Shown: positions 1 through 64,000 of the stretch, in pieces
Numbering within the stretch: position 1 is the first letter of the stretch
How the letters are laid out: each line of letters begins with the position of its first letter
DNA from: an uncultured Spirochaetota bacterium
GTDB taxonomy: Bacteria > Spirochaetota > UBA4802 > UBA5550
Direction of reading: 5' to 3'
NCBI GenBank assembly: GCA_963827275.1
Contig: CAWHAA010000006.1
Span: forward strand, 64,001-128,000
DNA length: 64,000 nucleotides
The notes under the pieces: generated by a model
Seen by the model: only the letters and a program-made list of their open reading frames with translations
Told to the model about the DNA's origin: nothing
The model's database searches: none
Position numbers and translations under genes: made by a program

Positions 1-537
1 GGCAATCTTGAAATAGTTAAATTATTAATTATGAATAAAGCAATAATTGATACTGAAACTGATGATAGAGGAACCTTAAATAATGCAATATGGGTGGGTA
101 ATAAAAAAATAATTCAATATTTAATCAGTAAAGGAATTTATATAAATATAAGTTGTTCAAGTAGTTTAATATTTTCTGCATTATCTTCTGTTTCATTTGA
201 AATGTTAAGATTTGTTGTTGATGATTTAGGCGTATGTATTGATTCGAAAGATTATTTCTATGGGGATACACCTCTATATAAAAATATTTATGATGAACGT
301 ATACAAGAAGCAGCCTATTTAATAAAGAAAGGCGCAAATATTAATGCCCAAAACAAGAAAAAGCAAACACCCTTGCATGAGGCTGTAATATCCGGTAAAA
401 CCAAAATGATCGAGCTGCTATTAAAAAACGGCGCAGACGTCCATATCAAAGACGAAAAAGGTCTATCGCCGCTTGATTACGCAAAGAAAGAGAACAACCC
501 CCGGGTGCTGGCGTTATTGAAACGATATGGCAAATAA
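1..537 (+). CDS. Ankyrin-repeat protein, 5'-truncated by the window edge (array member 1)
   Basis: Frame is open from base 1 (GNLEIVKLLIM...). Ankyrin motifs GDTPLY and QTPLHEA...LLKNGADV; paralogous to the next two genes. Confidence 0.9.
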   Translation, partial: GNLEIVKLLIMNKAIIDTETDDRGTLNNAIWVGNKKIIQYLISKGIYINISCSSSLIFSALSSVSFEMLRFVVDDLGVCIDSKDYFYGDTPLYKNIYDERIQEAAYLIKKGANINAQNKKKQTPLHEAVISGKTKMIELLLKNGADVHIKDEKGLSPLDYAKKENNPRVLALLKRYGK

Positions 538-605
538 TGTGAAATTGTTCCAAGCTTTTCTAATGAAAAAAATCGCCTGTCTTCTGATTTTTATCGGTAT
601 CTTTA
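475..605 (+). repeat. 131-bp direct repeat, copy 1 (3' end of ankyrin gene plus downstream intergenic DNA)
   Basis: Identical by eye to 1319-1449 (offset 844). Confidence 0.9.
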
Positions 606-631
606 AAATCATACAACCGGGATAGAAAGTA

Positions 632-1381
632 ATGAAAACATTGATAATAATCATTTTTTTGAGTTTTACCTGCGGCTGCTCTAAAAATTATGTCATTGAT
701 AATAAAGGTGATGATTTATATTCTGCAGCAAAAATAGGTAATTATAAAAAAGTTCAATTATTGATAAATAATGGTGCAGATGTTAACTATAGAAAACAAC
801 TTTTATCAAATGATGATTACCCATTAAATGCGGCAATATATAGTGGAAATATTGAGATTGTAAAATTATTGATCATGAGTGGTGCAAAAATAGATACTGA
901 AAAAGAAAATAGATTTTGCTTAAGCGATGCCATTTATAAAGAAAATAAAGTGATTATACGGTATTTATTATCAAAAGGTATACATGTCGATAAAAGTTGT
1001 TCAAGCTCATTAATTTTTTCTGCGATGTATTCACGCTCTTTTGATATGATGAAATATGTAATTGAAGATCTTCATGTTTGTATTGATTCAAGAGAAACAC
1101 ATTACCAACATACCCCACTGTATAAAACCGTCTGCGAGGATCTTTATCAAGAGGCTCAGTATTTAATAAAAAGGGGTGCGAATGTAAATATACCAAACAA
1201 GGATAATGAAACTCCATTGCATGTTGCTGTAACGTGGAAAAGGTTTAAGTTCATTGAACTTTTGCTAAAAAACGGCGCCGATCCAACCACCAAGGATGCT
1301 AAGGGCCTAACTCCCCTGGATTACGCAAAGAAAGAGAACAACCCCCGGGTGCTGGCGTTATTGAAACGATATGGCAAATAA
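632..1381 (+). CDS. Ankyrin-repeat lipoprotein (array member 2, 249 aa)
   Basis: Signal peptide with lipobox-like FTCGC; multiple ankyrin repeats. Confidence 0.9.
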   Translation: MKTLIIIIFLSFTCGCSKNYVIDNKGDDLYSAAKIGNYKKVQLLINNGADVNYRKQLLSNDDYPLNAAIYSGNIEIVKLLIMSGAKIDTEKENRFCLSDAIYKENKVIIRYLLSKGIHVDKSCSSSLIFSAMYSRSFDMMKYVIEDLHVCIDSRETHYQHTPLYKTVCEDLYQEAQYLIKRGANVNIPNKDNETPLHVAVTWKRFKFIELLLKNGADPTTKDAKGLTPLDYAKKENNPRVLALLKRYGK

Positions 1382-1449
1382 TGTGAAATTGTTCCAAGCT
1401 TTTCTAATGAAAAAAATCGCCTGTCTTCTGATTTTTATCGGTATCTTTA
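1319..1449 (+). repeat. 131-bp direct repeat, copy 2
   Basis: Identical to 475-605. Confidence 0.9.
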
Positions 1450-2110
1450 TAATCATAAAACCGGATATCTGCAAAGCATATGCCGGGAGTCCGCGTGGGT
1501 GGTATCTTTCTCCCGAGTTGGTTTAATAATTGGTTGCGTGGTTTCTAATATTTATAGAATTGCTATTAAAATTATAAAGCAGGCTAATAGACAATGTATC
1601 GCTTGATGATGACATTATTTATAATTTTCATATCTAATTGCACAACAACAGCTATTTCTGCTGATAAAGATGAATTGCTGTACCAGGCAGCAAGAAAAGG
1701 TGATCCCTATAGAGTGCAAGAATTAATTAATCAAGGAGCCGACGTTAATTACAAAAAACAATTCCTGTCGCATGACGAATATCCGCTGAATGGGGCCATA
1801 AAAAGCGGCAAAATTGAGATCGTCATGGTGCTCATTGCTAATGGCGCAAAAATAGACACGGAGAATGATGACAGGAATATTTTAAGTGATGCGATTTATC
1901 ATAAACATAAGAACATTATGCACTATCTGATTAGCAAGGGGAATTATGTTGAAAGAAGCTGTAAGAGTCAGCTGATATTTACCGCGATATATTCTCGCTC
2001 AATTGAAATGCTGAAATTCGTTGTTCAAGATCTCGGCGTCTGTATCGATTCAAAACAGTTGCATTACGAAACTACTCCACTATTTGAAACAATCTGCGAA
2101 GAGCTTTATC

Positions 2111-3279
2111 TGTAAAACTCTGAACTTCATCTGACACTCACCAATCACTTCCAAACTGCCTGTCAGTTAAAGTTTAGCAGTTTTTCTTTTGCAAGCACTA
2201 ACGAATCCTTGAACGTATCTATCGGTGTTTTGCCATAACAATATTTTCCACTATGCGGTCTCTCATTATTATATTGAACAATCCATATGTCAAGATCCTT
2301 CTGAAGTTCATCAAGAGTGTTGTAAATTTTCTTTCTAAATGCTATGCGATAAAATTCATCTTGAATGGTTCGATGAAATCTTTCGCATATTCCATTTGTT
2401 TGAGGATGCCGCGTCTTTGTCTTTGTGTGCTCAATATCCTCAATCGAAAGAAACAGTTCATAGTCATGACTTTCCATTTTCCCGCAATATTCGGTACCAC
2501 GATCCGTCAATACTCGGATCAGCTTAATGCTGCTGTTTTCATAAAACGGTATAACCCTGTCGTTCAATATGTTGGCAGAGGTAATTGGTGTTTTCATATT
2601 GTATAACTTTGCAAAAGCCACCTTACAATACGTGTCTATAAAAGTCTGCTGGTATATCCGGCCAACACCTTTGACCGTTCCTACATACATTGTGTCCTGC
2701 GAACCCAGATAACCAGGATGTTCAGATACAATCTCACCATGAGCTTCCTTTTCCTCTTTGGCTTTCTCTAATGCGGCAAGCTGTGATTCCGTGAGAATGA
2801 TTCCATCTTGAGCGACCTTGGCCTCAAGTGCCTTGAGCCGCTTCTTCATGGTTTCAAGATCATTACGGAGCCATATGCTTCTTACTCCGGTAGGTGAGAC
2901 AAATATCCCCTGTTTTCTCAGTTCATTAGAAGCCCGAACCTGTCCAAATGCGGGATACTCAATTGCAATGCTGTTAACTGCAGTTTCAACACTTGGATCA
3001 ACACGATTCTTTATATTAGCTTTTTTTCTGCTGATTTCTTTTAACGCTTCTTCACCACCAGTATCATAAAGTTCCTTTAGCCGGTAGTAACTGTCTCGGG
3101 AATATCCCATAATGTGACATGCTTTTTTGACATTCCCAATCTGCTCTGCGAGGTTTAATAACCCCATTTTGTTCCTGATGACTTTCTGTTCTGTTGTCAT
3201 GTACTCCTCCGTATAATTATTCAGAGCATTTTCTGCTCCATTTATCGGAAGAGTGTCAGATTAAATCGAGTCTATTACA
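2111..3279 (-). mobile_element. IS481-family insertion sequence (1169 bp)
   Basis: 5'-TGT...ACA-3' ends; imperfect 29-bp terminal IRs (TGTAA...ATCTGACACTC); 7-bp direct repeat CTTTATC at 2104-2110 and 3280-3286. Confidence 0.93.
2163..3200 (-). CDS. IS481-family DDE transposase
   Basis: N-terminal HTH plus rve core (SQDT, LTDRGTEY, PQTNGICERFHRT, YNNERPHSG); GGAGGAG RBS. Confidence 0.95.
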   Translation of the reverse strand: MTTEQKVIRNKMGLLNLAEQIGNVKKACHIMGYSRDSYYRLKELYDTGGEEALKEISRKKANIKNRVDPSVETAVNSIAIEYPAFGQVRASNELRKQGIFVSPTGVRSIWLRNDLETMKKRLKALEAKVAQDGIILTESQLAALEKAKEEKEAHGEIVSEHPGYLGSQDTMYVGTVKGVGRIYQQTFIDTYCKVAFAKLYNMKTPITSANILNDRVIPFYENSSIKLIRVLTDRGTEYCGKMESHDYELFLSIEDIEHTKTKTRHPQTNGICERFHRTIQDEFYRIAFRKKIYNTLDELQKDLDIWIVQYNNERPHSGKYCYGKTPIDTFKDSLVLAKEKLLNFN

Positions 3280-3532
3280 CTTTATCAATATGCAACCTAT
3301 TTAATAAAGAACGGCGCTGATCTTAATGCCCAAAACAAGAAAAAGGAAACCCCACTACATTGTGCTGTATCCAGCAGCAAAATCAAAATGATCGAACTGT
3401 TATTGAAAAACGGCGCAGACGTCCATATAAAAGACGAAAAAGGCCTGTCGCCGCTTGATTACGCAAATAAAGAGAACAACCCCCGGGTGCTGGCATTATT
3501 GAAACGATACGGCACCTGATACTGCCGTCCTT

Positions 3533-4600
3533 TCACCGCCCCAGCTTATATCGCGCCATTTTGTCCATCGTCAGGCTCCCGAAATACAGGAACCCGCCAT
3601 GCTCACGCGCGGTGGTGATATCGGAGAGCTTCGCGCCGCCGGGGTCTTGCAGAGAGCCGGTGATTCGTCCCCGCTCGTCGAGCGACACGACAAGGCCGTA
3701 CCTGGCGGAATGCGCCCAGAGGGACTCAGGGAGCCTGCCGAGGACCGACTTGATGAACGGGTGGCCCTGGACCATGTCCAGGGCGTCGTTGCGCACGGTG
3801 AAGAGCGCGAGCCAGAAGGTCCCCGCATCGTTGGAGGTGATGTTGTCCGGCATGCCGGGCAGGTTGTCGATGAAGATGTGGGCCGTGCCGGCCTTCGGTC
3901 CCTTCAGCCAGTAACGCCATACCCGGTAGCGGTACGTCTCGTTCACCAGAACGAAGTCCTCGCCGCGCGACAGCGCCACGCCGTTGGCGAAGCAGAGCCC
4001 CCTGAGCAGCACCGTGACCTTCTTCGTCGCGGGGTCGTAGCGCATGAACCTGCCGTGGGGCCGCGCCTCTATCATGTCCAGCTTGAATTGCTCGAGAGGG
4101 AAGGTGTCCGACGCGTCGGTGAAATAGACGGAGCCGTCGCGGGCGATGTCGAGCGCGTCGGTGGCGCGGAACTTCACCCCTTCGGCCGAGTCGGCGAGGA
4201 GGGTGGCCGCGCCGTGTTTGTCGATTGAGACGAGGCCGCGCGAGGCGTCGCAGGCGATGAGGGCGCCGCTCCGGTCAAACATGAGGCCGAGCACCCTGCC
4301 GCCGGTCCGCGCGTAGGTCTCCGGCGCGCCGCCGGGTGCGGTCCGCATGACCGCGCCGTCAGCGGTCCCGGTGTAGAGGCGGCCCGCAGCGTCAAAGGCG
4401 ATGTCCTCCGGGCCGTCGAGCCTGCCCGCCGCGATCAGTTCCGCCCTCGCCAGCAGGTCGTTCGGCGTGAGCGCGCCTGTCATAGCCGGTTTTTTCGGGG
4501 GGTGGTAGGCCACCGGGTCCACCGGTGACGTGACCGCGAGCAGTATGATGAGCAGGATAACGACGGCTGCTAAAATGGGTGCGAATATCTTTATGCGCAT
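3533..4600 (-). CDS. Strictosidine synthase / SMP-30 gluconolactonase family beta-propeller protein
   Basis: GPEDIAFD, VYFTDAS, FANGVALS, LPGMPDNI motifs; N-terminal membrane anchor. Confidence 0.9.
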   Translation of the reverse strand: MRIKIFAPILAAVVILLIILLAVTSPVDPVAYHPPKKPAMTGALTPNDLLARAELIAAGRLDGPEDIAFDAAGRLYTGTADGAVMRTAPGGAPETYARTGGRVLGLMFDRSGALIACDASRGLVSIDKHGAATLLADSAEGVKFRATDALDIARDGSVYFTDASDTFPLEQFKLDMIEARPHGRFMRYDPATKKVTVLLRGLCFANGVALSRGEDFVLVNETYRYRVWRYWLKGPKAGTAHIFIDNLPGMPDNITSNDAGTFWLALFTVRNDALDMVQGHPFIKSVLGRLPESLWAHSARYGLVVSLDERGRITGSLQDPGGAKLSDITTAREHGGFLYFGSLTMDKMARYKLGR

Positions 4601-4763
4601 GTCCGGGCCCCTCCTGGTTAACGTTCGGTACGCGCCTGCCGCGGTCGTACATGAGGATGCCCGCGGGACAGAATATTGTCAATCATCATTTTAGGTGCCC
4701 GGCAGCGGGCGGTGACGGTAAAATATTTATTGCAATTTTAAAACATGTGCACATAATGATGCC

Positions 4764-7139
4764 ATGTCATTCAACTTCAGGGAACAGATGCGGTCTCTTG
4801 CCGGCCTTCTCGTGCCTCCCGCGTACGACAGCATCGGGGACAGGGGACGAAAAAGACTGTTTGTGCTTTTTCTCATCCTGATCTGCATCCCGATGATTAT
4901 TTTTGGCGTTAACCATCTTCTAAATGGAATATATCTGTACGGGATCATAGATATTGCCGCGGCCCTTGTATTATTCGGCGTTATAATCTCCCTCAGGTTC
5001 CTGAAAAACGGCCTCGTTATCTATCGACTGGTTATCATGATGATGATAGGGCTCTTTTTCTACTGGATCAAAACAGGAGCCGTCCAGGGGCATGCAAGCC
5101 TGTGGGTGCTTGCCTTTCCCCTCTTCAGCTATTTCCTGACCGGGCGGCGCGAGGGGTCCTTATGGACCTTCATAATGTTCGCTGCGACCGGCTTTATCTT
5201 CTTCAACCCGTTTTCCATGATTCACGCGTGGCAGTACCCCTTCGACTACGTGTTCCGGCACCTCATCGCCTTTGTTGTCATAATATTTTTCACCTACATA
5301 TATGAGTCCATCAGCGAGAAGTATAACGATGAGATAGAAAATGAACGCCGTCTACTCCTCAGGGAAAAGGAACAGCTCGCTGACTTGATGAAAGAGGTCG
5401 AATCCGTGAACGCGCACCTTCGGGATGAAATGGAGGTCCGCCGCCTTGCGGAGGAGGAGCTCCGCAAGCACCGCGACAACCTCGAGGGCCTGGCCGAGGA
5501 GCGGACCGGGGAGCTCCACCGCAAGAACATCGAGCTCGAGAAGAGCGAAAAGCGGTACCGCCTCCTTGCGGAGAATATCAATGACATGATCTGGTCGGTG
5601 GACCTGGACCTGAACGTGCAGTACGTCAGCCCCTCCGTCCAGGCCATGTACGGGTACACGGTCGAGGAGGCGCTCTCCCTTTCCATGAAGGACATCCACA
5701 CGCCTGAATCCCTGAAGAAAATAAAGAAGACGTATGCCGGGTTCGCGGCGATGGGCAGGCGGGAAGGGGCCGATGCGGCGAGGAACCTGGTGCTGCAGCT
5801 CGAGCACCGCCGCAAGGACGGGTCGTTGTTCGACGCGGAGACCAGGATCTCTGTCATCCGGGACGAATCGGGCATGCCGGCGGGCTTCATCGGTGTGACG
5901 CGCGACATCAGCGAGCGCGTCAGGGCCCAGCGTGAAAAGGAGAAGATCCAGCAGCAGCTTGCCCAGGCGCAGAAAATGGAAGCGATCGGGACGCTCGCCG
6001 GCGGCCTCGCCCATGACTTCAACAACATACTGAGCGGGATACTGGGGGCCCTCGACCTTGTCCGTCTCATGCTGAAGAAGGAACAGCTCGCGGAGCGCGG
6101 GAAAATCGAGAGCTACCTTGAAATGGGGATCGAGGCCTCGCGGCGCTCGGTCGACATCATCAAGGACCTGCTCGCCCTGTCCATGAAGCAGGAGCCGCGG
6201 CTCGCGCCGGTCGATGTCAACGAGACGGTCAGCCGCACCTGCGACATCTGCAAAAACAGCTTCCCCAAGTCGGTCATCCTTGACTGCGTGCTCTCCCCCG
6301 ACGAGCCGGTGATCATGGGCGACAAGGCGCAGGTCGGGCAGGTGCTCCTGAACCTCTGCATTAACGCCTCGCACGCCATGACCATCATGAGGCCCCCGGA
6401 TGAGCCGCAGGGAGGCGTGATTTCCCTGCGCGTCGAGCTCGCGGGCCCGGGCCATCCGGACGGGGGGCCGGGGGAGGCGGGTGATGGCCGTGCCTGGGTA
6501 AAGATCTCCATCAGCGACACCGGCGTCGGCATGGACCGGGAGACCATGGACCGCATCTTCGAGCCGTTCTTCACCAGGAAGGACAGGGAGAAGGGTTCGG
6601 GCCTCGGGCTCGCGATCTCCTACAATATAATCCAGAACCATCACGGTTCCATCCGCGTTTACTCGGAGCATGGCCGGGGGGCGCGCTTCACGCTGTATTT
6701 CCCCCTGTCGGGTGAACTCCCGGAACGGAAGGACGCGCACGCGAACGGGAACGAACTGGCGCGGGGATCGGGAACGGTCCTGGTCATAGACGACGAGCGC
6801 ATGGTGCTCAACGTCACGAAGGGTTTTCTCGAGCAGTGCGGGTATTCCGTCATCACCGCCGGGGTGCCGGAGGAGGGCATCGCGCTGTTCAGGGAGCGCC
6901 ATGCGGAGATCTCCGCCGTCATCATCGACCTGTCGATGCAGGGCATGAACGGACTCGATGTGTTCCGCGAGATGAAGAGGACCGATCCCGGCGTGCGGGC
7001 GATACTGGCGTCCGGTATGCTTGACGACGACTCGAAGGAGCGCGCGCGCGCGATGGGCATCCGGGGGTTCGCGCACAAGCCCTTCCGCGCCAGGGAGCTG
7101 TCGATCATCGTGCGCGGGGTCCTGGACGAAGGGCGGTGA
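4764..7139 (+). CDS. Membrane-bound hybrid sensor histidine kinase (TM region, PAS, HisKA, HATPase, receiver)
   Basis: LAHDFNNIL H-box, NLCINA N-box, DTGVGM, FEPFFT, GSGLGL; C-terminal receiver (VIDDE, IIDLSM, KPF). Confidence 0.95.
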   Translation: MSFNFREQMRSLAGLLVPPAYDSIGDRGRKRLFVLFLILICIPMIIFGVNHLLNGIYLYGIIDIAAALVLFGVIISLRFLKNGLVIYRLVIMMMIGLFFYWIKTGAVQGHASLWVLAFPLFSYFLTGRREGSLWTFIMFAATGFIFFNPFSMIHAWQYPFDYVFRHLIAFVVIIFFTYIYESISEKYNDEIENERRLLLREKEQLADLMKEVESVNAHLRDEMEVRRLAEEELRKHRDNLEGLAEERTGELHRKNIELEKSEKRYRLLAENINDMIWSVDLDLNVQYVSPSVQAMYGYTVEEALSLSMKDIHTPESLKKIKKTYAGFAAMGRREGADAARNLVLQLEHRRKDGSLFDAETRISVIRDESGMPAGFIGVTRDISERVRAQREKEKIQQQLAQAQKMEAIGTLAGGLAHDFNNILSGILGALDLVRLMLKKEQLAERGKIESYLEMGIEASRRSVDIIKDLLALSMKQEPRLAPVDVNETVSRTCDICKNSFPKSVILDCVLSPDEPVIMGDKAQVGQVLLNLCINASHAMTIMRPPDEPQGGVISLRVELAGPGHPDGGPGEAGDGRAWVKISISDTGVGMDRETMDRIFEPFFTRKDREKGSGLGLAISYNIIQNHHGSIRVYSEHGRGARFTLYFPLSGELPERKDAHANGNELARGSGTVLVIDDERMVLNVTKGFLEQCGYSVITAGVPEEGIALFRERHAEISAVIIDLSMQGMNGLDVFREMKRTDPGVRAILASGMLDDDSKERARAMGIRGFAHKPFRARELSIIVRGVLDEGR

Positions 7140-7145
7140 CCGCGC

Positions 7146-8438
7146 CTATAGCTGCGCGTCGAGGTGCTTCGCCAGCCTCTTGCCGAGGGAGACCACGGTC
7201 CATACCACCGGCGCGCCGAGGGAGGAGGGGAGGACGCTGGCGTCGCAGCAGTACAGCCCGCTGATCTGCGTCGCGAGGTCCGTGTCCACCACGTGCCCGA
7301 TTCGGCAGGTCGCCGACGGGTGCGCGCCCGCCTGCTTCATCGGGTAGATGCTGCTCTCCTTCGCCCCGGCCTTCCTGAATATCTTCGTGATTACCTCGAT
7401 CCCCTTGTCAAGCTTCCTGCGGTCCGAGGGGGTGACCGGCTTGCTGAACGCCCTGCCGTTCCCGATCTCCCCGGTGATATCGTCGCGCACTTTTACCATG
7501 ATGCTGCTGTACCGCCGCATGTTGGCCAGCTTGAGCAGGTGCCGCGGACCGGAGAGAATTGCCACCCCGAGGAAGAGCGCCCAGTTGGGCGACACGGGCA
7601 TGAGCACGAAATCGTCGGTTTCATAGTGCTCCAGTGTGCCCACGCTCATGGGGGTCGCGCCGCGGGCGTTGGTGCCCGGCACCACCGCCTGCACGAAGGT
7701 AAGCCAGTCGCAGCAGAGGCCCTTGCCCGCCTCTCCGATCCCGGCGGCCCGCAGCAGGTGCACGTTGCTCATGCCCCCGGCGGAGAGGACCACGGACCTG
7801 CCGTAAAAGCGCTCCCCGTTCTTCAGCTCCACCCCGCACGCCCTGCCGTTCTGTACGATCACCCTTTTTACGTCCGCGTGGAGCGCCAGGTCGGCGCCGC
7901 CGGCGACCGCCTCGTCCCCGAAGACCCGGGCGGTCCACTTGGCCCCGGTTCTGCAGCCCAGCATGCAGTTTCCCGATCCCGTGCATTTGCTCGCGTCAAT
8001 GAACTTGTCCATCTTCTGCCAGTGGTAGCCCAGGCTGTTGGCCGCCTCCATGAGCCGCAGGTTGTTTTCCCCTATCAGCTCGTCCGGGAGGGGATTGATC
8101 CACAGGTCCTTCCTCGCCTCTTCCGCTTCCTTCGAGAGGTCTATGCCGACCGGGTCGAACACCTTTTTGGGGGGAGGGAGCGCCGAGCCGGCCGCGATGT
8201 TGGAGGCGCCGCCGTAATTGGTGACGAACAGGACGATGTCCCTGGGGTTCCGCAGCAGGGTGGGGATATCGAACATGGTGGCCACGGTCACGGTATTCCC
8301 CAGCCACTCCATGCGCCCTCCCTTCTCAAGCATCAGGACCTTCTTCCCTTTCCTGGTCATTTCCCTGGCCACGGTGCACCCCGCGGCGCCGGTCCCGACG
8401 ACGATGACATCATATTCTTTTTTATGCTCTCTGTTCAT
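7146..8438 (-). CDS. GMC-family FAD-dependent oxidoreductase
   Basis: VVGTGAAG FAD motif, CTGSGNCMLGC, HPSATCRIG, GLYCCDAS. Confidence 0.85.
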   Translation of the reverse strand: MNREHKKEYDVIVVGTGAAGCTVAREMTRKGKKVLMLEKGGRMEWLGNTVTVATMFDIPTLLRNPRDIVLFVTNYGGASNIAAGSALPPPKKVFDPVGIDLSKEAEEARKDLWINPLPDELIGENNLRLMEAANSLGYHWQKMDKFIDASKCTGSGNCMLGCRTGAKWTARVFGDEAVAGGADLALHADVKRVIVQNGRACGVELKNGERFYGRSVVLSAGGMSNVHLLRAAGIGEAGKGLCCDWLTFVQAVVPGTNARGATPMSVGTLEHYETDDFVLMPVSPNWALFLGVAILSGPRHLLKLANMRRYSSIMVKVRDDITGEIGNGRAFSKPVTPSDRRKLDKGIEVITKIFRKAGAKESSIYPMKQAGAHPSATCRIGHVVDTDLATQISGLYCCDASVLPSSLGAPVVWTVVSLGKRLAKHLDAQL

Positions 8439-8459
8439 TTTACCTGTCCTGTGTAAGAT

Positions 8460-9371
8460 TTATTTACCCGCGTTCACGTATTCTTTTTTCACTATATCAA
8501 TGTCCAGCGGCACGTTTTTGCCCGGGTCCCTCCGCAACGAGAGGGCCTTTTCCGGGCAGTGCTCGGTGCAGAGCCCGCATCCCAGGCAGGCGTTCCTGTC
8601 GTAAATGAATCTCTTTTTCCGGGTATCGACCTGGATCGCCCCGACGGGACATGCCTTCGCGCACGTTCCGTGGTACCTGCACTTCGTCCCGCTGAAGGCC
8701 ACGGAGTAACCGGAGTTCGCGTTCATGGTGAAGGTATCGCTGAACTTCTTCGCGAATCGCGTGGCCTGGAGGCTCACGCAGGTGTCCGGGTGGCAGTTGC
8801 AGATGACGCCGGTGCTTCCGCCGGTGGCCACCTTGAAGAAGGCCTGCGTCACGTACCCCATCTTCCTGAACCTGCGGATCAATGCGAGGGCGTCCTTCTG
8901 CGAGATCCTGCGCGCGTGGTATTTCGCGCCGCCGTGCTCGAGCCAGAAGGACGAGAGCCCTTTGCCGACCGCGAGGCAGGAGTTGATGTTTTCGGCGCTG
9001 TCGCCGAGTGTCAGCTTGCAGGGGCAGTCCATTACCGCGATCTGCTCCGGTTCCTGGAAGATGATCTTGTACGCGTATCTGTACGGGACGATCTTCTTGT
9101 TTTCCGGCGACAGGGCCGCGATATTTTCATTCAGCGTGAAGATTTTTTTTGTGTCGCTGAATGATAATACCTTGGCGTGATACCGGGCAAATGCCATCGA
9201 GAGGATGCCGTTTAACGGCTTGAACCAGGACAGGTATGATGCGAGGAATTTAAAAAAATAATATACAAGCTTCACATATGGATAATAGAATTTGAAATAG
9301 ATATAGTTATGAATGAACCTGTCATACCGCCACCCATGTTTTTTCATCATGATCCTGGTTGATTCTTTCAT
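8460..9371 (-). CDS. 4Fe-4S binding (ferredoxin-like) protein
   Basis: CPC, ICNC..C, C-terminal C..HGTC...CP and CLGCGLCTEHCP motifs. Confidence 0.85.
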   Translation of the reverse strand: MKESTRIMMKKHGWRYDRFIHNYIYFKFYYPYVKLVYYFFKFLASYLSWFKPLNGILSMAFARYHAKVLSFSDTKKIFTLNENIAALSPENKKIVPYRYAYKIIFQEPEQIAVMDCPCKLTLGDSAENINSCLAVGKGLSSFWLEHGGAKYHARRISQKDALALIRRFRKMGYVTQAFFKVATGGSTGVICNCHPDTCVSLQATRFAKKFSDTFTMNANSGYSVAFSGTKCRYHGTCAKACPVGAIQVDTRKKRFIYDRNACLGCGLCTEHCPEKALSLRRDPGKNVPLDIDIVKKEYVNAGK

Positions 9372-9440
9372 GCTGTACCGCCTGGTTTACATCACAAGAG
9401 ATTGAATTGGGTCCTGCATTATTCCGGGCTATCGTCTTGT

Positions 9441-9474
9441 TAATTATAGACCGGACGCGTCCGGTCTATAATTA
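9441..9474. promoter_or_regulatory. Perfect 34-bp palindrome, probable TetR operator (site 1)
   Basis: TAATTATAGACCGGACG|CGTCCGGTCTATAATTA in the divergent intergenic region. Confidence 0.75.
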
Positions 9475-9582
9475 TTTAAAATAGCACATATTTTTAGTTT
9501 TTCAAACTAATTGTCTAAGAAATGTACTTTTTTTTGATAAATTATTTGAAAAAGAGATATATTTAAATATATGTTTATAAAA

Positions 9583-9598
9583 ACCGGACGCGTCCGGT
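9583..9598. promoter_or_regulatory. Second copy of the operator core ACCGGACGCGTCCGGT
   Basis: Same 16-bp palindromic core; additional half-site CGTCCGGT at 9652-9659. Confidence 0.7.
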
Positions 9599-9701
9599 CT
9601 ATATCTTATTGACTGTTTACATCCATATCATTATAATGTCAACATAAATACCGTCCGGTTAGTCTGATTATTGTAATAAATTATCGGCAATTGGATTTCA
9701 G

Positions 9702-10322
9702 ATGGAGAGATACATGAAAGGCGATTTACGGAAAAACCAGATCCTCGACTGCTCAAAAAAAATATTCTCAGAAAAGGGATATTACGAGACCTACGTAGAA
9801 GAGGTGATCAAGGAGGCAAAAGTCGGGAAAGGGACTTTTTACCGCTATTTCAAGAACAAGGAAGACCTCTTCATATCCCTCCTCATTAAATTCCTCAACG
9901 AATGGGAGGAATTCGCCTCTATCGAATTGTCTGAATTCAAGTCGGACAACATCGAGGAGTTGTTCAGATTGCTCATCAGGAAGAGCTTCAAATTTTTCAA
10001 GGAAAATGAAGAGCTCTGCAACATATACCTCCGGATAGGGCCCGGCCTGAACAACATCTTCGAGCCGTACCTGATGCAGTTTGAGCGAAAGATGCTGAAT
10101 TACATAATCCTGTACATGGAGGAAGGGGTAACGCTCGGAACGATCAGGCAGGACCTGAATATCGAGCTTGCGGCCAATATCGTGGCGGGGGCCTTTCTCA
10201 GGGTCGACTACTATTATTTTATCCTCAAAAAGAACAGCGGCCCGGGGGACATGGATATCGAGAAAATGTCCGAAACATTTTATCAGATTATAATGCACGG
10301 CATCATGGGGCAGCGCGGGTAA
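9702..10322 (+). CDS. TetR/AcrR-family transcriptional regulator
   Basis: N-terminal HTH FSEKGY...KGTFYRYFKNKEDL. Confidence 0.95.
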   Translation: MERYMKGDLRKNQILDCSKKIFSEKGYYETYVEEVIKEAKVGKGTFYRYFKNKEDLFISLLIKFLNEWEEFASIELSEFKSDNIEELFRLLIRKSFKFFKENEELCNIYLRIGPGLNNIFEPYLMQFERKMLNYIILYMEEGVTLGTIRQDLNIELAANIVAGAFLRVDYYYFILKKNSGPGDMDIEKMSETFYQIIMHGIMGQRG

Positions 10323-10325
10323 AAA

Positions 10326-10353
10326 ATCGGGGCAGGCGGCAGCCTGCCCCGAT
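10326..10353. terminator. Hairpin terminator between convergent genes
   Basis: ATCGGGGCAGGC-GGCA-GCCTGCCCCGAT preceded by an A-tract (U-tract on the minus strand). Confidence 0.8.
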
Positions 10354-10381
10354 GCGTTACAAAATCAGTTTTGCTCTATAA

Positions 10382-12004
10382 TCATTTCCCCGGCAGCGGG
10401 TCCTTCGTCGCAAGCTTCGACGGCATGAATATCCCGATTACGCCATTGATTCCCACGCTCATCACTATGTTGAAAAAGAACGCGGCAAAACCGAGGAAGA
10501 GGAGCGACCCGGCGAGCGCGGCGAGCACCATGTAGGGCAGGAACTCTCCTTCAAAGTAGATCGTGCGCCGGAGCATCCCCTGCAGGCCGGCCATGCCCAT
10601 GAACGCGCCCATGCCGATGCCGCCCAGCAGGTGGGCCCAGAAATGGAAGATCGCGAGCTTCTCGCTGTAGAGCTTCGCCCCGTTCGTCAGGATCGGGAAA
10701 AGAAAATAGATCGCCGAGTAGAGCGTCATGGTAAGCCCGACCAGTATCGCGACGTGGACGTGGGGACCGACGATCCACTGGGTGTTGTGCAGAATCCTGT
10801 TCAGGCCCAGGTCCGCCTGTATGATGCCGGCCGGCACCGCCAGGGCGAACCCGAGCAGGCCGCCCAGCAGGAACCTGAGCGGGTTGGTCATCTTGAGCGG
10901 GCGGGCGCTCCAGAGGGTCACCAGTGTTATGAAGAAGGCCAGGCCCTGGGTGATCAGCTCGAACGCGGTGACCATCTCGCCCGATACGATCTTGAGGATC
11001 CCGGGCTGGGCCTGGTCGGACATCAGGTGGTGCGACCATACGGTCCAGGAGACCACGAGCTCGACAAAGAGGGCCGCGCGCGCTATGTTTTCCATGAAGA
11101 GCTTCTTCCCCGTGATCAGGGTGGCGAGGAGGTACCATGTCCCGGCCACGTAGATGAGCACCAGCCCGTCGGCGATGAGGTCAAGCCCCCACCAGAACCA
11201 GTTTTTATAGAGCAGCGCGTCAACGGCGGAATGCTTCAGGTCAAAGCCGAGGATCGCGGCGATCATGTACACGAGGATCAGCACGCCGGTGAACAGGATA
11301 ACGCCGGAGTTGAGCGCCGTGTCGATGGTGCCGCGGGCGATCGCCGCTACCGGCAGGGACACCAGGTGCTCTTTCTTGTTTTTAGAGAAAAGGTTCCTGA
11401 AACCGCTCAGTCCAAGCGCTGACGCGATGAGCGCGCCGGTCGGCTGTTTGGGCTTTCCCTCGGGGGTATAGCCTATGGTCGCGAAGATGTTTATGACGAA
11501 GAAGACCGTGCCCAGCATGATCAGCGCGATGCCGACGATGAAAAAGGTGCCGCCCCATACGCTGAACTGGGTGAAATCCGCGGGAAGGGGCCAGTACAGG
11601 GTGTACAACGGCGCGTAATGGGTGATGAAGCCCGCGAGCCAGAAGGTGAGGGTGCCGAACCCGACGAGGGCGCAGGTCCAGTTCGCGAGCTTGATGCTCC
11701 AGAGCGGCTTTTTCATTAAAAACGGCACCAGGAAGAGAAAGGCGCCGAATACGATCGAATAGGTGGAGCCGAATATCCCGACGAGCGGGTGCGCCGTCAG
11801 CATCCCGTAATACTGCTCGGGAGGTATGAGGTCGACCGCCGGCTTGACGAGGTAGAGCCTCATGAGCATGCCTTCGATCAGCGCGAAGCCGTAATAGACC
11901 AGCCCCACAACAACGAACCGCAATGTCATTTTCTGCATGGGGGTCAGGGAGACTGATTTGAACAGGCCCTGTTCGCCATTGATGAGTGTTTTAATAAAGT
12001 TCAT
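10382..12004 (-). CDS. Heme-copper oxidase superfamily subunit I with a non-canonical active site (gNOR-like nitric oxide reductase candidate)
   Basis: Highly hydrophobic; TAHP, YTLYWPL, WSHHL and PHVH retained; helix VI reads WFWWGLDLIADG with no His or Tyr. Confidence 0.8.
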   Translation of the reverse strand: MNFIKTLINGEQGLFKSVSLTPMQKMTLRFVVVGLVYYGFALIEGMLMRLYLVKPAVDLIPPEQYYGMLTAHPLVGIFGSTYSIVFGAFLFLVPFLMKKPLWSIKLANWTCALVGFGTLTFWLAGFITHYAPLYTLYWPLPADFTQFSVWGGTFFIVGIALIMLGTVFFVINIFATIGYTPEGKPKQPTGALIASALGLSGFRNLFSKNKKEHLVSLPVAAIARGTIDTALNSGVILFTGVLILVYMIAAILGFDLKHSAVDALLYKNWFWWGLDLIADGLVLIYVAGTWYLLATLITGKKLFMENIARAALFVELVVSWTVWSHHLMSDQAQPGILKIVSGEMVTAFELITQGLAFFITLVTLWSARPLKMTNPLRFLLGGLLGFALAVPAGIIQADLGLNRILHNTQWIVGPHVHVAILVGLTMTLYSAIYFLFPILTNGAKLYSEKLAIFHFWAHLLGGIGMGAFMGMAGLQGMLRRTIYFEGEFLPYMVLAALAGSLLFLGFAAFFFNIVMSVGINGVIGIFMPSKLATKDPLPGK

Positions 12005-12052
12005 AGTGTATTCCTCATGTTATATCATTGTATCACTTGTACCGCGGCGGCT

Positions 12053-12601
12053 TCATTCGGTCACTTCAACCGCGTTCTTTTCAATCATGCCGATGCCTTT
12101 CGGCCCTGAATATTCAGTGGACCTGATGGTGTACAGCCCGGGCCTCTCAAAGCGCCAGATGATGTCGTTCATGTGCCCCGGCAATACCTGCATCTGGAAC
12201 AGCATGGAATTGTCTTCGCGGAAGAGGCCGAAACCGTACGTGAGGTCTTCGGAGGTCACGTTGAATCGGGCGATCTCGCCCTTTTTAATGACCATTTTCT
12301 CAGCGGGGAGGATGAACCGGTGCCTGACAATATTGATGTCGAACGTCTTGTCGGCCTTGTAATCCGCCCTGTTCAGGTCCATCGGCTTCCATGGTATCGT
12401 TTCATGCGTGATGATGTGCAATGAAACCCCGGCGAGCACCAGGAACCCGAAAAAGGTATAAAAGAGCGCGGGTTTGATCTCCTTGCCCTTTCCGCTTCTT
12501 GTCACCCTGTAGCCGAACCAGCCTATGACGGACATGATGGCCAGGGCATACAGCGTATACGCGATAGTCTGACCGGTGAGAACCATGCTTGAATCTACCA
12601 T
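12053..12601 (-). CDS. Heme-copper oxidase subunit II-like cupredoxin lacking CuA ligands
   Basis: Two TM helices plus cupredoxin (VTSEDLTYGF, PGLY.IRSTEYSG); Ser at the CuA Cys positions. Confidence 0.8.
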   Translation of the reverse strand: MVDSSMVLTGQTIAYTLYALAIMSVIGWFGYRVTRSGKGKEIKPALFYTFFGFLVLAGVSLHIITHETIPWKPMDLNRADYKADKTFDINIVRHRFILPAEKMVIKKGEIARFNVTSEDLTYGFGLFREDNSMLFQMQVLPGHMNDIIWRFERPGLYTIRSTEYSGPKGIGMIEKNAVEVTE

Positions 12602-12679
12602 ATCGCCTTCCTTTTTGATATAATGATGTTAGTGAAAAAAACCATGGGATGTTTATAGTATTTACCTGAAATATATGCA

Positions 12680-12693
12680 TTGATCCAGGTCAA
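12680..12693 (-). promoter_or_regulatory. CRP/FNR-family (FNR/DNR/HcpR-like) binding box
   Basis: TTGATCCAGGTCAA matches TTGAT-N4-ATCAA with one mismatch, 79 bp upstream of subunit II. Confidence 0.6.
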
Positions 12694-12854
12694 GTCAAGC
12701 GGCTAATTTTTGAGTTGCATGACATCCAGGGGATTCCTGATCGGCGTGAAGGTGGCCTGTTATGCGAAACTGGCGGTTACATATAACACGGTTTTCAGCC
12801 CGGGTCGGCGGAATGGCGAAGTAAATAGTGTACAGGAACGTTCTGTATATATAT

Positions 12855-12885
12855 AAAAAATGCCGGCATACAGCCGGCATTTTTT
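12855..12885. terminator. Bidirectional rho-independent terminator downstream of the RND gene
   Basis: AAAAAATGCCGGC-ATACA-GCCGGCATTTTTT. Confidence 0.85.
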
Positions 12886-13000
12886 TGTTTGCGTGAGACG
12901 CGTGCTCTTTCTTCGGGTGCGTGAGGAGCGCCAGGCAGAGAATGATCCCCGGGACCGGCGGGGCAAACGGCGACCGTGTAGCTGTCCGTGTCGCGTCAAC

Positions 13001-16000
13001 TCAGCGCTTCTTCGGTTTTTTCCTGCCTCCCGGGTAGTCCCCTGGTTTGGGTTTCCGGGGCGGATTTATGGTGATCCGGGCAGGCTCTCCCTCATAGACC
13101 TCGTCCGTCTCTTCGATAACGCCGGCGCCGTTGTCCTCCAGTTCCAACTTGTAATCGGGCCTGAACTTGCTCTCTATCCATTCCCGGAAGATGTCGATAT
13201 ATTCGAATACTGCCGGCACCACGATCAGGGTCAGGAAGGTCGAGAGGATCAGGCCGCCCATTATGGCGATACCCATGGCCATGCGGAATTTTGAGACCTC
13301 GCCGATGCCCAGGGCAATCGGCAGGGTGCCGGCCAGCATGGCAAACGTGGTCATCAGGATAGGCCGGAGCCGGATCATGCCCGCCTTGTAGATGGCCTCC
13401 TTCCGTGTCAGGCCTGAACGGAACCCTTCGAGGGCGAAGTCCACAAGGAGGATCGAGTTCTTCGTGACCAGGCCCATGAGCATGATAATGCCGATCATGG
13501 AGAACATGTTCAGCTGCTCGCCGAACATGAAAAGGGCCAGGAGCGCGCCGGAGAGCGCCGGCGGCAGGGCAATGAGGATCGTCACCGGGGTAATGAAAGA
13601 CTCATACAGGCTTGAGAGGATAAAATATATGAATATGACCGCCAGCAGCATGGCGAGCAGAATGTCTTCCATAAGCTCCTTCAGGTCCTCGGCCTGCCCG
13701 ATAAAGCCGTACGTTATTCCTTTCGGGGGCGGCATTTTTTTCGTGAGCAGCTCCATCGAATAATCCGTCGCGCTGCCCATGGCGCCGTCGGGTGTAAGGT
13801 TCGCGGTGATCTGCACGACCCGGGAACGGTCACTCCTGAGGATCTGCGAGGGGCCAAATTTGTCCACGCCTTTGCTGAGGGCTTTAAGCGGCACCATGCG
13901 GTACATCTGGTTCGGGACCCTGGTATTTTCGAAGGCGGACCTTAGATCACGCTGGTCCGGCTTCAGGCGGATGCGGACGTCATACTCGATGCCGTTATCG
14001 TGCAGCTCGCCGACCACTTCGCCGGCTATCTGGTAGCGGAGCTCTGCGCCTGCTATGGACGGCATGACGCCGAATTTCTGCATTTCGTTCGGGTTGAACA
14101 CCACCTGGAATTCGGGCTTGCCTGCCTCGGAGCTGATGTCGATGTCTGAGAGGTCTGGGCTTTTTTTCAGTTCCGTGAAGAGCTTCTGCGCGTACTCGTT
14201 AAGAACTTCCAGGTCATTGCCGATTATGTTCAGGACATAGGCCGACATCGCCATGTTCCCCAGGCTGTACTCGGTGAGCTTCGGACGGTCATTGGGGAAT
14301 TCCTTCAGGAGCGTGTTCCTGATCGCGGTCTTTATGTCCGGCGCGGAGCGCTCGCGGTCATCAATGTCGACCAGGGAAAGGCCCATGGTGACGCTGTTGG
14401 GCTGCTGCCGTGTTCATCGCGTTCATGCCGACGATAATGGACATCGTGTTCACTTCGGGGGCAACGGCCAGTATCCGTTTTGCCGCCCTGTTCGCAACCT
14501 CATTGGTGCCGTCCAGGCTCGTGCCGGACGGCATCTGCAGCGATATGTTGAAGTCACCGAAATCGCTCGAGGACATGAAGTTCTTCTTGATAAAGGGCGC
14601 TGTCGCGAGGCTGCCGACAAATATGATGGTGGTGATGCCCGATAATGATGAAGCGGGTGGTCCAGGGTGAAGGTCATGATCCTGCCGTACCAGCGTTCCA
14701 TCCATTCCTGGAACCGTTCGAAGTTTCGAATGACCACGTTCTGGGCGACCTGGCCCGGTGCCGGCAAAGTAGGCGGAAAGGAAAGGGCGCGACCGTGAGG
14801 GCGTCAAAGAGGCTGATGGACATGGCGAAGACAATGGTGAAGCCGAACTGCTTGAAGAACTGGCCGACTATGCCGCCCAGGAAGCCGATCGGGACGAAGA
14901 CGGCCATGATGGTGAGGGTCGTGGCGATGACCGCCAGCATGACCTCCGTGGTGCCCTTTTCAGCGGCCTCGGCCGGCAGCATGCCCGACTTCGAGCTTTC
15001 TGAATATATTTTCCCGCACAACGATCGCGTCATCCACGAGGAGGCCGACCGTCAGCGACAGGGCCAGCAGGGTGATGACGTTGATGGTGTAGCCCATGAC
15101 GTACATGAGTATGAAGGCGCCCAGGAGGCTGTTCGGGAGCGCGATACCGGTGATGAAGGTGCTTCTGAGGTTTCCCAGGAACAGGTAAACGACGATGATG
15201 GCCAGGGCGATCCCGAGCAGGATGGTGACTTTCACCTCGTCAAGGTTCATGCGGACGATCTTTGCCCCGTCATAGATGAGGTTGAGCTTCGGCTTTCCGG
15301 CGCGGTCTTTCATGTCGGCGTTCATCTTGCCGATTCGCTCGACCACTCCATCGAGAACGGCTACCGTGTTGGCCCCCGACTGCCGGTACACTTCGAGGAA
15401 AAGCGCGGGCTTCATTTCACGCTTGATCGTTTTCTTCTTTTTGCTGAAGAAGCCGGATTTTTCGTTCGTGCCGCCGTTGACCGGCGCGTACAGATAGCCG
15501 TACGGTCGTTCTTTCCTCGGATCCGTCGCTGACGGTGCCGAGGGACTTGACCGAGATGGCGTTCCCGATGTCACCGGAAAACTGTACCACGGCATTGGCT
15601 ATCTGGTTGACGTCCGTGAATTGCGCCACGGTCCTGAAGGTGGTTTCTTTATCGGCCTTGTCATGCTTGCCCACGGGTATGTTCATCCCCGCGCTCTTGA
15701 TGGCGTTCGCGACGGCCAGGGCGGATACCTTGTGCTCGTTCAGCTTGTTGCGGTCGAGCTCTACCTGTATCTCGCGCCGGCGTCCGCCGACGATCTTGAC
15801 CTGCGCGACGCCGTTGACCTGCTGTAATCCGATCGTGATCTCTTCCTTTGCCAGGTCGTACATGTCATTCGTAGAGAGGTCGGCTGAAAGTGCGATCCGC
15901 GCGATCGACATGCTTGTGGGGTCGAACCGTATCACGAGCGGCTCTTCGATGTCCTCCGGAAGGTCCCTTCGTATCAGGTCAACCTTGTCCTTGACCTGCT

Positions 16001-16317
16001 GTTCCGCGTATTTCGGGTCGACGTCAAGGTTGAATTCAGCGATGACCAGGGACACGCTGTCCATGTTCCTCGACGACAAATGCTTCAGGCCGGCATATGG
16101 AGCTCACCTGGTCCTCTATCGGTTTTGAGATGAGGTTCTCGATCTCTTCAGGGGATGAACCGACGTAGACTGTCTGCACCACGACATAGGGGAATTCAAC
16201 GTCCGGGAACATGTCAATGCCGAGCCGGCTCATTGCGATTAAACCGACAAAGAGCAGGATGAAGACGATACTGGTAATTAATATAGGGCGCTTGATTGCG
16301 AGTCGTGCTATGTTCAT
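13001..16317 (-). pseudogene. RND (AcrB/AcrD/AcrF-family) efflux permease split by several +1 insertions (true pseudogene or sequencing errors)
   Basis: Consecutive fragments MNIARLAIKRP..., GLLVDDAIVVREN, FFKQFGFTIVFA, KNSILLVDF...RLRPILMTT in shifting frames. Confidence 0.85.
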
Positions 16318-16377
16318 ATATCAGTGGAACCTCTTTCGGGGAAATCAAATGAGACAGTAATTTTCAATTTTGACTTC

Positions 16378-16393
16378 TTAACCAGATGGTTAA
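16378..16393. promoter_or_regulatory. Palindromic operator upstream of the RND gene
   Basis: TTAACCA-GA-TGGTTAA, about 60 bp upstream of the start codon. Confidence 0.55.
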
Positions 16394-16449
16394 ATTTATG
16401 CAAGTAAAAATTTTGAAATGTGAAAAATTTGCGTAAGAGACGGCCCGGG

Positions 16450-17814
16450 TCATGACGTGATCATCTTGTACACGCCGAAATAGAGGATAATTGCCAGCAG
16501 GATCACCGGGGAAATGTACTTTATGGTAAAGGCCCATATCTCTTTAAGGTAGAAGCTGTTCGTGTCGGCGTCAAGCTCATGCATCGTCTTATGGAGGCCG
16601 TACTTGAACCCGAGGCATACCGCGATCAGGAACCCTCCGATGGGGAGCATGTAAATGGATGTCAGGATGTCCATGAAGTCGAAGTAGGTCTGCCCGAAAA
16701 ATATTCTGACGTCCTTCATTTCGCCAAAGGAGAGTGCCGCCGGGATGCCCAGCAGGAATATGAGGCCGCCGGCGGTGAGGACCGCCCTGGCGCGGCTCCA
16801 GCCTCTTTCATCAGTCACATACGCAACCACGACCTGGACAAGGGATATGGCGGAGGTGAGAGCGGCGATGAAGAGCAGGAGGAAGAAGAGCGTGGCGAAG
16901 ATGGAGCCGTACGGCATCCGGGAAAAAACCACCGGCAGGATGTTGAAGGTAAGGCCGGGGCCCTTCTCCGGGGTCATGCCGACGGCGAAGACCGCTGGGA
17001 AGATGGCCAGCCCGGCCAGGATCGCCACGAGTGAGTCGAGCCCGACGATTTTTATGGAAGAGCTGAGGATTTTATCCTTCCGCGAAAGATAGCTCCCGTA
17101 AGTAATCATGGCGCCCATACCGAGGCTCAGGCTGAAGAAGCATTGCCCAAGAGCCTCGATAACTACTTTCGGGGTTATCTTGGAAAAGTCCGGGTACAGG
17201 TAAAACCTGATGCCCGCCTCCGCCCCGGGCAGGGTGAGCCCGCGGATTATGAGAATGACAAGAAGGATAAAGAGGACCGGCATGATGATCTTGCTGAAGC
17301 GCTCGATCCCGCCGGCGACGCCGAAAATCACCACGCCGACCGTGGCGCCTATGAAGAGAAAGTGGTACAGGATCATTTCCCACGGGCTTTGGATGAAGCG
17401 CACGAAGAGCTGTTCTGAATCCGCCGAACTGGTGATGGCGCCGAGGGCGCCGCTGACCGATTTCACGAGGTAGCCGATCGTCCATCCGCCCACGACGCTG
17501 TAATAGGTCATGATGAAGAACCCGGCCGCGACCCCGAGATATCCCACCAGCGACCAGGCGCCTGTCCCGATTATCTTGAAGGCCCCCACCGGGTCCTTCT
17601 CCGTGTGCCGGCCGATTACAATCTCCGCGATCATTATGGGGAGCCCAAGGATCACGATGCAGACAAGGTATACCAGAACAAAGGCGGCGCCGCCGTTTTC
17701 ACCCGCAAGGTAGGGGAATTTCCAGATGTTGCCCAGGCCGATGGCGGAACCCGCTGCGGCAAGGATAAACCCCATTTTTGATCCCCACTGCTCTCGTTTC
17801 GGTTTGTCGGTCAT
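16450..17814 (-). CDS. Sodium-dependent transporter, NSS/SLC6 family
   Basis: REQWGS...GSAIGLGNIWKFPY...NGGAAF; QCFFSLSLGMG. Confidence 0.95.
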   Translation of the reverse strand: MTDKPKREQWGSKMGFILAAAGSAIGLGNIWKFPYLAGENGGAAFVLVYLVCIVILGLPIMIAEIVIGRHTEKDPVGAFKIIGTGAWSLVGYLGVAAGFFIMTYYSVVGGWTIGYLVKSVSGALGAITSSADSEQLFVRFIQSPWEMILYHFLFIGATVGVVIFGVAGGIERFSKIIMPVLFILLVILIIRGLTLPGAEAGIRFYLYPDFSKITPKVVIEALGQCFFSLSLGMGAMITYGSYLSRKDKILSSSIKIVGLDSLVAILAGLAIFPAVFAVGMTPEKGPGLTFNILPVVFSRMPYGSIFATLFFLLLFIAALTSAISLVQVVVAYVTDERGWSRARAVLTAGGLIFLLGIPAALSFGEMKDVRIFFGQTYFDFMDILTSIYMLPIGGFLIAVCLGFKYGLHKTMHELDADTNSFYLKEIWAFTIKYISPVILLAIILYFGVYKMITS

Positions 17815-18106
17815 GGCGGTTCTCTCCTTGCTGGTATAACCTGAGAATAATAGTCATTTTTATGAATTTGCCGCTGTCAATAATAATTTGTGCTTTTGAA
17901 TATTGAGCGGCTGGAGAAGCGGGTAAAAATGTTCTTGAATCTTGATGGATTATGGTGTCGTAATGTTAAAAGAGGGCCATCGTTCGCGGGATTTACGGCG
18001 AGCGCCATGCAAGAAAAAAGCCGACCAAACCGGATGACGGGCCGATAATATCTTAAAAGGCGGCCGCACATGCCGGCGCGAAGGATGATGGCCTGTAAAG
18101 ACGGCA

Positions 18107-20056
18107 ATGATGAACATGCGTGAGACAACAGATATAGAAGGATTTGTCCTCAGGTTCCGCGACGACCCCGGAGAAAGGGCCGACCTCATTGGCCGGCTTA
18201 TCGGTGATAATCCCCGCATTACGCTGAACCTCCCGCGCTCCGGGCCGGCCCGCCGCATATCAGGCCTGCTCCGTGAAGGCCCCTTTTCCGATTTTTACGA
18301 ATTCGAAAAGTCTCTCGCGCGGTCGCTCCACCCGCTCCTGGCGAAGCTCAACCTCAACATCATGGCTGACATACTGGTCAACGGCCTCTTTGAAGAGAAG
18401 TATCGCCGGTATACGAAGCGCTTCCAGCGGGCGCTGGCGGCGAACAAACCCCTGACCCAGGCGGCCCTGAAAGACCTGCTGCTCGACATGGTCGCGCGTG
18501 ACGGCCACTGGATGGCGGTGAAATTCTACGACCTGATACTCCGTCCCATTGACCCGGACCTTTTCAGGCGGCTCAAGCCCGTGGAGTATGCGGTCATGGA
18601 GATGAAAAACGCCCCCGGGCGGGACGCGGCGCGCACTCCTGCGCATGTTGCCGACATGCTCAGCGCATACCGGCGGAAACACGGCGCCGACGGCGCCGAG
18701 CTCCTGTCCGTGCGCATGGCATGGGACGATGAGCTCGGGAGCTATGCCGGGAAGCCCGCGGATGACGGCCGTGATGAAGACGTCGTTGCGGATGAGGCGG
18801 CGGCTCCGCGGATGGAACAGGGGCCGGGTGAGGACCTGGATTATCTCGCGGAGGGAGAAGGCCGGGGAGATGACGCGGCAGAAGGTGAATATACCGGGGA
18901 AGCAGCACGGGATGACGATGTTTCAGAAGATGCTGCCGGGCAGGGCGAGGTCCCGGAGGATGATGACGTTATCCTGCTTGAAGATATCCCCGGGCGGCCT
19001 GAAAGCAGCGGGCCTGAAAGGCCCGTACCCGGAGAAGGAGCCGGCCGGGGACCCGGGTCCGCCGCAGAAGACCCTGAGGCGCGGGCAAGCATGGGGAGGG
19101 TAGCACGGTATGCCGAAGTGCTGAAAAATGATTTTCTCCTCCTGAAACGCCCCGAAGACGAGGAAGGCATCCGCGAGCTTGTTGACGGCATGTATGCGAA
19201 AAATGAAAAAAGCTTCGGGGCTGACCGGGCGGCCGAGATCGTGCACGAGGTGCTGTCAGTATGGATCAACGACGAGAGGATCAACGGCTGGATGCGCGGG
19301 ATACTGTCGGACATCGTGGATGAGCGGTACGGGACCTTCACGGTGCATGATGAGCCGGGAGGCGCCGGCGCGTTTGAAAGCGGAACCGGGCCCGTGCCGG
19401 ATGCCGCTGGTGCAGATGACGGCGCCCCTGACGGGGACAGGCTGATAGATGACGAGCTCATAGTAGAAGATATCGCCGCCGATGCGGGTGAAGTTGCTCT
19501 TGGTGAGGACGAAGCCACCCCGGAAGAATTTTCCGAAGAGCTCACCGACAACTCCGAAGCGGAGCTGCGCGCGCTCCTTGCGGGCGCCGATGAGGCGCAG
19601 CCAGACGTGGAGCCCGCAGGCGAAAGCGGAGACCATGACGCTTCATCAATGATAGAAGAGATCGATCATATCAACGCTGAAGACATCGTCCCCGTGGTTG
19701 AAGTATCAGGCGTTGAAGGGGCCGGGGAGGAGTTCCTGGTTTTCGAGGAGGAGTCCCGTGATCTGACGGGGCACGCGGGGGATGACCGGGAGGAGGGCTT
19801 CCTCGCGGACACGGCCCCGGGCACGGCAGACGGCCTGGGCGGTGGTGAACTGGCGGACCTCGACCTTGATTTCGAAGCCGCCAACCCGGCGGGCAAACGG
19901 TTCGCCGCGCGGGAAGCGGCAGGCGGTGGCGGCGCGCCGGCGGGGCCGACCGGGGTCCATGGCGGAGCTGAAGCGGATTCTTTCGTCGTGAAGGATGAGA
20001 TCCTGTTCGAGGACAGGTCATTGAAAATAAAAAAAATGAAAAATGGGAAGGCGTGA
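18107..20056 (+). CDS. Hypothetical protein with long acidic, low-complexity regions
   Basis: 649-aa ORF, D/E/G/A-rich, directly followed by the next gene. Confidence 0.75.
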   Translation: MMNMRETTDIEGFVLRFRDDPGERADLIGRLIGDNPRITLNLPRSGPARRISGLLREGPFSDFYEFEKSLARSLHPLLAKLNLNIMADILVNGLFEEKYRRYTKRFQRALAANKPLTQAALKDLLLDMVARDGHWMAVKFYDLILRPIDPDLFRRLKPVEYAVMEMKNAPGRDAARTPAHVADMLSAYRRKHGADGAELLSVRMAWDDELGSYAGKPADDGRDEDVVADEAAAPRMEQGPGEDLDYLAEGEGRGDDAAEGEYTGEAARDDDVSEDAAGQGEVPEDDDVILLEDIPGRPESSGPERPVPGEGAGRGPGSAAEDPEARASMGRVARYAEVLKNDFLLLKRPEDEEGIRELVDGMYAKNEKSFGADRAAEIVHEVLSVWINDERINGWMRGILSDIVDERYGTFTVHDEPGGAGAFESGTGPVPDAAGADDGAPDGDRLIDDELIVEDIAADAGEVALGEDEATPEEFSEELTDNSEAELRALLAGADEAQPDVEPAGESGDHDASSMIEEIDHINAEDIVPVVEVSGVEGAGEEFLVFEEESRDLTGHAGDDREEGFLADTAPGTADGLGGGELADLDLDFEAANPAGKRFAAREAAGGGGAPAGPTGVHGGAEADSFVVKDEILFEDRSLKIKKMKNGKA

Positions 20057-20059
20057 CGC

Positions 20060-20749
20060 ATGACCGGGAAAATTAAAAAAATCCTCATTGCCTCCCTGGT
20101 GCTCAACCTCGCGCTGGTTCTTGCCGGGGCGTTTTTCTTATATAAGGGACACCACCGGAAGGTGCTGCGCCCCTATCTCAGGGATTATTACCAGTACAAA
20201 GTAGGCCATTACGCGACCCTCGGGCACGACGACGCGAGAATATTTTTCGTAGGGGACAGCCTTACCGACCGCTGTGAATGGGCCGAGCTGTTCGGCCGAT
20301 GCGATATTGCGTCGCGGGGGATCGACGGCGACACCACCGACGGCGTGCTGAACAGGATCGGCGAGGTCACGGCGCGGAAGCCGACGAAGATATTCATCAT
20401 GATCGGGGGTAATGACTTCGTGATCGGCAGGTCGGTGGAAACCGTGGCGGACAATTACCGGAAGATACTTGCCCGGATACGGTCAGAGTCGCCCGGCACC
20501 ATCATCTACATACAGAGCAATCTGCCGACCCTGTACCGCCTCTTTCCCCTGCCGCGCACCCTTATCCGCGAACTGAATGCCCGGACCAGGTCGATGGCGG
20601 ATAACCGGAACATATTTTTTCTCGACATCTACAGCCGCATGGCTGATGCAAACGGCGACCTGGTCGAGGCCTTCACCATAGACGGCGCGCACCTGAGCGG
20701 CAGGGGCTATCAGGTCTGGCGCGACGCGATCCGCGAGCATGTCCGGTAA
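20060..20749 (+). CDS. GDSL/SGNH hydrolase (lipase/esterase)
   Basis: FVGDSLT, RGIDGD, IGGND, DGAH catalytic blocks. Confidence 0.92.
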   Translation: MTGKIKKILIASLVLNLALVLAGAFFLYKGHHRKVLRPYLRDYYQYKVGHYATLGHDDARIFFVGDSLTDRCEWAELFGRCDIASRGIDGDTTDGVLNRIGEVTARKPTKIFIMIGGNDFVIGRSVETVADNYRKILARIRSESPGTIIYIQSNLPTLYRLFPLPRTLIRELNARTRSMADNRNIFFLDIYSRMADANGDLVEAFTIDGAHLSGRGYQVWRDAIREHVR

Positions 20750-20783
20750 CCGGGACGCCAATTACATAATCAGAACAATAAAA

Positions 20784-21638
20784 ATGCATCGAATCATTAT
20801 CCTTGTCATTATACTGCTTCTCCTGTCAATGCCGCACAGGACAGGGGCCGCCGGCATGGATATCGGCATGTCAACCTGGTTCTGCTGGTGGCAGCCGTCG
20901 TGGAACAACGGCTTTTCTTCTTACAAAGTAACTCCTGCATTTTTCTATGGGCCGGGATTATCATTTCGTCTTCCGGGAAACGTTACTGTCTCATCGAATT
21001 TTTTATATGCGAGGGTAAAAGCCGAAGGGAGAATGATCCTGGCCCCGCCCTCAAAAATGAACCGCGTCATTCGGCGATATGACAGCGATTCAACCTTAAG
21101 TTATACGTTTACAAGGTTCTTCAAACTTTTTGCGGGCTTCAAGTATTCTTATTACAGCTATCAGGAAAGCTCACCGATGTTCATGCCGGGGAGTATGTTC
21201 CAATTAACGATCGATAAGAAAAAATATAATGAGTACGCACCCGCTCTGGGAATCGGTTTTACCATTCATCTGGTCGATCATCTGTATGTAATGATACATG
21301 CGTCATGCGTATACATGTTCACCAGTGTGGAAAAAGACTCCCGTGTGTTGATGTCGGTTTCAGGCATGTCTCCGTTATTTTTTATTTATCCGCGTAAGAA
21401 CTGGTCAGTCAATAAAATGGGAGCGAATGCGCAATTAGCCCTGGCCTATTTTATAAAGCCGATTAATACAAGCATATCCATTGGCTTCAGATACCAGTTC
21501 TATAAGACTGTAAAATCAGATACCCAGGAGGACCAGTATACTCATTATTATGACCATTTTTACGGTATAAACGCGTCAGTTATATACAGAATTGACTTTG
21601 AAAAGAAAAAAGACCAGGCTGAAGATGATATAGAATGA
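20784..21638 (+). CDS. Secreted, probable outer-membrane beta-barrel protein
   Basis: Signal peptide from M at 20784; aromatic-rich alternating beta-strands (FYGINASVIYRIDF). Confidence 0.6.
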   Translation: MHRIIILVIILLLLSMPHRTGAAGMDIGMSTWFCWWQPSWNNGFSSYKVTPAFFYGPGLSFRLPGNVTVSSNFLYARVKAEGRMILAPPSKMNRVIRRYDSDSTLSYTFTRFFKLFAGFKYSYYSYQESSPMFMPGSMFQLTIDKKKYNEYAPALGIGFTIHLVDHLYVMIHASCVYMFTSVEKDSRVLMSVSGMSPLFFIYPRKNWSVNKMGANAQLALAYFIKPINTSISIGFRYQFYKTVKSDTQEDQYTHYYDHFYGINASVIYRIDFEKKKDQAEDDIE

Positions 21639-21658
21639 GAAGCCTCAGGCGGGAATGA

Positions 21659-22216
21659 CTACAGGCTTGGTATGTCGCTTATGGAGTCGTGTTCCGGGTC
21701 CGTCTTCTTTTTGGCTTTTTCTGCTTTTCCGCTTTCCGGTAGTATTTTTTCCACGGGGGCGCTCTTCCCCTTATACGCAGGAATCGATTGTTTTTCCACT
21801 GCCTGTTGCAGCTCCACCGGGGCGGACGGGGCGGTAGCATCACGGCGCTCGATGTTTTTCGTCTCAGGCATGTCGAGTGTTTCATCGACCTGAGGGGCGG
21901 GCCGTGCCGCTGCCTCTATGATATATTTAACCCCCTTGTACGTCCCCGCCGCCGAGCCGGAAGCCACCGCCGCCGCGGTTATCCCGGCGATTATCTTGCT
22001 CTGCAGCATGGTGACATGCAGTCCGTATTTTCTGAACAGCATGAATATCATGATCACGAGCCAGGAGAGCAGGCCGTATCTGCCGGATTTTTTTAGTATG
22101 CGGCGAAGGTCGGGCTTCCTGCTTTCGATGGCGACCCGCTGGAGCTCCGGGGAGACCGGGCGGGAGAGCCGGTACGCGTCAACGAGACGGCGCAATCGTT
22201 GTTTGTCATTGTTCAT
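21659..22216 (-). CDS. Membrane protein, putative anti-sigma factor
   Basis: ATGA overlap with the ECF sigma gene; hydrophobic segments followed by a Pro/Lys-rich tail. Confidence 0.55.
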   Translation of the reverse strand: MNNDKQRLRRLVDAYRLSRPVSPELQRVAIESRKPDLRRILKKSGRYGLLSWLVIMIFMLFRKYGLHVTMLQSKIIAGITAAAVASGSAAGTYKGVKYIIEAAARPAPQVDETLDMPETKNIERRDATAPSAPVELQQAVEKQSIPAYKGKSAPVEKILPESGKAEKAKKKTDPEHDSISDIPSL

Positions 22217-22731
22217 AATAATTCCGCCAGGTCCTTTATCCCTTTGTTCCGGAGGTGATCGAGTATGCCCTTCGCCAGCTGGCCGTACCGGTATTCAACC
22301 TGCCGCCGCGACAGCCCCAGTATCTCGGCGACGCTGGCGTATGAATAATCGTGTATCGCGATACAATCAAGCAATACCCGGTCCTCCTCGCTGCATTCGA
22401 CCTGCTCGATCGCTTCGGCGATCATGATCCTCGCGTCCCGCGCCCCGTTGACGAACGCCAGCCCCTCGTCATTGAAGACCTCATCGATGTCAACGTCCGG
22501 CCTCTTTTTGGCGTAATGCCGGTACACGACATTTTTCAGCGTTCCGTACAGCCATGCCCGCTTGTTTTCGATCGTCTCGAATTTTTCCAGGAAAATTATA
22601 AACACCTCCTGGCATATGTCCCGGGCCTCCTCCGGGTTGCCGACCCTGGCAAGCAGGGAGCCGAGGATCAGGGGATAATATTCCATATACGCCTGGGTAA
22701 ACGCATCTGCCGGCCTTGTTTTCTTATTCAT
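22213..22731 (-). CDS. ECF-type RNA polymerase sigma factor
   Basis: Region 2 ARDICQEVF...AWLYGTLKN; region 4 YASVAEILGLSRRQVEYR. Confidence 0.9.
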   Translation of the reverse strand: MNKKTRPADAFTQAYMEYYPLILGSLLARVGNPEEARDICQEVFIIFLEKFETIENKRAWLYGTLKNVVYRHYAKKRPDVDIDEVFNDEGLAFVNGARDARIMIAEAIEQVECSEEDRVLLDCIAIHDYSYASVAEILGLSRRQVEYRYGQLAKGILDHLRNKGIKDLAELL

Positions 22732-23078
22732 CTGTTAGTTTATATGTCCGTTATGTAGTCCGTAAAATAACTATTATAGAACAAATAATTCAGCGCTCAA
22801 CTGTTTTTTTTTAAATTTCATGATTATATCCAGGCCCCGGTCCGGGAGAAACCCCATACCGGGCATGCCGGCTGCGTGTTATGGGCAATTATCCTGCCAA
22901 AAGACGTATTGACCAATTAAAAATATTGTGCGGTTTTAAGCTCTCCCCGGACTCAATACCTGTTATGACACTATCCAATAACAAAATCATACCAGTTCGA
23001 ATGCCGGGACCGAAGGACATCAATGCCGATGGCCCGGCAGGGTATCTGGAAATTATTACATCTTTATGGGGGTTTCAA

Positions 23079-24047
23079 ATGAAGAAAAACGTATTTATGG
23101 CGGGGATCTCTATGATCTGTTGCGCAATCTGGATGCTGGGCGGATGTACAAATGATCCTTCCGGCGGTGACCGGGACAGCGCGCTATTGCTGGGATTGAA
23201 CAATACCATGACCGAAGAACAGGCGGCGTTCAGTCTTGTAACGGCACTCCCTGGCGTACAGGACATGTCGCAAACATCGGGGGGGAGCAGCAGTGTCGCT
23301 TCGACGAAGGAAATGATCACTGAAATGAACAAAAGCGCGTCATACGCATTTCTAAAATCGGAGCTGGGCGGGACGGGGCCCAGGGAATCGGTCAGCCTCA
23401 TTACTGATGATACATGTGAAAGCGGGACCTGCTATACCCTGAGCGGGAACGGCACGTGCGCGAACGGCGGAAGCGTGACCTTTAACGACATAACTATGAC
23501 CTTGAGCATCGTACCGGAGGAGAATGGTGGGACCTTTACGGGCTCCACGGATGGTTCGGCGACCTACGCGCAGTGCGGCGGCAATGCGCATAACTGGCTT
23601 ACCTACCCGGAGTATGTGTATGCCGTCATTGACGGGACCGTGACGCAGAACGATCAATTTAATGATGTCTTTGTCCTGCTCGGGGGCGATGTGCTCTCCG
23701 GCGCCTATACCATGTCATCGACCCAGACCGGGACCAGGACCGTTACTTCCGCAATGGTTTCGGTGAACGGCATGGTTTTCTCGCAGGTGGAATTGAATTG
23801 CACCACTGACCTGATGAGGACCAGCCAGATATCAAATCAGACACAGGTAACGGAAGGAAACATCATGAGAATGTCCGCGGACCACGTCGAAACCATCACC
23901 GGGCACGTGACAATCACCGGGACTCTCGGGCCGGATAATGACATCAATGCGGAAAGGATTTTCAACACGGAAACATTCCGGTATCATTCAGACTGTATCA
24001 TGGATACTGAAAATTTCGCCGTCAGCTGCTCGGTGAGGGCACTGTAA
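23079..24047 (+). CDS. Hypothetical lipoprotein, Thr/Ser/Gly-rich
   Basis: MKKNVF...LGGC lipobox; several Cys residues; terminator follows. Confidence 0.75.
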   Translation: MKKNVFMAGISMICCAIWMLGGCTNDPSGGDRDSALLLGLNNTMTEEQAAFSLVTALPGVQDMSQTSGGSSSVASTKEMITEMNKSASYAFLKSELGGTGPRESVSLITDDTCESGTCYTLSGNGTCANGGSVTFNDITMTLSIVPEENGGTFTGSTDGSATYAQCGGNAHNWLTYPEYVYAVIDGTVTQNDQFNDVFVLLGGDVLSGAYTMSSTQTGTRTVTSAMVSVNGMVFSQVELNCTTDLMRTSQISNQTQVTEGNIMRMSADHVETITGHVTITGTLGPDNDINAERIFNTETFRYHSDCIMDTENFAVSCSVRAL

Positions 24048-24077
24048 GCCGGCGCGGCGATTTAACGGCCGGATTAT

Positions 24078-24107
24078 AGAATAAGCGGGGGCGTCCCCGC
24101 TTATTCT
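24078..24107. terminator. Hairpin terminator between convergent genes
   Basis: AGAATAAGCGGGG-GCGT-CCCCGCTTATTCT. Confidence 0.8.
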
Positions 24108-24165
24108 GCTTTGCAGCGTCAAAAGGATTTGCCGGACCGCATGAGCGGGCGGATGTGAAATGATA

Positions 24166-27100
24166 TTATTCCGACCGCTTTTTCCTGTAGTAGGCGGGTG
24201 ATATCTTCATTATCTCGCGGAAGGCCTTGTTGAAGGTCCTGAGGCTCCCGAAGCCGACGGAGAAGGCGATGTCGATTATCTTGTCGTCCGTCTCCTGGAG
24301 CTTCCGGGCCGCCTCGTTGATGCGGAGCTCGTTAATGTAATCGTTCATCTTCTTCCCGTGGTACAGCTTGAAATACCTCCCCAGGTTGTCGTGGTGCAGG
24401 CCGATATGCGATGCGAGACCCTCGCGTGAGATTTCGTACGCGTAGTTTTCATGGATGTACTCTATCGCCTTCTGTATCTTTTCGCTTATCATGGGCGACT
24501 GCACCGGCTTTTTCTCCGGCTGCCGGGGGGCCTGGCTTTTACGGCTGAGGGAATCGATCTCGGTCGCGAACGCGACATGCGCGAGGAAGGTAAGGAGCAG
24601 GTCCGCCTCCTTCTCGGTGAATATCCCGCTGGTGAGCGAATTGTCAAGGTAGCAGACGCCGATGGACCTGTCGCGCTCGTTTATCGGGACGCAGAGGATT
24701 GACTTCGGGTTCACGCGCGCGTTATCGTAGCCCGCGATGTCCGGGTGCTCCCTGGCGTCCTTCATGATGATCTGTTCCTGCGTGACATAGACTTCGCGCA
24801 TCATGTTGAGGACATACTGGTCGATCGCCATGTCGTAGCCAAGGGTGGAAAAAACGGCCTTCTTTTCGAGCTCGTCCTTCTCGTTCGCGATATAGATGCA
24901 CCCGCGCTGGGCGCCGGTGATCTCGACCGCCTTGAACAGGATGCGCTCCATGAGCTGTTCCGTATCGGATATCTGGCTGATGTCCCGCGCGAGCTGTATG
25001 ATTGACGAGAGCCGCTCGTTGTCGACCCGGCGCTCGAGCGAGGAGGGCTCGCCGCTCTCCCCGGTGATGCCGAGCAGCCCCTTCAGCTCGCTGATGCGGC
25101 GCTCGGCGCCGATAGTGGTGAAGATGCGGTACGCCATCTCCAGCATGTTCTTTGCGACGATCCCGGCATCAGTCTGCGACAGGTAGAGCCCGTATTCATA
25201 GTAGCTGCGGCCGACGCAGAAGCGCCGCTCTATCTTCTTGTTGTGGTCGATGCTCGCCCGGAAGAGCCTGTCGGCCCGTTTTTTTCTGCCGGTCACCGCG
25301 CAGTATTTCGCGTTTACCAGCAGGGCCATGCCGTAATAGCTGGTCCAGCGCCTGGTCGCCGCGAGCGACTTCGCGCAGAAGGCGCCCGCTTTCGCGAGGG
25401 CCTGCTTTTTCCCCGCCTTGTCCATGTCGGGAGCGATGAGATATTCGGCCAGGTACGCTTCCGCCAGCCAGGAGTAAAGGTGGACCGTGTAGTGCTTTAA
25501 AAAGTTATTTCCCCTGAAAATAGCGAGCGCTTCTTCGAGCAGTTCAATCGAGCGGCGGGTGTCCCGTTTCTCGAGGTAGACCCTGCCGAGCTCGATGCAG
25601 GACAGGCAGTGGGTAAACTGTATCCGGGCGTCCTTGCTGTAGTTGTACGCGGCGAGGCCGAGCGATTCTGCGGTCTCGATGTCGCCCGTTTCAAGAAAAT
25701 AGGGAGTGCTCAGAATCCATGCCATGCTGATGCCGAAAAAGTCGCTGGTCTCGCTGGTGATGGTGAAATACTGGTCAAGATGCTGGCTGACCGACTTGTA
25801 GTCGCCGATAAGCTGGTAATCATGGATGAGGCTCGCGCACGAGTTGCCGGTCTCGAAGATATCGCCCATGTTTTTAAACCGCCGGGAGGATTCCTCGAAA
25901 CAGTCGATGCTCTTGCGGTACCTGCCGCTCCACTGGTAGCAATAGCCGAGCCACTGGTATGACTGTGCCGCCCCCCACTGGTCGTTCAGGGATTCCCGCA
26001 TCGCGAGCGCGTTGCGGTGGTAGCGCTCCGACAGCTTGAAACGGGTCATGGCCATGAATATGTTTGCCAGGCCCCCCGTCGCCATGCCGAGCTCGGGTGA
26101 TTTGCCGATCTTGCTGATCGCGACGTTATGCGCCCGGAGCGTGAACCTGGCGAACTTCAGGGTGTTCGAGTAGAGGTATGTCCTGAGCAGGGGCAGCGAG
26201 AATTTCGCCCGGAGCTTGTTGTTCTCAACGGTCTTTTCCTTGCGGAAGCGGATAAGCACGCCGGGAAGCAGCAGGTTGATGGACAGGAGGAGAATCTCCT
26301 TGACGATGGTCAGGATGATGAGCCTCCTGTTGTCGGTGAAGCGCTCTCCCAGGAGCTTTCCCGCCTTTATCGCGTATTCCTCGCACTGTTCCCAGTCGCC
26401 CTTCCTGAAGTATGCCGCCGAGATGTTGCTGTAGACGTCGGCCTGTTTGTTCGTGTTGTTCATGAGGGGCGCCGCCTTGAGCAGCATCTGGATCGCCTCG
26501 TCGTACTTGCCGACCGTCATGTATATCTGGCTGATGTTGACGGCGATCCGTGTCCACTGGGGGGTCTTGGCGAGGCCCGTCTCCTCGAGTATTTTAAGCG
26601 TCAGCATGAAATACTTGAGGGCGTCTTCATTGGCATATCGCGCCATGGCCATGACGCCGGCCGGGTAGGTGAAGATAATAGCGCGTTCCGTGTCGCCGCC
26701 TTCTATGAAATGGTGCGCCAGGTCGAAAATAACCGGCGAAAGGTCGTCCTTGTTGTTTATCTCGATCGCGTCCGCAATCGCCAGGTGGAGCTTTTTCCTC
26801 TTGTCCTTGCGGATATTGCTGTAAAAGGCCTCCTTGATCCGGTCATGAGCGAACCCGATCTCCCCCCATGTCGGGAGGTCCACCAGGAGCTGGAGGTCGA
26901 TCGCCTTGTCTATGATGCGGACGATCTCGGTGCGGTCGAGGTCGCTCATCTTGAAGAGCAGCTGCATGTTGAATTTTTCGCCCATTACCGCGGCGCCGGA
27001 CAGGATGTCCTTCTCGTTCTTGTTCAGCCTGTTGATGCGCTTCAGGATCACATCGACGCTCGATGCCGATATCTCGACGGAGCCCAGCTTCGATTCGTCG

Positions 27101-28839
27101 AAGCGCCAGCGGTTCTTCTTGTAGACGAGCACCGCGTCTTCAATGAGCTGTTTCAGTATCTCGATGGCGAAGAAGGGATTGCCGCCGCTCTTCTGGAAAA
27201 TGAACTGGGAAATGCCGGCGGTCTGCTCTTCCGGCTCCAGGAGCAGGCCGGCGACGAACCGGTTCATGGTCGGTGCGTCGAACTGCTCCAGGTGTATGCG
27301 GGTGAGTGGGGCTTCCCTGGCCGCGATCTCGATATGGAGCTTTTCCAGGCCGTGGTCGTCGGTTATCTCGTCGTCGCGGTATACGCCGATGATGACAAGG
27401 GGATGGCGGGAAATGTCGTTCAGCAGCTCTGCAACGATGTTGAGGGTGCCCTCATCAGTCCACTGGAGGTTCTCAAGTACGATGACCAGGCCGCCGACCA
27501 GGTCGCTCAGTTTCAGCAGGAACTGGCTGATGATCATGTGGAAGCGCTTGTATTCCCGCTCCGGCTCAAGCGCCACCAGGGGCGGGGATTCGCCCATCAG
27601 CTCCGCCAGGGCGGGGTTGAGCTTGATGATAAGCTCCCCGAGGTTGTGGAACTCGTCCCTGATTGCTATCATAATGCTTTCCCTCTGGGACGGGGAGAGG
27701 TTATGGAAATTCGTCATGAAGGAGTCGAGCGCTTCCTGGAACGGCTTGTTGGGCACCTTGTTGCTCTGGATGGAGCATTTCCCCTCCACCAGGAGGCCGC
27801 CGGTCGCGTAAACGGAGCTTTTCAGCTCCTCGATCAGCCGCGTTTTGCCCGATCCGCCGCTGCCGGTGATGAAATAGACGGCGCCTGAACGTTCGCGCAG
27901 GCGGTCTATCACCGCGAGGAGCTGCCCCATCTCGCGTTCTCTGCCGATCAGCTTCGTACGGTAGCTGAGCTTCGTGAAGCGGTCATCGAGTCCGAGAATG
28001 AATTCCTGCTGCCCGGACAGGTACCGCTCCAGGTCGGCAAGAAGGCCGCGGGCGCTCTGGTACCTGTTCTCGGGCTCCTTCTCGAGGAGCTTCAGGACGA
28101 TGCGGTCCAGTATCGGAGGGGTGTCGGGGTTCAGTATGCTGGGCATCTCGGGGACCATGGCGATATGCTGGTGTATTATCGAGCAGATGTCGGGGCCCTC
28201 GAACGGCGCCATTCCGGTCAGGAGCTCGAAAAACAGGACGCCGAGTGAATAGAGGTCGCTCCGCTCGTCGATGTTCCGCTTCAGTATGCCGCACTGCTCC
28301 GGGGAGATGTACGCGAAGTTCCAGACGATCTCTTCGAAGGAGAGCGTGTCGCTGAAATCGCGCAGGTGCGAGAGGCCGAAACCGGTGATCTTCACCGTTT
28401 CGTTGTCGATCAGTATGTTCGCCGGCTTCAGGTCGCGGTGGATCAGGTTGCCCGCGTGCAGGGCCTCCAGCCCCCTGCATATCTGGATGACGATGTCGAC
28501 CGTCTGGCGCACTGAAAGGTATTTCTCGTTGATGATGTCCTGCAGGCTGGTGCCGGGGAAGTATTCCGTGGCCACGTAGAGCAGCTCGATGAATTCCCCC
28601 ACCTCGACGATCTTGATGATGTTCGGGTGGTCGATCTCGGAAACGGCGTTCGCCTCGATCCTGAAGCGGATGATGTCCTCTATCCGCTTGGATATGACGC
28701 TGTTCTTGAGAAATTTGAATATGTACCGCTGCTTCCCCTGTGTCAGGTCATGGGCAAGGTGCATGTGGCTGATGGCGTCCTCGCCAATGAGCCCTTCGAT
28801 CTGGTACCTGTTATGGACTATTTTGCCGTTTATTTCCAT
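24166..28839 (-). CDS. Multidomain regulator: Ser/Thr kinase-like, AAA/STAND ATPase, TPR, GAF, AraC HTH
   Basis: HRDLKPAN, YISPEQ, DLYSLG; GSGGSGKT; GGNPFF; TPR-like helices; SILCVP...YLDN GAF; IAFSVGFGSLRTFNKAF AraC. Start placed at MEING. Confidence 0.9.
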   Translation of the reverse strand: MEINGKIVHNRYQIEGLIGEDAISHMHLAHDLTQGKQRYIFKFLKNSVISKRIEDIIRFRIEANAVSEIDHPNIIKIVEVGEFIELLYVATEYFPGTSLQDIINEKYLSVRQTVDIVIQICRGLEALHAGNLIHRDLKPANILIDNETVKITGFGLSHLRDFSDTLSFEEIVWNFAYISPEQCGILKRNIDERSDLYSLGVLFFELLTGMAPFEGPDICSIIHQHIAMVPEMPSILNPDTPPILDRIVLKLLEKEPENRYQSARGLLADLERYLSGQQEFILGLDDRFTKLSYRTKLIGREREMGQLLAVIDRLRERSGAVYFITGSGGSGKTRLIEELKSSVYATGGLLVEGKCSIQSNKVPNKPFQEALDSFMTNFHNLSPSQRESIMIAIRDEFHNLGELIIKLNPALAELMGESPPLVALEPEREYKRFHMIISQFLLKLSDLVGGLVIVLENLQWTDEGTLNIVAELLNDISRHPLVIIGVYRDDEITDDHGLEKLHIEIAAREAPLTRIHLEQFDAPTMNRFVAGLLLEPEEQTAGISQFIFQKSGGNPFFAIEILKQLIEDAVLVYKKNRWRFDESKLGSVEISASSVDVILKRINRLNKNEKDILSGAAVMGEKFNMQLLFKMSDLDRTEIVRIIDKAIDLQLLVDLPTWGEIGFAHDRIKEAFYSNIRKDKRKKLHLAIADAIEINNKDDLSPVIFDLAHHFIEGGDTERAIIFTYPAGVMAMARYANEDALKYFMLTLKILEETGLAKTPQWTRIAVNISQIYMTVGKYDEAIQMLLKAAPLMNNTNKQADVYSNISAAYFRKGDWEQCEEYAIKAGKLLGERFTDNRRLIILTIVKEILLLSINLLLPGVLIRFRKEKTVENNKLRAKFSLPLLRTYLYSNTLKFARFTLRAHNVAISKIGKSPELGMATGGLANIFMAMTRFKLSERYHRNALAMRESLNDQWGAAQSYQWLGYCYQWSGRYRKSIDCFEESSRRFKNMGDIFETGNSCASLIHDYQLIGDYKSVSQHLDQYFTITSETSDFFGISMAWILSTPYFLETGDIETAESLGLAAYNYSKDARIQFTHCLSCIELGRVYLEKRDTRRSIELLEEALAIFRGNNFLKHYTVHLYSWLAEAYLAEYLIAPDMDKAGKKQALAKAGAFCAKSLAATRRWTSYYGMALLVNAKYCAVTGRKKRADRLFRASIDHNKKIERRFCVGRSYYEYGLYLSQTDAGIVAKNMLEMAYRIFTTIGAERRISELKGLLGITGESGEPSSLERRVDNERLSSIIQLARDISQISDTEQLMERILFKAVEITGAQRGCIYIANEKDELEKKAVFSTLGYDMAIDQYVLNMMREVYVTQEQIIMKDAREHPDIAGYDNARVNPKSILCVPINERDRSIGVCYLDNSLTSGIFTEKEADLLLTFLAHVAFATEIDSLSRKSQAPRQPEKKPVQSPMISEKIQKAIEYIHENYAYEISREGLASHIGLHHDNLGRYFKLYHGKKMNDYINELRINEAARKLQETDDKIIDIAFSVGFGSLRTFNKAFREIMKISPAYYRKKRSE

Positions 28840-28987
28840 CTGCGCTGTTTGTCGTCCTGGATAACTGGCGGTGCCGCTTCCCCTGTGCGCCAATAGTATA
28901 TATATACCATGCAAAATCGGTCAATCAGATTATCTGCGTAAATAATTTTTCGTTCTGGCGCCGTGTCAAGTTCGCGGGCGCGGGCGG

Positions 28988-29682
28988 TTACCGGGGACGG
29001 CCGGGGGATATCGTGATCTTGATCCTGAGCCGCCTCAGGTTGAAGGTGGTAAGCTTGTCGGGCCTGATCTTTATCAAATCGACATCGATATAGGTGGAGT
29101 CATCGACGTGGGGGGGATCCGCACCTCGAGCTGGGACGTGGTATGGATCCGGCCTATCCCGCGGCACACGTAGCATTTTTCCTCCTCCTTCGGACGGCTG
29201 CCCCTGCAGAGCGGGCAGATCATGCGGGCCGGCAGCTCGATGTAGGCCACAGCGCCCCTGGCGGCCTCGACCGGGGTGATCATGATCTCGATGTCCTGGC
29301 CGAAATTATTGATGATGTCATGCCGCTTCATCCCCTTCGGCGCGAGGTTCGCCTTCAGCATGCCGCCGAGTGTGGCGGAATACCGTATCCTCTTTTTCGA
29401 TATGATGGCGCACCCGCTGGGATCAATCGTGCGTGAATTGAAAAGGACGCGGTCGTATTCGAGGCGCATGTCATCGTCGGTGAGGATGCGGTAGCCCCGT
29501 ATGATCAGGTCGAGCTTTTCCGTGAGGTTTTTAGAGCCGGCCGCCGCCGTGTCGGGGTGGTAGCGCTTGATCAGGTCGCGGAAGGCGGATCTGATCTCGT
29601 CAGCACGGGCCGTACGCGGGAGGTTGAAGATCGTGTAGAAGTCTATCACCACGCCGTTCTTGTCATAGCATGACAGGATCAT
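28988..29682 (-). CDS. DnaJ-domain protein with a partial zinc finger, frameshifted at a G7 run (29110-29116)
   Basis: YHPD J-domain; CPLCRG and CYVCRGIG; C-terminus PHVDDSTYIDVDL... continues in another frame. Confidence 0.8.
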
Positions 29683-29703
29683 TGACCGCTCCTCCGCCCC
29701 GCG

Positions 29704-31386
29704 TCAACCGCAGCCGCCCTGCGGCGCCGCGGTCTCCTGGAGCGCCGCCCCGTAGGTGGCATAGCCGCCGCTCAGGTTGTACACGTCATCGTATCCGTTC
29801 TGCGACAGGGTCCGCGCCGCGACATAGCCGCGCAGGCCCACGGCGCAGAAGATGACGATGGTTTTCTCTCTGGGCAGTGACGCGAGGCTGCTGCGAAGCT
29901 CGTCAACCGGGATGTTGACCGATCCCGGGATGGTGCCGGCCCTGTGTTCGCCGGGGGTCCTCACGTCGAGAAGGACGGTCCGGGCCATATCGAGCCGGGC
30001 GATATCATGCCAGTGAAGGACCTTCACCAGGCCGCTCAGGATGTTGTCGGCGACAAAACCGGCCATGTTCACCGGGTCCTTCGCCGAGGAGTACGGCGGC
30101 GCGTATGCGTGATCGAATTCGGTCAGGTCGCCCACCGTACCCTTCATGCCGATGTGCGACGCAAGCACGTCTATCCGCTTGTCGACCCCGTCGTACCCGA
30201 CTACCTGGGCGCCCAGGAGGGCGCCTTTGTCCGGGGAAAAGAGGAGCTTTACCGACATCTGGCGTGCTCCCGGGTAATAGGTGGCGTGTGAAGCGCTGTG
30301 GGTGATGGAGGCCAGGTAGGGGACGTTGTTCGCCGCGAGCAGCTTCTCCGGGGCCCCGGTCGATGCGACCGTGAGGTCGAAGACCCGGGCCACGGCGGTC
30401 GCGATGCTCCCCGCGTATTTTTTTTCGTTTCCCGAGATGATGTTGTCCGCCGCCAGGCGGCCCTGCTTGTTCGCCGGGCCCGCCAGGTACGTGATCACCG
30501 GGGCGTGCGTTACCGGGTGGGCGAATTCGATCGCGTCGCCCACGGCATATATCGCCGGGTCGGAGGTCTGCAGAAAGTCGTTCACGGCGATGCCGCCGCG
30601 CGGGCCCAGCGCAAGACCGGCGGCCTTCGCGAGGGACGTGTCGGGCCGCACGCCGATCGAGAGGATAACGAGGCCCGATGGGACCTCCCTGCCGCTGGCA
30701 AGGCGGGTGACGATGCTGCCTCCCTTCTTTTCGAAGGATTGCACGCCGTCTTTAAGGAGCAGGTTGACGCACTTTGCCCTGACGTGGTGGTGCACGATGG
30801 CCGCCATCTCGAAGTCGAGGTTCGCCATGATCTGGTCGGCCATTTCGATCACGGTCACTGCCATGCCGAGACCGTGAAGGTTCTCCGCCATCTCGATGCC
30901 GATGAAGCCGCCGCCCACGACCGTGACGCTCTTCGGTCTTTTGTCCCGGATGTAGCTCCATATCCGGTCGGTGTCGTCCACGTTGCGGAGGGTGAAGATT
31001 CCCTCCGTGTCTATGCCGGGTATGGGGGGCCGTACCGGCTCCGCGCCGGGGGAGAGCACCAGCCGGTCGTAGCCCTCCCGGTATGTGTTCCCCGTGGCCA
31101 GGTCCTTTACCTCGACCTGCGATGCCGCGCGGTCTATGCGGAGCACCTCTGAATTGACGCGCACATCGATGTTGAACCTGTTCCGGAAGCCCTGCGGCGT
31201 CTGCACGAAGAGCCTGCTGCGTTCGGGGATCACGCCGCCGAGGTAGTAGGGGAGCCCGCAGTTGGCGTAAGAAACGTATCCGCCCCGCTCGAAGATAATG
31301 ATTTCCGCGTGCTCGTCCAGGCGCCGCAGGCGCGCCGCCGCTGTCGCGCCCCCGGCCACGCCCCCGATTACGAGATATCGTGCCAT
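29704..31386 (-). CDS. CoA-disulfide/persulfide reductase with a C-terminal rhodanese domain
   Basis: GGVAGG, SYANCGLPY, GGGFIG, YAPPYS; rhodanese LDVR...FCAVGLRG. Confidence 0.92.
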   Translation of the reverse strand: MARYLVIGGVAGGATAAARLRRLDEHAEIIIFERGGYVSYANCGLPYYLGGVIPERSRLFVQTPQGFRNRFNIDVRVNSEVLRIDRAASQVEVKDLATGNTYREGYDRLVLSPGAEPVRPPIPGIDTEGIFTLRNVDDTDRIWSYIRDKRPKSVTVVGGGFIGIEMAENLHGLGMAVTVIEMADQIMANLDFEMAAIVHHHVRAKCVNLLLKDGVQSFEKKGGSIVTRLASGREVPSGLVILSIGVRPDTSLAKAAGLALGPRGGIAVNDFLQTSDPAIYAVGDAIEFAHPVTHAPVITYLAGPANKQGRLAADNIISGNEKKYAGSIATAVARVFDLTVASTGAPEKLLAANNVPYLASITHSASHATYYPGARQMSVKLLFSPDKGALLGAQVVGYDGVDKRIDVLASHIGMKGTVGDLTEFDHAYAPPYSSAKDPVNMAGFVADNILSGLVKVLHWHDIARLDMARTVLLDVRTPGEHRAGTIPGSVNIPVDELRSSLASLPREKTIVIFCAVGLRGYVAARTLSQNGYDDVYNLSGGYATYGAALQETAAPQGGCG

Positions 31387-31562
31387 TGCATGCTCCAGTG
31401 AAATGAAAGTGTCCTGCCGTGTACCGGCCCCGGGACAGGACCGGGCAGATAGCGGACTGGTACTTACTTCAGTAATACCGCATACGACTGCTGCCTGTCA
31501 ACGATTTATATGATGGAAAAGAATGCCTGGTCTGACGGGGAATCAGAAGCGTGTGGTACTGG

Positions 31563-32420
31563 CTATGACCCGAAAAATTCCGATAAAAGGTCCGTGATTT
31601 CCACCGGACGTTCCTGCGGGATAAGGTGTCCCGCGGTTTGTATCAGGCGGTGGGAGCCGTTCGGGAGAAGGGACGCGACCTTCGGAAGGTCGATATAGGA
31701 GCGGTTTTCGCTCGCCTCGCCTTCGACGATCATCACCGGGCACGTGATGCTCGCAAGAACAGGCCACGGGTCGAACTGGAGGCCGCCCATGAACAACGCG
31801 GCCTCGCGCCGTGGATGGCATGCCAGCACCAGGCCGCCCCCGTCGCCGGAAATCATGCCGTATTTCACGTAGAGGTCCATCATCCCCGCGTCCCATTTCT
31901 CGAACATCTTTTTTGACGAGAGATAGCTCCTGGCGTCCGCCTCGCTGTCCCAGCCGTTGCGGCGCTTTATCGACCTCGAAGCCAGCGGGTGTTGTTCCAC
32001 GGCGAGTCCGGTCCGGTAGATCGCCTCGGGGAGAAAGATCGGCTCGATCAGCACCATCTTCTCCGCGGCAAGGCCTTCCGTGGCGCTGGCGATCGCCGTG
32101 ACCGTCGCGCCCATGCTGTGACCGGCCATGTAGGGCCTCTCGAGGCCGAGCCCGCGGCACAGGGCGGCCAGGTCTGAAGCGAGGAGCTTCCAGCTCAGGC
32201 CGCCCTCCTCGGGCTCTGCGGACCGATGATCGCAGAAGTAGGGGGCGATGATGCGGAAGCGCGGCCAGAGGGCCTGCGCGATCGGGTGCCAGAGCCAGGG
32301 GAGGAACCCCGTGGCGTGAAGGAGCACGAGGGCCGGTCCTTCCGACGGATAATGGAGGTACTGTATCTCGATGCCGCCGATGTCCTGGCGCAGTATTTCA
32401 GGCTCAATGCGGACCGACAT
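31563..32420 (-). CDS. Alpha/beta hydrolase
   Basis: LHATGF, GHSMG nucleophile elbow, GHLIPQE. Confidence 0.9.
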   Translation of the reverse strand: MSVRIEPEILRQDIGGIEIQYLHYPSEGPALVLLHATGFLPWLWHPIAQALWPRFRIIAPYFCDHRSAEPEEGGLSWKLLASDLAALCRGLGLERPYMAGHSMGATVTAIASATEGLAAEKMVLIEPIFLPEAIYRTGLAVEQHPLASRSIKRRNGWDSEADARSYLSSKKMFEKWDAGMMDLYVKYGMISGDGGGLVLACHPRREAALFMGGLQFDPWPVLASITCPVMIVEGEASENRSYIDLPKVASLLPNGSHRLIQTAGHLIPQERPVEITDLLSEFFGS

Positions 32421-32425
32421 GACGC

Positions 32426-32812
32426 TCAAACCTTTCTGGCGTCGCCCGACAGGGGACGGATGCCGATGATCTTGAAGTAGACGAGGAACCGGTCTTTCCC
32501 TCCCTCGTCATCCGAGTCGGCCCGCTTTTTTCTCCGCAGCTCTTCTATGAGCGGGCTGTTCCTCTCTTCGCCGCATTTTTCTATATAGAGGCGCGTCCCG
32601 TGGAAGCCGTCGTCTTCCTTGAAGAGGTAGACCGCCTTCGGGTTTGACTGGAGGTTCTTGTGGCTCCGCTTGTCCGCCATGATGAACGCGATGGTCTCAA
32701 AATCGATGCAGTGGGGCCGTGAATAGAGAGCGGCGTCGACATTGCCGTCGGAATCGGCGGTTGAGAGGATGCCAAAACCGCGCGCGGTCTCAAAATATTC
32801 TTTCATTTCCAT
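32426..32812 (-). CDS. Pyridoxamine 5'-phosphate oxidase-like FMN-binding protein
   Basis: LSTADSDG.V.AA.YSRP...HKNLQSNPKA pattern. Confidence 0.8.
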   Translation of the reverse strand: MEMKEYFETARGFGILSTADSDGNVDAALYSRPHCIDFETIAFIMADKRSHKNLQSNPKAVYLFKEDDGFHGTRLYIEKCGEERNSPLIEELRRKKRADSDDEGGKDRFLVYFKIIGIRPLSGDARKV

Positions 32813-32884
32813 AGATGCTTCCCTTAATTATAAAAAGAGGCCATGGTCATTGTCCTGTCAAGATTAAATTCGACGGGACGCGCA

Positions 32885-33892
32885 TCAGGACTGCTTCGTG
32901 TCGGTGCAGACGGGATCCAGCATTCCCTGGGACCGGAACCATTCCAGGGTGTCGCGGACGGTCTCCTCGATCGGACGGGTACGGTAGCCCAGCTCGCGCG
33001 CGGCCTTCTCGTGGGAGATGGAGCGGTGGCTCTCAAGGGTCTTGAGGGCGATGGGAGTGAATTTCGTTGTCAGCTTGAGCGATTTCGCCACCGCGGTCAC
33101 ACAGTACGCGGGCATCCGGCAGAGCCACAGGGGCGTCGCAAACTGCGGGGTCTTTCGGCAGAAGGCCTCTGAAACTATCCGGGCGATTTCGCACACGTGG
33201 TGCCAGCCCCCGCTCGCCAGGTAGCATTCCCCGGGCCGTCCCTTCTCCGCCGCCGCGAGCGCGCAGGCCGCCACGTCCCGCGCGTCGACCCAGTCGTACC
33301 CGCCGTCTATGAGGACAGGATAGCGGTTATGGTATATGCTGAGGAGCACCTCGCCCATGCGCGACGGCTTGAAATCCATGGGCCCGAGCACTGCGGTGGG
33401 ATTGACCACCACCGCGTTGAGCCCGCGGTCGACCGATTTCATCACTTCGAGCTGGCTCAGCGCCTTGGAGCGGTCATAAGGAAACGCGTTTTTACCAAGG
33501 GCGAGCGCCCGTGTTTCATCTATGGTCTCGCTTTCGGGGTATGACGAAAAAGCGTGGATCGAGCTGAAATGGACCAGCCTCCGTACGCGGTTTTTAATGC
33601 ACGCCTCGATCACGTTGCGGGTGCCCCCGATATTGATCCTGTCGACCATGCCCCCCTCGTCGCCGATGATGGAGATCATCGCCGCCGCGTGGAACACCGT
33701 GTCGGCGCCGTCGCATAATTTCATGAGCGAGTCGGTATCCAGCACGTCCCCGGTGACGATCTCCACGTCAAGCCCCTGGATGGCCCTGAGGTCTTTGCGC
33801 GCGAGCACGCGCACGGCACTTCCCCCGTCAAGGAGGGCGCGCACAAGGTTGGCCCCCACATGGCCGGTGGCGCCGGTTACTGCAACTGTCAT
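32885..33892 (-). CDS. NAD-dependent epimerase/dehydratase (extended SDR, HpnA/DFR-like)
   Basis: TGATGHVG, HFSSI, YDRSK. Confidence 0.92.
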   Translation of the reverse strand: MTVAVTGATGHVGANLVRALLDGGSAVRVLARKDLRAIQGLDVEIVTGDVLDTDSLMKLCDGADTVFHAAAMISIIGDEGGMVDRINIGGTRNVIEACIKNRVRRLVHFSSIHAFSSYPESETIDETRALALGKNAFPYDRSKALSQLEVMKSVDRGLNAVVVNPTAVLGPMDFKPSRMGEVLLSIYHNRYPVLIDGGYDWVDARDVAACALAAAEKGRPGECYLASGGWHHVCEIARIVSEAFCRKTPQFATPLWLCRMPAYCVTAVAKSLKLTTKFTPIALKTLESHRSISHEKAARELGYRTRPIEETVRDTLEWFRSQGMLDPVCTDTKQS

Positions 33893-34161
33893 GGCACGGT
33901 ACCTCTCGTAGCCCCGCGCCGGGTGATATCTCGAAAACAGTGCGGCGCGGCAGGCGTAAAAATTATTCCCTATTGTAGTCCGGAGCCTCAGAAATCAAGT
34001 TAAAAATGATTCCGGCGCCAATCATTGCCGTGAATGCGCGCTTCCTGAAGCTACGGGGTCGCCGGCCGAACAATAAAAATGGCATGCCGGATAAAAAATA
34101 CTTGCAAAACCGGGCGTTCGAATTTGTACATTAAGAAGTTTTTTTACATGGAGGGACCGCT

Positions 34162-35079
34162 ACGAGCGTACTTGATGCGATTGGAAACACTCCCATGGTC
34201 GGCATTAACCGGATCTGGGATGAAAGTGAAACCGGGGTGCGCATCCTTGCCAAACTCGAAGGGGCGAACCCGGGCGGCTCGGTAAAAGACCGGCCGGCGT
34301 ATTACATGATCAAGAAGGCCATAGAGTCGGGAGAGCTCACCAGGGACAAGGTGATACTGGAGCCGACGTCCGGCAACACGGGAATCGGCATGGCGATGAT
34401 TGCATCGGCCATGGGCTACAGGATAAAGCTGACCATGCCCTCGTGCGTGAGCGAAGAGCGCCGCTCGATTCTTATCGCCATGGGGGCGGAGCTTGAGCTC
34501 ACCCCGGGCTGCGACAAGACTGACGGCGCCATCACGCGGGCGCACCATATAGTGGACCACTTCCACGAAAAGTACTACATGCCCAACCAGTTCGGGAACC
34601 CGGCCAACTGGATGGCCCATTATGAGACCACCGCGCCTGAAATAGTGCGGGACACGAAGGGGGAGGTGGACTTCTTCGTCGCCGGCATGGGCACCACCGG
34701 GACGCTGATGGGCTGTTCCCGCTACTTCAGGGAGCACAATCCGAGGACGAAGGCCGTGGGCATTGAGCCGGTGCTGAACCACCGGATACAGGGATTGAAG
34801 AACATGAACGAGTCAATCGTGCCCGCCATCTATGACCCGGCATTGCTTGACCGCAAAATCGTATGCACGGACGATGATGCGTTTGACACGACACGCAACC
34901 TGGCCCTCATGGAGGGGCTCTTCTGCGGGATGTCGAGCGGCGCCGCAATGTGGGGCGCCATGGCCGTGGCGAGGGACCTGCCGCGCGGCGCCACCGTGGT
35001 CGTCCTTTTCCCGGACCGCGGCGACCGGTATCTGTCGACCGAGGTCTTCAGGTCCGTGTGCGCCATCTGCCCGCCCTGA
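34162..35079 (+). CDS. cysM: PLP-dependent cysteine synthase (CysK/CysM family); start codon uncertain (ACG at 34162 or ATG at 34195)
   Basis: SVLDAIGNTP, NPGGSVKDR, PTSGNTG, GMGTTGT, FPDRGDRYLS. Confidence 0.88.
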   Translation, partial: TSVLDAIGNTPMVGINRIWDESETGVRILAKLEGANPGGSVKDRPAYYMIKKAIESGELTRDKVILEPTSGNTGIGMAMIASAMGYRIKLTMPSCVSEERRSILIAMGAELELTPGCDKTDGAITRAHHIVDHFHEKYYMPNQFGNPANWMAHYETTAPEIVRDTKGEVDFFVAGMGTTGTLMGCSRYFREHNPRTKAVGIEPVLNHRIQGLKNMNESIVPAIYDPALLDRKIVCTDDDAFDTTRNLALMEGLFCGMSSGAAMWGAMAVARDLPRGATVVVLFPDRGDRYLSTEVFRSVCAICPP

Positions 35080-35144
35080 TGAGGAATTGAACCGTTCGCA
35101 TCGGCGTTGTGCGTCACATCATACGACAGATACAGGAGGCGCAT

Positions 35145-36101
35145 ATGAAATGCGGCATCAACAGCAACGAAGGCGACCGCCTGTCGGAAGAAGACATCAA
35201 CGCCATAGTGCGCGAGCTCTGCGCGCCGGAGTCCTACCGCGCGGTGTACCACCGCACCTACCATGACTTCCCCATGCCGTCCGTGGATGCGCTCAGGGAG
35301 ACGGTGGACCTTGTCAAGTCCGTCCTCTTCCCCGGCTATTTCATCAATTCAGACGTCAGGCCGGAGACGATGAAATACCATATCGGATCAACGCTTGAAC
35401 GGATTTATCTTCACCTCGCGGAGCAGATCAAGCGGGGGTACTGCTTTTCGTGCGCGGACGCGGGTGATACTGACCATGAATGCGAAGACTGCGAGCGCCG
35501 TTCAAAGGAAGTCGCTTCGAAGTTCCTCCAGTCGCTCACCCGGCTCAGGCGATTGCTCACCCTGGATGCGCAGGCTGCGTACAGCGGCGACCCGGCGGCA
35601 AAGGGGGTCGGAGAGACCATCTTCTGCTATCCAAGCATCACGGCGCTCGCCAACCACCGCATCGCCCATGAGCTCTACTGCCTGGAGGTGCCGCTCATCC
35701 CCCGGATCATATCGGAGATGGCCCATTCTGAGACCGGCATCGATATCCATCCCGGGGCGAAGATCGGCGAGTCCTTCTTCATTGACCACGGCACCGGCAC
35801 GGTCATCGGAGAGACCGCCGTCATCGGCAGCAATGTAAGGATCTACCAGGGGGTGACCCTGGGAGCGAAGAGCTTTCCCCTTGACCCGTCGGGGAACCCG
35901 ATCAAGGGGGTGCCGCGGCATCCCATCGTCGAGGACGACGTCATCATCTATTCCGGCGCGACCATCCTCGGCCGCGTGACGATCGGGAAGGGCGCGGAGG
36001 TGGGGGGCAATGTATGGCTTACCCGCGACGTGCCGGCAGGCGCCCGCATAGTGCAGGGGAGGCCGGAGGAGAGCCTTTTCAGGGACGGGCTGGGAATCTG
36101 A
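35145..36101 (+). CDS. cysE: Serine O-acetyltransferase
   Basis: GDPAA, DIHPGA, FFIDHGTG.VIGET, YQGVTLG, RHP; AGGAGG RBS. Confidence 0.93.
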   Translation: MKCGINSNEGDRLSEEDINAIVRELCAPESYRAVYHRTYHDFPMPSVDALRETVDLVKSVLFPGYFINSDVRPETMKYHIGSTLERIYLHLAEQIKRGYCFSCADAGDTDHECEDCERRSKEVASKFLQSLTRLRRLLTLDAQAAYSGDPAAKGVGETIFCYPSITALANHRIAHELYCLEVPLIPRIISEMAHSETGIDIHPGAKIGESFFIDHGTGTVIGETAVIGSNVRIYQGVTLGAKSFPLDPSGNPIKGVPRHPIVEDDVIIYSGATILGRVTIGKGAEVGGNVWLTRDVPAGARIVQGRPEESLFRDGLGI

Positions 36102-36102
36102 C

Positions 36103-37452
36103 TTACTTTGCGCGGAGCATCTTCTGCGCGGCGGCGTTTACCGGGTCCCATACCGGGGAGAAGGGGGGCGCGTAGCCGAGGTCAAGATACGCGACGTTTT
36201 CCACTTTCATCTTTGCCGCTACTGCCGCTGCGACCGTGTTGATGCGCAGCGCGGCGCCGTCAGTGCCGGCGATCTCGCCGCCGATAAGCTCCCGCGAGTG
36301 CGAGTTGATGGTAAGGGACACGCTGATCCTGCCTGACGCGGGGTAGTATCCCGCCTTCGACCGCCACAGTACCGAGGACGATTCGGAAGGGATGCCGGCG
36401 CGCCACGCGTCAGCCTCGTTCAGCCCTGTTTTCCCCACCTCGAGGTCGAACACCTTCACCATCTGCGAGCCTACGATCCCGGGAAAGGCCTCGTCTTCCA
36501 CCCCGGCCGCCTGGAGCCCCGCGACGCGTCCCTGCTTGTTCGCCGTGGTGCCCAGCGGCATGTAGGCGTTTTCACCGGTCACGAGGTGCTTCACCGTTGC
36601 GCAGTCGCCTGCGGCGTAGACATCCGGCCGGCTGGTGCGCGATTTCTCATCGACGATGATCGCGCCCCGGTCGTTCATCTGTATGCCGGCCCCCTTGAGG
36701 AACGCGGTGTTAGGCGCGATACCAGTGGAGACGATGACGAGGTTGGCCTCGTAGCGCTCCCCGCTCGCGCTAACGGCGAGGCCCGCCGCCGAATGCGTTA
36801 TCCCTGATATGTCGGCGCCGGTCACCACGGCGACATCATTGACGCGGAGCGTCTCGGATATGATGCTCCGGATCACCGGGGAGAGGGGCATGGCCACAGA
36901 CTCGAATTTCTCAAGTATGACCGTTTCAATTGAGCGCTTCCTGAATGCCTCGGCCATTTCGAGACCGATGAAGCCGCCGCCGATGATGATGCCTCTCCGG
37001 GGGGAGCGTTCGTCGATGTATTTTTTTATCGCGATCCCGTCTGACAGGGCCCGCAGGAAAAATATATTCGGTGAATCGATACCGTCGATGGGGGGGGCTA
37101 CCGGGCGGGCGCCGGTCGCGATGACAAGCTTCCGGTACGCGAGGGTCTCGGTTCCTGCCGCGGAGGCTACCGAGACAGTCCGGGCGTCGCAATCGACGGC
37201 GGTCGCTTCTGTATTCAGGCGTATCTCTATATTACGGTCGTTAATATATTCGTCGATATCGATCGCGATAAGGTTTTCCGGCGTTTTGACATCATCGCCG
37301 ATATAGTAGGGCATACCGCAGGCGGCGTATGAAACGTGCGCGCTTTTTTCGAGCACGGCGATTGACAGGGCTTCGGAGGTCCTGCGCGCCTGTGATGCCG
37401 CGCTCATCCCCGCAGCATCACCGCCGATGACGAGAATATCATATTTCTTCAT
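36103..37452 (-). CDS. CoA-disulfide reductase / NADH oxidase family flavoprotein
   Basis: GGDAAG, SYAACGMPY, GGGFIG, YAPPFS; no rhodanese domain. Confidence 0.9.
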   Translation of the reverse strand: MKKYDILVIGGDAAGMSAASQARRTSEALSIAVLEKSAHVSYAACGMPYYIGDDVKTPENLIAIDIDEYINDRNIEIRLNTEATAVDCDARTVSVASAAGTETLAYRKLVIATGARPVAPPIDGIDSPNIFFLRALSDGIAIKKYIDERSPRRGIIIGGGFIGLEMAEAFRKRSIETVILEKFESVAMPLSPVIRSIISETLRVNDVAVVTGADISGITHSAAGLAVSASGERYEANLVIVSTGIAPNTAFLKGAGIQMNDRGAIIVDEKSRTSRPDVYAAGDCATVKHLVTGENAYMPLGTTANKQGRVAGLQAAGVEDEAFPGIVGSQMVKVFDLEVGKTGLNEADAWRAGIPSESSSVLWRSKAGYYPASGRISVSLTINSHSRELIGGEIAGTDGAALRINTVAAAVAAKMKVENVAYLDLGYAPPFSPVWDPVNAAAQKMLRAK

Positions 37453-37574
37453 AGTGGGCCTCCGGCAATGAACACGTTGGTTGTCATGGATCGCATAATC
37501 GTGTCAAAAGTCGCAAAAAACGATGAATAAGTCAATAAAAATTAAAGAAAAATCTAAAATACTTAATGCCTTGC

Positions 37575-37603
37575 TTGACGGAGTACCTATTGTTAAGTAT
37601 ATT
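37575..37603 (+). promoter_or_regulatory. Sigma70-type promoter of the HesB-like gene
   Basis: TTGACG-N17-TATATT. Confidence 0.65.
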
Positions 37604-37632
37604 CTAAATAAATAATATACCGTCAGGAGGAG

Positions 37633-37938
37633 ATGGTGAAAATAGAAATTACGAAAACAGCCCAGGACAAGCTGGGGAAAGTCTTTGCCGAGTCAAAATT
37701 GAAACTCCCGGCCCTCAGGGTTACGTTTGCTGGATTTGGTTGAGGAGGGCCCCGTCTGGGACTGGCTCTGGATGAGCTGGAAGAGACCACAGATACCATC
37801 GTTGAAACCGGCGGGTTCAAGGTGCTCGTAGACGAGAAGGTAAAGCACCATCTCGAGAGCATCCCGGAAACCACCGTGGATTATATCGAGTCGCGGTATG
37901 GTGCGGGCTTTGTCATACAGGGAGGTTCTACCTGTTAA
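37633..37938 (+). CDS. HesB/IscA-like selenoprotein (Sec at codon 37, TGA 37741-37743), 101 aa
   Basis: AGGAGG RBS; MVKIEIT...LRVTFAGFG-U-GGPRLGLALDE...VDYI...GF...C*; hairpin directly 3' of the TGA; terminator downstream. Confidence 0.88.
37746..37769 (+). promoter_or_regulatory. Putative bacterial SECIS hairpin
   Basis: AGGGCC pairs with GGCUCU; inner CC-GUCU-GG stem-loop immediately after the UGA. Confidence 0.6.
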
Positions 37939-37974
37939 GGCCCGCAATTCTTCAATGATAACGCATAAAAATAT

Positions 37975-38006
37975 AAAAAAGGGGCTGTCAATCGACAGCC
38001 CCTTTT
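37975..38006. terminator. Bidirectional terminator
   Basis: AAAAAA-GGGGCTGTC-AATC-GACAGCCCC-TTTT. Confidence 0.9.
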
Positions 38007-38030
38007 GATTTTCACAACGCGGTCGCTGCA

Positions 38031-38606
38031 TTAAAAATTATCATCCAGAAGCTCAAAGTACGGCTGCGCATGCAGGCAGGCCGGACAGGCGTCCGGTGCG
38101 CTTTCGCCGTCATGGACATACCCGCAGTTCCTGCATTTCCACTTCGTCTTCTCTTTTTTCTTGAAAACGGTGCCGTCCTTGATGTTTTTCAGCAGCGCAA
38201 GATAACGCTGCTCATGGTGCTTCTCGACCTCTGCAATCCTCCGCCAGCAGATGGCGATGTCCTTGAACCCCTCCTGCTCGGCGATGTCCGCGAAGGCCGG
38301 ATAGAGCTTGGTATGCTCCTCGTTTTCACCCATGGCCGCCGCCTTGAGGTTGTCTGCCGTGGAGCCGATGACCCCTGCGGGATAGGCGGCCGTTATCTCC
38401 ACGTCCCCGCCCTCGAGGAACTTGAAGAAGCGTTTCGCGTGCTCCTTCTCATTGTCAGCCGTCTCGAGGAATATCGCCGCTATCTGCTCGTACCCGTCCT
38501 TTTTCGCCTGCGAAGCGAAATAGGTATATCGGGTCCGCGCCTGTGATTCACCGGCGAACGAGGCCAGCAGGTTTTTTTCAGTCTTGGTGCCTTTGATGCT
38601 CTTCAT
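38031..38606 (-). CDS. rbr: Rubrerythrin
   Basis: FAGESQA, EKEHA, EKHHE; C-terminal CRNCG...CPAC. Confidence 0.97.
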
Positions 38607-38638
38607 TAAAATCTCCTTGTAATGATATTCTTGTTATA

Positions 38639-39160
38639 CTATACGGCAAGCCCGGTATAGAGGGCCATGTTCAGCGCGCGCTGGGCGAGCTCACGGTCCT
38701 TCATAAGCATGCCGTTGCCGTCGTCTTTTATAAGCTTGAGCTCGTCCAGGATCTCCAGCGCCGATGCCTCTTCCTCGACCTGCTCTGCCACGAACCACTG
38801 GAGCATCTGGTTGGATGCGTGGTCCTTCTCGGCGATGGACAGATCGACCAGGCCGTTTATCAGGCCCGTGACCTTCTGCTCGTGCCTGTAAACCTCTTCG
38901 AATACATGTTCCGGCGACTTCCAGTCGGTCGGCGGCCCGTCGATGGGTTTCAGCATCACTTTGCCGCCCCTGTCGAACAGGTACTGGTAGAATTTCCTCG
39001 AGTGGGCGAATTCCTCGGCGGCCTGCACCTCCATCCAGTGCGCGAAGCCCTTGAGCCCCTTGTTCTGGAAGTAGGACATCATCGACAGGTACAGGTAGCC
39101 GGAATACTGTTCGGCGTTGATCTGGCTGTTTATTGCCTCTTCGACTTTCTTGTTTATCAT
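38639..39160 (-). CDS. ftnA: Non-heme ferritin
   Basis: QINAE.YS.YLYLSM, EE..H, HE..VT, QWFVAEQVEEE. Confidence 0.95.
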   Translation of the reverse strand: MINKKVEEAINSQINAEQYSGYLYLSMMSYFQNKGLKGFAHWMEVQAAEEFAHSRKFYQYLFDRGGKVMLKPIDGPPTDWKSPEHVFEEVYRHEQKVTGLINGLVDLSIAEKDHASNQMLQWFVAEQVEEEASALEILDELKLIKDDGNGMLMKDRELAQRALNMALYTGLAV

Positions 39161-39177
39161 GCGTCACTCTCCCGTGC

Positions 39178-39555
39178 TCACTTTTTCCATAATCCGTGGA
39201 TGTTGCAGTATTCCCGTACCGTGGCCTTTTCATCGACGCAGCAGAACTCGGCTTCCGGCGCCTGTCCGGGCTTCAGGAACTTCCGGTTTGACGTCCCGTC
39301 GGCGGCGATCACCTGGATCCACTCGATGTAGTGCTTCTCTTCCATGGGGTGGGCTACAGACCCGATTTTAGCCAGGATACCGTTGCCAGACTTGCTTACA
39401 TCCGGCACGTGCTTCTCCTTGGCTGCGTCAACGGTGTTTTCTGTTATAAGGGTCATGTCCTGGCCGCAGCAGACCAGCGTGCCGGCGCCCTCATGCAGCA
39501 CCTCGACGATGTTCCCGCATACCTGGCATTTGTACACTTGCAGTCTTGTTGTCAT
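39178..39555 (-). CDS. dfx: Desulfoferrodoxin (2Fe superoxide reductase)
   Basis: CQVCGN...CCG; EKHVP; HPM..KHYIEWI; CNIHG. Confidence 0.96.
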
Positions 39556-39616
39556 GTTGATTCCTCCATTGATTGTGTTTATTGCGGGGCTGTCCCGGAG
39601 GGCAGGCCCGCTGCAT

Positions 39617-40621
39617 CTACAGCTTCACTCTCCCCCTGAAGATGCGATAGGAATATATGGTATATCCGACCACGACCGGCATCCCGATAAGGGCAATGAT
39701 GAGCATGACGGTCAGGGTCAGCTGGCTTGACGATGAATTGTATATTGTTATACCCAGTTCCGTCCCCTGGGTTGCGCGGACCAGGGCGGGAAACTGGAGC
39801 GATCCGGCAATGCCCCAGAGCGAGGCAAAAAACAGGGATGACGCGGCAAAGGTCCTTCCGTCGCTATCGCGCCCGATCAGCGCCCTGTACGCGATGAGTG
39901 AGACAATCGCTACCGCTGCGCAGGCCCAGGCAATGGCGTTTTCCATGCTGCCCGGCAGGTAGACGGCCGAGAGGATGAGTGTGACCGGGAAGATCACGGC
40001 GGCGAAAAGCCATGCCTTTTTGGCGACGCTCTTTGCCCTCTCCTTCAGCGCGTCCCCGGTCTTGAGCGCCGCGTAGGCGCACCCCTGGAGAAGGATCGCC
40101 GACAGGCCGAGAAGGCCGATGGCGACCGGGAAGGGGCGCAGCAGGGTGAAGAAGCTGCCGGTGAACTCCATACCTTCGTCCAGCGGAATGCCGAGGATAA
40201 CATTGCCCAGGGCCACGCCGAAGAGGAGCGAGGGGAGGGCGCTGCCGGCGGTGAAGGTCCATTTCCAGAGCCCGCGGCGTTTTTCGTCGAGGGACCAGAA
40301 TTCAAGCGATACCGCCCGCAGTATGAGCGCGAAGAGAACGAGCATCAGGGCGAGGTAAAACCCGCTGAAGACCGTGGCGTAGGCGTGGGGAAAGGCCGCG
40401 AAGAGGGCGCCGCCCCCCGTCAGGAGCCAGACCTCGTTGCCGTCCCATACCGGGCCGATCGCGGTGAACAGTGACGCCAGATCCTTCCTGTCGCGGGCCA
40501 GGACGGGGAGGAGAGTCCCGATACCGAGGTCAAAGCCGTCCAGGAGGGAATAGCCGATGAAAAGTACGCCGATGAGAAAAAACCAGGTGATCTGTAGCAT
40601 CTGTAATGTTTCCATGCTCAT
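39617..40621 (-). CDS. cydB: Cytochrome bd oxidase subunit II
   Basis: [26 protein letters not shown] overlap with the cydA stop. Confidence 0.95.
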
Positions 40622-41949
40622 TCCCCCACATATCCGATGGTGACGTTCCCGGGCCCCTTGCCCACAATTTTCGCCAGGAGCTTTAAAAATACGATGAAGA
40701 GCAGGAGATAGATGATGCTGAACATGATGATCGACAATAGTATCTGCCAGGCCGGGACCGACACGGACGCGGCATCCGAGGTCCTGAGGACGCCGTACAC
40801 GGCCCATGGCTGCCTGCCGATCTCCGCCGCCATCCATCCCAGTTCGTTTGAAATGAAGGGGAGCGGAACAGCAACAATCAGGGCCCACAGATACCACCGC
40901 GACCCGTACAGTCGCCCGGTGATCAGCAACATTGCGCCGATGGCCGCGATAAGCGCGAAAAGGGCGCCAAGCCCGATCATGCCATGGTAGGTGAGGTAGA
41001 CCGGGATGATAGGCGGCTGGTCTTCTTCCTTGAATTCATTGAGGCCGATGACCTTTGAATTAGGGTCGAAGTCAATCAGCAGGCTGAGCAGTTTCGGCAC
41101 CGCGATCTCAAGGTGGGTCTTTTTCGCGGCAGGGTCGGGAAGGCCGACAAGGGACATCGGCGCGCCCTCCATGGTCTCCCAGAGCGCTTCAAAGGCCGCC
41201 ATCTTGGCGGGCTGGGTCTTCGCGACCTGTACCGCATGGATGTGGCCGGAGCCGAATTGCAGCAGCGATACGGCGATGAATATGCTGAGGGAGATCGAGA
41301 GCAGCAGCCGGGCGGCGGGAAGTTCGCGGTTCTTTAAAATATACCAGGCCCCGATCCCGGCGGTAAAGAGCGTGCCGGTGATCCAGCCCCCGATGACGGT
41401 ATGAAGGTAGCGCACGAGGGTGGACGGATTGAACGTGGCGGCGTATACGTCCTTCAGCACGGCCCTCCCGCCCTCAATGGCGAATCCGGCCGGTGTCTGC
41501 ATCCACGAGTTGGCGATGATGATCCAGAACCCTGACAGGTGCGACGCAAAAAAAACGAGGAACGCCGAGAGGAGGTATACCTTCCCCGAGACGCGCTCCC
41601 TTCCGAAGAGGAGGATGCCGAGGAAGACCGATTCCATGAAAAAGGCCAGGATCCCCTCCGCGGCAAGCGGCGCTCCGAAGATATCGCCCACCATCCGCGA
41701 GTAATTTGACCAGTTCGTCCCGAATGAAAATTCCAGCACGATGCCGGTCGCGACCCCCATCACGAACACGAGGCCGAGGATTTTAATCATGAACGTCGAT
41801 ACTTTTTTTACGAGCTCGTCCCCGTTCCTCGCATGCATGATCAGCAGGATGAGCACGACCAGGGTAAGTCCGAGGGTGAGGGGCGGGAAAATGAAATGGA
41901 ATCCCGCTGTCAGACCGAATTGAATCCTTGAAAGAAGTACGGCATCCAT
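40618..41949 (-). CDS. cydA: Cytochrome bd oxidase subunit I
   Basis: LSRIQF...FHFIF, FGTNW, QPAKMAAFE, EIGRQPW. Confidence 0.97.
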   Translation of the reverse strand: MDAVLLSRIQFGLTAGFHFIFPPLTLGLTLVVLILLIMHARNGDELVKKVSTFMIKILGLVFVMGVATGIVLEFSFGTNWSNYSRMVGDIFGAPLAAEGILAFFMESVFLGILLFGRERVSGKVYLLSAFLVFFASHLSGFWIIIANSWMQTPAGFAIEGGRAVLKDVYAATFNPSTLVRYLHTVIGGWITGTLFTAGIGAWYILKNRELPAARLLLSISLSIFIAVSLLQFGSGHIHAVQVAKTQPAKMAAFEALWETMEGAPMSLVGLPDPAAKKTHLEIAVPKLLSLLIDFDPNSKVIGLNEFKEEDQPPIIPVYLTYHGMIGLGALFALIAAIGAMLLITGRLYGSRWYLWALIVAVPLPFISNELGWMAAEIGRQPWAVYGVLRTSDAASVSVPAWQILLSIIMFSIIYLLLFIVFLKLLAKIVGKGPGNVTIGYVGE

Positions 41950-42000
41950 ACTAACGACCTCCCGTGCTGATGATGATGACGGTATCTGCCGTCATGTTCC

Positions 42001-42165
42001 TCAGTCTTCGTAGGGCTCGAACTGGTCCTTGGCAACGCCGCACTGGGGACAGACCCAGTCAGCCGGAAGTTTTTCGAACGGCGTGCCCGGCTTGATGCCC
42101 GAATCGGGATCGCCGACTTCAGGATCGTATACGTAGCCGCATACCGAACATACATATTTTTTCAT
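42001..42165 (-). CDS. rub: Rubredoxin
   Basis: [15 protein letters not shown]...WVCPQCG; GGAGG RBS. Confidence 0.97.
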
Positions 42166-42202
42166 GTCTGATTCCTCCACTATCTGGTTTGTATAATCTA
42201 AC

Positions 42203-42221
42203 AATTGTAATAGTTACAAAT
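42203..42221. promoter_or_regulatory. PerR/Fur-type operator upstream of the rubredoxin-cydAB-dfx-ftn-rbr run
   Basis: Palindrome TTGTAA-TAG-TTACAA in an AT-rich promoter region, next to a PerR-like gene. Confidence 0.6.
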
Positions 42222-42314
42222 TAATATACGGTTGATTATTTTGCAATAAGAAAAATATTTTTTATGATGCTGTGCTGAAAAACCGACGCACGCCGGTCAG
42301 TGATGGCGCGCGGT

Positions 42315-42734
42315 CTAATGCTGGCATTTTTTACAGATGCCTTTGTAATAGACCTGTTTCTCCGTGACAAGGTGCCCTTCTATTTTTTTTCCGGGACCGG
42401 TTTTTTTCTCAATCACTATATGCTCGGGATCGATGTCATACAGGATGCCGCATACGGTGCACTTGAAGTGGCCATGGAAAGATATCTCGGCGTCGTACCG
42501 GACCTCGTTGTCTTCAATGGTAATGTTCGAGACAAGGCCCTTTTCTCCGAATGTCTTCAGGGTGTTGTAGATCGTCGTTTTCGAGAGCGTGGGGATCTGC
42601 TTGATAATAGCGTTGTAAATATCGTCCGCGGTCGGGTGGGTCTTGTTGCCCCACAGGTATTCATAGATCTTCAGCCGGTGGTATGAAGGGCTGATGCCGT
42701 TCTTGATAAGCATCTCTTTGAGGTTGTTGTCCAT
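42315..42734 (-). CDS. perR: Fur-family regulator, PerR-like
   Basis: HPTADDIY, TIYNTL, HGHFKCTVCG, GICKKC; oxidative-stress gene context. Confidence 0.85.
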   Translation of the reverse strand: MDNNLKEMLIKNGISPSYHRLKIYEYLWGNKTHPTADDIYNAIIKQIPTLSKTTIYNTLKTFGEKGLVSNITIEDNEVRYDAEISFHGHFKCTVCGILYDIDPEHIVIEKKTGPGKKIEGHLVTEKQVYYKGICKKCQH

Positions 42735-42788
42735 GGTTATACGTCCATTTCGAGATGTGCGCATGCCGTTACGGCAGATCTGGCACGG

Positions 42789-43953
42789 TCACTGAATCTC
42801 CTTTTCCAGCTTTGCGGTTATGCTGTTTAATAATTCGTCATCCGGAATGTATTTGGCGCGTATGCTTTCGAGCATGGTAAAGCCGCAGCCCGCGAGAATC
42901 TCTTCAACCTGCTTTATGCTCTGGCCGCCCCAGCCGTATGAGCCGAACGCGAGCCCGGTCCTTGTTTTTGGCGCAAGGCCGCGGAGATAGGTAAGGAAGG
43001 CCGAAACGGTCGGCAGCATGTTGTTGTTCAGCGTGGGCGACCCGACGCAGATATACCTGGCGTCGATCACCTCGGTCATGATGTCGGAAATGTGGTTCGT
43101 CTGGAGGCTCATCATGTGTGCGCGGCAGCCGCGGTTTTCGAACGCCGCGGCGACATGCAAACGCGATCTTTTTCGTCGAGTTCCACATGGTGTCGTAGAT
43201 GATAAGGGCCTTGTCCGCGGTCTCGTTGGCCGACCACGCGGTGTAGGCCTTGATGATCGACGGGATGTTCTTCCTCCATATGATGCCGTGGCTGGGCGCT
43301 ATGACGTCTATGGCCAGGGGGGCGGCCGCGGCCAGGGCTTTCTTGACCTGGTCGGAATAGGGGAGGACGATATTGGCGTAATACTTGCGCGCCTCCTCCA
43401 TGATTATATCGAGCGAGAACTCGTCGTCGAAGCGCTCGGGGGTGGCCAGGTGCTGGCCGAATGCGTCATTGGAGAAAAGGATGCGCTCTTCAGGGAGATA
43501 GGTAATCATGTTATCGGGCCAGTGGACCATTGGCGTGAGCACGAAGGTGAAGTTGTATTTGCCGGTGCTGATGGTTTCGGCATTGTTCACCGCTTTCAGG
43601 TTCAGGCCGGATTTGTAATGCTCGTTGAGGCCCTTCATCCCGTTCGGCGAGGTGTAGATTGTCGCCCGGGGGGCGATCTTCGCTATCATCGGGAGGGACC
43701 CCGAATGGTCCATCTCGACATGGTTGGATATGATGCAGTCGATTTTCGACGGGTCAACCACGGAGCTGATGCGCTCAAGCATCTCGTCGCAGAGATAATG
43801 TTTCACGGTATCGATGAGGGTTATCTTTTCATCGATCACCAGGTAGGCATTATAGGTGGAACCGCGCTGGGTAAGGTAGCCGTGGAAATTTCTCAGGTCC
43901 CAGTCGATGCCGCCGACCCAGTAGATGTTGTCTTTTATTTTTATCGCTTTCAT
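42789..43953 (-). CDS. fprA: Flavodiiron protein FprA (O2/NO reductase), +1 frameshift near 43156
   Basis: GSTYNAY, HVEMDH, VHWPD, APSHG; flavodoxin GSPTLNN, FGSYGWGG in a second frame. Confidence 0.9.
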
Positions 43954-44266
43954 GTCTGCGCTCCATCGTGATTGCTGTAATCTGTCGGATAAACATAAAC
44001 GGCAACCGGAGCTTCACCTTCCATATAACGCACGCCCCTGTCCATTTATCCGATACTGTATTATATTTTGTCAATTAAACTTTTATATTTGTTTTAAAAT
44101 TTAAACCGGAGAGGGACAAAATAATTGCCAATTATACTTTGGTGTTGACAGCATGAGCCAAAATGTAACAATACTGTAACAGCGTCGACAATGCGTTACG
44201 GCTGCCCATGGAGCGCGCGTCCACGTCGATAAGGTAAAAAAACAATACCAACCGAGGTTCCGGCAT

Positions 44267-45586
44267 ATGAAAACCGCAAAAATAATGTGCACGATTATAG
44301 CAGCGGCCTCTCTCATGCTCTGCGTATCATGCAGGAAAACGCAGCACTGGGAATTGTCCCGCTTCGTCTCGCCGGAAACCTGCGGCGGGTGTCACGACGC
44401 GATCTATGAACAGTGGAAGGGGTCGATGCACAGCCTGTCGCACGTTGACCCGATCTACCGCGAGGTGGCGCTCCACGACCTGAAGGGGCTTACCGACCCG
44501 GATGAGATAAAGGAAGCGGAGCACTGCGTGCCCTGCCACACTCCGGTCGGCTTTGTGTCCGGCATGCCGCTGAAGACATCGGACCATACAAAGACGATAC
44601 CTGAAATCGCCGCAAAGGGCATCCAGTGCGACTACTGCCATTCCGCGACGCGGGTACGCGAGGTATTCAATGCACAGATCGACATAGAGCCGGGGAACGG
44701 CGAGAGCGACCCGGGGACAAAGCGCGGCCCGAGGAAAGACGCGGAACCTGATTTTCACAAGGCGGCATATTCTGAAATGCATACGCGTTCCGAATTCTGC
44801 GGTTCCTGTCATGACGTGCGGCATGTCGTTTTCGGGACGAAGCTTGAGACGCCGTACGAGGAATGGAAGAGAGGCCCCTACGCGGCGCAGGGCATACAGT
44901 GCCAGGGGTGCCATATGTACCAGCGGCCGGGCGTCCCTGCGACCGGCTCGACGGAACGGCCCGGCAACCCGGGGGCGTCGGCTTCGGGCGCAAAGGAGCG
45001 CCCCCATGTCTTTACCCATTATTTCACGGGGGGGAATTCCCTGGTCCCGTCCATGTTCAAAAACAAGGACCAGTCGAAGCTCGCTGAAGAGCGGCTTAAA
45101 AACGCCGCCACGGTCTCTATTGATGCAGCGCTCGCTGACGGCGCCCTGCGCGTCAAGGTGACCAACAGCGGTGCGGGCCACAGCATCCCGACCGGACTGA
45201 GCCACGTGCGACAGATGTGGCTTGAGGTGACGGTCACCGGCGCGGGAGGGAGGATGATATACAAGAGCGGTGCCCTGGACCGGGAGGGCAAAATACCGAC
45301 CGGCGCGGTTCTCTATAACCTGGTGCTCGGCGACGGCAGGGGCGTCCCGGTAATGAATGTCGCAAAGGCGCGGGAAATCATCAGGGACAGGAGGATCGAT
45401 CCGATGAAGAGCGCGGTGGAGACATACCGGCTGACCGGGATAGAGGAAAAAACCGTAACCGCCGAAGCGAAATTATGGTACCGCATCGCGCCGCAGGAGG
45501 TGGTCGATGCCGTGCTCGGGAAAGGTGCGCTGGCGATACCTGCCGTCCTCATGGCATCTGACCGCAAAACGGTGACGGTCCGGTAG
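44267..45586 (+). CDS. Pentaheme c-type cytochrome, probable lipoprotein
   Basis: Five CxxCH motifs (CGGCH, CVPCH, CDYCH, CGSCH, CQGCH); signal peptide ending CVSC; AGHSIPTG..R motif. Confidence 0.9.
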   Translation: MKTAKIMCTIIAAASLMLCVSCRKTQHWELSRFVSPETCGGCHDAIYEQWKGSMHSLSHVDPIYREVALHDLKGLTDPDEIKEAEHCVPCHTPVGFVSGMPLKTSDHTKTIPEIAAKGIQCDYCHSATRVREVFNAQIDIEPGNGESDPGTKRGPRKDAEPDFHKAAYSEMHTRSEFCGSCHDVRHVVFGTKLETPYEEWKRGPYAAQGIQCQGCHMYQRPGVPATGSTERPGNPGASASGAKERPHVFTHYFTGGNSLVPSMFKNKDQSKLAEERLKNAATVSIDAALADGALRVKVTNSGAGHSIPTGLSHVRQMWLEVTVTGAGGRMIYKSGALDREGKIPTGAVLYNLVLGDGRGVPVMNVAKAREIIRDRRIDPMKSAVETYRLTGIEEKTVTAEAKLWYRIAPQEVVDAVLGKGALAIPAVLMASDRKTVTVR

Positions 45587-45607
45587 CGGACGTTTTTAGA
45601 AACGCCG

Positions 45608-46090
45608 CTATCGGCCCCGGGCATCTTTCAGGGCGTTCAGGACCTCCTCGGCGTGCCCGTTTACGCGCACCTTCTCCCAGATGCGCTGTATGACGCCCGC
45701 GGGGTCTATGAGGAACGTCGAGCGAACAACGCCGTATGACTCCTTCCCGTATAATTTTTTTATCTGCCACACGCCGTAGCGTTTGATGACCGCACGCCCG
45801 GCATCGCTGAGAAGGGTGATCCCCGTGCCGAGCTTCGCCATGAACCTGCCGTGGCTGGCCGGAGAATCGGGGCTGATGCCGATGACCCTGGCTTTCAGCC
45901 TGCCGAAATCCCCGGCGCGGGCGGTGAATTCCGCCGCCTCGGTCGTGCACCCCGGCGTGTTGTCGCGCGGATAGAAATAGAGCACCACCCATGAGCCGCG
46001 CAGCCCTTCCAGTGAAACTTCCTTCCCGGCTGAATCCGGCAGGGTAAAGTCGGGGGCTTTAACGCCTTCCTGCAATTTTTTCGTTGCCAT
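45608..46090 (-). CDS. bcp: Peroxiredoxin, BCP/PrxQ family (apparently 1-Cys)
   Basis: LYFYPRDNTPGCTTEA, GISPD, RSTFLID; no second Cys. Confidence 0.92.
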   Translation of the reverse strand: MATKKLQEGVKAPDFTLPDSAGKEVSLEGLRGSWVVLYFYPRDNTPGCTTEAAEFTARAGDFGRLKARVIGISPDSPASHGRFMAKLGTGITLLSDAGRAVIKRYGVWQIKKLYGKESYGVVRSTFLIDPAGVIQRIWEKVRVNGHAEEVLNALKDARGR

Positions 46091-46161
46091 GCGTGCGCTC
46101 CTCCTTAGTGTGGCGATCAAAACCTGTCAGCGATGACAGCAGTATGGCGTGTAACCGGGCA

Positions 46162-46821
46162 ATGTCAACAACTCCTGAAAATAAATATGACGCGTCCCTG
46201 AGGCGTATCCACCGGGAGATCGGGGGGCGGGTCGGCCTCCGGCTCAGTGAATTCAGGGAGATCTGGGAAACGGCGGATGACACGAAACTCTTCGTGGAGC
46301 TTGTATTCTGCCTCCTTACCCCGCAATCGGGGGCGCGGCGCTGCTGGCAGGCGGTCGAAAATCTGCTGCGCGGCGGCATTCTGTTCTACGGTGGGCCCGA
46401 TGAAATATGCCGCGAGCTGAACATCGTCCGCTTCAAGAACCACAAGACCTCCTACCTCCTGGAAGCGCGGGAGGCGTTGTACGGGCCGGGAAAATCCCTG
46501 CGGCGGACGCTGTGCGCGTGCGGGGATGCCGCGGGGATGCGGGAGTGGATATTCCGGAACGTGAAGGGACTCGGGTACAAGGAGGCGAGCCATTTCCTCA
46601 GGAATATCGGGCTCGGCGAGGGACTCGCGATACTCGACCGGCACGTGCTGCGGATCATGCATGAGCGGGGGCTGATCGGCGGCATTCCGGCGTCCATATC
46701 GCCGCACCGGTATTGTGAAATGGAGCGCATACTGGGCGATTACGCCCGCAGGATCAGAGTGCCGATGGGGCACCTGGATTTTGTCATGTGGTACAGGGCG
46801 ACAGGAGATATTTTCAAGTGA
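46162..46821 (+). CDS. ogg: 8-oxoguanine DNA glycosylase/AP lyase (Ogg2-type)
   Basis: ELVFCLLTPQ, KGLGYKEASHFLRNIG, AILDRH, C-terminal IFK. Confidence 0.9.
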   Translation: MSTTPENKYDASLRRIHREIGGRVGLRLSEFREIWETADDTKLFVELVFCLLTPQSGARRCWQAVENLLRGGILFYGGPDEICRELNIVRFKNHKTSYLLEAREALYGPGKSLRRTLCACGDAAGMREWIFRNVKGLGYKEASHFLRNIGLGEGLAILDRHVLRIMHERGLIGGIPASISPHRYCEMERILGDYARRIRVPMGHLDFVMWYRATGDIFK

Positions 46822-46848
46822 CGTGGCGGTCTTCCGGCGCGACCGGCA

Positions 46849-47328
46849 TCACATCAGCCTCAGCTTTTCCGACAGGTCAGCCAGTGTAATGACGTGGGCC
46901 CGTTCCTCGGATATGATCCTGTCGAGCAGGGCGGACGACTCCGTGCCGGCCGGATACAGCCCTTTCATGCCGTAATAGAACAGTATGGAGTCCTTTTCCG
47001 CTATCAGGGCCAGCCGCACCGCGTCTATCGGAAGCCGTAGCGTTTCCATGACGTGTTCCGGGTCCTTGCCCGGCGTCCCGAATACCCGTGAGCCGCCGAT
47101 GGCAGCGAGATAGGCATAGTATTCCTCGGTAAAGTTGCCCGGTGCGGCGTCATTGCCGTGGAACGACTGGAATAATTTTTTATGCGCCAGCTCTTCCTTC
47201 GCGAGGAACTCGAAGGCGTCACGCATGGCGGGCTCCTTGAATTTTTCTGCGCAGCGGGCGTAGAACTCGTTCCCTGTCTCCTCGATGCCGACGGCGATAT
47301 CGATGATCTCCTTCATGGTATACGACAT
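46849..47328 (-). CDS. Ferritin-like / rubrerythrin-domain protein
   Basis: E..G..FY, EE..H, EKDSILFY, EE..H. Confidence 0.88.
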   Translation of the reverse strand: MSYTMKEIIDIAVGIEETGNEFYARCAEKFKEPAMRDAFEFLAKEELAHKKLFQSFHGNDAAPGNFTEEYYAYLAAIGGSRVFGTPGKDPEHVMETLRLPIDAVRLALIAEKDSILFYYGMKGLYPAGTESSALLDRIISEERAHVITLADLSEKLRLM

Positions 47329-47383
47329 TGTAAATTTCCCCCTTGACGGATATACGGGCGCTGGTCATTGCCGGCCCGCGGGT

Positions 47384-48859
47384 CTATTGCTTCCAGTTGA
47401 TGAACGCCTCGACAAGGAGGCGTACGCCGAACCCGGTGGCCTCCTTGGGCCGGTAGCCGCGCTGCTTCGTGGCGCGCGCCGTGCTCGCGATGTCAAGGTG
47501 CGCCCATTTGCCGCCGCCGGCGAAGTTCTTCAGGAAGATGCCGCCCATGATGGTGCCGGCGTTGCGTTCCGATGACATGTTGCACAGGTCCGCGATGTCG
47601 GACTTCATGTTGTCCTCGTAGTCTTTGACGAACGGGAGGCGCCAGATCATTTCGCCGGTCGCCGCGCCGGCCTCCTCGAGGAGCTTCCCGAGCCCGTCAT
47701 CGGTGGCCAGATACCCCGCGACGGATTCGCCGAAGGTGGCGAGGCAGGCGCCGGTGAGCGTGGCGATGTCGACGATGACCGCCGGCTTGAGCTCCTTCAC
47801 GGTATAGGAGAGCGCGTCGGCAAGGATCAGGCGGCCCTCCGCGTCGGTGTTGCCGATTTCGACCGTGGTGCCGTTGTGGGCGGTGAACACGTCTCCCGGC
47901 CTGAACGATTCGTTTGATATCATGTTGTCGGTAATCGGAAGGACCGCGTACAGGTTGATGGGCAGCCTGAGCTCGGCGGCCGTCTTGAGCGCGTAGAGCG
48001 CCGCCGCGGCGCCAGCCATGTCGGTCCGCATGTCTTCAATGTGGCCTGACGGCTTGAGGTTCATGCCGCCCGAATCGAAGGTGATGCCCTTGCCGACAAC
48101 GGCGAAATGCTTCGCTCCGGGTTTGCCGCCCCGGTATTCAAGCACCACCAGCATGGGGGGCTTTGAGCTGCCCTTGTTCACGGCGAGGAGAAGCCCCATC
48201 TTCATTTTTTCGATCTCTTTTTTCCCATACACGGTGCATTTCACGCCGGGGATCCGCGCCAGCGCCTTTGCTTCCCGGGCCATGCCACGCGAGTCGCATT
48301 TTTCACTGATCTCGTTGATGAGGTCGCGGCAGAGGAGCGTGTTGCGGCATATGGTCGAGGTCTTTTTTATAATCGAAGCCGCGTTTTGCGCGGCGGTATA
48401 AAATATAGCCGATTCAATCAGGGACTTTCCGTTGCCATTTTTCTTCGTCTTGTACCGGTCAAAGCTGTAGTTCGAGAGGCAGAGCCCTTCGGCGAGCGAT
48501 TGGAGCACCAAGGCGTTCTCGATGCCCCGGACCTCCGGGACCACCACGTGGACTTTGGGTATGGATTTTTCCCTGCACAGGCTGACCGCGCCGGTGACGC
48601 AGCGCCGCAGTGACTCGGGGTCCGTGTCCGCGTGCTTGCCGGTACCGCACAGTATCACGGTCGGCTTGTCCGCAAACGGCGCGAATATCACTTCCGCCTG
48701 CTTGCCCTTGAAATAGGAAAGGTCGAGACGTTCGCCGATGTAGGAAAATCCCGCCGGAAGCGCGGAAGGCTTTTTCGACCCCTCCCGTTCCGGCGTAAAG
48801 AGGATCACCGTATCATCTTTCCTGAATGGCGCCCCGGGCTTTTTAGCTTCGATCTTCAT
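47384..48859 (-). CDS. pepA: Leucyl aminopeptidase (M17)
   Basis: VGKGITFDSGG, DMAG, NTDAEGRL, ATLTG. Confidence 0.96.
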   Translation of the reverse strand: MKIEAKKPGAPFRKDDTVILFTPEREGSKKPSALPAGFSYIGERLDLSYFKGKQAEVIFAPFADKPTVILCGTGKHADTDPESLRRCVTGAVSLCREKSIPKVHVVVPEVRGIENALVLQSLAEGLCLSNYSFDRYKTKKNGNGKSLIESAIFYTAAQNAASIIKKTSTICRNTLLCRDLINEISEKCDSRGMAREAKALARIPGVKCTVYGKKEIEKMKMGLLLAVNKGSSKPPMLVVLEYRGGKPGAKHFAVVGKGITFDSGGMNLKPSGHIEDMRTDMAGAAAALYALKTAAELRLPINLYAVLPITDNMISNESFRPGDVFTAHNGTTVEIGNTDAEGRLILADALSYTVKELKPAVIVDIATLTGACLATFGESVAGYLATDDGLGKLLEEAGAATGEMIWRLPFVKDYEDNMKSDIADLCNMSSERNAGTIMGGIFLKNFAGGGKWAHLDIASTARATKQRGYRPKEATGFGVRLLVEAFINWKQ

Positions 48860-48968
48860 CTGTCCACCTCGTATAAATAATGCATTTTTTATCAGGACAG
48901 GGATTTCATTCAAGAAATATTTTTATCAGTGATCATATACTTGAAATAGAATAAATTGAAAATAAGAG

Positions 48969-49148
48969 TGGGTCGGGTGCCATGCCGCGAGAAGGCGACA
49001 CGGAGGGCATGCCTTTTCGCGACATCCTGTCGCGGCATGCAGGCATCCTGCCATCTATCGCCGGTCTTGCCGAGTCAATCCCGATTCATTAAAAGAAAAG
49101 ATGAGATCGGGATTATACGAGGCGGACGAGCGGGATGGCCTCGACCCA
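48969..49148. repeat. About 180-bp highly structured intergenic element (REP/MITE-like or ncRNA)
   Basis: Terminal IR TGGGTCG/CGACCCA, internal stems, CAGGATG-loop palindromes. Confidence 0.55.
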
Positions 49149-49532
49149 TTATGATCGTGTCTTTTTGGCCGTCCTGCTGCGGATATAGCGGAAACTGAAA
49201 GCTTCCTTTGATTTCAAAATATGAAACGTGCCGGCGAAGATACCACCGATGACGTTAAGAACGATGACGGGGTCGCCCCACATCTCGATGCCGAAGGAGC
49301 CGGCATCGTAGACGCTGACCGTGCCGCTGTCGCACGGAACCGGCCGGTCCAGCGGGGTGCCGCTCTTTTCATCGGCCCTGACAAGCTCCGCCGATACCTC
49401 GGTGCCGTCCTTGAGGGCCATCATGTCGAATTGTGCGATGCGAAAGGCGACCAGGATGTCCCCGCGGTCAAGGATGATGTCATAGTACGCCGGCGGCTCC
49501 GGCTGGTGGTGTATGATGTACCGCCCCCCCAT
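49149..49532 (-). CDS. Hypothetical protein, degenerate LigD phosphoesterase-like domain
   Basis: RYIIHH...YYDIILD...GTV.VYDAGSF...G.F.I pattern. Confidence 0.55.
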   Translation of the reverse strand: MGGRYIIHHQPEPPAYYDIILDRGDILVAFRIAQFDMMALKDGTEVSAELVRADEKSGTPLDRPVPCDSGTVSVYDAGSFGIEMWGDPVIVLNVIGGIFAGTFHILKSKEAFSFRYIRSRTAKKTRS

Positions 49533-49534
49533 GG

Positions 49535-51625
49535 CTATACCGGCTCGAAATCTATGATCATCCTGTCGATCTCCACCACGGTCAGCCTGACCCTGACACG
49601 GTCGCCCATCCTGAACCTCCTGCCGTGGCGCCTGCCGATGACCGTGTGCTCGTCCTCCTTGACGAGGTAGAAGTCGTCGGTAAGGGCCCAGAGGGGCACC
49701 ATGCCGTCGATGGGCATCTCGGTCAGGGTGACGTAGAAGCCGTACTTGCTGACGCCGCTCACGACGCCGTTGAAGACCTCTCCCACGCGGTCCATCATCA
49801 GCCGGCAGGTCTTGAGCTTTCTGAAGTCGCGCTCCGCGCTCTGGGCGACCCGCTCCATTTCGGAGCTCCGGTCGCCGATGGTGATGATCTCCTCGGTAGA
49901 ATAGGGCTGCTTCGCGCGGTCGAGAATGCTTTTTAAGCAGCGGTGGACGATAAGGTCGGGGTACCGCCGGATAGGCGAGGTGAAGTGCGTATAGTCCTTG
50001 AATCCGAGGCCGAAATGCCCGTCAGGAAGCGCCCCGTAATAGGCCTGCATCATCGATTTCAGGATGACCAGGTTCACCACGTGCTCGATCTCCCTGCCCG
50101 CGACCTGGGCGAGCACCTTCTGGACGTTCGCGGCGGTGTTGCCGGTCGTCTTGAACTGGATGCCGAGCAGCTTCAGGAAATCCTTCAGCTCCGCGAGGGA
50201 TTCGGGGTCTATCTCCTCATGGTTGCGGTAGAGCGACGGGATGCCGCTTTCCCGGATGAAGCGCGACACGGTCACATTCGCGCAGAGCATGAATTCCTCC
50301 ACCAGCAGGTGGCTCTTGAGCCGCTCTATATACTGTATGTCGGTGACGACGTTGTTCTCGTAAATAAGCGACTGGTCGGTGAGGTTGAGCTCCAGGCTCC
50401 CCTGCTCGATGCGGCGCCGGTGCAGGAGCATGGCCAGTTCGTACATCATTTTCACCGACGTGCCAAGAGGGCCGGTATCGGCGCCGGCAAGGATGTCGTC
50501 AGTTCCGTTATAGGTGAGCCTCCGGTCGACGCGTATAGTGCCGCGCGATATGCGATGGCTCTTTACCGCCCCGTTGCGGTCGATGTCCATCTCCACCGAC
50601 ATCGTGAGCCGGTCAACGCCCTCCCGCAGCGAGCAGAGGTCGTTGGAAAGGGCCTCCGGGAGCATGGGGATAACGCTGTTGCCCAGGTAGTAGCTCGTGC
50701 CCCGCTTCAGCGCCTCGCGGTCGAGCTCGGAGTTCTTGCGCACGTAGGATGACACGTCCGCTATATGGACATAGACGGTGTAGCGGTCGCCTTTTTTTTC
50801 TATGGATATGGCGTCATCAAAGTCCTTGGCACTTTCGCTGTCGATGGTGACGGTGAAGAGCCCGGTGTAGTCCTTTCTCTTGCCCGCGTCGGGCGTGATG
50901 CCGCACGAGCCGGAAAGCTCGGGGTAGTCGCCGTGCGGGGAGGGGAGGGAGTGCTTGACGATGATCCTGTTGAGGTCCTGGGCTTCGTCGTCGGGGGGGA
51001 ACGTGGCGATGACCGCGCACCGCTGGCGTTTTTGATGCAACCCCTCTTCGAGACGGACAAAGGCCATGTCTCCCTTTTCCACATCGGCGGCGGTCCGCGG
51101 CGCGGACACCTCCATCCCGCCCGGCACGTCCAGGAGATTGTAGATGACCGCGTCGCGGGTCACGTGCACCGCCCTGGCGTAGTAATCGCTCTTTTCACGG
51201 CGGATGATCTTTTCGACCGCGCCGAAAATACTGCCTTCCCTGACATCGATGATTTTGACAGTGACCAGGTCGTTGTCATGCGCGCCGACCGTATCGTCCT
51301 TTTTAACCATTATTTCAAGGTCGACCGCTTTGAGCGCGGCATTGCCCGTTTTGTTGACGCGAATATTCCCCTCGACGGTCAGTGAGTGTACCCTTACGTA
51401 GTGGTCCCTTTTTTTCCGGGCCAGGCCGGTGGCAACGAGGGCGCCAAGGGTCTCGTCGATAACCGCTATGTCGCGTTCCTGGCCCGGGCCGCCCCCGCGT
51501 TTTCCCTTTCGTTTCCTGTTTTTTTCGCCGTGCGGACTTGTCAGCGCGTCGACGATGTCTTTTCTGGTAAAATCCGCGGCCCGTGCGTTGATGTATGCGA
51601 TGATTCTTTTAGAGGTGACGGCCAT
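49535..51625 (-). CDS. rnr: Ribonuclease R (RNB family)
   Basis: TID...KDFDDA, VHIADVS, HFTSPIRRYPDL; C-terminal S1 domain. Confidence 0.95.
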   Translation of the reverse strand: MAVTSKRIIAYINARAADFTRKDIVDALTSPHGEKNRKRKGKRGGGPGQERDIAVIDETLGALVATGLARKKRDHYVRVHSLTVEGNIRVNKTGNAALKAVDLEIMVKKDDTVGAHDNDLVTVKIIDVREGSIFGAVEKIIRREKSDYYARAVHVTRDAVIYNLLDVPGGMEVSAPRTAADVEKGDMAFVRLEEGLHQKRQRCAVIATFPPDDEAQDLNRIIVKHSLPSPHGDYPELSGSCGITPDAGKRKDYTGLFTVTIDSESAKDFDDAISIEKKGDRYTVYVHIADVSSYVRKNSELDREALKRGTSYYLGNSVIPMLPEALSNDLCSLREGVDRLTMSVEMDIDRNGAVKSHRISRGTIRVDRRLTYNGTDDILAGADTGPLGTSVKMMYELAMLLHRRRIEQGSLELNLTDQSLIYENNVVTDIQYIERLKSHLLVEEFMLCANVTVSRFIRESGIPSLYRNHEEIDPESLAELKDFLKLLGIQFKTTGNTAANVQKVLAQVAGREIEHVVNLVILKSMMQAYYGALPDGHFGLGFKDYTHFTSPIRRYPDLIVHRCLKSILDRAKQPYSTEEIITIGDRSSEMERVAQSAERDFRKLKTCRLMMDRVGEVFNGVVSGVSKYGFYVTLTEMPIDGMVPLWALTDDFYLVKEDEHTVIGRRHGRRFRMGDRVRVRLTVVEIDRMIIDFEPV

Positions 51626-51627
51626 AA

Positions 51628-51978
51628 TTACTGGGCGCCGCTGTCAGGTTTTTTTTCAGATTTCATATCCATCTTTGCTTTCGACTCTTCCTTCACTTTT
51701 TCTATCTCCGCTCTCTTTTCTTCAACCTTGCTCTTCAATGTCATTACCTTGTCATGGAGCTCCTTTACCCTGGGGTCAGTGAGCTCAAGCGACGGCGCGC
51801 CGCTTTCAATTTTCGATATGACGTACCTGCCGAGGTCTTTTTCCGCGACTCCCTGGTCTATCTGGAAACGCTTGATCTCGACATTCAGTTTTCCAAGCCT
51901 GGCGAACTCCTCGGTCTTGTTGACAAGGATCTCGCCGAACTTGATTATGGTTTCACCTGTATCTTTGAGTATGCCCAT
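51628..51978 (-). CDS. Hypothetical coiled-coil protein
   Basis: 116 aa, charged helical; AGGAGG RBS; 2 bp upstream of rnr. Confidence 0.75.
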   Translation of the reverse strand: MGILKDTGETIIKFGEILVNKTEEFARLGKLNVEIKRFQIDQGVAEKDLGRYVISKIESGAPSLELTDPRVKELHDKVMTLKSKVEEKRAEIEKVKEESKAKMDMKSEKKPDSGAQ

Positions 51979-52252
51979 GTTTATTTACCTCCTTATTCTA
52001 TGGTTGGCCGTTATATATACTTGCATTGGGAGGAGCGAAGCGAAAGCAGCCTGCTTGCTCTCCGATAGCGTATGGATATATCCCTCATATCTTTCATGCT
52101 TTTAGTCTGCGCCATCGATGTCACTGGTCACCACGCAGTGCTCGGGATGGCCGCGAATATGCAATAACAATCATGAACTCATGTAATTTCATAATAATAC
52201 ATACACTGTCAGGGAAAGTCAATCAAAATACGGGACTGGTTCGGGTTGATTG

Positions 52253-52292
52253 ATGTTCCCGGCACCCGCGCGTGACGGTGTGCCGGGAACAT
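52253..52292. terminator. Hairpin downstream of the FabK/NMO-like gene
   Basis: ATGTTCCCGGCAC...GTGCCGGGAACAT. Confidence 0.65.
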
Positions 52293-52309
52293 TTCACTGT
52301 TGAAGGGGA

Positions 52310-53344
52310 TTACATCTTTGATGTCAGGACCTTCTGGGCTTCCTTCGCTTCTTTGGCGATGCGCTCGATGATCTGTTTTACCGTCGGGGTATCATGGATG
52401 ATCCCGGTAATCTGGCCGATGGGGAGGACGCCCTTGACGTTGTCGCCGTCAATCGTCCCGACCTTGAACGCCTCGAAACCGATCGCCATGCGCGCCATCT
52501 GGAACGATTTCTTGAAGCCCATCAACAGTATTCCGATAAAGAGCTTGAGCCACGGGAATCCCAGGAGCTTGGCTATCTTCCGCGACATGAACAGCGCCGT
52601 GAAGGGGTTCATTTTTTTGTTCATAAGCCGCTCCGATCCTTTGGTCCTCATGAACCGGGCGGGGAGACCGTCGACCTTGTTGGTGTAGATCGTATTGTAG
52701 GGATCGCACTCGCTGCTCTTTGCTTTTTGTCCGGCATGGACCGGGCTTTCAACCGAGTTCATGAAGCGGGTGCCCATGGAGATGCCGTCCGCGCCGAGGA
52801 CGAGTGCGGCCGCCAGGCCGCGGCCGTCGGCGAAACCGCCGGCTGCTATGACGGGGATCTTCACCTCGTCGACAATGCTGGGGATCAGCACCATCGAGGT
52901 GACCGCCCCGCCGTGGCCGGCGGCTTCGTGGCCGGTCACTATGAGCGCGTCAGCGCCGTCTTTCTGCGCGGCGAGGGCGTGCTTCAGGGTGGTGACCGTC
53001 GCGATCACCTTGCCGCCGTAGGCATGCACCTCCCTGCAGATCCAGTCGCCTTTCCCGAGGGCGTAGTTGACCACAGGGACTTTCTCGTCGATGATGACCT
53101 TCGCGTTCTTGTCCGATCCCGGAAAATAGAGGGTGACGTTTGCCGCGAAAGGGTTCTTTGTCAGCTTTTTAGTGCGTTGAATATATTCGCGGGTCTCTTC
53201 CGCTTTCAGGATGCCCGTGGCCAGGATGCCCAGGCCGCCCGCGTTGGCGACCGCGGCGACCAGCTCGGGCGTGCTGATCCAGCTCATGCCCGACAGGACG
53301 ATGGGATACTTTATCCCGAACAGCTGTGTTATTTTTGTTTTCAT
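52310..53344 (-). CDS. Nitronate monooxygenase / FabK-like FMN oxidoreductase
   Basis: YPIVLSGM, AGGLG, EAAGH, IAAGGF.DGRG, MGTRF. Confidence 0.9.
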   Translation of the reverse strand: MKTKITQLFGIKYPIVLSGMSWISTPELVAAVANAGGLGILATGILKAEETREYIQRTKKLTKNPFAANVTLYFPGSDKNAKVIIDEKVPVVNYALGKGDWICREVHAYGGKVIATVTTLKHALAAQKDGADALIVTGHEAAGHGGAVTSMVLIPSIVDEVKIPVIAAGGFADGRGLAAALVLGADGISMGTRFMNSVESPVHAGQKAKSSECDPYNTIYTNKVDGLPARFMRTKGSERLMNKKMNPFTALFMSRKIAKLLGFPWLKLFIGILLMGFKKSFQMARMAIGFEAFKVGTIDGDNVKGVLPIGQITGIIHDTPTVKQIIERIAKEAKEAQKVLTSKM

Positions 53345-53398
53345 GAGTGACCTCGTAAGGGTAAAATAAAAATGCCGCAGAGGCGCGGAAACAGTGAA

Positions 53399-53414
53399 GT
53401 TATTCATGAATAAC
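53399..53414. promoter_or_regulatory. Perfect 16-bp palindrome overlapping the predicted -10 of the FabK-like gene
   Basis: GTTATTCATGAATAAC; TTGACA on the minus strand at 53430-53435. Confidence 0.55.
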
Positions 53415-53563
53415 GCGGTGCCGTTATTCTGTCAATCCACTATTTATTATGCGAATAATAAACAGCGGCATGCTTCCATGTTTCCGGTCATCTGCGGCAT
53501 TCCGTTGCTGCCGAGGAGAATGCTGCTGCCGGTTACTCTCCCCGGATGCTCCCGGGCTGACTC

Positions 53564-54718
53564 CTAGTATTCCTTCAGAACGCTGCTTGCTATGACAAGC
53601 CGCTGAATTTCAGACGTCCCCTCGTAAATTTCGGTGATGCGGGAGTCGCGGTAATGACGCTCGACCGGGTAGTCCTTCACGTATCCGTATCCGCCGAAGA
53701 TCTGTATGGCCTTGTGCGTCACGCGGTGCGACATTTCGGACGCGTACAGTTTGGCCATGGCCGCGTACTTGGAATAGCGCTGGCGGTCGCCGGTGCCGAT
53801 CAGGGTGGCTGCCTGGTATACGAGAAGGCGCGCCGCCTCGATTTCGGTCGCCATATCGGCGATCATCCACTGGATGGCCTGGAAGTCGGAGATGGACTTT
53901 CCGAACTGTTTCCGGTCCTTGGCGTACACGACCGCTGCGTCGAGGGCCGCCTGGGCGATACCCACCGCCTGCGCCGCGATGCCGACCCGCCCGCCGTCAA
54001 GGGTGTGCATCGCTATCTTGAAGCCCTCGCCGCGCTTGCCGACCATGTTGCCTTCGGGTATCGCGCAGTTGTCGAACACCAGCTCCGTCGTGGAGGAGGC
54101 GCATATCCCGAGCTTGTCCTCGGTCTTGCCAACGCTGAAGCCCGGGGTGCCTTTCTCGATCAGGAAGAAGCTCAGTCCCTTGTGCCCGATCCCCTTGTCG
54201 GTGACCGCGGTAACGACCGCGACCTGCGCCGGGCCGCCGTTGGTGATGAAGTTCTTTGATCCGTTAAGTATCCATGTGCCGTTTTTAAGCTCGGCCGTTG
54301 TCTTTGTGCCCGAGGCGTCAGAACCGGCTTCCGGCTCGGTGATGCCGAAGCAGCCGATATATTCGCCGGTGGTGAGCCTGGTGAGGTACTTTTGCTTCAG
54401 CTCCTCGGAGGCGAAATAATTTATGGGAGAGAGGCAGAGCGAATTGTGGGCGGAAACGATGACGCCCGCGGACGCGTCGCCCCGCGAGACCTCTTCGACC
54501 GCGATGGCATAGCTCACATAGTCCATGCCGGCCCCGTTGTATTTTTCCGGGTAGACGACGCCCATGATCCCCATCTCGCCGAGCTTCTTGACATGCTCCA
54601 TGGGAAATTCGTGCGTCCGGTCGTAGTGTTCCGCTTTCGGCTTCAATTCCTTCTCGGCAAATTGACGCAGCATATCCTTGAGCATCTGTTGCTCTTCGGT
54701 CAGTTTAAAATCCATCAT
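53564..54718 (-). CDS. Acyl-CoA dehydrogenase (butyryl-CoA dehydrogenase-like)
   Basis: TEPEAGSD, NGSKNFITN, R.QFGK.I..FQ, QIFGGYGY, IYEGTSEIQ. Confidence 0.95.
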   Translation of the reverse strand: MMDFKLTEEQQMLKDMLRQFAEKELKPKAEHYDRTHEFPMEHVKKLGEMGIMGVVYPEKYNGAGMDYVSYAIAVEEVSRGDASAGVIVSAHNSLCLSPINYFASEELKQKYLTRLTTGEYIGCFGITEPEAGSDASGTKTTAELKNGTWILNGSKNFITNGGPAQVAVVTAVTDKGIGHKGLSFFLIEKGTPGFSVGKTEDKLGICASSTTELVFDNCAIPEGNMVGKRGEGFKIAMHTLDGGRVGIAAQAVGIAQAALDAAVVYAKDRKQFGKSISDFQAIQWMIADMATEIEAARLLVYQAATLIGTGDRQRYSKYAAMAKLYASEMSHRVTHKAIQIFGGYGYVKDYPVERHYRDSRITEIYEGTSEIQRLVIASSVLKEY

Positions 54719-55158
54719 GCACCTCTCATTCTGATAATATGATAGTTCAATTCATCCCCCGCATACATTCATCCGCGGCCGATATGCCCCGTCCGGGCTT
54801 CCCACCGGCCTTCTGGTGTGATGCGAGCCGGGAAATAGCTCTCACTGTTGTTAATCCGGGCGCACCGCCCGCCGCAGCACTCTGGCGTGGGAATATGCGC
54901 ACCCACGTTTATACAGTAGGATTGAATTAACATTTTTTCAGGCATGGTTTTTTGTCAAGGCGAATAACGGGCGGGGGAAAGCGTGCCCGGATTTTATGGC
55001 CATATGCGAATTTTAATAAACAACCGTTAAAATTCTCTTGAAAATAAATATGCGGTTGATTCTAATCGTTTTATGCAGGAGAGCGGGGCCATGGCGCGAG
55101 GATGTGCCCGTCGCGGCGCGGCGCGCTCCGGCAGAGCGTCAATTGATGAAGAGGCGAT

Positions 55159-56232
55159 ATGAAGAGGATCCTATCGGTCCTGATGGTAACGGCCGTCACC
55201 CTTGTTGGCTGTTCCTTCTGGAAATCAACCACACTCGGTTCAAAGAGGTTTGCTTTCATACCGAACGGCTCCGGGATCGGGCAGGCGGTGGTCACCACCG
55301 ACGAGTACGGTCTTGAGAACCTGTCGATCGGGGTCAGCGTTCTCAGCGGCCTGATCTGCGTAACGGACGATGAACTGCGGCGCGTACAGGTCATGAAACC
55401 GAACGGCGATGTGAAGCTGATCATCGGGCCGGTCAAGAAGATGAAAACCGGGGACATCCCGGCGGAGAATTTCAACTTCGGCAGCCTGGGGTTCGTCGCG
55501 ATGGATGATGACGACAACCTGTATATACAGAATAAATTCTCCCGGATACGGGACAACGAAAAGGACAGGTCGGGCGGCGGGAACAGCATCGATTTCGCGC
55601 CATCCTATATCGTCGTATTCAACAAGGACGGCGAATTGCAATATACGCTCGGTCAGAAGGGAGCGACGGACACGCCGTTTTCGCATATCGAGCGCATCTA
55701 TATCGATTCAAGCGACAGGCTGTTCGTCATATCGCGGTCGACCGATTCATGGAGCATCTTCCGCTTCAAGGGCAAAACGCGGGAGCGCCTGATAACCCTG
55801 AACACGCTGGAATTCAAGGAACGGGACGAGGAGAATGTTTTTGAAGGGAAAATCGACAATATCAGGGCGTTCTCCGACGGAGAGCGCCTCCTCATATCGG
55901 TTTCATTTTACCAGGGTCTGCGTCTCAAATATATCAAGATATTCGAATATTCGATCGATCAGGGCAAGGTCGATAAAACCATTATGGAGATTCCTGACCC
56001 CAAGAACGTCCTGCTCGATATAATGGACGATAAATACATCTACCTGTGGAACGTGAGCGACGGGAACGTCAAGTTCGAAGTGGCCAACCTTGACGGGACG
56101 GTGGTCAACAACGTGTACCTGGAGATGGAGCGCAAGCGCGACTATTACGCGAAGATCATCCTTGACAATTCGGGGAAGATCTATTCCTACCATATTATGA
56201 AAGGCGGCGTCGAAATTCTAAAATGGGAGTAG
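55159..56232 (+). CDS. Lipoprotein with NHL/beta-propeller-like repeats (resembles Leptospira LIC12708-type proteins, from recollection)
   Basis: LVGC lipobox; YTLGQKG...FSHIERIYID; TTGAAA-N17-TCTAAT promoter at 55038-55066. Confidence 0.65.
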   Translation: MKRILSVLMVTAVTLVGCSFWKSTTLGSKRFAFIPNGSGIGQAVVTTDEYGLENLSIGVSVLSGLICVTDDELRRVQVMKPNGDVKLIIGPVKKMKTGDIPAENFNFGSLGFVAMDDDDNLYIQNKFSRIRDNEKDRSGGGNSIDFAPSYIVVFNKDGELQYTLGQKGATDTPFSHIERIYIDSSDRLFVISRSTDSWSIFRFKGKTRERLITLNTLEFKERDEENVFEGKIDNIRAFSDGERLLISVSFYQGLRLKYIKIFEYSIDQGKVDKTIMEIPDPKNVLLDIMDDKYIYLWNVSDGNVKFEVANLDGTVVNNVYLEMERKRDYYAKIILDNSGKIYSYHIMKGGVEILKWE

Positions 56233-56236
56233 GCGC

Positions 56237-57790
56237 ATGAAGGCCGTAACCGCACTCGAGATGCAGGAGATTGACCGTATCGCAATCCGGGAGCGGGGGA
56301 TGCCCGCCGCGGTGCTCATGGGGCTCGCGGGAAAGGCGGTCGCCGACCGTATCGTTGAACGGTGCCCGTGGGCCGGGAGCGCAGCGGTATTCGCCGGCAC
56401 GGGCAACAACGGCGGCGACGGCTTCGTCGCCGCGTATTATCTCGCCAACGCAGGCATCCGGGCCGACGTCTTTCTCGCGGGGACCGCGGATAAAATCAGT
56501 GAAACAGCGCGCACGTACCATGACCTCTGTAAAAATTCCGGCATCACCATAACCGGCATGGCGGACGCCGGCGATATTGACCTCGACCGGTACGACTGCG
56601 TCGTGGACGCGCTCCTGGGAACGGGCTCCTCCGGTCAGGCGCGCGGAGCGGCGGCCGGTGCGATACGGCTGATCAATGATTCAGACGCCTATGTCGTTTC
56701 CGTGGATATCCCCAGCGGCCTCGGCTCCGACGGCGCCGCGCCCGAGGGGGAGGCGGTGGTGGCAGACATGACGGTGACCATCGGCCTGCCGAAACTCTCG
56801 CTCGTGACCTACCCCGGCAAGGAATTTGCCGGCGACCTGCATGTCGCGGATATCGGCTTCCCCCGGGCCCTGACGGAATCCGCGTCGCTCGCCAACGAGC
56901 TCATCGATGATGACTTCTTCGCGTGGCATTCGATCAGGGAGATCGAGTCTGACTACCGGTCGCGCCCGGACACCCATAAGGGGGAGCGGGGACATCTTCT
57001 CATCATAGGCGGCTTTGACGGTATGGAAGGGGCGGCGCTCCTTGCGGCCGGCGCCGCGTTTGAAACCGGCGTCGGGCTGGCGACGCTCATGACGACGGAC
57101 AGCGCGCGGGCGGTTGTCGCGGGTAAAATTCCGGAATTAATGACCCTCTCCCTGCCATGGACGGATGGAACGGGTAAGGACGGGCCCGCAGACGCGCTGG
57201 ACGCACTGCTGGGATCAGGCAACTACGACGCCCTCGTGATCGGGCCGGGGATGGGGCGCACCGTGCCGGCCCGTGCAGTGTTTGAGGCGGCGATCACTTC
57301 GGCCGGCAGACATGGAATCAGGCGGGTCCTGATAGACGGCGACGGGCTCTTTCATCTTGCCGCATGCCTTGAAGGAGGCGGCGCAGTAACCGGTGCCGAT
57401 ATGGTTGTGACCCCGCATTTCATGGAGGCCTCGCGGCTTCTGGGTGTCCCGGTGGACGAGATCAGGAAAAACCGCCTCCACGCTGCGGGAAGCCTGGCCG
57501 GGCGGCTTGGCTGCGCGGCGCTGCTGAAAGGGCCCGCAACCATCGTCTCGGACGCAGCGCGCAGTTTCATCAATACGACCGGGAGCGCTTCGCTGGCCGC
57601 CGCGGGGTCCGGGGACGTGCTCTCGGGGATCATCGGGGCCCTGCTGCTCCGGCGCTTCACACCGCTTGTCGCGGCATCATACGGCGCGCATATTCACGGG
57701 AGGGCGGCAGACCTCTGCCGCGCAGAGCGCGACACAGACCTTCTCAGGTCATCGGACCTGCTCCCGTACATTAGCCGGGCAATGCAATAA
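56237..57790 (+). CDS. nnr: Bifunctional NAD(P)HX epimerase/dehydratase
   Basis: GNNGGDG, DALLGTG, VDIPSG, HKG.RG, TPH..EA, GSGDVLSG. Confidence 0.95.
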   Translation: MKAVTALEMQEIDRIAIRERGMPAAVLMGLAGKAVADRIVERCPWAGSAAVFAGTGNNGGDGFVAAYYLANAGIRADVFLAGTADKISETARTYHDLCKNSGITITGMADAGDIDLDRYDCVVDALLGTGSSGQARGAAAGAIRLINDSDAYVVSVDIPSGLGSDGAAPEGEAVVADMTVTIGLPKLSLVTYPGKEFAGDLHVADIGFPRALTESASLANELIDDDFFAWHSIREIESDYRSRPDTHKGERGHLLIIGGFDGMEGAALLAAGAAFETGVGLATLMTTDSARAVVAGKIPELMTLSLPWTDGTGKDGPADALDALLGSGNYDALVIGPGMGRTVPARAVFEAAITSAGRHGIRRVLIDGDGLFHLAACLEGGGAVTGADMVVTPHFMEASRLLGVPVDEIRKNRLHAAGSLAGRLGCAALLKGPATIVSDAARSFINTTGSASLAAAGSGDVLSGIIGALLLRRFTPLVAASYGAHIHGRAADLCRAERDTDLLRSSDLLPYISRAMQ

Positions 57791-57889
57791 AGAGCCGCGC
57801 GCACGGATTTTAAAAAAAATAAGTGGACATCGAAATATCAGGTTGTATTCCTTGTCAGGTTTCCTGATTCACAAGGACGAGAGTGTACC

Positions 57890-58285
57890 ATGAAAAAACC
57901 TGAAACATCATTCCTGCCGCCCTGTGCCGACTGCGGCGGAAGCTGCTGCCGCTATGTCGCCATCGAGATCGACAGGCCCACAACGAAGACCGATTACGAC
58001 AATATCAGGTGGTGGCTGCTCCATAAAGACGTGCACGTGTTCGTTGACCACGACAGGAAATGGCATGTCGAGTTCAGGGGCGTATGCGAAAACCTCGGCC
58101 CGAAAAACGAATGCCTGATGTACCACCACCGCCCCGAGATATGCCGCAATCACGGCAACATCGAGGAGGAGTGCGAATATTTTGATTCTCCCTATCTGCT
58201 CTATTTTTCATCGCTGAAGGAATTCGAGAAGTACCTCAACACGAAAAAGATCGACTGGCGATTCAAACACCACGTGAAGAAGTGA
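57890..58285 (+). CDS. YkgJ-family cysteine-cluster protein
   Basis: CADCGGSCC...C..L....C..Y..RP.IC. Confidence 0.88.
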   Translation: MKKPETSFLPPCADCGGSCCRYVAIEIDRPTTKTDYDNIRWWLLHKDVHVFVDHDRKWHVEFRGVCENLGPKNECLMYHHRPEICRNHGNIEEECEYFDSPYLLYFSSLKEFEKYLNTKKIDWRFKHHVKK

Positions 58286-58461
58286 CGCAGCAGGGAGACG
58301 TCCCGTTCCGTTAATCCAATTTTTTGCTTGCAATTTACCTCGTGACATGCAATGGATAAATCATGATGCCCCCGTCCTCTCGCGGGGGCAGGTATGGCTC
58401 CGTGGTTCAAGCCGGCGCGTGCTTGTCATCGCCCGGTATCCGGCATAGTGGGGGACAATGT

Positions 58462-59808
58462 ATGAAACGTTTAGCGCTGTCGATTATCATCATGGTCTTT
58501 GCATCGCCCTTCGGTTCATCCGCATTCGCTGACCCGTTCTCGCCTGACGGGGATTATCGCACCCCGAAAGAACAAAAGCAGGAGTACAACCACGTACTCG
58601 CCATCGGCATCGACAATCCGTTCAGCAAGGGCACCAACGAATGGTCGCCGCTGTTCGCCTATTACTGGTTCGGCGATAATTTCAAGAACCCGGACCTGTA
58701 CGCGCATGTAAGCGTCACCACCACCAGGATTACGGCCATCTTCGGGGCGAAGACCGACAGGATCTATGCCGGGATCAAACCGATTATCGAACACTCCACC
58801 TACTCATCATGGCGGTCCTATAACCGCGGGTATGAAGACGTCCGCCGCGCCATCGGCGGGAACAATGTCGGCGTGGGCGCGTTCTTCCAGTATAACTTTC
58901 TCCGCATATTGTCGGCCAGGGTGTTTTTCCATCCCTCCTATCACTTTTACCATTTCCCGATGCTGACCGAGAACCTCCACAAGTACGTGAATGTGCCGAA
59001 AAGGCACTGGCAGCTGAAACCGGGCATTGAAATCATACTTTCCGACCTCCAGGAGAAGGACCTGAACCGCGTGAGGCACGGGTACCTGTTCCGCGCGGAA
59101 TACAACTACGCGCGGAGAGTGGGGTACGGGACCTGGTACGATTATGACCGGGTCTTCTTCCGGGAGAAGTATAACAATATCTGGCTGCCACCCATTGAGC
59201 CCCATACCACGCAGGGCGTCTGGTACCGGTCGAGGGTCAAGGACACCCACCGGGTCTATTTCAACGCGGGGCTCTATTACAACTTCAAGGGCGATTACAA
59301 TCTCCAGTTCGATTTTTACGGCGGCTATTTCAAGAACGTCGACCGGAACAACGCGGAGCATATCGGCTACCTGCAGCAGGACCACGCGGTCATGCCGGGT
59401 TATTTCGACACGGAATTCTATCACAATCTCTACCTGATCGGCCGCCTCCAGCTCGGCATCCCGATCCCCTTCTGGGGCATGAGGATACAGCCGGGGTTCA
59501 ACCTTCTCTACATGCCGAAAAAGAACGAGGTCATCGGCCAGCGCGAGGGCGTGATCGCGTTCGGTACCGGCGCTCTTATAGGCTACCAGAGGCTGGGATA
59601 CCGGGGGTATCCGCGGACGCTCTATTCCAGCGTTTCGTGCGGGTTCTCGCTCCTTGTCGGCAACCTGTTGCCGCTTTTCATCGACTATGCCTACGGCATA
59701 GACGCGCTTCGTACGGGGTCGTCTCATAACGTGTATTTAAACCGGACCACCCGGGGCAGCCATGAGCTCCAGGTGCTCGTCGTTGCCGCGTTCGACAAGA
59801 ACGAATAG
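58462..59808 (+). CDS. Secreted hypothetical protein, probable outer-membrane beta-barrel
   Basis: AFA signal-peptide cleavage site; Tyr/Phe/Gly-rich strands; C-terminal VLVVAAF. Confidence 0.65.
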   Translation: MKRLALSIIIMVFASPFGSSAFADPFSPDGDYRTPKEQKQEYNHVLAIGIDNPFSKGTNEWSPLFAYYWFGDNFKNPDLYAHVSVTTTRITAIFGAKTDRIYAGIKPIIEHSTYSSWRSYNRGYEDVRRAIGGNNVGVGAFFQYNFLRILSARVFFHPSYHFYHFPMLTENLHKYVNVPKRHWQLKPGIEIILSDLQEKDLNRVRHGYLFRAEYNYARRVGYGTWYDYDRVFFREKYNNIWLPPIEPHTTQGVWYRSRVKDTHRVYFNAGLYYNFKGDYNLQFDFYGGYFKNVDRNNAEHIGYLQQDHAVMPGYFDTEFYHNLYLIGRLQLGIPIPFWGMRIQPGFNLLYMPKKNEVIGQREGVIAFGTGALIGYQRLGYRGYPRTLYSSVSCGFSLLVGNLLPLFIDYAYGIDALRTGSSHNVYLNRTTRGSHELQVLVVAAFDKNE

Positions 59809-59887
59809 ACCGCGGAATGCCGCCTGTTTCAGGCAATTCCGGCGTATAAATGTAAAGATAATCGACTGAAATACCGATTTCTTTACT

Positions 59888-60991
59888 ATGAAAAAGTATA
59901 TCCTTATCGCCGCTATTGTTCTGCTCTGCGCGGCAGGGTCGGTTTTTCTTTACGACGTTTTTGCATCATCTGCGGATGAAAACGACCCTGTCAGGCTTGA
60001 GGACGCGATCATAATACACGGGATAGAGATGGACTCGGATGTCCCGCCGTCTGACAGCGATGAAGATGAAGAAGAGGCGGCAGACGATGAAGTCACGGGA
60101 AAGATCATATACAATGACGCCTTTGACGACGCCGTTATCGAGTATGGGAAAAGAGGGCAGAGCGCGGGCGGCGAACGGGTCTCTGGCCTCGGTAACGGGG
60201 GCTTTGAGCGCCTCAAGCAGAAAGACCGGCGGTGGCACCTGAACCGGTACCGAATAAAGAAGAACGACAACCTCTGGAAGATAGCAAAGCGTTTTAACGT
60301 CCATCCCCACATTATAATAGGCATCAATGAACTTAACGACCCCGATATGCTGAAGCCGGGGCGGACGATACAGGTGCCGACACGAAAAGGGATTTTCTAC
60401 GAGGTCAAAAAAGGCGACAATGTTTCAAAGATCGCCAAACGATACAACATGAAGGGAAGGATCATTATCTCTCACAACCGACTCACACGCGGGGTTATAC
60501 GGCCGGGGCAGAGGATATTCCTGCCGGACGCGAAGGAGCCGGCCGTGCAACGGCAGGTCGCATCCGTTAAGAAGGGTGGCCGGCAGGGAATGATCGCCTC
60601 GCTGAAGGGATTCATCTGGCCGCTTCGCGGAAGAATTACGTCGGGATTCGGCACCCGTAAAGACCCGCTGAACGGAAAGCGTCAGTTCCATTGCGGCATA
60701 GATATCAGCGCAAATGTCGGCATGAAGGTGCGCGCCGCCGCTGACGGCAGGGTGATATTCAGCGGGTGGAAGACCGGGTACGGGAATGTCGTCATCGTGC
60801 GTCATGACGGCGGATACATAACGGTGTACGCGCACAACAGCAAGAACCTCGTTTCCGGGGATACCCGCGTCAAGCGCGGGGAGGATATCGCGCGATCGGG
60901 CATGACCGGCGCGGTGACCGGCGCGCACCTGCATTTTGAGATACGCAAATATGTCACTCCCCTTAACCCGCTGAGGTTGTTATCGAAATGA
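59888..60991 (+). CDS. LysM x2 plus M23 metallopeptidase
   Basis: KKNDNLWKIA, KKGDNVSKIA; HCGID, YAH, HLHFE. Confidence 0.95.
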   Translation: MKKYILIAAIVLLCAAGSVFLYDVFASSADENDPVRLEDAIIIHGIEMDSDVPPSDSDEDEEEAADDEVTGKIIYNDAFDDAVIEYGKRGQSAGGERVSGLGNGGFERLKQKDRRWHLNRYRIKKNDNLWKIAKRFNVHPHIIIGINELNDPDMLKPGRTIQVPTRKGIFYEVKKGDNVSKIAKRYNMKGRIIISHNRLTRGVIRPGQRIFLPDAKEPAVQRQVASVKKGGRQGMIASLKGFIWPLRGRITSGFGTRKDPLNGKRQFHCGIDISANVGMKVRAAADGRVIFSGWKTGYGNVVIVRHDGGYITVYAHNSKNLVSGDTRVKRGEDIARSGMTGAVTGAHLHFEIRKYVTPLNPLRLLSK

Positions 60992-62046
60992 AACAGTCAC
61001 TGGTTGCCATCGGCCTGCTCTGCGTCCTCTGCGCCCCCGCGCGCGCCAATATGATAATGGAAAAGGGCGCGGAGAAAATGAAGGTCTTCTATACCATGAC
61101 CGACCGCGAGGGGTGGTACGCTGTGCTGAAAGGAAAGATCATATCATATTCCTCGAAGGACGAATTTGATGCCACGGACCTTTTCGGGAGGGCGCAGGAC
61201 AAGAGCAAGGCGACGGTCCGCCTCTACAGCGCCGAGGGAATCCACGAGGGCGACACCCTGTACGTAATCAATGATAAAAACCTGATCGTCGCGAAGATGA
61301 AGGTCCGCACGATATTCAAAAGCGCTTCTTTCGGGGATGTCCTGGTAGGGTATGGCAATTTCAGGCTCAGCTCGGTGGGCGACCGCGTGATCCGCAGGGC
61401 GGAAGAGGAGGATGCCAGATATTCCTATATCTTCAAGGCCCGTGGCGATTACTATGACAGCACCGGGCGCCAGGGTGAGGCGATCCGGGAATACAAAACA
61501 TCGCTGAAGATGGACAAGAACAACCCCGCAGCGCACCTCGCGCTGGGGATGGTATACATGAAGCAGGGCCTTGAGCAGTTTGCCCTGCGGGAGCTGCAGG
61601 AGGGGTACCGTGACATTAATTTCCTTTATGACAACGAGGACAAATTCCTGCTGCTCAGGAGCATCGCCGAGATCCGCTACAGGGAGGTATATGAATCCTT
61701 CGTGCCCGTGAAGATGAGGGACCAGTACCGCCGCGAGGGGATCCGGGTATGCAAAGAGGCCCTCGCCATCTACCCGAAATCAGAGCTGATGAACTACTAT
61801 CTCGGGGTCTTTCACTACAGGGCCGCTGATCCCGACGATACGGCCGCTCGGGACTATCTCCTCAAGGTGCTGGACATCAACCCGCAGCATCCCGGCGCCT
61901 GCGTGGCGCTCGCGGAATTGTATTACCGGCATGAAAACATGGCGAAAGCGCGGAGCTACGCGGAGCGGGCCCTCGATGCCGACCGTTCAAACCGCCGCGC
62001 CCGTGATATCATAAAGTATATCGAATCAAAAACCAGGGTCGATTGA
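60988..62046 (+). CDS. Secreted TPR-repeat protein
   Basis: Signal peptide; AHLALG..Y, YYLG, LAELYY TPR motifs; ATGA overlap with the upstream gene. Confidence 0.85.
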   Translation: MKQSLVAIGLLCVLCAPARANMIMEKGAEKMKVFYTMTDREGWYAVLKGKIISYSSKDEFDATDLFGRAQDKSKATVRLYSAEGIHEGDTLYVINDKNLIVAKMKVRTIFKSASFGDVLVGYGNFRLSSVGDRVIRRAEEEDARYSYIFKARGDYYDSTGRQGEAIREYKTSLKMDKNNPAAHLALGMVYMKQGLEQFALRELQEGYRDINFLYDNEDKFLLLRSIAEIRYREVYESFVPVKMRDQYRREGIRVCKEALAIYPKSELMNYYLGVFHYRAADPDDTAARDYLLKVLDINPQHPGACVALAELYYRHENMAKARSYAERALDADRSNRRARDIIKYIESKTRVD

Positions 62047-62190
62047 ACCCTTCCGGTACCGAATAAGGATTGCAACAGACTGATGGCGCCCTGCGGCGCC
62101 ATTTTCATGCTCCCGGCGCACCATCCGTGCTTAATCTTCTTGACATTTCCAGGCAGTGGTTTTAAATATTTTTCGGGGTATCCTTTTTCT

Positions 62191-62649
62191 ATGTTAATTT
62201 ACACCTTATTTTTCTGCCTGCTGACGTCTTTCACGCTCCATGCCGTCATCATTGCCCTTTTTATCAAGAACAAGAAGCCATTATACTTTTTCTGGTTTAT
62301 CGCCACGGTGTTCCTCAATATGGGGATCGCACTTGCGCTGATCACGATATCGCTGACGCGGCCTGACCTGGTCCGGCAGCTGAATCTGAAATTCTTCTTC
62401 TGGCTGCTGTCGGGATTTATCACGCTGCTGCTGCTGTGCGTAAAAATCTTCATATTCAGAAGCATATATAAGCGGAGCAGGGACCCGAAATGGTATCATT
62501 TCAACCACTTCGGCAAAAAGGTATTTGAAAAGGGGATCGTCAGGCAGAGCGAATTCATAGGGATTTTCGGATCGCTGCCGTTTTTTCTTTTTATCGGCGC
62601 TTATTTTGTATCGCGCCTGCTCAATATGATGCTCTATGGCCGCATGTGA
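62191..62649 (+). CDS. Hypothetical membrane protein (about 4 TM)
   Basis: Hydrophobic helices; YHFNHFGKKV loop. Confidence 0.7.
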   Translation: MLIYTLFFCLLTSFTLHAVIIALFIKNKKPLYFFWFIATVFLNMGIALALITISLTRPDLVRQLNLKFFFWLLSGFITLLLLCVKIFIFRSIYKRSRDPKWYHFNHFGKKVFEKGIVRQSEFIGIFGSLPFFLFIGAYFVSRLLNMMLYGRM

Positions 62650-62727
62650 CCGGGCGCGTGCCGGTCAGCATGCTCGGGGCGCCGTCGTGACGGGGCGCAA
62701 CAAGATTGTAATACGGGGAGTGAGGCA

Positions 62728-63141
62728 GTGAAGGTACGGATTGAAGACATCATCGTTAACTACCGGATACGCAACGAGATCGGCGATATTGCTGACCTCA
62801 TGGAATCCATCAGCAAATACGGACTGCTGAATCCTATCACTATTACTGAATCCAGGGAGCTTCTTGCCGGGTTCAGGAGGCTCGAGGCCTGCAAGGCGCT
62901 CGGCATGTCGGAGGTGGAATGCCGCGTCGTCCCGGCACTTACCGACATCGATAAATTGCTCATCGAGGCGGACGAGAACCTGACCCGGAAGGAGCTCACC
63001 GTGACGGAGGTCGGCCGCTATGAAAATGAGAAGCGCTACCTCCAGGCGCACGGGCTTGAAAAAGCGCGGCTCTGGGTCATCCGGCTGTTCAGGAGGATCG
63101 CCGAATGGTTCAGGAAGTACGTTCTCCGGCGCCCTGTCTGA
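62728..63141 (+). CDS. Stand-alone ParB/Srx N-terminal domain protein
   Basis: SI...GLLNPI, LLAGFRRLEA, EN..R; GTG start. Confidence 0.85.
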   Translation: MKVRIEDIIVNYRIRNEIGDIADLMESISKYGLLNPITITESRELLAGFRRLEACKALGMSEVECRVVPALTDIDKLLIEADENLTRKELTVTEVGRYENEKRYLQAHGLEKARLWVIRLFRRIAEWFRKYVLRRPV

Positions 63142-64000
63142 CCTGCCGCCGGGCGAACCGCGATATGACTTCGATATGGTGGGTGCAGGGAAACATGTCG
63201 ATCAGGGACATCCTGTCAAGCCGGTAGCCTCCCATAATGAAATCCTTCGCATCGCGGGCAAAGGTGGACGGATTGCAGGAGACGTACACAATCGCGTCCG
63301 GTTCCATGGCCAGGATCGTGCTTCGCGTTTTCCTGTCGATGCCGGCCCGGGGAGGGTCGATCACGACCAGACCGGGCCGCATGCGGCCCGGATGGATGCG
63401 TGCGGAAGGCATCGCCTGGAACCGCACATTTTCAATACTATTATCAATCGCGTTCTGCCGTGCCCACCTGATGCTCTCGCTGTTGATGTCGATCCCGAAG
63501 CCGTTCCCTGATGTTCCGGCCAGCGCGAGGGTGAAAAATCCCACGCCGCACCCGATGTCAATGAATGACCCGGCCCGGTCGATGCCGGCGTACTCCTTTA
63601 CGATCTCCATCATCCGTCCGCGGAGGATCCGGTTGGCCTGGAAGAACTGCTGTATCCCCCGCATGAACGTGAGCCCCCCGGCGGTGTCCCTCACCACCGG
63701 CCCGGGTTCCCGCGAGCTGATGACGCGTCCGGTCGAATCAGCCGCAATCCGGAATCCGCCGGGGGCCTGCTGATTGTCGTCAATCCACCTGTTCAATTCA
63801 GGGGCCAGGAGGAGGCAGCCGTGGCCGTGAAGCGGGATCAGCTCGTTCGATCCTTTCCGGTAAAAGCCCTGGCCGTCGCTGCCGGCCTTCAGCGTGGCAT
63901 GGCTCCGGTAATTGAACCGGTCGCCGGCGGCAATGGCGATCTCCGGCAGTTCAGCCGCATCCATCCCGGCCATTCTCGCCATGCAGTCAAGAAGTATGAT
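63110..64000 (-). CDS. RNA uracil-C5 methyltransferase (RlmD/TrmA family), 5'-truncated by the window edge
   Basis: FFQAN, D.GCGVG, DPPRAG, YVSCNP, DMFP.T.H.E. Confidence 0.9.
   Translation of the reverse strand: MILLDCMARMAGMDAAELPEIAIAAGDRFNYRSHATLKAGSDGQGFYRKGSNELIPLHGHGCLLLAPELNRWIDDNQQAPGGFRIAADSTGRVISSREPGPVVRDTAGGLTFMRGIQQFFQANRILRGRMMEIVKEYAGIDRAGSFIDIGCGVGFFTLALAGTSGNGFGIDINSESIRWARQNAIDNSIENVRFQAMPSARIHPGRMRPGLVVIDPPRAGIDRKTRSTILAMEPDAIVYVSCNPSTFARDAKDFIMGGYRLDRMSLIDMFPCTHHIEVISRFARRQVRQGAGERTS

Follow-up and report, generated by a model that had tools for sequence, protein, structure and literature searches.

Among the described families of heme-copper oxidases, gNOR is the only one to have lost an active-site His (PMC11214002). 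In the account of the family given there, Asp stands in place of this His, the active-site Tyr is missing, the partner is a cupredoxin subunit devoid of CuA, and some residues might bind quinol; the same account marks gNOR as uncharacterised, a predicted family present in 156 GTDB genomes, and cites a 2-His-1-carboxylate iron mimic that reduces NO. Table A4 of PMC8756737 lists D at the Tyr position of gNOR. The family is already counted in surveys of N2O sources. A second described system is the HcpR regulon of Geobacter and Desulfuromonas, whose site is wyTTGACnnnnGTCAArw and whose members include hcp, ferredoxin, nrfHA and hemerythrin genes; norB is an HcpR target in one cyanobacterium, according to the same source (PMC1274295, as excerpted).

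An earlier note on the window, i.e. the whole 64,000-nucleotide stretch of DNA analysed here, had singled out a gNOR-like subunit I in what it took for a probable spirochaete. By the published description of this never-purified family, the gene and its upstream neighbour, which form a two-gene operon, are a member of gNOR (norGH). The nearest named homologues of subunit I are from Spirochaetota, in keeping with the proposed host.

Active site of subunit I and layout of the operon

Subunit I matches Pfam COX1 (E 1e-52) and scores far under every NCBIfam oxidase cut-off. The TAHP (H72), WSHH (H325/H326) and PHVH (H415/H417) motifs are kept, as had been reported, with the gene on the minus strand, and helix VI reads NWFWWGLDLIADGLV from N268 to V282 (Table 1). 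We aligned the protein with E. coli CyoB (bo3), the cNOR and cbb3 of S. meliloti (both unannotated ORFs, named here from their motifs), C. necator qNOR and a haloarchaeal ba3-like enzyme. The column of D275 holds H284 in bo3, H186 in cNOR and H487 in qNOR, i.e. the CuB/FeB His, and that of D279 holds Y288, E190 and E491, respectively, i.e. the cross-link Tyr or the FeB Glu. The exchange of the CuB His for Asp, on which the earlier note had built its case, is thereby confirmed by alignment, and the Asp at the Tyr position adds to it. A different register of helix VI, offered by HMMER, was rejected: the gap-free alignment and the outgroup protein P0224, which reads WWGLH...N and anchors the register, place D275 in the His column.

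No Tyr occurs within residues 292-428 of subunit I, the column of the cbb3 helix-VII Tyr is occupied by S319, and Y285, considered as a relocated cross-link Tyr, was rejected, its position being F118/W75/Y59 among 252 homologues. The reference alignment thus relocates neither the His nor a cross-linking Tyr to helix VI or VII, and the claim that the active-site Tyr is absent stands, as does the claim that this is not a cytochrome c oxidase in spite of its COX1-type labels. D275, D279, E349 and five His are unchanged in all 252 full-length homologues, which range from 41 to 100% identity across phyla (only proteins of 480-600 aa were kept, no fragments; 128 share less than 70% identity), so the substitutions are not error or chance. 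Other genes of the assembly seem frameshifted, as would suit an oxidase gene in decay or an artefact of sequencing, but with an intact ORF and substitutions invariant across phyla the chance of either is negligible. Further invariant polar residues are Y291, which aligns with the K-channel Tyr of ba3, T346, T352, K267 and N268. That D275, D279 and E349 belong to the site is predicted from their placement in the alignment.

Subunit II, overlooked in the earlier note, is encoded 48 bp upstream of subunit I, and the two are partners in 76 of the 80 loci compared. In it, Ser replaces both CuA Cys and neither His remains; none of 77 homologues carries CxExC, and all 77 carry STEYSG. The TetR gene on the other side (9702-10322) was rejected as part of the unit, being convergent to subunit I and not conserved beside homologues. 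Elsewhere in the window, three ankyrin-repeat-like ORFs (31-3200) were named by eye, and so were an integrase-core transposase-like ORF directly after the third of them (2163-3200, minus strand) and a 1582-aa fusion (24166-28914) of Ser/Thr kinase, ATPase, TPR and GAF with a C-terminal AraC-type HTH. An AcrB-family gene (13001-16317) appears split over several frames, possibly through an assembly error.

Table 1. Features of the gNOR-type operon and its promoter region (positions in the window)
Feature	Position	Strand	Remark
gNOR-type subunit I (NorG-like), 540 aa	10382..12004	minus	11 hydrophobic segments by simple scan
Subunit II (NorH-like), 182 aa	12053..12601	minus	two membrane helices and a cupredoxin domain; weak CoxB match
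E44	11873..11875	minus	aligned with quinol-site Asp75 of bo3; E44 in 250/252 homologues
H72	11789..11791	minus	= bo3 H106, low-spin heme ligand, by motif and alignment
Helix VI motif, N268 to V282	11159..11203	minus	
Helix VI D275-x3-D279	11168..11182	minus	predicted non-heme metal ligands; in place of oxidase H-x3-Y or cNOR/qNOR H-x3-E
H325/H326	11027..11032	minus	helix VII metal ligands, by motif and reference alignment
E349	10958..10960	minus	helix VIII; column of E259 (S. meliloti cNOR) and E560 (C. necator qNOR); Ile in bo3 and ba3-like
H415/H417	10754..10762	minus	= bo3 H419/H421, high-spin and low-spin heme ligands, by alignment
Terminator-like hairpin, 12-bp stem	10326..10353	minus	3' of subunit I, between subunit I and TetR gene
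Palindromic box, HcpR-type consensus	12680..12693	.	identical copy upstream of nrfHA, source genome (G000) C5:113683
Candidate -10 hexamer TATAAA	12652..12657	minus	22 nt after box
Alternative promoter TTGACT-17-TATATT	12698-12670	minus	overlaps box

Family assignment and predicted electron donor

As in gNOR, the locus has Asp at the positions of both the His and the Tyr, lacks a cross-link Tyr and encodes a CuA-less cupredoxin subunit II in a two-gene operon, and it is placed away from the C family, cNOR and qNOR (PMC11214002; PMC8756737 Table A4; PMC8906906, in the portions accessible). The term gNOR-like used in the earlier note is therefore apt: the His-to-Asp change and the missing Tyr agree with the first of these sources, and the Asp at the Tyr position with the second. 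Two differences from gNOR as published should be mentioned: (i) a His-to-Glu heme ligand appears in the accessible part of 10.1101/592808, whereas all 252 homologues compared here keep the three heme His; the description of gNOR in PMC11214002, as far as available, has no such change; (ii) the published context of gNOR, in the excerpts at hand, is denitrification and sulfidic habitats, in contrast to the non-denitrifying nitrite ammonifiers and the HcpR-type box found here.

The other families fit less well. Neither the three CuB His and cross-linked Tyr of the A, B and C family O2 reductases, nor their CuA or cytochrome c donor subunit, nor the full quinol site of bo3/aa3-600, was found in the locus. 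With cNOR (NorBC) and qNOR it shares the acidic residue at the Tyr position, the helix VIII Glu column (by sequence alignment), a helix VI free of gaps after the acidic residue and, as predicted here, FeB and b-type hemes. However, those enzymes retain the helix-VI His (H-x3-E, giving three His and a Glu as FeB ligands, against D-x3-D here), have a cytochrome c subunit or fused domain and form a separate branch (100/98), so that the likeness is probably convergent. In two trees the eight family members form one clade (100/100), apart from the C family, cNOR and qNOR and on the A/B side; long branches are flagged in both, two partial rows were omitted from both and two more long rows from the second, and the trees fix neither the sister group nor a B-family origin of the clade. 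Two odd heme-copper proteins fall near gNOR in one tree (94/95, on long branches): P0224 (472 aa), with H-x3-N in helix VI and Tyr in the high-spin heme His column, and P0235 (462 aa), with Arg in the CuB-His column and Gln in the first helix-VII His column.

None of the six reference gNOR accessions of Dataset S4 (PMC11214002) is among the 30 homologue clusters looked up. GNOR=1 is entered for 3 of the 15 Melioribacteraceae rows and 3 of the 10 CAIVAT01 rows accessible in Dataset S6 of that paper, and 80-83% identical homologues occur in Stygiobacter/Melioribacter records and in a CAIVAT01 assembly, which are not paired one to one with the assemblies of the dataset. The first 30 of its 206 Spirochaetota rows have no GNOR entry. 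The second Asp, E349 or the Spirochaetota members may already figure elsewhere in PMC11214002. The plasmid records listed, 60 of 126, all stay under 27% identity and include no gNOR, and the literature matches listed, in a search that hardly extends to subscription journals, contain no biochemical work on any gNOR.

As regards the electron donor, the CuA-less subunit II with Ser for Cys and the acidic helix I quinol-site residue recall bo3 of E. coli and aa3-600 of B. subtilis, and the top PDB matches of the family profile are these two quinol oxidases. Both also have features that were not found here: three CuB His and the cross-linked Tyr in the active site, subunits III/IV, and a synthase for heme O/A. 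The quinol site is partial: besides E44, Q64 aligns with bo3 His98 (position 64 is Q120/H80/L22/V21 among the 252 homologues), and bo3 R71 and Q101 are replaced by F40 and G67. The UbiA-family genes of the source genome are one for a MenA-like prenyltransferase, below the MenA cut-offs, and one weak match; there is no match for CyoE or heme O synthase, and the hemes are therefore presumed to be b-type. The loss of CuA, the quinol-oxidase PDB matches, E44 on the quinol Asp, the MenA-like gene and NrfH lead us to infer a menaquinol donor.

These matches, the oxidase label given to subunit I by databases and its status as sole heme-copper enzyme of the genome could also speak for a quinol oxidase that scavenges O2 and operates without the cross-linked Tyr. 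We regard this as very unlikely: the CuB His and Tyr are both Asp, the helix-VII Tyr is absent as well, and cytochrome bd, whose gene cluster has no copy of the box described below, is available for O2.

Promoter box and genomic setting

The operon is preceded by a palindromic box, TTGATCCAGGTCAA. This 14-mer occurs exactly twice in the source genome (G000, 4.13 Mb, 92% complete), with its second copy in the gap that separates a ferredoxin-YgbA operon from nrfHA. The wider pattern, TTGAY-N4-RTCAA, is found at 16 sites of the genome, or about 0.001 per 300 bp. gNOR is carried by 9 of 122 genomes of the class, one of them (a 3' fragment) outside the box count, and a perfect copy of the wider pattern lies upstream of the operon in all 8 carriers examined; five of these belong to a single genus, so the counts are not independent, and the loci L001 and L003, duplicates of two others, were counted once. 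The distance to subunit II is at most 300 bp in the seven carriers with a parsed start, and in G095 the box lies 714 bp before subunit I. The genes flanking the operon differ in most of the six carriers compared. The same box is found upstream of nrfHA in all five genomes checked (six have nrfA) and upstream of hcp in G095. What supports the box is its conserved position only: it is not over-represented genome-wide (16 sites at spacer 4 vs 10-56 at other spacers), and within the window by itself the four matches to the strict FNR consensus are not significant, 9 of 100 shuffles reaching as many.

Five of the 16 sites in the source genome precede evident nitrite/NO/heme genes, and the other 11 have no obvious fit. 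These five are the sites at gNOR, nrfHA/ferredoxin(-YgbA), DUF438-hemerythrin-PAS, hemerythrin and hemC/hemB (the last two targets named by eye, the hemD and hemL-like neighbours by Pfam). At each of them a TA-initiated hexamer follows 22 nt past the box, a gap that we take to be the spacing of class II activation; a sigma-70 consensus overlaps the box, which may serve repression instead of activation. Box and neighbours agree with the HcpR consensus and with the regulon content, i.e. hcp, nrfHA and ferredoxin, given in the available part of PMC1274295: the box TTGACnnnnGTCAA is common to both, and so are the hcp, ferredoxin, nrfHA and hemerythrin members. The present case differs in its host, of a Spirochaetota-like class, in the lack of an hcp match in the source genome and in that gNOR is not named in the regulon as given in that source.

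The sole Crp/Fnr protein over cut-off in the source genome is encoded in the nrfHA cluster (C5:121556-122455). It has a PETLSR helix and no Cys, which makes a role as Fe-S oxygen sensor unlikely, and we infer it to be a candidate HcpR-type activator acting at the box; the HcpR of P. gingivalis senses NO via heme (PMC12750200, as excerpted). The box, being FNR-like, could signal anoxia instead. It is absent, with up to one mismatch allowed, from the cydAB/rubrerythrin/ferritin O2-defence cluster of the window. This cluster (36103-46120) includes cydAB (39617-41949), a multiheme protein (44267-45586) and, by eye, rubrerythrin-, ferritin-, NADH-oxidase-, Bcp- and flavodiiron-like ORFs, the last of which (42904-43953) stops early, possibly by a frameshift. 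The nrfHA region is a nitrite/NO island (C5:111602-122455) in which YgbA, glutamine amidotransferase and ferredoxin genes are divergent from nrfHA, followed by genes for DUF438-hemerythrin-PAS, a metallo-beta-lactamase and the Crp/Fnr protein, with no sign of hcp. Among the literature matches listed, in a search largely short of subscription journals, none links gNOR or norGH with HcpR or Rrf2.

The source organism looks anaerobic, as had been supposed, from a CooS-like gene, TGA-containing molybdopterin enzymes and gNOR as its only heme-copper enzyme. The CooS-like gene (C5:351608-353305) has a break similar to that of the AcrB-family gene, possibly an assembly error too. The statement that the window has no other denitrification gene can be extended to the whole genome, which does, however, carry nrfHA for nitrite ammonification (NrfH over cut-off; NrfA at 408 bits in Pfam but below the equivalog cut-offs of NCBIfam). 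Cytochrome bd is present too, as is a flavodiiron protein that exceeds the cut-off for NO reductases; hcp has no match, a prismane match having been rejected as CooS-like. In the nine carriers nirK, nosZ, napA and narG are nowhere over cut-off and no credible nirS was found: cytochrome d1 matches in G062 and G071 were rejected as short weak repeats (E ~1e-5 to 1e-3), and all NapA-model matches as far below cut-off. The presence of nrfA is not enriched among gNOR carriers (6 of 9 vs 77 of 122 genomes of the class), and exclusion between gNOR and hcp is weak and confounded by genus (2 of 9 vs 54 of 122).

These data also bear on a respiratory role, in which the enzyme would conserve energy by reducing NO from neighbours or chemodenitrification, as a module of denitrification at the level of the community. 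Such a role would accord with the treatment of gNOR as a denitrification enzyme in the available text of PMC11214002 and with the three of nine carriers that lack an nrfA match, and the invariant Y291, T346, T352, K267 and N268 could make a proton path. We nevertheless hold it unlikely, if worth keeping in mind: the box is also found at hcp, hemerythrin and DUF438 stress genes, none of the nine carriers has an NO-forming or N2O-consuming enzyme over cut-off, the channel residues of gNOR do not map to the B-family channel in the part of 10.1101/2021.10.15.464467 at hand, and gNOR is termed non-electrogenic in PMC8906906, likewise available in part.

In other phyla the regulatory setting varies. 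A three-Cys Rrf2 gene lies directly upstream of the gNOR operon in 46 of 74 loci (L002, L009, L020, L024, L033, L036, L040, L042 and L069 among the Rrf2-type loci). A candidate operator, ATGMTAC-N6-GTAKCAT, was matched, with at most two mismatches, in the 700 bp that precede subunit II at 31 of the 44 loci where this gene is adjacent and at 0 of the 28 where it is not, the pattern having been derived from the same loci on which it was scored. In a third arrangement (L023:4488-5399), a perfect HcpR2-type box, GTAAC-N4-GTTAC, stands before the operon, with a divergent gene for an 8-Cys Crp/Fnr protein. Crp, DUF438, Ric, qNOR, DUF6448, DUF1858, cupin or DUF2871 genes, which we take to be of nitrosative-stress type, neighbour 23 of 80 gNOR loci. 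In 9-12 of 80 loci (L005, L031, L039, L054 and others), mostly of Bacteroidales, gNOR has YeeE/YedE sulfur-transport and rhodanese genes in its vicinity, and these may bear on the reported link between gNOR and sulfidic habitats.

Proposed function and its significance

The reading that we favour, and consider fairly probable from the sequence evidence, is that the gNOR-type enzyme draws on menaquinol to reduce NO to N2O, is induced through an HcpR-type regulator and removes the NO that arises in ammonification by NrfHA. Menaquinol would be oxidised near E44/Q64, and a low-spin heme b (H72/H417) would hand the electrons on to a centre made up of a high-spin heme b3 (H415) and a non-heme FeB, the latter held by H325, H326, D275 and probably D279. 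E349 would act as a second-sphere proton donor as in cNOR and qNOR, the reaction would be 2 NO + 2 e- + 2 H+ -> N2O + H2O, and no copper would be needed. Nitrite or NO would induce the operon via the HcpR-type regulator, with the Cys-free Crp/Fnr protein as activator, and the NO removed would be that formed in nitrite ammonification or arriving from outside. A box common to gNOR and nrfHA suggests the removal of toxic NO, not denitrification. Points against this reading are the flavodiiron NO reductase already in the genome, the carriers devoid of nrfA and the partial quinol site.

The regulon indicates nitrite/NO stress and does not name the substrate. Within the same stress regulon, the carboxylate-rich site could instead perform other nitrogen-oxide chemistry, on nitrite, hydroxylamine or nitrosothiol, or by NO dismutation; two Asp and a Glu are unlike the one-carboxylate mimic, and gNOR is the only family described without an active-site His (PMC11214002, in the text available). 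Against this, the protein retains its heme ligands, both helix-VII His and the Glu at the NOR position, and the related eNOR and bNOR reduce NO according to the same text. We think such chemistry quite unlikely; and it is just as doubtful, on the residues predicted, that gNOR is a copper-free heme/iron enzyme (2 His, 2 Asp and Glu) used by anaerobes in the HcpR nitrosative-stress regulon for a reaction not known from any heme-copper protein, such as one on nitrite, hydroxylamine or nitrosothiols, other than 2 NO to N2O. If the reaction were other than NO coupling, gNOR genomes counted as partial denitrifiers would be misassigned.

Returning to NO removal during ammonification, the subunit I/II pair is an ordinary member of the known gNOR family, and the addition made here is that its regulon speaks for a role in NO detoxification outside denitrification. 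In genomes devoid of denitrification genes, the box ties gNOR to hcp as well as nrfHA, evidence that is independent of the active site, and it suggests an inducing condition, nitrite or NO. The two-gene operon is compact, apparently needs neither heme A nor copper-assembly genes, and would lend itself in practice to the first purification of a His-deficient heme-copper site. If the proposed role is true, the N2O produced by gNOR in such anaerobes would be a result of NO detoxification during nitrite ammonification, and not of denitrification.
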